A model generated the notes under the pieces. It was not told the origin of the DNA. It did not search any database and saw only the letters and a list, made by a program, of their open reading frames with translations. Shown piece by piece: positions 1-32,000 of a stretch of DNA of 32,000 nucleotides. The stretch is from an uncultured Clostridia bacterium. Its GTDB lineage: Bacteria > Bacillota_I > Bacilli_A > RF39 > UBA660. Positions within the stretch are counted from its first letter, which is position 1, and each line of letters begins with the position of its first letter. Made by a program: the position numbers and the translations under genes. The DNA lies in the NCBI GenBank assembly GCA_948433435.1, contig CAOJDX010000014.1:6556-38555 (forward strand), given 5' to 3'.

Positions 1-1288
1 TGTTTATTATAATGAATATACTCTTAATTATCAGAAAGAAGAAAACAGTATTGATTCAGTAGGAAGTGAGGAAGTAAGTTGTGGAATTTTTAGTTTAGCT
101 AGTTTTGATTATGAAAATATCTCGTGTAAACAAATATTACCAGAGATTACTACTAAACCTGGATATTCTAATGCTAAATGGGTTACTAATTTAACAGATC
201 AGAGTGAAGACTCATGGGAACCTAACACAGAATATGATTTGCAGGAGGATACTATTTTGTATGCTAAGGCAACTGATGAGGAGTTACCTGTTTGGACGGT
301 GGCTGGTATTAGAAGGCCGGATTCTGAGGTAACTTCTAATTCTACTATATCTATTTTATTACGAGGAACTGATACAACGGGTAGAGTTGAGAGTAGTTTA
401 TCAACTGATAATATAGAAGTACTTATTGATGGCGAAAAAGTGAATCCTCAAATAACAGAAGTATCGCAACCTATGGAAGTTATGAATGGGTTACAGTATA
501 CTTTTACGATAACAGGAATTCATGAAAGTGGAAGTTTAAGTCTATTAATTGCTGAAGGTACTTTAAAAGATTCGTCGAATAATTTAAACGCTGTTACTTC
601 TATTATAACGGGAATTACTGTGAGTGATAGTCAGTTTGGTCTTACTGTCTGTAAAAGAGCAACTTCTTTACATTCTTCAAGTGATAATTTAACTTATGGA
701 AATTTAGGAACAGCTGGTGTATTAAGTAGTGGAGATGCTTTTGATTGTGATGTTAATACGGATGGTATTTTTGATGGAGAATTAGAAAGATTTTATTATT
801 TAGCTAATGCTAGTGACGAAGTGGGAATTTTTATTTATTATAGTAATGTTTTTGAGGGAAAACCTGATAATATGATTAAGGTAAAATACCATCTACCTGA
901 TGATGAGATTGAAGGGCCTGCATCTGCTATTTTAGAGCTTCCAACAATTGATCAATGGAGTAATGTTAATTTATTGAATAAAATAAGAAATATTACGAAT
1001 CAAGCTGGAGAGATTGTTCAACCTGAGTTTAGTTATATGGGATATGCAGCTAGATTATTAACTCTTGATGATATTCAAGCAGCATGTGGTTCGAAGGAAA
1101 ATGTTAGTAGTTGTTCTTATTTATTAGAAGGAGGGACTGACTATTTCTTGGAAAACTGTGAGAGTGGTATGTCAGCAATTTATTATATCAATAGTGAAGG
1201 TATTGTTAAGACTTCTATTGGAGGAGCTGAGGAGATGCATGGAGTTCGTCCAGTTATTGAAGTTCCTTTCTCTAATATTTCATATTAA
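1..1288 (+). CDS. Large secreted/surface protein, C-terminal portion (5' end upstream of window)
   Basis: The frame of the tracked ORF (239..1288) stays open back to base 2 (VYYNEYTLNYQKEEN...), so the gene starts outside the window. It has Ig-like/repeat-type sequence and a C-terminal domain ending ...HGVRPVIEVPFSNISY. A hairpin plus T-run follows the stop. Confidence 0.55.
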   Translation, partial: VYYNEYTLNYQKEENSIDSVGSEEVSCGIFSLASFDYENISCKQILPEITTKPGYSNAKWVTNLTDQSEDSWEPNTEYDLQEDTILYAKATDEELPVWTVAGIRRPDSEVTSNSTISILLRGTDTTGRVESSLSTDNIEVLIDGEKVNPQITEVSQPMEVMNGLQYTFTITGIHESGSLSLLIAEGTLKDSSNNLNAVTSIITGITVSDSQFGLTVCKRATSLHSSSDNLTYGNLGTAGVLSSGDAFDCDVNTDGIFDGELERFYYLANASDEVGIFIYYSNVFEGKPDNMIKVKYHLPDDEIEGPASAILELPTIDQWSNVNLLNKIRNITNQAGEIVQPEFSYMGYAARLLTLDDIQAACGSKENVSSCSYLLEGGTDYFLENCESGMSAIYYINSEGIVKTSIGGAEEMHGVRPVIEVPFSNISY

Positions 1289-1292
1289 AGTG

Positions 1293-1318
1293 AAAGTAGG
1301 CGAGATGTCTACTTTTTG
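1293..1318 (+). terminator. Intrinsic terminator after the surface-protein gene
   Basis: AAAGTAG (1293-1299) pairs with CTACTTT (1309-1315) and is followed by a T-run. Confidence 0.5.
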
Positions 1319-1390
1319 TCTGCTAATGATAAAAGTCTTTATCAATAAATGTGATGCATGTTATAATGATATAGAATGAGGTGTATAAAT

Positions 1391-3673
1391 ATGGCGAAGA
1401 AGAAAAAGAAAAAAGAGGTCAAGAAAGGTTTTGAACATAGTGCAGAACTTTATGGTATTTTATTTGTTTTGATGGCAATTTTAGGAGTTGGAAAGTATGG
1501 TCCTGTTGGACGAGTTATTGCTTCGTTTTCGTTATTTTTAGTAGGTTCTCTTTATATTCCTTTATTAGTTGCTTTATTTGTTATTGGTGGTTATTTGATC
1601 GTTAAGCGGAGTTGGCCAGATTTTTTTACTACTAAGTTAATTGGTACTTATATTGCTGTTTTAGGGTGTTTAATTTTAATGCATAAAGAATTTGTAGTAC
1701 AAAATGATGGTAATATGATTACTATTTTTAAAGAGACAATTAACCAGTTAGTGGCAGCATTTAACAGTATTATGAATAGTGGTTCTTTAAGTGATGTTTT
1801 TGCCGTTGGCGGAGGTATTATTGGTGGAGTTTTTGCGATTTTATTTAATAAATTATTTTCTATAGTTGGGATGGAAATTGTGGCTTTTGTTATGGTAGCT
1901 TTAGGAATTCTTTTATTTACTAGTTTTTCTATTTTGGACGTTATTCAGGAAAAATATCAAGAAGGGAAGGAGAAACATCGTGAGAAAAAGGAAATGCGAA
2001 AGCAGGCTAAAAAGGAAGGTCAAGAAAATGTTTCAGAAAAAAGTTCTGTTATTATTAGTGATGGTGAAGAGGAAGATGATGGAGCGACTAATAAAAAGGT
2101 CATTACTAGTATTACTGAGTTAACCAATCCAGTAAGGGATGAAGTAGTAGAGGAAAATAAAGAAGTTCAAACAGTTGTTCCTACTGTTCATCATAGTCAT
2201 AAAAAATATATTTTGCCCTCTATTGAACTTTTAGATAAACCAAAGAAAAAGCAAGGGAAAACTGATCAGACTGCAATTGAAAATAATATTGTTAAATTAG
2301 AGGCCGTATTAAAAGAATTTGGTATTAGTGGAAAGGTAGTAGAAGTGCATGTTGGTCCAACAGTTACTCAGTATGAGTTAGAGATAAAGTCAGGAACCAA
2401 AGTTAGTAAAATTTTAAATATTAATCGTGAAATTGCTTTGGAACTTGCTAAAAAAGATGTTAGAATTCAAGCTCCTATTCCTGGGAAGAGTACAGTTGGT
2501 ATTGAGTTGGCTAATGATGAAGCGGCATCAGTATCTTTTAGAGAAATTATGGAAAAGGTACCAAAGTCTAAAGCCGATTCTAAATTGTTAGTTCCTCTTG
2601 GCAAAAATATTATGGGTAATATGATTTCTTGTGAAATCAATAAAACTCCCCATTTATTAGTAGCTGGTTCTACAGGTAGTGGTAAATCTGTTTGTATTAA
2701 TGGAATTATTAGTTCTATTTTAATGAGAGCCAAGCCAGATGAGGTGAAACTTGTTTTAGTTGATCCTAAAAAGGTTGAATTTTCTATGTATGAGGGAATT
2801 CCTCATTTATTGTGTCCAGTGGTAACAGATCCAAAAAAAGCTAGTGTTGCGTTAGCGAAAACAGTTGTTGAGATGGAAAATAGATATGAGTTATTTAGTC
2901 AAACGAAAACGAAAAATATTGCTTCTTATAATGAATATATCGATCAGAGAAATAAAGGATTGCCAGATGATGAAAAAGAAAAAAGAATGCCTTTTATTGT
3001 TGTTATTGTCGATGAGCTTGCTGATTTAATGATGGTAGCTAGTAAAGATGTTGAGGCCAGTATTATGCGTATTACACAGATGGCTCGTGCTGCTGGTATT
3101 CATTTGATTATAGCTACTCAAAGACCTTCTACGAATGTTATTACTGGTGTTATTAAGGCTAACATTCCTTCTCGTATAGCTTTTGCGGTTAGTAGTAGTA
3201 TTGATTCTCGGACTATTCTTGATGCTATGGGAGCAGAGAAGTTATTAGGAAAAGGAGACATGTTATTTTTACCAATGGGAGAAGGAATTCCAGAGCGTGT
3301 TCAAGGGGCTTTTATTTCTGATGATGAAATTAAGAGACTAGTTGACTATTCAATTGAGCAACAGCAAGCTGAATTTGATCCTGCTTTTGAAAATTTAGAG
3401 GTAGCTTCTACTGATAAATCAGCCTCTCAAATTGAAGATATGAAGGAAGTTGAAGAGTATGATGATCCTTTATATAATGAAATTGTTGACTTTGTTGTAA
3501 CAAGTGGAAAGGCCAGTGCTTCTTTATTACAAAGAAGATTTAAATTAGGATATAATAGAGCGGCTAGAATTGTTGATTTATTAGAGGAACGGGGAATTAT
3601 TGGGCCACCAAATGGTTCTAAACCAAGAGAAGTTTTAGTTAAACTTGAAGGGCAAGAGCAGCAAGAAGAATAA
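1391..3673 (+). CDS. ftsK: DNA translocase FtsK/SpoIIIE
   Basis: N-terminal TM segments, Walker A GSTGSGKS, Walker B IVVIVDELADLM, the ATQRPS motif, and a C-terminal gamma winged helix (LLQRRFKLGYNRAARIVDLLEERGIIG). Start moved to ATG 1391 (MAKKKKKK), which sits 7 nt after GAGGTG, rather than the track's 1376. Confidence 0.95.
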   Translation: MAKKKKKKEVKKGFEHSAELYGILFVLMAILGVGKYGPVGRVIASFSLFLVGSLYIPLLVALFVIGGYLIVKRSWPDFFTTKLIGTYIAVLGCLILMHKEFVVQNDGNMITIFKETINQLVAAFNSIMNSGSLSDVFAVGGGIIGGVFAILFNKLFSIVGMEIVAFVMVALGILLFTSFSILDVIQEKYQEGKEKHREKKEMRKQAKKEGQENVSEKSSVIISDGEEEDDGATNKKVITSITELTNPVRDEVVEENKEVQTVVPTVHHSHKKYILPSIELLDKPKKKQGKTDQTAIENNIVKLEAVLKEFGISGKVVEVHVGPTVTQYELEIKSGTKVSKILNINREIALELAKKDVRIQAPIPGKSTVGIELANDEAASVSFREIMEKVPKSKADSKLLVPLGKNIMGNMISCEINKTPHLLVAGSTGSGKSVCINGIISSILMRAKPDEVKLVLVDPKKVEFSMYEGIPHLLCPVVTDPKKASVALAKTVVEMENRYELFSQTKTKNIASYNEYIDQRNKGLPDDEKEKRMPFIVVIVDELADLMMVASKDVEASIMRITQMARAAGIHLIIATQRPSTNVITGVIKANIPSRIAFAVSSSIDSRTILDAMGAEKLLGKGDMLFLPMGEGIPERVQGAFISDDEIKRLVDYSIEQQQAEFDPAFENLEVASTDKSASQIEDMKEVEEYDDPLYNEIVDFVVTSGKASASLLQRRFKLGYNRAARIVDLLEERGIIGPPNGSKPREVLVKLEGQEQQEE

Positions 3674-3685
3674 TCATTTTATCTT

Positions 3686-3724
3686 AGAGGACAGTAAATG
3701 ATAATAATGTCTTCTTTTCTTTTG
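3686..3724 (+). terminator. Probable intrinsic terminator after ftsK
   Basis: AGAGGACA (3686-3693) pairs with TGTCTTCT (3708-3715) with one G-U, followed by a T-rich tail. Confidence 0.4.
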
Positions 3725-3762
3725 TTCTAGATGTTATAATTAGATAGAGGATGGTGATAAAG

Positions 3763-4467
3763 ATGGCAACGCCACATATAGAAAGTAAAAAAGAAGATAT
3801 TGCAAAGATTGTTTTAATGCCAGGTGATCCGCTTAGAGCAGAGATGATTGCAAAAAATTATTTAGAAAATTACCGAGTAGTAAATAAGGTTAGGGGAATG
3901 AATGCCTATACAGGTTTTTATAAAGGAAAAGAAGTTACTATTTTTCCTTCTGGTATGGGAATTCCTAGTATGGGAATTTATTCTTATGAATTATTTCAGT
4001 TTTATGATGTTGAAAAAATTATTAGAATAGGAACGACTGGAGCTTATACTGAAAACTTAAATCTTTTTGATCTTGTTTTAGTAGAAAATAGTTATTCTAA
4101 ATCGAATTATGCTTTAGATTTATATGATTCTGATGATCATATGATTAGTGCAGATATCGACTTGAATGCTAAAATTAAAAATGTAGCTTTTCAGAAGGAT
4201 GTTTTATTACAATATGGGAATGTTTATTCTACAGAGACCTTTTATGATAGTCATTCGAATATTAAAGATTTATATGAGAAATATCATTGTTTAGGGGCAG
4301 AAATGGAAAGTTATGCACTTTTTCATAATGCTAAATTTTTAAATAAAAAGGCTGCTTGTCTTTTGACAGTATCTGATAATCTGATTACAAAGGAAGAAAC
4401 AACAAGCGAAGAAAGACAAAATTCATTAAATCAAATGATTGAACTTGCTTTAAATTCAATCTTATAA
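3763..4467 (+). CDS. deoD: Purine nucleoside phosphorylase DeoD-type
   Basis: MATPHIESKKEDIAKIVLMPGDPLRA... closely parallels the DeoD N-terminus (MATPHI...VLMPGDPLRA). GAEMES and the hexameric PNP-family layout are present. Start chosen at ATG 3763, in frame with the tracked 3751. Confidence 0.9.
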   Translation: MATPHIESKKEDIAKIVLMPGDPLRAEMIAKNYLENYRVVNKVRGMNAYTGFYKGKEVTIFPSGMGIPSMGIYSYELFQFYDVEKIIRIGTTGAYTENLNLFDLVLVENSYSKSNYALDLYDSDDHMISADIDLNAKIKNVAFQKDVLLQYGNVYSTETFYDSHSNIKDLYEKYHCLGAEMESYALFHNAKFLNKKAACLLTVSDNLITKEETTSEERQNSLNQMIELALNSIL

Positions 4468-4505
4468 AAAAAATAAAATGGATCATACTAAAAAGGAGGG
4501 ATAAT

Positions 4506-5768
4506 ATGGAATATGTGAAAAAAAACTTAGGATCTTATCATTTACACTTAATTAAAAATACGAATTTTAAATCGGTTATGGTGAAAGTGTATTTTAGAGA
4601 GCCTATTAGAAAAGAAAAGATAACTATTCATAATTTTTTAACGACAATGCTAACTTTTTCATCAGAGAAATATCCAACTAGGAGAGAAATGTTTTTAAAA
4701 ACACAAGATTTGTATTCTTGTAGTATTGCTAGTAGTGACTCAAGATTGGGAAATTATCTTAATACTTCTTTTCGTTTATCTGTTTTAAAAGATAAATATA
4801 CAGAAGAAGGTAATTTAGAGAAAGCTATTGAATTTTTAAGTGAACTTATTTATCATCCTAATGTTGAAAAAAATAAATTTGATGAAAAGTCATTTGACAT
4901 TGTTATGAATCAGGCTTGTCTTGCTTTGAGTAGTATTAAAGAAGATGCTAGTGGTTATAGTATGATTCGAATGTTAGAAAATATGGATGAGGATTCTCCT
5001 ATATCTTATCGAGCTTTTGGGTATTTAGAAGATTTAAAAAATATTACTAGAGAAAATTTGTATGAGTATTATCAAGAAATGTTAAAAAATGATGATATGG
5101 ATATTTTTGTAATAGGAGATATCGATTTTGAAGAAATGGATCCCATTATTCGAAAATATTTTAAGCAAAAAACTTTTAAAAAGACAAAGGGAGATTTTTT
5201 AATTCCTGCCAAAAAGGCTTCTATAAAGAAGAGAATTGTTACAGAAGATAATGAGGCTACACAATCTAAATTAGCTATTGGGTGTCGGGTGATGAATTTA
5301 GAAGATTATGAAAGAAATTATCCTTTAACTCTTTATAATATTATTTTAGGAGGAGGACCCGATTCTAAATTATTTAGTGAAGTTAGGGAGAAGAATTCTT
5401 TATGCTATTATATTGGAAGTACAGCTAATAAACTGGATAATCTTCTTATTATTAGAGCGGGAATTTCTAGGAATGACTTTAAAAAGGCTATTAAAATTAT
5501 AGAGAAGCAAATGAGTGATATTGCTAAAGGGAATTTTACTGAAGAAGATATAGATAAGGCTAAGGAATTATATCAAACTGCTATTGAAGAAATTCAGGAA
5601 AGTGAATCAGAGATTATTTCTTCTTATTATATGATTGAGCTTTTAGGAGTAGATGATATTGAAACGAAGGCAAAAAAAATGAGGGAAGTAACAAAGAAGG
5701 AAATTATGAAAGTAGCTAAGAGAATTAAAATTGATATGATTTATATGTTAGAGGGGGTGCAAGAATAA
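4506..5768 (+). CDS. M16 (pitrilysin) family peptidase-like protein, non-catalytic partner
   Basis: 420 aa with the two-lobe M16 layout. The zinc-motif position reads HNFLTTM rather than HxxEH. The stop overlaps the next start (TAATG at 5766-5770). Confidence 0.75.
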   Translation: MEYVKKNLGSYHLHLIKNTNFKSVMVKVYFREPIRKEKITIHNFLTTMLTFSSEKYPTRREMFLKTQDLYSCSIASSDSRLGNYLNTSFRLSVLKDKYTEEGNLEKAIEFLSELIYHPNVEKNKFDEKSFDIVMNQACLALSSIKEDASGYSMIRMLENMDEDSPISYRAFGYLEDLKNITRENLYEYYQEMLKNDDMDIFVIGDIDFEEMDPIIRKYFKQKTFKKTKGDFLIPAKKASIKKRIVTEDNEATQSKLAIGCRVMNLEDYERNYPLTLYNIILGGGPDSKLFSEVREKNSLCYYIGSTANKLDNLLIIRAGISRNDFKKAIKIIEKQMSDIAKGNFTEEDIDKAKELYQTAIEEIQESESEIISSYYMIELLGVDDIETKAKKMREVTKKEIMKVAKRIKIDMIYMLEGVQE

Positions 5769-7069
5769 TGGAAAAGATAAATTTTTCTGAGGAATTGGAA
5801 TTAGAAGGCTATTATGAAAAATTAGATAATGAGTTAGAAGTTTATTTAGTTCCGATGGAAAATAAGGATAAATATTTTTTGACTTATGCTACTAAATTTG
5901 GTTCTACTACTACAACGTTTACTCCAGGAGATTCTAAAAGAGAGGTAACAGTTCCAGATGGAATTGCTCATTTTTTGGAACATAAAATGTTTGAACAAGA
6001 AGATGGTGTAGATCCTTTTACCTTTTTTTCTAAGAGTGGAACAGATGCTAATGCTTCTACTAATTTTGAAGGAACACGTTATATTGCTTCTGGGACTAAA
6101 AATTATGAAGAAAATTTAAGATATTTAATTCGTTATGTTAATAGTCCATACTTTACCGATGAAAATGTAGAAAAAGAAAAAGGAATTATTGCTCAAGAAA
6201 TTAATATGTATAAGGATGAAGCAGAGTATGCTATTGAGAATACACTGAGAAAAAATACTTATCATAAAGATCATCATCGGATCGATATTGCTGGTGAAGT
6301 GGAAGACATTGAGAAGATTACAAAAGAAGATTTATATTTATGTTATAATAACTTTTATCAGCCAAGAAATATGTTTTTATTAGTGGTGGGAAAGTTTAAT
6401 GTTGATCAAACAAAAAGAATTATTGACGAAGAATTAAGACCACTAGTGAATAAGACGGAGACTATTCCTATTATTAAAGAGATAAAGGAACCTCAGTCTA
6501 TTAAAAAGAAAGAGGAAACTATTCCTTTTAATATTACTATTCCTAAAATTATGCTTTCTGTTAAGACACCTATTAGTAATTTTAAGATAGATGATCAATT
6601 CAAATTAGATTTTTATTTAAGAGTTATTATGAGTGTTGCTTTTGGAAATGGTTCTCTTTTTAGAGAAAGAATTACCAATCATAATTTGATGACTAGATTT
6701 TATACAGATTTGGAGTCTGTTCAACAATATAAGACCATTTATATATATGCTGAAAGTATTAAACCAGATGAATTGTTACAAGAAATCTATCAAGAATTTG
6801 ATCATATTGTAGTTACTGAAGAAGATTTGGAACGTTTAAAGAAAGTTTTTATTGCTCAGGAGATAAAGCAAGCGGATTATGTTGATGGTGTAACAATGAG
6901 TATTACTAATGATTTAATTCGGTATCATCGATTAATTCATAATCCAATTGAGCTGTATAAAAGTTTAAATATTGAGGAATTAAATAAAGTATTAAAAGCT
7001 ATAGAGTTTAAAAATCGAGCTTTAGTAACTTATGTTCCTAAAAATATGCCTAGTTTTGATAAAAATTAA
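5768..7069 (+). CDS. M16 family zinc metallopeptidase (catalytic partner)
   Basis: HFLEH (HxxEH inverted zincin motif) in GIAHFLEHKMFEQ. Translationally coupled to the upstream M16 paralogue, resembling the YmfF/YmfH-type pair found near ftsK in Bacilli. Confidence 0.85.
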   Translation: MEKINFSEELELEGYYEKLDNELEVYLVPMENKDKYFLTYATKFGSTTTTFTPGDSKREVTVPDGIAHFLEHKMFEQEDGVDPFTFFSKSGTDANASTNFEGTRYIASGTKNYEENLRYLIRYVNSPYFTDENVEKEKGIIAQEINMYKDEAEYAIENTLRKNTYHKDHHRIDIAGEVEDIEKITKEDLYLCYNNFYQPRNMFLLVVGKFNVDQTKRIIDEELRPLVNKTETIPIIKEIKEPQSIKKKEETIPFNITIPKIMLSVKTPISNFKIDDQFKLDFYLRVIMSVAFGNGSLFRERITNHNLMTRFYTDLESVQQYKTIYIYAESIKPDELLQEIYQEFDHIVVTEEDLERLKKVFIAQEIKQADYVDGVTMSITNDLIRYHRLIHNPIELYKSLNIEELNKVLKAIEFKNRALVTYVPKNMPSFDKN

Positions 7070-7085
7070 ATATAATTGTTTTAGT

Positions 7086-7111
7086 AGAGACCTTTAGAGG
7101 TTTCTTTTTTT
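7086..7111 (+). terminator. Intrinsic terminator closing the chromosomal operon
   Basis: AGAGACCT (7086-7093) pairs with AGGTTTCT (7098-7105), giving an 8-bp stem with one G-U and loop TTAG, followed by a T-run to 7110. Confidence 0.7.
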
Positions 7112-7148
7112 ATAGGGTGATTATAATACCCCTTTGACAAAATGACTT

Positions 7149-7158
7149 GGGGGGGGGG
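7149..7158. repeat. G10 homopolymer tract
   Basis: Ten consecutive G (7149-7158) in an AT-rich intergenic region, 10 nt downstream of a perfect TTGACA (7134-7139). Confidence 0.9.
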
Positions 7159-7359
7159 AGATTAAAGCATATACCCAAAATGTTGGTAAATGCTAAAAAT
7201 GCCTTATAATACAAGGCTTTGTGGATAGTTTAATAAAATTTGTTTTATAGATGAAAAATGATTATTTGATAAAAAGTATTAAAATTGTATGTTTATTAAA
7301 GTTCTCAAACAATGAGAGCTTTTTATTTGTTGTAAAAAAGAAAAAGGGGGATTGATAAA

Positions 7360-8241
7360 ATGACAAATAAAAATATAATTAAAGTAGGAACTTTCTTTAG
7401 TGGAATAGGAAGTCCAGAAAAGGCACTAGAAAGATTAAAAAATGAAGGAGTTATAAAAGATTATGAAGTTGAATTCTTTTCAGAAATTGATAAAAATGCG
7501 ATTAAAAGTTATTGTGCAATTCATAATGTAGATGAAAGTTTAAATCTTGGTAGTATAACAGATATTAAAGGGAATGATTTACCATATTGTGATCTTTGGG
7601 TTGGAGGTTTTCCATGTCAAGATATATCATGTGCAGGTAAAATGCGTAGCTTTAATTTTGAAAGTTCAACAAGATCATCACTTGGTTGGGAGATGATTAG
7701 ACTACTTAGAGAAGTAAATATAAAACCAAAATACGTTATATTTGAAAATGTAGCTATGATTACAAGTAAGAAATTTAAAGATACATTAAATCTATTTAAA
7801 GAAGATTTAATGAGTTTAGGATATACATTATATGATGAACTATTAAGCGCTACTGATTATGAAATACCTCAAACTAGAACGAGGTATTTTTTAGTTGCAA
7901 TATTAGGTGATAATAAAAGGTTTAGATTTCCAGATAAGATAGAAAACAATGCAATGTTAAAGGATTTACTTGAGGAAGAAGTAGATGAAAAATATTATCT
8001 AACTGATTCAAATTATATAGAAAAAGATAATAAAAGGATATTTAAACATAAGAATAGAGATGATATAGAGTATGAAGTTGATATGTATAAATATTTTAAT
8101 GGCGGTGTATGTGGGGTAGATAAACATACAAAGTTTGCTATTTCTTCACGATTATTTTCTATATATGGAAATTCACCAACTTTAACAGCAAGTAACACTT
8201 CTGATAATAGCAAAATTGTTATAGAAAGCGAGGAAAAATAA
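7360..8241 (+). CDS. DNA (cytosine-5)-methyltransferase, N-terminal and TRD part (frame-interrupted)
   Basis: Motif I FFSGIGS, motif IV GGFPCQDIS, motif VI FENV, motif VIII QTRTRYF, and a TLTAS element in the TRD. The ORF stops at TAA 8239-8241 before motifs IX and X. Confidence 0.9.
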   Translation: MTNKNIIKVGTFFSGIGSPEKALERLKNEGVIKDYEVEFFSEIDKNAIKSYCAIHNVDESLNLGSITDIKGNDLPYCDLWVGGFPCQDISCAGKMRSFNFESSTRSSLGWEMIRLLREVNIKPKYVIFENVAMITSKKFKDTLNLFKEDLMSLGYTLYDELLSATDYEIPQTRTRYFLVAILGDNKRFRFPDKIENNAMLKDLLEEEVDEKYYLTDSNYIEKDNKRIFKHKNRDDIEYEVDMYKYFNGGVCGVDKHTKFAISSRLFSIYGNSPTLTASNTSDNSKIVIESEEK

Positions 8242-8411
8242 TGAGAATAAGAAGATTAACACCAAAAGAATGCTGGCGACTAATGGGATTTGATGATTCA
8301 GATTTTGATAAAGCAAATAAAGTATGTAGTGAAACAAATCTTTATCATCAAGCAGGAAATTCTATTGTAGTAAATGTTATGTATTCTATTTTAAAAGAAT
8401 TACTAAGATAA
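8241..8411 (+). CDS. DNA (cytosine-5)-methyltransferase, C-terminal part (motifs IX-X) in a different frame
   Basis: This ORF is absent from the supplied track (56 aa). It reads MRIRRLTPKECWRLMGFDDSDFDKANKVCSETNLYHQAGNSIVVNVMYSILKELLR. RRLTPKECWRLMGF is motif IX and QAGNSIVV is motif X. Its ATG overlaps the upstream stop (TAATG). Confidence 0.85.
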   Translation: MRIRRLTPKECWRLMGFDDSDFDKANKVCSETNLYHQAGNSIVVNVMYSILKELLR

Positions 8412-8429
8412 TTATAAATAAAAAAGATG

Positions 8430-8693
8430 CTATTTTGCATCCTTATCATTATCCATAAGTTTTTCGTAACCATCAAAAAATTTTCTAATATCAAAATTAT
8501 ATTTTTGAGCCAAAAAGAATAGGGTATCTAGTGAAATTCCTGTATCTACATTTGGACTTTCAATATGAGATATAAAACTTCTACTCATATCTGTATCTTC
8601 TGCCATTTTTTCTTGTGATTTACCAATTATATCTTTTCTTATGGATTTCATGTTTTTCCCTATAAGGGTAAAAAGTTCATAAGTGTTTTTCAC
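8430..8693 (-). CDS. XRE-family helix-turn-helix transcriptional regulator
   Basis: 87 aa. SQEKMAEDTDMSRSFISHIES is a typical Cro/CI HTH. Convergent with the methyltransferase, with a shared hairpin GATGC/GCATC near 8426-8442. Confidence 0.8.
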   Translation of the reverse strand: MKNTYELFTLIGKNMKSIRKDIIGKSQEKMAEDTDMSRSFISHIESPNVDTGISLDTLFFLAQKYNFDIRKFFDGYEKLMDNDKDAK

Positions 8694-8802
8694 AGCAATA
8701 CCTCCTATATATAATTTTATAGGAAATACGAGTTTTATACTGCTCCTCTGTAAGGAGCAAAATTGTTGTTGATATTACTATTTTTATGTTATAATTAAAT
8801 TG

Positions 8803-8836
8803 GCACAAAAAAGAATACTTTTTAATTGTATTCTTT
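8803..8836 (-). terminator. Intrinsic terminator (minus strand) after the 8835..9098 gene
   Basis: On the minus strand, AAAGAATAC pairs with GTATTCTTT (plus coordinates 8809-8817 and 8828-8836) and is followed by a T-run. The stem includes the stop codon. Confidence 0.55.
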
Positions 8837-9098
8837 ATCGCCTAGGAATGCGACGATTTTCAATATTTTCTCTTTTCTCAAATAATTGGAAAAGTTCAAC
8901 ATTAAGCACAGCTGCGATGTGATCAATATAGTCGATTCTAGTATTTCTTTTAGCATTTTCTAAATTAGATACATAAGTAGGAGTAGTTCCAAGCTTATCT
9001 GCAAAATCTTCTTGGGACCAACCTTTTTGTAATCTATAGTAAACTATATTATTTGCTAGAATACTACGAGCATCAGATTTTAATTTAATTGTCATCAC
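8835..9098 (-). CDS. XRE-family helix-turn-helix transcriptional regulator (candidate element repressor)
   Basis: 87 aa. WSQEDFADKLGTTPTYVSNLENAKRN is a canonical XRE HTH. Divergent from the 9259 gene, with a palindromic operator in between. Confidence 0.85.
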   Translation of the reverse strand: MMTIKLKSDARSILANNIVYYRLQKGWSQEDFADKLGTTPTYVSNLENAKRNTRIDYIDHIAAVLNVELFQLFEKRENIENRRIPRR

Positions 9099-9149
9099 AT
9101 CCTTCCTTTACTTACTACTATTGTAATAAGTTTGTAAAAAACTAACCAT

Positions 9150-9167
9150 ACTTACTATGTAGTAAGT
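9150..9167. promoter_or_regulatory. Palindromic operator candidate (ACTTACTA TG TAGTAAGT)
   Basis: A perfect 8-bp inverted repeat at 9150-9167, plus a third identical half-site ACTTACTA at 9110-9117. TATAAT at 9177-9182 lies just downstream. The site sits between the divergent XRE gene and the rightward genes. Confidence 0.5.
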
Positions 9168-9258
9168 TATATAAATTATAATGGAATAAAAAAGGGAAAA
9201 ATGTTGAGTTTTGTGCTAAAACAAAAAGGTAGATATTTTAAAAGATAAGGAGCTAGAT

Positions 9259-9747
9259 ATGAACAAAAAAAATACAAATGAATATGTAAAAAAAATATCT
9301 GAAGTTTTAGATGACAAAATTAAAACTATTACCTCAATTCAATATTATTATGATTTAGAAAAAATTACATCATCTTTAAATAATTTATCAGATGCTGATG
9401 CAGAAAATGTTTTAGAACAAATAATTAATGATAAATTAGAAGAAATTAAGAAAAGCGGTAAAGCAGAGAAATTTAGAGAAAACAATAGATTAGTAGATGA
9501 TGTAACTGAATTTTTCTATGACAATAATGAAAAAGATGGTGCTATTGTTGAAGAAGGAAGTTGCGTAGCATCAGATTTGATTTTAAAAACAATAGGAATA
9601 AATGGCAGAAAAATTGAACTGCCAGTAAATATTTCATATATAAAGGAATATTGTATAAGTAATATTATTGAGGAAAAAAGTATAAGAAAAACATTGTTAT
9701 GGATAGTTTTAGAACTATCAGTTGTAAGTTATTTTTTAAATAATTAA
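9259..9747 (+). CDS. Hypothetical protein with a C-terminal hydrophobic segment
   Basis: AAGGAG RBS 7 nt upstream of the ATG. 162 aa, helical and charged, ending TLLWIVLELSVVSYFL. No family recognised. Confidence 0.6.
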   Translation: MNKKNTNEYVKKISEVLDDKIKTITSIQYYYDLEKITSSLNNLSDADAENVLEQIINDKLEEIKKSGKAEKFRENNRLVDDVTEFFYDNNEKDGAIVEEGSCVASDLILKTIGINGRKIELPVNISYIKEYCISNIIEEKSIRKTLLWIVLELSVVSYFLNN

Positions 9748-9872
9748 AAATGACTTCTATAAGTAGTAGTAATTAGCAGTACCTAAATCTACCTTTTTAA
9801 GACACTTCTAATTCTATGGGAGTGTTTTGTATTGTAATTAAGTTAAATATATATAAATAAGGTCGTGATATT

Positions 9873-10454
9873 ATGTTACAAGTTAGTAGAGCAAATAATT
9901 TGAAAATTCCTAAAACATTAGAAAATGTAAGTGGCAATTTAAATAGTTTAGAAGATAAAGTTGCAGTAAAACAAGCACTTGCAACTGCTGATGATAAAAG
10001 ATTTAATAAAAAGAAAGTTATAGAGTCAATTGAAAAAGATAAAGAATTAGAACAAATTAATAAAATACCAACAAATGCAAATGATTTAATGGTTATAACA
10101 GTTGTAAAAAAATTAGGTGCTTATATTATTGCAATTACTGAAAAATCTCCTTCTAAATTTAGAGGTGTATTTGTTAATCGTATGCAAAATTTAAGTTTAG
10201 CAACATTAGAAATACTGCTGAATGCTAATTTTATTAGAATTGATAGTGAAGATCATAAAAAAGAAAGAGAAGAATATCAGAAAGATGCAATAATAAAACT
10301 TAAAATGTTGGGCTATATTTCTATGATAGCTGAAAATTCTAACTGTATATTAATGCGACAATATAAACAAATATCATTGCAAATAGGGGAAGCAATAAAT
10401 CTTATTGCAGCTTGGAAAAAAAGTGATGATGAAAGATGGAGAAAAAGAAATTAA
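9873..10454 (+). CDS. avd: DGR accessory variability determinant (Avd-like four-helix-bundle protein)
   Basis: The C-terminal ~120 aa (KKLGAYIIAITEKSPSKFRGVFVNRMQNLSLATLEILLNANFI...IIKLKMLGYISMIAENSNCILMRQYKQISLQIGEAINLIAAWKK) fit the Avd / 23S-rRNA-IVS four-helix-bundle pattern with a basic tail. It lies immediately upstream of TR and RT. The ~70-aa N-terminal extension makes the true start uncertain. Confidence 0.75.
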   Translation: MLQVSRANNLKIPKTLENVSGNLNSLEDKVAVKQALATADDKRFNKKKVIESIEKDKELEQINKIPTNANDLMVITVVKKLGAYIIAITEKSPSKFRGVFVNRMQNLSLATLEILLNANFIRIDSEDHKKEREEYQKDAIIKLKMLGYISMIAENSNCILMRQYKQISLQIGEAINLIAAWKKSDDERWRKRN

Positions 10455-10527
10455 ATTATGGATTTTAAACTGAAAGGTTTTTAATTAAGTGGAGGGTTTA
10501 TTTAACCATTTTACTCGTAGCTGTCGG

Positions 10528-10627
10528 CTTCTGATGGCGATGGGGATGTTCGCGGCGTAAATAAAGATGGTTCTAGGTATAACAAATATAGATATAAACG
10601 CAATGGCGCCGTCCGCCCAGATTTGCT
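10528..10627 (+). repeat. DGR template repeat (TR)
   Basis: A 100-nt ungapped match to 12162-12261 (constant offset 1634) with 89/100 identity. It is non-coding here (in-frame TAG at 10518-10520). The 3' end carries the GC-rich block GGCGCCGTCCGCCC. Confidence 0.9.
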
Positions 10628-10839
10628 TTTGAAGAGATTTAATTTTAAGTCTAGAAAACAGGTCAGAGAAATATATTTTATGTAAAATATATCAGAACTT
10701 TAAAGCAAAGGAATCTTCCACTTTTCTAACCGCTATAAAAAGTGCGGTGGATAAATTATAAGCACTCACACAAACAACGATAATTGGTTATCTTTGCAAG
10801 TTATAAGGGGTGCTTTTTATTATTATTTTGGAGGCAATT
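10628..10839 (+). ncRNA. DGR spacer region of the TR-containing RNA (between TR and RT start)
   Basis: A non-coding 212 nt in the position of the DGR Sp RNA. It contains hairpin ATATATTTTA/TAAAATATAT (10671-10692) and GC patches CCA..CCGC / GCGGTGG (10718-10750) that are unusual for this AT-rich DNA. Extent and structure are not verified. Confidence 0.45.
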
Positions 10840-11859
10840 ATGAAACTAGAAGATATATTCACATTTAAAAATATTTATGAGGCACATAAAAAATGTAGAA
10901 AATCAAAGCAACATAAGGGAGAGGTAATAAGATTTGAGGTTAATTTGTCTGAAAATATATATAAGCTAATTAATGAGATAATAACGAAAAAATACAAAGT
11001 TGGTAAATATAAGCAATTTATTATTTATGAACCTAAGAAGAGATTAATAGAAGCTTTGCCATATAAGGATAGAGTATTACTTATGTGTTTTTGTGAACAT
11101 TCATTAATACCAAAAATTGATAAAAGATTAATATATGATAATGTTGCATGTAGAAAAGGTAAAGGAACATTATTTGGTATGAATAGATTAGAGAAATTTT
11201 TAAAAAAAGAATTTTTTAAAGAGAATAACAATAGAGTATACTATTTGAAATGTGATATAAGAAAATATTTTCCAAGTGTAAATCACAATATTTTATTAGA
11301 AAAATTACGAAAATTAGATTTTAGTGAAGATGAAATGTGGTTTTTAGAAAAAATAATAAAGGAGCAACCTAATAATATTGATAGGGGATTACCATTAGGT
11401 AATCAATCAAGTCAATGGTTTGCATTATTCTTTTTGGATAGAATTGACAGGTTAGTAAAAGAAGAATTAAGAATTAAATGTTATATTAGATATATGGATG
11501 ATTTTATATTGATACATCGAGATAAAAAATATCTGCAATATTGCTTAAAAAGAATAAATGAAGTTTGCAATAAAGAACTAGATCTTGAATTAAATCAAAA
11601 AACACAAATAGGAATAGCATCTAATGGAATAGATTTTTTAGGTTTTAGACATACTTTATCAAATAGTGGTAAAGTTATAAGAAAGCTGAGATTATCTTCT
11701 AAAAAGAGGTTAAGAAGGCATTTAAAAACGTTATCAAAACTTCATTCAAAAGGGATTATTGATAAAGAATACGTGGATATTAGAAAAAATGCTTTTTATG
11801 CCCATATTTTATATTCTGATGAAAAATTTTTTCAAAAGATGTGCTTAATTGATAAATAA
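10840..11859 (+). CDS. DGR-type reverse transcriptase
   Basis: YMDD catalytic box (IRYMDDFILIH), motif 4 LPLGNQSSQWFA (the GxxxSQ signature typical of DGR RTs), and EPKKRLIEALPYKDRV and CDIRKYFPSVNH motifs. It is compact, with no maturase or endonuclease domains. Start set at ATG 10840, 5 nt after GGAGG, rather than the track's GTG 10810. Confidence 0.9.
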   Translation: MKLEDIFTFKNIYEAHKKCRKSKQHKGEVIRFEVNLSENIYKLINEIITKKYKVGKYKQFIIYEPKKRLIEALPYKDRVLLMCFCEHSLIPKIDKRLIYDNVACRKGKGTLFGMNRLEKFLKKEFFKENNNRVYYLKCDIRKYFPSVNHNILLEKLRKLDFSEDEMWFLEKIIKEQPNNIDRGLPLGNQSSQWFALFFLDRIDRLVKEELRIKCYIRYMDDFILIHRDKKYLQYCLKRINEVCNKELDLELNQKTQIGIASNGIDFLGFRHTLSNSGKVIRKLRLSSKKRLRRHLKTLSKLHSKGIIDKEYVDIRKNAFYAHILYSDEKFFQKMCLIDK

Positions 11860-11947
11860 TGTTAATTTACAAAAATAAATTTGTAAAATTAACAAAAAAA
11901 GTGAAGAAATGTAGGGAAAATATGATAAAATGATAATGGTGGTTTAA

Positions 11948-13876
11948 ATGAATTTCGATAAGGAATTAACTTTACTTTCTGAACAAGAAGTTTGGGGAGT
12001 TAATGGTGGCAGACAATTAGATGTTTTAGAAAAATATGGAACTAGATCTGCTATTACTGATTTAGTAATATTAACAGGTGGATATTGTGAGGATAGTTGT
12101 TCTTACATGGCACCAGATGATAATAGTTTAAAAGGAAGAACAGGATGGGTTTATACTAGATCTTCTGATGGCTATGGTGATGTTCGCGGCGTCTATGAAG
12201 ATGGTTCTAGGTCTGACGACTATAGCTATAAACGCAATGGCGCCGTCCGCCCAGCTTTGCTATCATCTTTCATTTTCTCTCAAATCTCCCCGAACAGAGT
12301 GAGGGGATACAATGGAACAGAAGAGGTTGAATATGGAGAATATCCTCAATATGCACCTGATTCAGATGTTCAAAGAAGATTAGAAAATGAATATCAAAGA
12401 GGGAACCTAAGACAAACAGGTAGAGACTACACTTTTGATAAAACAGAATATGATGATTACTCACAATATTTTCAACCAGTAACATACGAAGAATATGATT
12501 ATAATGGAAAAAAATACATTCGTATTAGAGCTAATTCTGATTATGGGAGTAATAGCTTTAAATTATCAAATGGAGAATCATACAGAAATGGAGATTACGT
12601 TTGGGTAGAAGTATCACCTGTAAAATGGTTAGTTGATGACAAAACTCAAACTTTAGTATCTAAAAGAGGACTATTAGCAGGAATAAGATTTCATACTGAT
12701 GATAAAAGTTATAATGGTGATTTTTCAACAACTGATATGAAAGAATATCTTGACAAACATATGCTAAGGGATTTAACTCAAACTGCAACCTTCACTCGTG
12801 TTGAAGATATGACACCAGAAGAAAAGAAAGAATATGAAGAAGAACAAAAAAGAGCTGAGAAAAGAAGAAATCCTTATGGACTAAATTTTGGACAAGTAAG
12901 TGAAGAAGAAATCATTAAAGGGGCAATAGAAAGCGGTGTAGCAGTATTTTTGCATGGTCAATCTAGTGAAGGTAAGAGTGCAAGGGTAAAACAAATAGAT
13001 CCAACTTGTGAAATAATTTATCTTCGTAATGCAACACCAGAAAGTTTGAATGGTAAAAGTGTTTACAATCAAGCAACAGGAGAAATGATGGATGTTCCTC
13101 CAACTTGGCTAAAAAAATTACAAGAAAAATGTGAAAAAGAACCAGATAGATACCATATTGTATTTTTAGATGAAATAACAAATGCTCTTCCTAGTATTCA
13201 AGGTATTGCATTTAATATAGTTTTAGATAGGGAAGTTAATGGTATTTGGAAATTACCAGATAATGCTAGAATTGTTGCGGCAGGAAATGATATGAAAGAT
13301 TCACTAGCTGCAAATCAATTAGCAGAGCCATTATTTAATAGATTTGCTCATGTATACATAAAAACAACAACTGAAAGTTGGTTAAAATGGGCAAGTGAAA
13401 ATAATATACATCCTGCTATCTATTCTTATATTGCTTATAAGAAAGGCGAAACACTAAGAAGTAAGTATGATGGTGAAAAACCTAATGCAGATCCAAGAAA
13501 GTGGGAAATGGCTTCTAAAATGCTATATGCAACAGGTAGTCCAGAAATGTTAAGAGCATTAGTTGGTGAAGATATAACAAGAGAATTTGTACAATTCTGT
13601 AATCAACAAGTTATTACATTAGATGATGTTATTAATGGAACTTATACTGATAAAGACATACAAGCATTAAACACTGCAGAAAGATATGCTACAACTATGG
13701 GATTATCACAAGTAGATGAAGATAATCTTGAAAAAGTAAGAGGTTTTGTAACAGATTTAGGTGCAGAATTTGGAGCAATTTTTGATGCTTTATGGACACA
13801 TGGCGATGAGGAAAGATTAGAAAGAATTGCGGAAGCAAAGCTTGCTGATATGCCAAGAGGAGGTATAAGAAGATAA
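11948..13876 (+). CDS. DGR target protein: N-terminal variable (CLec-like) domain fused to a MoxR/AAA_5-type ATPase
   Basis: Contains the VR at aa 72-105 (...GWVYTRSSDGYGDVRGVYEDGSRSDDYSYKRNGAVRPALL). No signal peptide or TM segment. Walker A G337QSSEGKS344, Walker B HIVFLD408E409IT, then NARIVAAGN and PLFNRFAHVYI, typical of MoxR/CbbQ-type AAA+ proteins. Confidence 0.85.
   Translation: MNFDKELTLLSEQEVWGVNGGRQLDVLEKYGTRSAITDLVILTGGYCEDSCSYMAPDDNSLKGRTGWVYTRSSDGYGDVRGVYEDGSRSDDYSYKRNGAVRPALLSSFIFSQISPNRVRGYNGTEEVEYGEYPQYAPDSDVQRRLENEYQRGNLRQTGRDYTFDKTEYDDYSQYFQPVTYEEYDYNGKKYIRIRANSDYGSNSFKLSNGESYRNGDYVWVEVSPVKWLVDDKTQTLVSKRGLLAGIRFHTDDKSYNGDFSTTDMKEYLDKHMLRDLTQTATFTRVEDMTPEEKKEYEEEQKRAEKRRNPYGLNFGQVSEEEIIKGAIESGVAVFLHGQSSEGKSARVKQIDPTCEIIYLRNATPESLNGKSVYNQATGEMMDVPPTWLKKLQEKCEKEPDRYHIVFLDEITNALPSIQGIAFNIVLDREVNGIWKLPDNARIVAAGNDMKDSLAANQLAEPLFNRFAHVYIKTTTESWLKWASENNIHPAIYSYIAYKKGETLRSKYDGEKPNADPRKWEMASKMLYATGSPEMLRALVGEDITREFVQFCNQQVITLDDVINGTYTDKDIQALNTAERYATTMGLSQVDEDNLEKVRGFVTDLGAEFGAIFDALWTHGDEERLERIAEAKLADMPRGGIRR
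12162..12261 (+). repeat. DGR variable repeat (VR)
   Basis: Counterpart of TR. Of 11 differences, 9 lie opposite TR adenines (TR 10559, 10560, 10563, 10579, 10581, 10584, 10586, 10592, 10621). The GC-rich 3' block is conserved exactly. Confidence 0.9.
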
Positions 13877-14268
13877 TGGAAAAAAGACAAGAATTATTAA
13901 TGTCATATATAAGAGCGAATGTTGCACCTATATTAGTTGATTTTATCTCTGGTAAAGATGTTAAGGGTGCAGTTGTAATACCTGCTAATATTGATAATAA
14001 AGAATTAAATGGTCATTATGATGGAATAGATTTTATGCCACCTAAATGGCTTAGTGAAATAACTCAAACTAATGAAAGTAAGTTCTTAATAATAGATAAG
14101 ATTGATACTATTTCAAAAGAAGACCAATTAAAGTTTTGTGAACTATTAGAACATAGAAAAATATCAACTTTTGAATTACCAAAGAGTTGCGTCATTATTG
14201 TAACTGCTAACGAAATTAATAAGGATAAAATAAACGAAGAAATATACTCATTAGTTGCACAAATATGA
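13876..14268 (+). CDS. Truncated AAA+ core paralogue lacking Walker A
   Basis: The start overlaps the upstream stop (TAATG at 13874-13878). MPPKWLSEI...KFLIIDKIDT...CELLEHRKISTFELPKSCVIIVTAN parallels PPTWLKKL...HIVFLDEITN...NIVLDREVNGIWKLPDNARIVAAGN of the preceding ATPase. No P-loop is present. Confidence 0.7.
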   Translation: MEKRQELLMSYIRANVAPILVDFISGKDVKGAVVIPANIDNKELNGHYDGIDFMPPKWLSEITQTNESKFLIIDKIDTISKEDQLKFCELLEHRKISTFELPKSCVIIVTANEINKDKINEEIYSLVAQI

Positions 14269-14278
14269 GGTATAAATT

Positions 14279-15898
14279 ATGAAATACGATATAGAAGCTT
14301 TAAAGAGAAAAATGCTTGTTAAATATCCTTTTTTTGGTAGTGTAGTAGCAAGTATTGATTATAAAGAAAATCTAGGAATACCAACTGCAGGTACTGATGG
14401 AAAAACAATATATTATAATCCTGAGTATTTAGATGGATTGGGGCGCGATGAACAAACATTTATATTTGCTCATGAAGTATGTCATATTGCATTTAATCAT
14501 ATATTAAGGAGCGAAGGTAAAAATCCAGAGTTATGGAACATTGCGACTGATGGAGTAATCAATCAATTTTTAAAAAAGGATGGTTTAAAATTAGCTCCGG
14601 GTGGAGTTGATATGGAAGAAGCAATCAATTATGATGCTGAGCAATTATATGAAAAATTATTGCAAGAAAAACAGCAAAGACAACAACAAAATCAAAATGG
14701 ACAAGAAAATAGTCAAAATCAAGATCAAAAACAAAATCAAAGTGATTCTAGTAGCGGAGAATCTAGTCAAGAACAGACTCAAAAAGGAGATTCTGAGAAT
14801 CAAAGTCAATCTGGAAGTCAAGAGCAAGAAAATAACCAAAATGAACAACAAAGTTCTAGTGAAAGCCAAGGCGATAGTGATGAACAGCAAAGTGATTCTA
14901 AAAATCAAAGTAGTTCTGGAAGTAATAGTTCTCAAAATCAAGAACAAAATGTGCAACAGGATCAACAAAGTGGTGGAGGTAGTTCAGATTCTGAGCAACA
15001 AGAAGAACAAGATTCTTCAAAAAGAGATGTGGGACATGATACTCATAGTTTATGGGAAAAGGCAGTAAAAAAGCATAAAGAAGAGCAAAGTAAATCCTCT
15101 GATAAAAAGGAAAGTTTATTAGATAAAATACTAAATAAGCAAAAAGATAAACAAGAGAAAACTAAAAGTGAACTTGAAAAGAAACAAGAAGAATTAGAAG
15201 AGATGGGGGAGAAAGATGCTTTTAAGAAAAATCGTGAAGATAAGAAAAAACAACTTGAAGAATTAAAGCAAGCAATAGCAAAACAAGCATCTACAGCAGG
15301 AACTTTAACCAATAGAGATATTAGAACAATTGAAGATATAGGAACTGCTAAACCACTCATTGATTGGAGATATGTTTTAAGGGAAGCAATCAAATATGAT
15401 GTTGATTGGTCATATAAAAATGCCTCTATAGAAGATGGAATCGTTGTAGCTAATTTGGAAGAACAACCTATGCCAGAAACAGAAATAGTATTAGATACAA
15501 GTGGTTCAATTAATGAAGTTTTATTAAAGAACTTTTTGAGAGAATGTAAAAATATATTACAACATTCCAGATTAAAAGTAGGATGTTTTGATACAGAGTT
15601 TTATGGATTTCATGAGATAAGAACAGAAGAAGATATTGAAAATATGACATTTGAAGGCGGTGGCGGCACTGATTTTGATGTTGCGGTCGGTGCTTTCTCT
15701 AGAAGAGTTGAAAATAAAATAATTTTTACTGATGGAGAAGCTTCCATGCCAGATATGCCAATTGATGCCATTTGGATTGTATTTGGTGGCGAAAAGATTA
15801 ATCCTAAAGGTGGTAAGGTAATTAATATTACTGCGGAACAATTAGATAGATTATATTCTTATGAAATTGTAAATGAGACTAAAGGTAGAGCAAGATAA
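14279..15898 (+). CDS. DUF2201-type protein: N-terminal zincin-like metallopeptidase domain, disordered linker, C-terminal VWA domain
   Basis: H65EVCH69 (HExxH) in a YPFFG...TDGKTIYYNPEY...FIFAHEVCHIAFNH context. Q/S/N/E-rich low complexity at about aa 128-238 and a K/E-rich stretch at about aa 250-335. VWA MIDAS-like D406TSGS, GGGTDF and FTDGE. GAGGT RBS precedes ATG 14279. Confidence 0.8.
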   Translation: MKYDIEALKRKMLVKYPFFGSVVASIDYKENLGIPTAGTDGKTIYYNPEYLDGLGRDEQTFIFAHEVCHIAFNHILRSEGKNPELWNIATDGVINQFLKKDGLKLAPGGVDMEEAINYDAEQLYEKLLQEKQQRQQQNQNGQENSQNQDQKQNQSDSSSGESSQEQTQKGDSENQSQSGSQEQENNQNEQQSSSESQGDSDEQQSDSKNQSSSGSNSSQNQEQNVQQDQQSGGGSSDSEQQEEQDSSKRDVGHDTHSLWEKAVKKHKEEQSKSSDKKESLLDKILNKQKDKQEKTKSELEKKQEELEEMGEKDAFKKNREDKKKQLEELKQAIAKQASTAGTLTNRDIRTIEDIGTAKPLIDWRYVLREAIKYDVDWSYKNASIEDGIVVANLEEQPMPETEIVLDTSGSINEVLLKNFLRECKNILQHSRLKVGCFDTEFYGFHEIRTEEDIENMTFEGGGGTDFDVAVGAFSRRVENKIIFTDGEASMPDMPIDAIWIVFGGEKINPKGGKVINITAEQLDRLYSYEIVNETKGRAR

Positions 15899-15933
15899 TG
15901 TTAAATTAACAAAAATTGTGAAATAAATAATTA

Positions 15934-15970
15934 AAAATAGATAATTGGTGTGAAATATCTATTTTTTTTT
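15934..15970 (+). terminator. Intrinsic terminator ending the DGR/target operon
   Basis: AAAATAGATA (15934-15943) pairs with TATCTATTTT (15956-15965), a 10-bp stem, followed by a T-run to 15970. Confidence 0.65.
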
Positions 15971-16002
15971 ACGGGTTGTTATTCAAATATAAATATCTAA
16001 TA

Positions 16003-16031
16003 TTGACAGTTATTTATATTTGTGATAATAT
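16003..16031 (+). promoter_or_regulatory. Sigma-A-type promoter for the LysR gene
   Basis: TTGACA (16003-16008), a 17-nt spacer, then TGaTAATAT (extended -10, 16023-16031), about 28 nt upstream of ATG 16059. Confidence 0.55.
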
Positions 16032-16058
16032 AATGTCAATTTCAAAGGGGGTGTTCTT

Positions 16059-16952
16059 ATGTATGATTTAAGAAATAATCTTTCATTACTATATGATTTT
16101 TATCTTGTTGCTAAAAGTAAGAGTTTTTCAAGAGCTGCAGAAAATTATAATGTATCACAACCATCACTTAGTAGAAATGTAAAACTTTTGGAAGATACTA
16201 TGAAAATGAAGTTAGTTAATAGAAACAATAAAGGAATTGAATTAACTAATGATGGTGAAGAACTATATAAACAATTAGATACAATGTTTAGTGTGTTTAA
16301 TGATTATAATAAAAATAATTTAAATGATTCTGATGAATTAGTAGGTAAATTAACTGTTGGAACAACAAGAAATATTGCAGATAATAGATTATCTGAATAT
16401 CTTTCAATTTTTAATAGACAATATTCTAATGTTAAGATAAAAATTGTCACTGATAGTGCTAGTAATTTAAATAATTATTTATTAAATCATAAAATCGATG
16501 TATTAATCGACTATGTTCCAAATATGAATTTTACTGAAAAAGACAATATGGAAATTAAACAAATAGGTAATTTTGATACTTGTTTTGCTTGTTCTAAAGA
16601 GTTTTATAATAAATATGGAGCAAAGATTAAAAGTTTAAATGATTTAGCAAAATACAAATTAGTTATATCTGGAGCTTCAAGAAGAAGGCAAATGCTAGAT
16701 GAAATATTAACATCATTAAATATAAATTTAGATCCTAGCATAGAAATGCCAGATAGTAAATTAATGGCAGACTTTGTAAAAGAGAATGAATATATAGGAT
16801 ATTTTGTTAAAGAAGAAGTGGAAACTTTTGATTTAGTACCTTTAATATTAGATGTGGAAATGCCAAAAAATTATATAGGGATGATTTATAGCAAAAACAC
16901 TATCAATCTTATTACTAAAAAATTTATAGAATTAGTTTTGGAAAATAGATAA
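16059..16952 (+). CDS. LysR-family transcriptional regulator
   Basis: N-terminal wHTH FYLVAKSKSFSRAAENYNVSQPSLSRNVKLLEDTMKMKLVNR plus a ~200-aa substrate-binding-type C-terminal domain. AAGGGGG RBS. Confidence 0.85.
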   Translation: MYDLRNNLSLLYDFYLVAKSKSFSRAAENYNVSQPSLSRNVKLLEDTMKMKLVNRNNKGIELTNDGEELYKQLDTMFSVFNDYNKNNLNDSDELVGKLTVGTTRNIADNRLSEYLSIFNRQYSNVKIKIVTDSASNLNNYLLNHKIDVLIDYVPNMNFTEKDNMEIKQIGNFDTCFACSKEFYNKYGAKIKSLNDLAKYKLVISGASRRRQMLDEILTSLNINLDPSIEMPDSKLMADFVKENEYIGYFVKEEVETFDLVPLILDVEMPKNYIGMIYSKNTINLITKKFIELVLENR

Positions 16953-17009
16953 AACTAATTCTTTTTTCTTTAAAAAAAAGGTATAATATTTGTTGTTGGA
17001 GGTATCTTT

Positions 17010-17549
17010 ATGATTTGTATAAAGAAAATAACTGATGAAGATTTTGGGATTAATAGTATACCTTTCATAAATCCACGACATAGATGGGGAGCAAGAGGAA
17101 TTGTATTTAATAATGAAAATAAAATTGCTATCTTACATAAGAGTTTAAAAAACGAATATAAACTTATTGGCGGTGGAATTGATGAAAATGAAGATCCTAC
17201 AAAAGCATTTAAAAGAGAATGTTTAGAGGAAGCAGGATGTAAGATAGAGATAGATGATTGCTTAGGAACTGTAGAGGAATTAAAAACACTTGATGATTTT
17301 AAACAAACTTCTTATATCTATATAGCTCATGTATTAGAAGATATAGGCCATACTGATTTTACAGAACAAGAAAAAGGTGAAGGATCTGAACTATTATGGT
17401 TAGAAATAAATGATGCTATGAGTATAATTAAAGATTCGGAGGATAAACTAGTTGCATCAAAATTTGATAGTGATAAAAGTGTTTATCATACCAAATTTAT
17501 TGTTAGAAGAGATTATGAGATTTTAAAGTATTATAAAAATCATTCATAA
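17010..17549 (+). CDS. NUDIX hydrolase
   Basis: NUDIX box GGGIDENEDPTKAFKRECLEEAG (Gx5Ex7REUxEExGU). GGAGG RBS. Confidence 0.85.
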   Translation: MICIKKITDEDFGINSIPFINPRHRWGARGIVFNNENKIAILHKSLKNEYKLIGGGIDENEDPTKAFKRECLEEAGCKIEIDDCLGTVEELKTLDDFKQTSYIYIAHVLEDIGHTDFTEQEKGEGSELLWLEINDAMSIIKDSEDKLVASKFDSDKSVYHTKFIVRRDYEILKYYKNHS

Positions 17550-17661
17550 TCTTTTTGTTTGCTATTCAAAAATGAATAATGGTATGTAAAATTGGTATTT
17601 TACTTATTAAGACAATCTCAATATAATAGAAAGCAATTATTTAGTTGAGGGGGATTATCTT

Positions 17662-19479
17662 ATGAATACACAGGATTATATGAAAACTAAATTAGATAAT
17701 TGGTTAACAGAACCATTAAAGAAAAAAACTAATAGAAAACCTGTAGTTGCTTTAATAGGATTAGGTCCTCATGCAAAGCGAATTTATTTAAATTACTTTC
17801 AAAAACATAAAATTAATTTAGCACTTTTAGTTGATTTAGATTCTAAGAAAGAATATGCTAAAAACTATTTAATAGAAAATGACTTTAAAAACACAAAGAT
17901 CTTTACAATAAATGATTCACTAAAAGATAACGAAAGATTACCAAAAGAAATATCAAGTAATTTACTTGCCATTTGTGAAACTTTAGAAATAACACATATT
18001 ATCATTGCAACTGAACCAAAAGCACATAATATGTATATTCATTTTGCTTTAGAAAATAATATTGATGTTTTAACTGATAAACCAATTACAGTTAGTAAGA
18101 ATATGACTAGTATGAGAAGTATCAATAAAGTTAGAAAACAATATTATGATATTTTAGAAGCAGCAAACAATTCAGAATCTATGTGTAAGGTAATGTGTCA
18201 AAGACAATATCATAAAGGTTATGAATATGTTAAAAAGATATTGTCAGAAACAGTACAAAAATATCAAGTTCCAATAACTTTCGTAGATATTTTTCATTGT
18301 GATGGAAACTGGGAAATGCCTCATGATATGTTAAAAGAAAATCATCCATACAAATATGGATATGGAAAACTTTTTCATTCAGGTTATCATTTTATAGATT
18401 TATTAAGTGATTTTATAAAAATAAATACTGAATTAACTGGAACAAAAAAGATTACTAATGCAGAGGTTTATAGCAGTTGTTTAACACCAAATGATGAATT
18501 GAATATTTTTAATGTAGAAGATTACAAAAGAATTTTTAAGGATCAAGAAATTCCTAAATATTATGAAGAAAATCCAAATCCAAAATTTGATAAATTTGGT
18601 GAAAAGAATTTTTATGGATCATTAGATTTTAAAAACAAATATAATCAACTTATTACTCATGTTAATTTAAATTTATTACATTATGGTTTTTCAAGAAGGG
18701 GTTGGATTGAATCTAAAGATTATTATAAGAGTAATGGTAGAATTAGACATGAATGTATTACAATTGAAGTTGGAACTTTAATGTCTATTCAAATTCATAG
18801 TTATCAATCTAAAGAAATTAAAGATCGTACAACTGATTTAAATTTAGAAGAACAAGTTGGTGGATTAGAACACTTTGATATTGATATATATAGAAACAGT
18901 GATATTATTGGTGGAAAACCATTTGAAAGAATAAAATTAGGGGATTTATATACTGAAAAAGAAAAGAAAGATATATTAGGTTATAATGAATTATCAAGGG
19001 AAGTTTATATAAGTAACTTCTTAAAAGGTAAATGTGAAAAAGGGGATATTAAGGATCAAGCACTTGCTATTGAAATATTGCATGGTTGTGCTACAGGATT
19101 ACATAATTATTACAATAATAAAAAAGTTCCTGTAAAAATTAATATGAAAAATAAAGAGATAACACCTTTTAAAATAGAATCTTTAAAACAATTTAATAAT
19201 TTAAATACTAAAAATGAATCAAAGAGGATATTTAAAATGTTAGAACTAACAAAAAATGAGTTTGATATATCTGTTATGATGAATTATTTAAAAAGTAGGA
19301 AATCTTACGAAGTATATTTTAGTATTGATTCTGGAAATAATGTTGCGAGCGGTTTATTATATAAGCAATTTTCTAATAAAATAATTGCAACATTATATTT
19401 TAATTATTTAAGGATATTTATTAAATATAAGAAATTTACCAAGATTGTAAAAACCATTGAAAAACAAGGAAAAAAATAG
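17662..19479 (+). CDS. Gfo/Idh/MocA-like oxidoreductase N-terminal domain with a long uncharacterised C-terminal extension
   Basis: Rossmann-like VVALIGLGPHAKRIYL...THIIIATEPKAHNMYIHFALENNIDVLTDKPIT (the E-K-P signature of the family). The remaining ~400 aa are not recognised. Confidence 0.55.
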   Translation: MNTQDYMKTKLDNWLTEPLKKKTNRKPVVALIGLGPHAKRIYLNYFQKHKINLALLVDLDSKKEYAKNYLIENDFKNTKIFTINDSLKDNERLPKEISSNLLAICETLEITHIIIATEPKAHNMYIHFALENNIDVLTDKPITVSKNMTSMRSINKVRKQYYDILEAANNSESMCKVMCQRQYHKGYEYVKKILSETVQKYQVPITFVDIFHCDGNWEMPHDMLKENHPYKYGYGKLFHSGYHFIDLLSDFIKINTELTGTKKITNAEVYSSCLTPNDELNIFNVEDYKRIFKDQEIPKYYEENPNPKFDKFGEKNFYGSLDFKNKYNQLITHVNLNLLHYGFSRRGWIESKDYYKSNGRIRHECITIEVGTLMSIQIHSYQSKEIKDRTTDLNLEEQVGGLEHFDIDIYRNSDIIGGKPFERIKLGDLYTEKEKKDILGYNELSREVYISNFLKGKCEKGDIKDQALAIEILHGCATGLHNYYNNKKVPVKINMKNKEITPFKIESLKQFNNLNTKNESKRIFKMLELTKNEFDISVMMNYLKSRKSYEVYFSIDSGNNVASGLLYKQFSNKIIATLYFNYLRIFIKYKKFTKIVKTIEKQGKK

Positions 19480-19482
19480 AAT

Positions 19483-19554
19483 AATTACAGAGTGATTTAC
19501 AGTATGAATTACAGAGTGATTTACCTGATGAGTTACAGAGCAATTTACAGTGCA
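19483..19554. repeat. Three 24-bp tandem repeats with six TTACAG-type motifs phased at 12 bp
   Basis: AATTACAGAGTGATTTAC occurs at 19483 and 19507, and AGTTACAGAGCAATTTAC at 19531. TTACAG occurs at 19485, 19497, 19509, 19533 and 19545, with TTACCT at 19521. Confidence 0.85.
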
Positions 19555-19594
19555 AAGTATCTAGACAAGTCCAAATATATGAGTATAATGGAGT

Positions 19595-19633
19595 AAAATG
19601 GATTAATTCTGACAAAGGAATGATCCATTTTTT
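19595..19633 (+). terminator. Probable intrinsic terminator after the cargo genes
   Basis: AAAATGGAT (19595-19603) pairs with ATCCATTTT (19623-19631), followed by a T-run. The loop is rather long at 19 nt. Confidence 0.45.
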
Positions 19634-19655
19634 ATTAGTTCTAGTGATGTTGTTC

Positions 19656-19684
19656 TTGACATTTGTAAACTTTTCGATTAAAAT
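19656..19684 (+). promoter_or_regulatory. Sigma-A-type promoter upstream of the conjugation-regulatory genes
   Basis: TTGACA (19656-19661), a 17-nt spacer, then TAAAAT (19679-19684). Confidence 0.6.
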
Positions 19685-19717
19685 AAATGGCAAATTTTGG
19701 CAGGGGTGTTGATAGTT

Positions 19718-19777
19718 ATGATGTATCTATACTTAAATTGTGAAAATACTGTTATTTATGAAGAGGTTATGAAATAG
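19718..19777 (+). CDS. Candidate 19-aa leader peptide (MMYLYLNCENTVIYEEVMK)
   Basis: GGGGTG (19703-19708) lies 9 nt before ATG 19718. The TAG stop at 19775-19777 abuts the left arm of the downstream terminator-like hairpin. No homology support. Confidence 0.3.
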   Translation: MMYLYLNCENTVIYEEVMK

Positions 19778-19816
19778 ACTTAGAGGGCTTTCTGTGGCTT
19801 TTTGAGTCTTTTTTTT
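19776..19816 (+). terminator. Terminator-like hairpin plus U8 in the leader of the sigma-like gene (possible attenuator)
   Basis: AGACT (19776-19780) pairs with AGTCT (19805-19809). The stem can extend inward through A-U, G-U and G-C pairs. It is followed by T8 (19809-19816) directly before the AGAGGAGG RBS. Confidence 0.45.
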
Positions 19817-19835
19817 GAAGAGAGGAGGTTGTCTT

Positions 19836-20363
19836 ATGGATTCAACTTTAACATTAGATATGATTTTTAATTTACCAAATGAGATTTTGGATACTTCAAA
19901 AAAATATAAAGAAATGTCTGAAATGCTTTCTATTAGTATCTGTAATAAATATGATACTAAAGAACTGACTGGTAAGATTAATAATATGTTTGTTAGATTT
20001 AAAAATGTAAAATATTTTTATAACTTTTTAGTTGAATCATCAATAAAGATTACTCCTACATATCAATTAAGTGAAGGTTCAAGGCAAAGAAGTAATGCAA
20101 GTCAAGTTGAAAGTATCGTAACTAGAGAAGTTGATAGTATAATTTGGGCCACTAAATTTTATGATACTGTTATATTTGCTGCTAAAAAACTTACAGAGGA
20201 AGAAGCTACATATTTAGTAAATTCCTTAATAAAGAACAAATCAGAATCAGCTATAGCAGATATTCTAGGAGTATGCACTAAAACAGTTCATCATATTAAG
20301 AAAAGTTGTTTAATTAAAATATGGTCAGAACTTGAACCACTAGAAAATGAGAATAACATTTAG
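19836..20363 (+). CDS. Sigma-70 region-4-like / HTH regulator of the element
   Basis: The C-terminal LTEEEATYLVNSLIKNKSESAIADILGVCTKTVHHIKKSCLIKI resembles a sigma region 4 HTH, as in sigma-like regulators of Gram-positive conjugative transposons. Start set at ATG 19836 after AGAGGAGG, rather than the track's 19815. Confidence 0.5.
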   Translation: MDSTLTLDMIFNLPNEILDTSKKYKEMSEMLSISICNKYDTKELTGKINNMFVRFKNVKYFYNFLVESSIKITPTYQLSEGSRQRSNASQVESIVTREVDSIIWATKFYDTVIFAAKKLTEEEATYLVNSLIKNKSESAIADILGVCTKTVHHIKKSCLIKIWSELEPLENENNI

Positions 20364-20389
20364 TTATTTTTTTTAATGGGAGGAATTTT

Positions 20390-20506
20390 ATGCTTTTATT
20401 GATTTTAGTAATAGTTACAATTCTATTACTTTTTTTGTGGTCTGCTTGTAAAGTATCAAGCAGATGTTCAAGAATCGAAGAACAATATGAACTAGAAGGA
20501 AAATAA
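20390..20506 (+). CDS. Small membrane protein (38 aa)
   Basis: Absent from the supplied track. GGGAGGA RBS precedes ATG 20390. MLLLILVIVTILLLFLWSACKVSSRCSRIEEQYELEGK has one TM helix. Confidence 0.45.
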   Translation: MLLLILVIVTILLLFLWSACKVSSRCSRIEEQYELEGK

Positions 20507-20569
20507 TTTATTGGAGTTATAGCTCTCCATAAAAAAAGCTGATTTTTTTATTATAAGGGGGTGAAAATT

Positions 20570-20815
20570 ATGATTGAAGTCAGAACTTATATGTCTCGTG
20601 AGTTAAATGATGAAGTTGTAAAACGTAGTAAAGAATTAGGTATGTCTAAATCAGAATATATGCGATTATTTGCTAGTCTTGATATTGCAGTTCAAAGATA
20701 TCAAGAATTAACAACTTATATTAATCTATTACATAATAGAATTAATGAATTTCATCAAGAACTTGGCATTTATGCGACACCTTTAGAAGATGTTCCTATT
20801 ATTAATTTTAATTAA
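20570..20815 (+). CDS. Ribbon-helix-helix protein (MobC/CopG-like, possible relaxosome accessory factor)
   Basis: MIEVRTYMSRELNDEVVKRSKELGMSKSEYMRLF fits the beta-strand/helix/helix RHH pattern. Start at ATG 20570 after GGGGGTG. Confidence 0.5.
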   Translation: MIEVRTYMSRELNDEVVKRSKELGMSKSEYMRLFASLDIAVQRYQELTTYINLLHNRINEFHQELGIYATPLEDVPIINFN

Positions 20816-20819
20816 AGTG

Positions 20820-20848
20820 CTGACATTTTTAGAAAACTGCAGTATAAT
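20820..20848 (+). promoter_or_regulatory. Sigma-A-type promoter ahead of the transfer-gene block
   Basis: CTGACA (20820-20825), a 17-nt spacer, then TATAAT (20843-20848). The GAGGAGG RBS and ATG 20877 follow. Confidence 0.55.
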
Positions 20849-20876
20849 AATATTAATAAATGAGGAGGAGTTTTCT

Positions 20877-21563
20877 ATGAAGAAAAAAAAGAAAATGCCT
20901 CTTGTGATTTTAACTTTAATGGTATTAGTTTTAATTGCTAGTATTAGTATATTTATCTTTAATACAAGAGAAACAAAAAATAAAAATAGTGTTTTATTAG
21001 AAGAGAAGAAAGTAGATGTAGTTAAGGATAAAAAGATTGATGAAGAAACAAATGGCAAAGCTGATGAAATTGAATCTGTAGATAAAACAAAAGAAGAAAA
21101 TAAGAAGAAAGAAAGTAATAATAATATTTCTTCTACTTCATCAAATAGTAAAAAAGAATCTACTGCTTCAAATCATAAATCAACACAGTCATCTAATAAC
21201 ACAAATATTACTGATAACTCTAAAAAACAAGAAGAACCAGTAGTTAATCAATCTCAATCTCAAACTAATAACACACAATCAAATAATACACAGTCATCAA
21301 ATAATGTTACAACAGATCCTTATAACTATATTACAGGTGGAGTAATAGATTCACCTACAAAAGAAGCTTGCTTAGCAAAAGGAGATGTTATTTTAAATAG
21401 GCATTTAGATGAATTGATGGATTATAATAGTACGCACATGGATAATCAAAAAAGTCAGGATATTACTAACTTAGAATGTTATCCAGTACATAAACCAGAT
21501 CAAGATGGGTGGTTTTTAAACATCTTGTGTAATTCTGGGAATTGTAATAGCAAATATAAATAG
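20877..21563 (+). CDS. Membrane-anchored protein with an S/N/T/K-rich linker and a Cys-containing C-terminal domain
   Basis: MKKKKKMPLVILTLMVLVLIASISIFIF is an N-terminal anchor. Low complexity spans about aa 60-150. Start corrected from the track's 20790 to ATG 20877 behind GAGGAGG. Confidence 0.65.
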   Translation: MKKKKKMPLVILTLMVLVLIASISIFIFNTRETKNKNSVLLEEKKVDVVKDKKIDEETNGKADEIESVDKTKEENKKKESNNNISSTSSNSKKESTASNHKSTQSSNNTNITDNSKKQEEPVVNQSQSQTNNTQSNNTQSSNNVTTDPYNYITGGVIDSPTKEACLAKGDVILNRHLDELMDYNSTHMDNQKSQDITNLECYPVHKPDQDGWFLNILCNSGNCNSKYK

Positions 21564-21678
21564 AACCTGTGTGTTCTTTTTATTTTGCTTATAAAATATT
21601 TCAACAGGTACTAATTCGATATTAGTGCTTTTTATTTGCCTTATTATTTAGGCAAAAATTAAAGAAGGGGGAAAAATT

Positions 21679-24408
21679 TTGAAAAAATTAACGAAATATT
21701 TGTTAGTTGCTGTTGGTTTACTTATTGGTGCTACAGTTAATGCACAATCAGTATCAGCTGCAACTTTAAACTACGATTTCTCTGGTTATTGGTATGAACG
21801 TCAAAATGGTGATGGTTCAGATCATTCATCATGGAAATTAGAAAATTATTATGTAGATGGTCAAACTGCATATTGTATTGAACCAGGAGTTCCAGAAGGT
21901 AATCCCATGTATCCAGCTGATTGGAATGCAACAGGACTTAGTCCTTCCATTAAAGATAGATTAACTTTAGTCGCTTACTATGGATACACCTATCCAGGAC
22001 ATCAAAATATTAAATATCATGCTGCTACACAAGCAATGATTTGGGAAGCAATTTTAGGTGAAGGATCTTGGGTTAGATTTTCAACAGCAAGATGGAATGG
22101 AGGTACACCACTAGATATATCAGCAGAACGTGCTGAAATTGAAAATTTAATTGCTCATCATAGAGATTTACCTAGTTTTAGTGGCCAAGTACATAGATTA
22201 CAAGTAGGTGAAACATTAGTATTAACAGATACAAACAATGTTTTATCTAATTATGAAGTAAGCGTTAACAACGCTAATGTTAGTGTGAATGGAAATCAAT
22301 TAACAATCATTCCTACTGAAAGTGGAACAATTGATTTAAATTTAACAAAAAAACAAGTTTATTCTGGCGAATATAAATTATTTGTTGGAGATAAAATTCA
22401 AAATATGATCGTACCAGGAGCTGTTGATCCTGTACGAACTAGAGTAAGAATTAATTCTTATAAAAGTATAGTAAAAGGACATAAGTCTGATACAGAAACT
22501 GGTGTAGCACAAGGACAAGCTACATTAAAAGGTGCAACTTATGGAGTTTATGAAGAATCAACTGGTAAACTAGCAACAACTGTAACAACTAATGAAAATG
22601 GATATTTTCAAAGTGCTGCAGTTTTAACATATAAAAAATACTATTTACAAGAGATTAGTCCAAGTGAAGGATATTTACTTGATACAACAAAATATTATTT
22701 TGACATGAGAAATAAAGATAGTATTGAAGTTAATGTAAAAGAAAAAGTTGTAAAAAACTTTATTAGTATTCTAAAACAATATGATTATGTTGATGGAAAT
22801 ACTACATTTTTAAATGCAGAAAAAGGTATAACTTTTGAAATATATTATCCAAATGGAAATAAATGGGGAGAAGTAACTACAGATAAAAATGGTTATGCTA
22901 CTATTGAAATTCCTTATGGAGTATGGAAATTTCATCAAGTAAATTCTAATACTGGATTTGAAAAAATATATGATTTCTTTATAACAGTTGATTATGATAG
23001 TGAACAAGAACAATATTATAATATTTTAAATAATAAATTATCTGCATATTTACAAGTATTTAAAATTGATTCTGAAACAAATGAAAAGATTGCAATACCT
23101 GATACTACATTTAAAATATATAATTTAGGTACAAAACAATATGTATCTCAATATGTTGGTGGTAAAGTATATGATACTTTTAAAACTGATGAAACAGGTA
23201 AATTTATTACTTATTTAAAATTAGAGGCAGGAAATTATAAATTAGTTGAAATTTCTAGTCCACACAATTATTTATTAAATAGTGAAGGAATGACTTTTAC
23301 AATTGGAAATAATACTCATTATAATTACACTACTTATGGTGCTTTTGTAACAGTATATTTTGAAGATAAAGTTATCAAAGGACAAATTGAAGTAAATAAA
23401 ACTGGTGAAGTTCCTGTAATTAAAGATGGTACATATACTTATGAAGTAAAATCTTTAGAAGGTGTAACATTTGAAATTTATGCTAATGAAGATATTTTAT
23501 CTGCTGATGGTAATCATTTATATTATAGTAAAGGTGAACTAGTAGATACAATTACTACTAATAGCGAAGGTTATGCAAAAAGTAAAGAATTATATTTAGG
23601 ATCTTATTATTTAGTAGAAGTAAAAACCTTAGATAATATGGTTTTAAATCCAGAAAAATTTAATTTTACTTTAACTGAAAAAGATAATAAAACACCTATA
23701 GTATATGAAAGCTATAGTGCTTTTAATTATTATAAAAAAGGTGAATTAGACTTTAGTAAAGTTGATCTTACAACTGGAAAAGGTATTGCTGATGTAGATG
23801 TAGAAATATATTATGTTTATGGTAAAAATGAAAGAGAGTTAGTATTTACTGGTACAACAGATGATGAAGGAAAGATAAAAATTACTGATTTATTTGTTGG
23901 TAAATTTGTAATTGTAGAAACTAATCCAGCAACTGGATATAAACTTAGTGATGAAGAAGTTTTCTTTGAAATCAAAGAAAATGGAGAAATCGTAAAAGCT
24001 GAAATGACTAATGAAAAAATAACATCAACTGTAAAAATCTATAAAGTAGATGAAGAAGGTAATGCAATAAAAGGCGTTACTATTGGTGTTTATGATTTAG
24101 ATGGAAATTTAATTGATTCTGGAGTAACAGATGAAAATGGAGATATTGAATTTGTTATGGAATATGGATCATATTATTTTCAAGAAATTGCTACATTAGA
24201 TGAATTTGAATTATCAGATGAAAAAGTTTATTTTGATGTAACAGAAGATGGTGAATATATTCAAAAAACATTAGTTAACGAACTAAAAGAGATTGAAGTA
24301 CCTAATACTTCATCAAATAGTTATATAGATATTATTGCAGGTGTTATTGTTTTAACAGGTGCAGGTTTAATTATAATATCTAGCAAAAGAAAAAATAAGA
24401 AAAAATAA
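21679..24408 (+). CDS. Cell-surface adhesin: signal peptide, thioester domain, multiple CnaB/SpaA-type repeats, C-terminal sorting-like signal
   Basis: Signal peptide MKKLTKYLLVAVGLLIGATVNAQSVSA. The thioester-domain signature TAYCIEPG has a downstream Gln in ATQAMIWE. There are repeated G(A/V)T(Y/F)..Y....G.........T...G......L..G.Y...E...P.GY modules. The C-terminus is EVPNTSS, a hydrophobic helix, then KRKNKKK. Confidence 0.8.
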   Translation: MKKLTKYLLVAVGLLIGATVNAQSVSAATLNYDFSGYWYERQNGDGSDHSSWKLENYYVDGQTAYCIEPGVPEGNPMYPADWNATGLSPSIKDRLTLVAYYGYTYPGHQNIKYHAATQAMIWEAILGEGSWVRFSTARWNGGTPLDISAERAEIENLIAHHRDLPSFSGQVHRLQVGETLVLTDTNNVLSNYEVSVNNANVSVNGNQLTIIPTESGTIDLNLTKKQVYSGEYKLFVGDKIQNMIVPGAVDPVRTRVRINSYKSIVKGHKSDTETGVAQGQATLKGATYGVYEESTGKLATTVTTNENGYFQSAAVLTYKKYYLQEISPSEGYLLDTTKYYFDMRNKDSIEVNVKEKVVKNFISILKQYDYVDGNTTFLNAEKGITFEIYYPNGNKWGEVTTDKNGYATIEIPYGVWKFHQVNSNTGFEKIYDFFITVDYDSEQEQYYNILNNKLSAYLQVFKIDSETNEKIAIPDTTFKIYNLGTKQYVSQYVGGKVYDTFKTDETGKFITYLKLEAGNYKLVEISSPHNYLLNSEGMTFTIGNNTHYNYTTYGAFVTVYFEDKVIKGQIEVNKTGEVPVIKDGTYTYEVKSLEGVTFEIYANEDILSADGNHLYYSKGELVDTITTNSEGYAKSKELYLGSYYLVEVKTLDNMVLNPEKFNFTLTEKDNKTPIVYESYSAFNYYKKGELDFSKVDLTTGKGIADVDVEIYYVYGKNERELVFTGTTDDEGKIKITDLFVGKFVIVETNPATGYKLSDEEVFFEIKENGEIVKAEMTNEKITSTVKIYKVDEEGNAIKGVTIGVYDLDGNLIDSGVTDENGDIEFVMEYGSYYFQEIATLDEFELSDEKVYFDVTEDGEYIQKTLVNELKEIEVPNTSSNSYIDIIAGVIVLTGAGLIIISSKRKNKKK

Positions 24409-24483
24409 TAAAGAATTAAAGGGGTTTGGTTTTTTATATAGATTAGTTATTACTATAATTATTAAAAGAAGGGGGAATGAATA

Positions 24484-24861
24484 ATGAGTAGTATTAATAA
24501 ATTTTGTGTTATGGGAAGATTAGTTAGAGATCCAGAACTAAAAGAATTAGAAAATGGAAATAAAGTAGCTAATATTTCCTTAGCGGTAGATAGAGATTAT
24601 AAAGATAAAGAGGGTAATAAAATTACTGATTTTCTTAATTATTCTCTATGGAATAAAGATGCTGAAAGAATCTGTGAGTTTAGTAAAAAAGGAGCAATTG
24701 TATGTTTAGAAGGATCATTTGGAGATAAAGAAATTGAAATAGGTGATGGTAAAAAAATTCACACTTTCAATCCGATTGTTGAAACATACAGACATATTGC
24801 TAATGCTAAAAATATGGATTCAGAAGTAGAAAATACTAAAGAAACAGAAATGGAAAAATAG
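24484..24861 (+). CDS. ssb: Single-stranded DNA-binding protein
   Basis: OB-fold pattern INKFCVMGRLVRDPELKELENGNKVANISLAVDRDYKDKEGNKITDFLNYSLWNKDAE. Short, with no canonical acidic DDxPF tail. Confidence 0.8.
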   Translation: MSSINKFCVMGRLVRDPELKELENGNKVANISLAVDRDYKDKEGNKITDFLNYSLWNKDAERICEFSKKGAIVCLEGSFGDKEIEIGDGKKIHTFNPIVETYRHIANAKNMDSEVENTKETEMEK

Positions 24862-24862
24862 T

Positions 24863-25450
24863 ATGATAGATACTAATAAAACTTATACTTTAGCTGAGTT
24901 ATTAAACTTATATAGCTTATATAATTTAGAATTTAAATTTTATGGTAATAACGACAATGGAAGTTTAGATATTTATATGAAAACAGGTATTGATGAAATA
25001 TCTGTTTTCTCATCTATAACTCCAAATATGACTAAAAAAGAATATATAGATCTTAGTGAAGAAGAAGCTAAGAAAATAGAATTTAAATTTGATAGGGAGG
25101 TATCAGATGTGGAATTAGATATAGTTGCAGTTGTATTAAGAACAAGTGATGTAAATATACCATCAACAAAATATTCACTTGAAACTTTAGATAGATTAAC
25201 TAAAGAACAAGATCAAGAAGATAGAAAAAATAAAAAAGGTGAACAGGATGGTATTTGCTATTTTATTGTAGATCACAATACTGGTTGCAACCTTTATGAT
25301 GGCGTTTATCTATTTGATAAAAATAATAAAGGGCTAATGGAAGATTTAAAGAATAAATACGATCAAGAAGAAAATCAATTATTAAAGAATAATTTGAAAT
25401 TAATACTAGATTATTACGAACAGTTAGAAGAAAAAGAAATAACTAAGTAG
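24863..25450 (+). CDS. Hypothetical protein (conjugative-element associated)
   Basis: 195 aa, tightly packed after ssb (1-nt gap after the stop). No recognisable motifs. Confidence 0.55.
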   Translation: MIDTNKTYTLAELLNLYSLYNLEFKFYGNNDNGSLDIYMKTGIDEISVFSSITPNMTKKEYIDLSEEEAKKIEFKFDREVSDVELDIVAVVLRTSDVNIPSTKYSLETLDRLTKEQDQEDRKNKKGEQDGICYFIVDHNTGCNLYDGVYLFDKNNKGLMEDLKNKYDQEENQLLKNNLKLILDYYEQLEEKEITK

Positions 25451-25477
25451 TATTTAAAGAAAAAAGGGGGAATTGTT

Positions 25478-25837
25478 TTGAAAGAAAAATTTAATAAAAT
25501 TAAAGATAAGATAAATTTAAAAATGATAGCTATATTTACATTTGTACTTGGATTATTAAGAAGTACACCATCAGTTTATGCTGTAGAAAAAATTGAAGGT
25601 GGAAATATTACAATAGATTCACTTGGTACAATAATCAAAAATCTTGCTACAAAGGTACAAGTTTTTGGAATTGTCATTTCTTTTATTGCATTAGTTGTTT
25701 TTGTTATCCAATTTATTATTGGAGATGATGAAACTAAGCAAAGAAGAAAGAAAACGATTCTTTATACATTAGGTGGAGTAGCACTACTTATTTTAGTTCC
25801 TAGTATTATCAATTTTGTTATTGATACATTAAAATAG
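25478..25837 (+). CDS. Small T4SS membrane protein, VirB2/TrbC-like topology
   Basis: TTG start after AAGGGGG. Signal-like N-terminus (IAIFTFVLGLLRSTPSVYA) plus two further hydrophobic helices. Located upstream of the VirB6/B3/B4-like genes. Confidence 0.5.
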   Translation: MKEKFNKIKDKINLKMIAIFTFVLGLLRSTPSVYAVEKIEGGNITIDSLGTIIKNLATKVQVFGIVISFIALVVFVIQFIIGDDETKQRRKKTILYTLGGVALLILVPSIINFVIDTLK

Positions 25838-25846
25838 GAGAATAAT

Positions 25847-27511
25847 ATGTTTTATACATTAAGTATTGCTAGTGATATTAAATATAGTGTACTTGATATA
25901 TTAAGAGGACTAGGAATGGGAATTATTAATATTGTATTTAAAACAATAGATGTTTTATATGATGTTGCACATAGTATAAATAGTTTAAATTTTATAGAAA
26001 TGCTTAAAAATGTTGATAATTCTCCATTCACTAAAATTTTTAATGCTTTTTTTATACTTGCCTTTGTCCTTCTATTTTTGTTTTCAGTTTGGAAACTCAC
26101 TTTTAGAATTTTAGATGCAGATAGTAATGAACAACCATTATTTGATTTAGTAAAAGAAATTGTTAAATGTGGTTTCTTAATATTTTCAGTATATTTAATA
26201 TTTAATACAACTATTAATCTAGGAATAAATTTATCAAATGTTATCTATAATAATTTTAATGCAAATAATTCTACGATAGGCGATAAGATGAAAACAGCTT
26301 ATTTATCTATTAACGAATCATGTTATAAGGTAAGTGGTGGAGATTCTGTTGATGCTAAAAATGTCAAAGGATTAAAAGAGAAACTAAGTGGATATTCCAA
26401 TGCTTCATCTGCTAATACTATGAAAGATTTTGAAGGTCTTATTAGAAACAATACCATAACTGCAAGTCATGTCTCAGATAGTGGAGCTTTTTCTTATAGA
26501 TGTGGTATATATAAACCGGGAATTTGGAATGATAGTGAAGATTATGCTTTTAATTATAATTTCTTATTTGGAATTGTAATAGGAGCAATATTCTTATTTG
26601 CTGTTGGATTTTCAGTTTTGATGCTCGGTAAAAGACAATTAGAACTTGCTTTTTTAATGGTTATATCACCACTTGTTATAGCAACTAGTGTAGGAAGAAA
26701 AGAACAAAGATCAGCTTTATATCAGCAACTTGCTTCACTCATATTACAAGCTGGAGCTATTATGCTTCTTATTGGATTAATTTTTATTATGTTTAATGCA
26801 ATACAAAATAGTGCAGATATTAATAAGTTAAATTATTTTACTAAAATTGTTGCTCAATCAGTTTTATATTTAGGTTGTGCAATGATGTTAATGACAGGTT
26901 GTACTTCACTTAATAGATTTATTGGTGATAATGTTTCTGCCAATAGTGGTCGAGATATGATGATGGCTATGAGAGGTTTAGGTGGCGGAATTGCTACAGC
27001 TACTGGAATGGGAATTGGAGCAATTGGTGCTACTGCAGGACTTGCTAAAGGTGGAGTAAAAGCTGGAAAAGGAATAGGACAGCTTGCCAAAGGTGGACTT
27101 CAAACTGTTAAAGGAATGTATCATGGTGTTGCTAGCGTTTATCCAAAAATGAATTCGGGAATATCTAAACGAATGAATGAAAAAGTTGGTAAAGGTTTAG
27201 GTCAAATGATGAAAGGAACTGACTTACAACAAAGTGGTAATCCAATTGCTAGAGCTTATGGAAGAATGTTTGAATCTCGTGGAGAAGGAAATGTAAAAGA
27301 TGCTGCTAGCAAATGGGATTTTTCTAATGATAAATATAATGTAGATTATGTTAGAGGTGGTGTTTCACTTGCCAGAGAAGGTCTTAATAACATCAAAGAA
27401 GGTTTTGGTGGAGCATTTAATGGTATTAGAAATATAGGAAATCCACATAGTAGCAGGTATCATTCAAGACCAAAAATGACTGATTATGGAAATGAATCAG
27501 ATAGAATTTAA
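25847..27511 (+). CDS. Polytopic T4SS channel protein, VirB6/TrbL-like
   Basis: 554 aa with at least 6 hydrophobic helices and a Gly-rich tail (GLGGGIATATGMGIGAIGATAGLAKGG). The position is typical of VirB6 analogues in Gram-positive systems. Confidence 0.55.
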   Translation: MFYTLSIASDIKYSVLDILRGLGMGIINIVFKTIDVLYDVAHSINSLNFIEMLKNVDNSPFTKIFNAFFILAFVLLFLFSVWKLTFRILDADSNEQPLFDLVKEIVKCGFLIFSVYLIFNTTINLGINLSNVIYNNFNANNSTIGDKMKTAYLSINESCYKVSGGDSVDAKNVKGLKEKLSGYSNASSANTMKDFEGLIRNNTITASHVSDSGAFSYRCGIYKPGIWNDSEDYAFNYNFLFGIVIGAIFLFAVGFSVLMLGKRQLELAFLMVISPLVIATSVGRKEQRSALYQQLASLILQAGAIMLLIGLIFIMFNAIQNSADINKLNYFTKIVAQSVLYLGCAMMLMTGCTSLNRFIGDNVSANSGRDMMMAMRGLGGGIATATGMGIGAIGATAGLAKGGVKAGKGIGQLAKGGLQTVKGMYHGVASVYPKMNSGISKRMNEKVGKGLGQMMKGTDLQQSGNPIARAYGRMFESRGEGNVKDAASKWDFSNDKYNVDYVRGGVSLAREGLNNIKEGFGGAFNGIRNIGNPHSSRYHSRPKMTDYGNESDRI

Positions 27512-27528
27512 GGAAGGAGTAAATTAAT

Positions 27529-27792
27529 ATGTATATTACTCTAAAAAGTATTAAGAGAAATTTAGGATTATTTAATTTAGAGTTTGAAGATTTAATAATT
27601 GGTGGAATATTTATTTTAATTTTTACAATATTATTTTTGCTTAAGCTATATACTATGGCTATTGTGGTTATTTCTTTTGGAGTTTTATCACTTGTACCAA
27701 TGGACTTTAGCAAATGTAATCGAATGTATAAATTATTTGTCTTATTCGTTAAATATTTAGTTAAAAATAAAAATTATTATTATTTTAAGTAG
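27529..27792 (+). CDS. Small membrane protein, VirB3/PrgI-like
   Basis: 87 aa with two TM helices, immediately upstream of the VirB4-like ATPase. Confidence 0.5.
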   Translation: MYITLKSIKRNLGLFNLEFEDLIIGGIFILIFTILFLLKLYTMAIVVISFGVLSLVPMDFSKCNRMYKLFVLFVKYLVKNKNYYYFK

Positions 27793-27815
27793 ATATGAAA
27801 AAAGGGGGTTAAATT

Positions 27816-30293
27816 TTGAAGATAAAAACAAAAGAGGAAAGAAAAAAATTAAAAGAAGAAAAGAAGAAGAAAAAAGAAGAGAAAAACGTTTTAAAAGCTA
27901 AATTAAAAAGAAAAAATGTATATCTTAGTAAAGATATATTAAAAAAGAAAATGCAAAATGCTCAAGTATTTAGCAATGTAAGTGAAATAAACGATAATGG
28001 TTTAATTAAATTGAAATCAGATCAGGTAGCTTTATTTTATAAGGTAAGTCCAATTGATTTATCCTTAACAAATGATAATGAACAAAAATTATTTTTTCAT
28101 ACCTTATCTAAGTTGTATAGATTGCCATTTGTAATAAAGGCATATAAATTTGATGAAAAAATTAATTTGAATATTAATAAAGAAAATTATGAAAAGTTGA
28201 TTGAAGAAAATTCTAGCAATAAAACAAGAACTAATTTGCTTATAAATAATCATAATTTTATTGAAATGATAGAAGAACAGAATATGACATCTGCTTCTTC
28301 TTATTATTTTGCAATCATTTGTAAAAATAAAGAGGCACTTGATAAGGCAAAGGAAGATTTTGAAAGAACATGTGATGCAATTATTCCTAAATTAGATATA
28401 GAACTTGTTGATAATAAAAAATGGTTAGTCAAAATATTAACTAATCTTTATTATTCTAATACTAATTTGGATCAAATAATGTATTATGATTTTATGGATT
28501 TATTATCACCACTTAGAATTTCAGAAATGCCTTCATATTTAAAGGTAGATAATGAAGAAATACAAATGGTAAGTATTAAGAATTATCCATTATTTATAGA
28601 ACATGGATTTTTGGATAGAATCATCAATTTGCCAAATGTTAAAGCAAGTGTTACTATTAAAGATACAATAGAACAATCAAAATTATTAAGTGTGTTAAAT
28701 AGTAGTTTTAAAGCGGTTCTTGCTGATTATAATTCTTCTAAAAATTTAAGTGATGTTACAGAGATGCAATCACTTATGAATAATTATAAATTATTAATTG
28801 AGCAAATATCTGCTAATGATGAAAAGGTAAAAGAAGTTTCTATCATTTTAGCTATTAGTGGTACGAAAAAACAAAGAGAAGAAATTTTAAAAGAGATTAA
28901 AACAAATGCAGAATTATATCAAATTAAAGTTGATGTACCTAATTTAAGACAAATGAGTGCATGGCAAGGTTTTGAATTAACAGATAAAGGTTTACCTGAT
29001 TATGCTATGTATTTACCAACATCTACTTTGGCATCTGCATTTTTCTTTACTGAAAATTATCATAATGATTCTACTGGTTGGTTAATAGGAGAAGATTGCA
29101 ATTATGGTTTGCCTACATTCTTCGATCAGTTTACTTTAACTAAGAATAGAACAGGCCATAATATGTCTGTTATAGGAACAACTGGTAGTGGTAAAAGCTT
29201 TTTACTTAAATTACTTATTACTAATGAATTTGCAAGAGGTACTAAGTTATTTTTATTTGATATAGAAAATGAACTGGAAAAATTAACTAATAGATGTGGA
29301 GGAGAATATATAGACTTATCTAGTAAGAGCTTAATAAATCCTCTGCAAATCAGATATGTTTCAACTGATGATGATAACGAAACATCTATTCTTGGAAAAC
29401 ATTTAGGATTCTTGGAAAATTTCTTTATAACAGCTTTTGAAGATATATCTGAAAAAGAATTGGTTGTACTTCTTGATATAGTAGAAAAATTTTATAATTC
29501 AAGAGGTATTACTAAAAAAACTACATTAGAAGAATTTGAAAATATGACTGCAAAAGATTATCCTATATTTAGTGATCTATATGCTTTTTTATTGGAGCAA
29601 CAAAGAAACACTAAAACAAAGGAATTAGAAAGAATTTTAGTTAATATTGAAGTTCTGCTTAAAAGAATGGTTACAGGTCAAGATGGAAATTTATATAATG
29701 GTATAACGACTATTGATTTAAGTAATAATCTAGTCGTTTTTAATTTACAAGAATTATTATTTAATTCTTCTCGTAGATTAATTAATACACAAATGATTAA
29801 TTTACTTACATATTTAAGTAATGAGATCGTTGATAATAAAAAGAAAAATGATAAGAAAAATAAAAAACAAAATATGCTTATTGTTGTAGATGAATTTCAC
29901 TATTTTATAGATGAAGATAATCCAACATTATTAAAATATTTTGGACAGATGGCAAGGCGTTTAAGGAAATATAACGCAGGAATTGTTGTAGCAACACAAC
30001 AACCATCTGATTTAACGAGTTCATCAGGTGTTTTAAGACATGCTTCAAGTTTATTTGGAAATTGTCAATATCAGATTACTGGAATGTTAAAAGATAATGA
30101 CTTACAAGCTATTGAAAAGATATATGCAAATATACCTCTTACTGAAACTCAAAAGAGTTTTTTAAGTAAATGTGGGCAAGGACAATTTTTAGTTAATATA
30201 ACGAATAAAAATAGACTTAGAATTAATGTGTTTGCAACACCACTTCAACTTTACTACATGGGTGAATCTGATGAATTTCCTAGTGGTGAATAA
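27816..30293 (+). CDS. VirB4-family type IV secretion ATPase
   Basis: 825 aa. Walker A GTTGSGKSF, Walker B MLIVVDEFHYF, and VVATQQPSD. K/E-rich N-terminus. TTG start after AAGGGGG. Confidence 0.9.
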   Translation: MKIKTKEERKKLKEEKKKKKEEKNVLKAKLKRKNVYLSKDILKKKMQNAQVFSNVSEINDNGLIKLKSDQVALFYKVSPIDLSLTNDNEQKLFFHTLSKLYRLPFVIKAYKFDEKINLNINKENYEKLIEENSSNKTRTNLLINNHNFIEMIEEQNMTSASSYYFAIICKNKEALDKAKEDFERTCDAIIPKLDIELVDNKKWLVKILTNLYYSNTNLDQIMYYDFMDLLSPLRISEMPSYLKVDNEEIQMVSIKNYPLFIEHGFLDRIINLPNVKASVTIKDTIEQSKLLSVLNSSFKAVLADYNSSKNLSDVTEMQSLMNNYKLLIEQISANDEKVKEVSIILAISGTKKQREEILKEIKTNAELYQIKVDVPNLRQMSAWQGFELTDKGLPDYAMYLPTSTLASAFFFTENYHNDSTGWLIGEDCNYGLPTFFDQFTLTKNRTGHNMSVIGTTGSGKSFLLKLLITNEFARGTKLFLFDIENELEKLTNRCGGEYIDLSSKSLINPLQIRYVSTDDDNETSILGKHLGFLENFFITAFEDISEKELVVLLDIVEKFYNSRGITKKTTLEEFENMTAKDYPIFSDLYAFLLEQQRNTKTKELERILVNIEVLLKRMVTGQDGNLYNGITTIDLSNNLVVFNLQELLFNSSRRLINTQMINLLTYLSNEIVDNKKKNDKKNKKQNMLIVVDEFHYFIDEDNPTLLKYFGQMARRLRKYNAGIVVATQQPSDLTSSSGVLRHASSLFGNCQYQITGMLKDNDLQAIEKIYANIPLTETQKSFLSKCGQGQFLVNITNKNRLRINVFATPLQLYYMGESDEFPSGE

Positions 30294-31300
30294 TGGGAAA
30301 ATTATTAAAAATTAAAGCATTTTTAATTACTTTAATAGCTGGTTTTTTGATTGGTATAATTTTAATTATTGTTATGGCAGTATGTGGTTATAAAGTTGGT
30401 GAAGCATATATAAATGAGCAAGTAAATCAAATGAGATTAAATTCATCAGTAATTAATAATCAGTTATATGCTGAAAGATATAGAAGTTTATTAAATAAAT
30501 ATTTGCTTAATAAAGGTTATGTATCACTTGAAAGATTAGTCTTTTATTTACAACATACTAATAATGTTTTAGATACATCTACATTAAGTTATGATGTTTG
30601 GGATAAGGCATATTTAGAAAATATAAACGTGGAAGAAAAGCAAATGATTCCAATTAAAACAGTTTGTAATAAGTTAAAAAGTGATACATCTATACCAACT
30701 TTTACAATAGAAAGTGGTACTAATAGTAATGGGGTACAAATTGATGTTATAGATTTGTGTACTGTTAATGGAGTAGATATAACTACAAGTAGTGATTATG
30801 ATGAAGTGTATTATCCACTACCATTTACATTTCCATTAAAAAGTAATTTTACTGTTACATCTATTGTATTTGAACATAGAAATGTAGATTTAGGTAATAT
30901 ATCAGCAGAAGCACAAGCAAGTACCAATTATCATTCTGGATGGGATTTAGCTGTTCCAACAGGAACAAATTTTTATAGTATGTGTGATGGAACTGTATCT
31001 AATATTACAAATACACAAGCAAATGATTTACCTTTTAAACAATCTGGGAATTCTATAGGTAATTATATGATGGTTACTTGTAATAATGGTTTTACAGCAA
31101 TGTATTGGCATTTACAGTATAGAAGTCAACCTTTTTCGATTAGAAAAGGTACAATGGTTAAAAAAGGAGAATTGCTTGGTAGGACATCTACTACAGGAAC
31201 TTCAACAGGGCCACACTTACATCTTGGATTGAAAGATCCAGAAGGCAATTTATTAGATGCAATAGCTTATATAGATTTTACTGAATATGAAGGAAACTAA
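30293..31300 (+). CDS. Membrane-anchored M23/LytM peptidoglycan hydrolase (VirB1 functional analogue)
   Basis: N-terminal TM segment. HSGWDLAVPTGTNFYSMCDGTV and GPHLHLG are M23 zinc-ligand motifs. The start overlaps the VirB4 stop (TAATG). Confidence 0.85.
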   Translation: MGKLLKIKAFLITLIAGFLIGIILIIVMAVCGYKVGEAYINEQVNQMRLNSSVINNQLYAERYRSLLNKYLLNKGYVSLERLVFYLQHTNNVLDTSTLSYDVWDKAYLENINVEEKQMIPIKTVCNKLKSDTSIPTFTIESGTNSNGVQIDVIDLCTVNGVDITTSSDYDEVYYPLPFTFPLKSNFTVTSIVFEHRNVDLGNISAEAQASTNYHSGWDLAVPTGTNFYSMCDGTVSNITNTQANDLPFKQSGNSIGNYMMVTCNNGFTAMYWHLQYRSQPFSIRKGTMVKKGELLGRTSTTGTSTGPHLHLGLKDPEGNLLDAIAYIDFTEYEGN

Positions 31301-31345
31301 TTTTATTGGTTTCCTTTTTGCTATTCAAAAAAGGGGGAATATAAA

Positions 31346-31582
31346 ATGGAATGGATAGAAAATTTTGGAAGAATGTTAAAAAGAGAACGATTATCTTGGG
31401 GAATGTCGAGAGGTAAATTACAGAGATTATCTCATGTAGATAGAGAAACTATAGCAGATATAGAAAATGGTAGGATATTAAATCCAGATTTTTATGAAAT
31501 GTTAAATATTTGTGATGTTTTAGATACCTCTGTTTATTTTTATCTAAAAGAAAATTCCAGAAAGGATAAAAAACATGATTAA
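31346..31582 (+). CDS. XRE-family HTH protein
   Basis: 78 aa. SWGMSRGKLQRLSHVDRETIADIENGR is a Cro/CI-type HTH. AAGGGGG RBS. Confidence 0.7.
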   Translation: MEWIENFGRMLKRERLSWGMSRGKLQRLSHVDRETIADIENGRILNPDFYEMLNICDVLDTSVYFYLKENSRKDKKHD

Positions 31583-32000
31583 AGATTTTTTAGAAGATTT
31601 AAAAGGAAATAATAGACTTACTAATTGTGTGTTAGATCATTATATTGATGAAAGTGTAGATTATGAATCAACAGATGATTTGCTTAGAAGTATGGAAGAA
31701 TTACAGCAATATGGTTGCGTTTCTGGAATGATAGGAGAATTAATCTACTATGATGATACAGAAAAATTTTTTGATGAGTATAAAGAAGAAATAAATGAAA
31801 TGCTATCTAATGTAATTGATGGAACTGGTTGTTCTATGGAAGAATTATTTGGAGATAAATTTGATAAGGAAGATCCACTTGTAATAGATTATTCTAATAA
31901 GAATTTACTTGCATGGTTTGGATTTGAAGAAACAGTTAATAATTTATACGAAAATATTAGAGAAAAATTAAGAGAGAATACTTATGACTACGAATATTAA
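31575..32000 (+). CDS. Highly acidic hypothetical protein
   Basis: 141 aa with D+E of roughly a quarter or more of residues. It overlaps the upstream XRE gene by 8 nt (ATGATTAA). Its stop TAA forms the last three bases of the window. Confidence 0.6.
   Translation: MIKDFLEDLKGNNRLTNCVLDHYIDESVDYESTDDLLRSMEELQQYGCVSGMIGELIYYDDTEKFFDEYKEEINEMLSNVIDGTGCSMEELFGDKFDKEDPLVIDYSNKNLLAWFGFEETVNNLYENIREKLRENTYDYEY

Follow-up and report, generated by a model that had tools for sequence, protein, structure and literature searches.

The diversity-generating retroelement (DGR) described here is active and diversifies the N-terminal domain of its target, a protein whose C-terminal half is predicted to be a MoxR-class AAA+ ATPase (NorQ or phage N4 gp24 type), catalytically intact. 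Within the N-terminal domain, about 15 codons of one beta-hairpin are rewritten by the Avd/TR/RT cassette. The locus looks like a reprogrammable intracellular recognition machine, borne on a mobile element in gut bacteria. Related ideas have been published for other bacteria, and the present build is unpublished. A preliminary description of this DNA had proposed that a DGR diversifies a cytoplasmic sensor fused to a MoxR-type ATPase, in one operon with a P-loop-less AAA paralogue and a DUF2201-type zincin-VWA protein. Taken overall, it was borne out in almost every detail.

Locus layout and DGR

A complete DGR (Avd, TR and RT) lies ahead of the three-gene operon in the window, which is the whole 32,000-nucleotide stretch of DNA analysed. 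The features are:

9259..9747, +, orf162, found together with Avd and RT in 6 loci
9873..10454, +, Avd-like DGR accessory protein, 193 aa (phrog_3206 “Avd protein of DGR”, 3.6e-12)
10528..10627, +, template repeat (TR), 100-nt repeat of the VR
10810..11859, +, DGR reverse transcriptase (RT) (RVT_1 5.8e-18; phrog_1423 5.1e-95)
11948..13876, +, target, 642 aa, N-terminal variable domain fused to a MoxR-class AAA+ ATPase
11948..12817, +, N-terminal recognition domain of the target, aa 1-290, putatively permuted DUF6273-like (AF2 model; DUF6273 match in the relative P0132)
12162..12261, +, variable repeat (VR), aa 72-105 of the 642-aa target
12902..13846, +, MoxR-class AAA+ module and helical C-terminal region of the target, aa 319-633 (phrog_1297 1.9e-49)
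13876..14268, +, AAA', 130 aa, degenerate AAA core without P-loop
14279..15898, +, zincin-linker-VWA protein, 539 aa, N4 gp25-type partner
15934..15970, +, probable intrinsic terminator, all-A/T hairpin followed by T9

The three genes follow the DGR as first described. A TAATG stop/start overlap joins the target ORF to the AAA' ORF, and a 10-nt gap precedes the ORF of the VWA protein. The target, AAA' and the zincin-linker-VWA partner are predicted to be co-transcribed. The terminator that had been proposed to close the unit was upheld in part, with its hairpin reaching -14.4 kcal/mol (z = -2.35) in a fold calculation, but it escaped the consensus terminator scan.

The DGR itself is identified by an adenine-biased TR/VR pair together with the adjoining RT and Avd. 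The RT, which probably begins at the ATG at 10840, contains the YMDD and LGNQSSQ motifs. Against NCBIfam DivGenRetAVD, Avd scored 4.5e-5, under the model cutoff, and it stayed under the Pfam cutoff too. For orf162, family profile searches (including PADLOC and PHROG) gave no significant match.

TR and VR are 89% identical over 100 nt. Nine of the 11 mismatches are on TR adenines, and the other two are G>T at the 5' end. Exactly 2 copies of their conserved 25-nt 3' end are found in the window, where chance would give 0. With 28 adenines and 18 mutable codons, the TR allows approximately 10^13 possible protein variants. In related loci, the mismatches on adenines were 9/9, 11/11, 11/11, 9/9 and 13/13, and independent A-specific TR/VR pairs were found at L002, L003, L006, L010, L023, L033 and L082.

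Diversification is also seen in nature. In a set of 101 natural variants that share 94% identity or more with the window protein, entropy averages 0.84 bits at aa 72-105 and 0.04 bits elsewhere, with variability concentrated at aa 74-97. All high-entropy VR positions (15/15) are codons with a TR adenine, and the reading frame is kept across the set. Natural hypervariation is confined to these TR-adenine codons.

Variable domain, ATPase and zincin-VWA partner

In the AF2 model of the N-terminal domain (pLDDT 95, pTM 0.89), the VR forms a beta-hairpin (strands 78-82 and 88-92) with flanking loops. Residues 1-105 run as a strand, three short helices and four strands, an order that would be compatible with CLec topology. 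Foldseek searches of the domain against PDB and BFVD gave no match at E < 0.04 and did not recover the CLec fold. The window protein had no match to Pfam DUF6273 (PF19789) at E <= 0.1, and 5 of 74 members of the N-domain family match this model weakly. Because the match of P0132 (26.3 bits, cutoff 23.5) spans the repeat junction, it indicates that the variable domain, of about 290 aa, is probably a circular permutant of DUF6273. The sensor domain of the preliminary description holds as a cytoplasmic, DGR-varied domain, but its CLec or ligand-binding nature is putative and rests on distant DUF6273 homology. The N-domain family is large, with 1697 clusters at 50% identity and many standalone members.

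In a Kyte-Doolittle scan, the values of all 19-residue windows of the target stay at or below 1.13, and its N-terminus is acidic. It is therefore predicted, as first described, to have no membrane segment or signal peptide.

In 54 non-DGR orthologues, entropy is 0.39 bits in the AAA core and 1.7-1.8 bits in the N-domain, with the highest value of the protein, 2.6 bits, in the segment equivalent to the VR. In paralogue arrays, N-domains diverge while the ATPase is nearly identical. The N-domain is fast-evolving everywhere and the ATPase nearly invariant.

As for the ATPase, Walker A (G337QSSEGKS) and Walker B (D408E409) are both present. These motifs, together with H65EVCH69 and D406TSGS of the 539-aa protein, are invariant or nearly so in 59-61 homologues from other species. 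The top Foldseek match is NorQ (E = 1.8e-9, TM 0.62-0.67), with the MoxR structure 2r44 also among the best matches; Pfam AAA_5 reached only E = 0.01. Relatives annotated as “MoxR-like ATPase” occur in 729 phage records. The AAA' protein aligns with aa 321-468 of the target (hhalign E = 1.7e-5, 124 columns) with the P-loop segment deleted, and BLASTP gave E = 0.009. It was found in 52 loci and agrees with the P-loop-less paralogue first described.

The third protein contains a zincin at aa 8-189 (DUF2201_N, 5.7e-36), a Q/S/K/E-rich linker and a MIDAS-bearing VWA domain at aa 403-517 (DUF2201, 1.7e-14), and it also matches phrog_1314 (4.9e-70). Its HExxH, DTSxS, GGGGT and IIFTDG motifs are kept in 59 homologues, and the ATPase-VWA pairing is conserved in 63 loci.

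Genomic setting and interpretation

The three-gene unit is found amid housekeeping genes in most of 75 species. Chromosomal copies are at unrelated positions, with housekeeping genes and no defence islands in their neighbourhoods. Of 48 informative loci, 8 have an intact RT and another 6 have RT remnants, giving 14 homologous loci with an intact or decayed DGR upstream; one further relative, only 50% identical, also has an intact or decayed DGR upstream. Homologues of the unit thus do associate with DGRs. The three-gene unit is a pre-existing cassette, older than the DGR, and no other neighbour of it is conserved across homologous loci.

In the window, the region from 21.7 to 31.3 kb encodes a VirB4/TraG-like ATPase, a T4SS pilin-like protein, an SSB, an M23 peptidase and a TED-SpaA adhesin, and the left junction with housekeeping genes is at approximately 7.1-7.36 kb. 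The proposed location on an ICE is consistent with these conjugation genes, but no integrase, relaxase or tRNA was found within the window. To call the locus a defence module on an ICE is one reading of several, because the cassette pre-existed, mostly among housekeeping genes, and is built on the gp24/gp25 core pair of the lytic phage N4.

Our preferred interpretation, which we regard as an even call, is a DGR-programmable recognition module mounted on a MoxR/VWA/zincin machine, acting as a cytoplasmic conflict (immunity-type) system. By analogy with NorQ-NorD, the ATPase hexamer would display six variable N-domains, and the VWA domain of the partner would dock on the ATPase ring. ATP hydrolysis could then pull the long acidic linker, so that the HExxH protease is positioned or activated against prey captured by the variable domains. 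The captured ligand would most likely be a protein of a genetic competitor, either a phage or another mobile element. On mobile elements the DGR would keep renewing the specificity, a role that in chromosomes would fall to ordinary fast evolution and to the multiplication of paralogues.

This interpretation is favoured by the adenine-specific hypervariation of a cytoplasmic target, by the conserved catalytic and MIDAS motifs, by an N-domain that varies over a constant AAA core in both orthologues and paralogue arrays, and by the unrelated chromosomal positions of the cassette. Published DGR-diversified MoxR-vWA sensors (PMC7159879, PMC10907252) and VWA docking on NorQ (PMC13036017) point the same way. 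Counted against it are the housekeeping neighbours, the lack of a Foldseek match for the N-domain and the PADLOC 2.0 result, where the target, AAA' and the VWA protein had no match and only the RT did (generic RT / DRT models). The machine would not be intrinsically a defence device, since lytic N4-like phages have its ATPase/VWA pair among their core genes, and a chaperone role in assembly has been proposed for the pair of jumbo phages (PMC4193335, PMC7824862).

A bolder and more tentative form of the conflict-system interpretation is cytoplasmic antibody-like targeting in gut Bacilli and their mobile elements, with a DGR-renewed lectin-like receptor on an AAA+ motor coupled to a metalloprotease, by which recognised foreign proteins are captured and then remodelled or cleaved. 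If true, prokaryotic immunity (or counter-immunity) would have a reprogrammable “degrader” arm, with a mechanism distinct from the published VMAP/iSTAND systems.

Somewhat less probable still is an offensive or establishment factor that serves the ICE or prophage and not the host, by capturing and inactivating variable host proteins of a new recipient. The prey could be, for example, defence or restriction factors, with the DGR adapting the element to many hosts. Every DGR-bearing copy is located on mobile DNA or next to it: the one in the window adjoins an orphan C5 methylase and the conjugation genes, a large serine recombinase is near L010 and L023, and L082 is beside siphovirus tail genes. 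Target genes 96-97% identical occur in bins of four species, consistent with horizontal spread. Mobile elements are also the classical beneficiaries of DGRs, and the base gp24/gp25 pair works for phages (PMC4193335). However, 34 of the 48 informative loci lack a DGR; housekeeping genes flank them directly, and no genes of mobile elements are in view. Furthermore, only 1 match was found in 2.9 million viral contigs, and the N-domain had no match in the isolate phage and plasmid collections.

We consider improbable a chaperone or maturation system devoted to one cellular or element-encoded complex, which it would remodel or metallate in the manner of NorQ/NorD, CbbQ/CbbO or CobS/CobT. The N-domain would be a client adaptor, with DGR variation only fine-tuning binding. 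BchD/ChlD, the chelatase D subunits, combine a degenerate AAA, an acidic linker and a VWA domain, and the present layout is reminiscent of them. NorQ as best structural match, the MIDAS of the VWA partner and the retention of the cassette beside housekeeping genes in small-genome gut Bacilli fit such a role, as does the chaperone proposed for the jumbo-phage pair (PMC7824862). A fixed client is nevertheless at odds with the number of VR variants accessible, with population-level hypervariation, with an N-domain whose variability is 4-5 times that of the motor in all lineages, and with paralogue arrays in which the N-domains diverge. Near the homologous loci, no gene for a candidate client is conserved.

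Lastly, a decaying passenger DGR, with VR variation of no adaptive role, is very hard to credit: RT remnants upstream of 6 homologous targets (showing frequent loss), the two non-adenine TR/VR differences and the lack of a detected hairpin downstream of the VR speak for it, but RT, Avd and TR are intact in the window and the diversity of the 101 variants falls exactly on TR-adenine codons with the frame kept.

Comparison with known systems

The link between DGRs and NTPase-based conflict systems, noted in the preliminary description, is in print for MoxR-vWA systems (PMC7159879, PMC10907252). These ternary systems (VMAP / iSTAND) likewise use a DGR to vary a putative sensor of CLec type, encoded in one operon with a MoxR ATPase, a vWA protein and a peptidase, and some of their DGR targets are also predicted to be cytoplasmic (PMC7159879, PMC10907252). 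There, the variable FGS/CLec domain forms the C-terminal end of the vWA protein or of a separate target, whereas in the present locus the ATPase itself has the variable domain at its N-terminus, and the peptidase is a zincin fused to the vWA protein. Effector-associated domains and trypsin/caspase or TIR effectors are absent here, and judged by gene content (target, AAA' and zincin-VWA) the operon has no VMAP or iSTAND component. The hosts also differ, with unicellular small-genome gut Bacilli, Clostridia and mobile elements here and multicellular cyanobacteria or proteobacteria for VMAP/iSTAND.

The N4 gp24/gp25 pair (MoxR-like ATPase and DUF2201_N-vWA) is a core gene pair of lytic phages (PMC4193335), and pairs of this type are also found in jumbo phages, with the assembly role mentioned above (PMC4193335, PMC7824862). 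Both proteins are homologous to those described here, adjacent and in the same gene order. In JWAlpha, profile matches were obtained with gp33 (3.9e-23, target) and gp36 (2.8e-32, VWA protein), which are annotated as N4 gp24 and gp25 homologues. However, the phage gp24-type ATPases begin at approximately aa 320 of the target, with no N-terminal variable domain, AAA' or DGR.

NorQ-NorD also has a VWA partner joined to a functional linker (PMC13036017, PMC9976466), and NorQ gives a precedent for VWA docking and linker remodelling (PMC13036017). Sequence identity between NorQ and the target ATPase is only 12-16%. There is no NOR client here, NorD has no counterpart of the zincin, and NorQ has no variable N-domain.

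Finally, the “tentaclins”, DUF6273 DGR targets of gut phages, also have the VR near the N-terminus, in a hypermutated DUF6273-type beta-hairpin, and like the window protein they come from gut Firmicutes ecosystems (PMC10743442). Tentaclins contain Ig domains and are proteins of virions or adhesins (PMC10743442), whereas the domain described here is predicted to be cytoplasmic, circularly permuted relative to the Pfam model and fused to an ATPase.

Layout of the operon and activity of the DGR

The DGR parts and the trio of target, AAA' and VWA protein genes are arranged as follows, in window positions:

9873-10454, forward strand: Avd-like gene (PHROG "Avd protein of DGR", 3.6e-12)
10528-10627, forward strand: template repeat (TR), 100 nt, a repeat of the variable repeat (VR)
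10810-11859, forward strand: reverse transcriptase (RT) gene (phrog_1423, 5.1e-95), with YMDD and LGNQSSQ motifs
11948-13876, forward strand: target gene, 642 aa (ORF call)
12162-12261, forward strand: VR, matching the TR and coding for target aa 72-105
13876-14268, forward strand: AAA' gene, 130 aa (ORF call)
14279-15898, forward strand: VWA protein gene, 539 aa (ORF call)

The anatomy given in the preliminary description is essentially right, and the feature is real and active. The three ORFs lie where it had placed them, with a TAATG overlap that couples the target and AAA' genes translationally and the VWA protein start 10 nt past the AAA' stop. All the motifs it named (G337QSSEGKS, D408E409, H65EVCH69 and D406TSGS) were found. 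The target was also said to lack a transmembrane segment and a signal peptide. This holds, since no 19-residue window exceeds 1.13 on the Kyte-Doolittle scale and the N-terminus is acidic; the protein is predicted to be cytoplasmic. As for the proposed terminator, an all-A/T hairpin followed by T9 is present (-14.4 kcal/mol, z = -2.35), but it does not satisfy the G+C requirement of the consensus scan.

In terms of mutagenesis, 9 of the 11 differences between TR and VR fall at TR adenines, and the other pair, near the 5' end, are G>T changes. At the 3' end the repeats share 25 invariant nt, which occur in the window at the TR and the VR only, and no second VR was found in the window. A hairpin downstream of the VR was not supported by the fold test (z = +0.96). 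A protein search with the target returned many near-identical natural variants. Among 101 of these, at least 94% identical to the target, mean entropy per site is 0.84 bits at aa 72-105 and 0.04 bits elsewhere. Every one of the 15 hypervariable VR positions (74, 76, 78, 83-85, 88-95 and 97) is a TR-adenine codon, and the TR permits about 10^13 protein variants. DGR rewriting of the N-terminal hairpin of the target is therefore real and active.

The two G>T differences are at 12173 and 12178 (TR 10539 and 10544), on the 5' edge of the VR. Tyr recurs among the 101 variants, at aa 76 in 22 and at aa 78 in 14, and cannot be reached from the TR codon GAT by adenine mutagenesis. This suggests either TR polymorphism or a shifting 5' boundary of cDNA replacement. 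Further upstream, a 162-aa ORF (9259-9747) has no family match. In 6 DGR-bearing loci it is found together with Avd and RT, and it could be an uncharacterised gene with an accessory or regulatory role in the DGR.

Domains of the target and its partners

The N-terminal domain (aa 1-290) is predicted to form a single folding unit (pLDDT 95, pTM 0.89). At 50% identity its family falls into 1697 clusters. Many members consist of this domain alone (about 300 aa), and the contigs found for them, only 1-4 kb long, tell nothing of their context; some members are tandem, and others are fused to DUF4116 repeats, ankyrin repeats or LRR_5 (BspA-type LRRs). Such tandem or fused occurrences of the ~290-aa domain (family proteins P0132, P0248 and P0198) imply that it behaves as a portable recognition module beyond its fusion to the ATPase.

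Sequence and profile searches of the PDB with the family gave no meaningful match, and the isolate phage and plasmid collections gave no match. Foldseek searches with the high-confidence model found nothing significant in the PDB (best E = 0.043) or in BFVD, where a DUF6273 viral model ranked second (E = 0.13, TM 0.22). A direct call of the CLec fold is therefore not possible, probably because the domain is permuted. The domain connects to a described family through relatives only, DUF6273 matching weakly in 5 of 74 family members. In the tandem-repeat relative P0132 the match is above the Pfam cutoff and runs across the end of repeat 1 and the start of repeat 2, in the equivalents of target aa ~235-286 and aa 2-110, respectively. 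Because this match straddles the repeat junction, the N-domain is best read as a circular permutant of DUF6273, and the VR falls in the C-terminal half of the canonical domain. For DGR targets of gut phages, models of DUF6273 show a CLec-like domain whose beta-hairpin is hypermutated (PMC10743442). In our N-domain model the VR also covers a beta-hairpin (strands 78-82 and 88-92). A CLec nature is thus plausible but indirect, and the boundaries and fold differ from those of the sensor domain first proposed.

The ATPase half (aa 319-633) matches phrog_1297 "ATPase" over almost the whole family length (1.9e-49). Homologues annotated as "MoxR-like ATPase" come from 729 phage records and 110 plasmids, and all start at about residue 320 of the target. 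Pfam and NCBIfam gave sub-threshold AAA_5 matches only for the target, and sequence and profile searches of the PDB found no meaningful match for this part. In the full-length AlphaFold model (pLDDT 80), its closest structure is NorQ (Foldseek E = 1.8e-9, TM 0.62-0.67), a MoxR-class protein paired with the VWA protein NorD, with a further similarity to the MoxR structure 2r44. Across 61 orthologues, the Walker A and B residues vary little or not at all, and the ATPase is predicted to be catalytically intact.

In a profile comparison by hhalign, AAA' aligns over 124 columns with target aa 321-468 (E = 1.7e-5) and proves to have lost the P-loop segment and the Walker B glutamate; BLASTP and tblastn give weaker support to the same alignment. 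Since the profile alignment lacks the P-loop segment, the label "P-loop-less AAA paralogue" is right. The reading of the third gene as a DUF2201-type zincin plus MIDAS-VWA protein is likewise borne out, by an N-terminal DUF2201_N zincin (5.7e-36) and a C-terminal DUF2201 VWA domain (1.7e-14), separated by a Q/S/K/E-rich linker of about 200 aa. HExxH, DTSxS, GGGGT and TDG are kept across 59 homologues, with linkers of varying length. This low-complexity linker (window 14655-15280, aa ~125-335) differs greatly in length between species, and the homologues range from 391 to 761 aa.

The ATPase and the VWA protein are homologues of phage N4 gp24/gp25, which belong to the set of 14 core genes in N4-like phages and have no known function (PMC4193335). 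Jumbo phages carry a MoxR and metallopeptidase-vWA pair that has been read as chaperone and co-chaperone (PMC7824862). The pair in the target cassette is of phage ancestry. No AAA' equivalent was found between the gp24 and gp25 homologues of phages JWAlpha and PA5oct.

Distribution of the cassette and of the DGR

Scanning a single genome per species gave 75 homologous loci, mostly in gut Bacilli ("Tenericutes"/RF39-like) and Clostridia MAGs. The only genes conserved across them are those for the target (72), the VWA protein (63) and AAA' (52), the last being absent from a more distant Clostridia clade. The DGR genes are rarer, with RT in 12 loci and Avd in 9. Upstream sequence of 2.3 kb or more is available for 48 loci; an intact RT was seen in 8 of these and RT remnants immediately 5' of the target in 6, leaving 34 with neither.

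The recurrent neighbours of DGR-free copies are Ddl, RuvA, RuvB, PheS/PheT, ArgS and MscS, together with a histidine kinase and an amino-acid permease. With such housekeeping genes flanking the homologous loci, the trio cannot be considered ICE-specific. Copies with a DGR are on or beside mobile DNA. The DGR is thus an addition to a cassette that already existed, with gains, losses and decay along the way. The trio, mostly chromosomal, thus predates the DGR, contrary to the original view of it.

The remnants are RT fragments of 39-294 aa directly 5' of intact targets (L009, L012, L017, L020, L022 and L028), indicating repeated DGR decay with the trio kept. Close homologues on short contigs at seven loci (L013, L014, L032, L037, L050, L055 and L071) come from Bacteroides, Oribacterium, Sphaerochaetaceae, Oscillospiraceae and Muribaculaceae bins, so that either the contigs are mis-binned or the cassette has spread widely by horizontal transfer.

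The window copy has an orphan C5 methylase on one side and conjugation genes on the other. Housekeeping genes (FtsK, a PNP-family phosphorylase and two M16 peptidases) end at 7069, and the methylase starts at 7360 (listed span 7069-8241). A TED-SpaA thioester adhesin, SSB, a T4SS pilin-like protein, a VirB4/TraG-like ATPase and an M23 peptidase occupy 21679-31300. The stretch resembles the left portion of a conjugative element; integrase, relaxase and tRNA genes are all absent from the window. Two other DGR-bearing loci (L010 and L023) have a large serine recombinase nearby. The single IMG/VR match (UViG_3300006217_003178, 7965-13625; L082) encodes a target 50% identical to ours, adjoining siphovirus tail genes. 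It has its own Avd, TR (8629-8711), RT and VR (10213-10295), with 11 of 14 TR/VR mismatches at TR adenines. This module lies 3' of siphovirus tail/baseplate genes and an ABC-transporter ATPase gene, and its Avd gene is apparently split into two ORFs.

The receptor is also variable where there is no DGR. Among 54 DGR-free orthologues, entropy is 0.39 bits in the AAA core versus 1.7-1.8 bits in the N-domain, and the target varies most, at 2.6 bits, in the stretch equivalent to the VR (aa 81-100). Several genomes have paralogue arrays, with 2-5 full-length targets per one or two AAA'/VWA pairs:

L027, 446-13694: paralogue array
L036, 4338-9902: paralogue array
L039, 5894-9884: paralogue array
L035, 95-6086: paralogue array

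The ATPase halves within arrays are 93-100% identical and the N-domains divergent, in what looks like a DGR-independent path to receptor diversity. At another locus (L034, 7986-17448), four targets are 100% identical including the VR, even though the DGR upstream of them is intact; either the gene was amplified in tandem very recently or the assembly is at fault.

Possible function and comparison with known systems

By analogy with NorQ-NorD, an ATPase hexamer would display six variable N-domains, and the VWA protein would dock onto the ring. The motor, driven by ATP, might then pull on the acidic linker and so position or activate the protease against a captured ligand. In NorQ-NorD, the VWA protein inserts a finger into the hexamer pore, and its linker is remodelled by the motor (PMC13036017).

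A constant motor joined to a fast-evolving or DGR-renewed receptor is a signature of genetic conflict, and for this reason we favour an immunity-type role for the trio and DGR, at roughly even confidence. Use of the machine by the mobile element against host factors would fit the strict tie of the DGR to mobile contexts and the phage ancestry of the ATPase/VWA pair, and we consider it possible though rather unlikely. A dedicated chaperone is improbable, given how much the receptor varies and that no client gene is conserved. That the DGR is non-functional and decaying is contradicted by the natural-variant population data, and this reading can practically be dismissed.

The locus is a compact version of a cytoplasmic DGR sensor, with five genes in about 6 kb (9873-15970), from the human/animal gut microbiome. 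Its activity is visible in population data, natural DGR-free and paralogue-array comparators exist, and its motor has homologues in the uncharacterised core pair gp24/gp25 of N4-like phages. The locus could make testable both the ligands of intracellular DGR targets and the role of the widespread phage MoxR/zincin-VWA pair. If the model of recognition leading to proteolysis is true, it would offer a natural scaffold for programmable protein targeting inside cells.

To our knowledge, the DGR targets that have been characterised are almost without exception virion or surface proteins, and cytoplasmic DGR "sensors" have so far been prediction only, in multicellular cyanobacteria and proteobacteria only. 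Large surveys report C-terminal VRs, with cellular targets mostly membrane-anchored or secreted (PMC8144416). Full-text literature searches found no account of the target, AAA' and zincin-VWA architecture with a DGR, and no PADLOC model covers the trio. In terms of novelty, which the preliminary description had raised, the build itself appears to be undescribed, but the idea of a DGR joined to MoxR-vWA is already published. Comparative genomics placed DGR-diversified CLec/FGS sensors in MoxR-vWA "ternary" conflict systems (PMC7159879), and sensors of this type are reported from Thiohalocapsa and cyanobacteria (PMC10907252). There the variable domain is C-terminal, on the vWA protein or on a separate target, whereas here it is N-terminal, permuted, and fused to the ATPase itself. 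The ternary systems contain a VMAP or iSTAND component; here, judged by gene content, neither is present, and we find instead an N4-gp25-type zincin-VWA partner and an additional degenerate AAA subunit. Finally, their hosts are multicellular, while those of the present system are small-genome gut Bacilli and their mobile elements.
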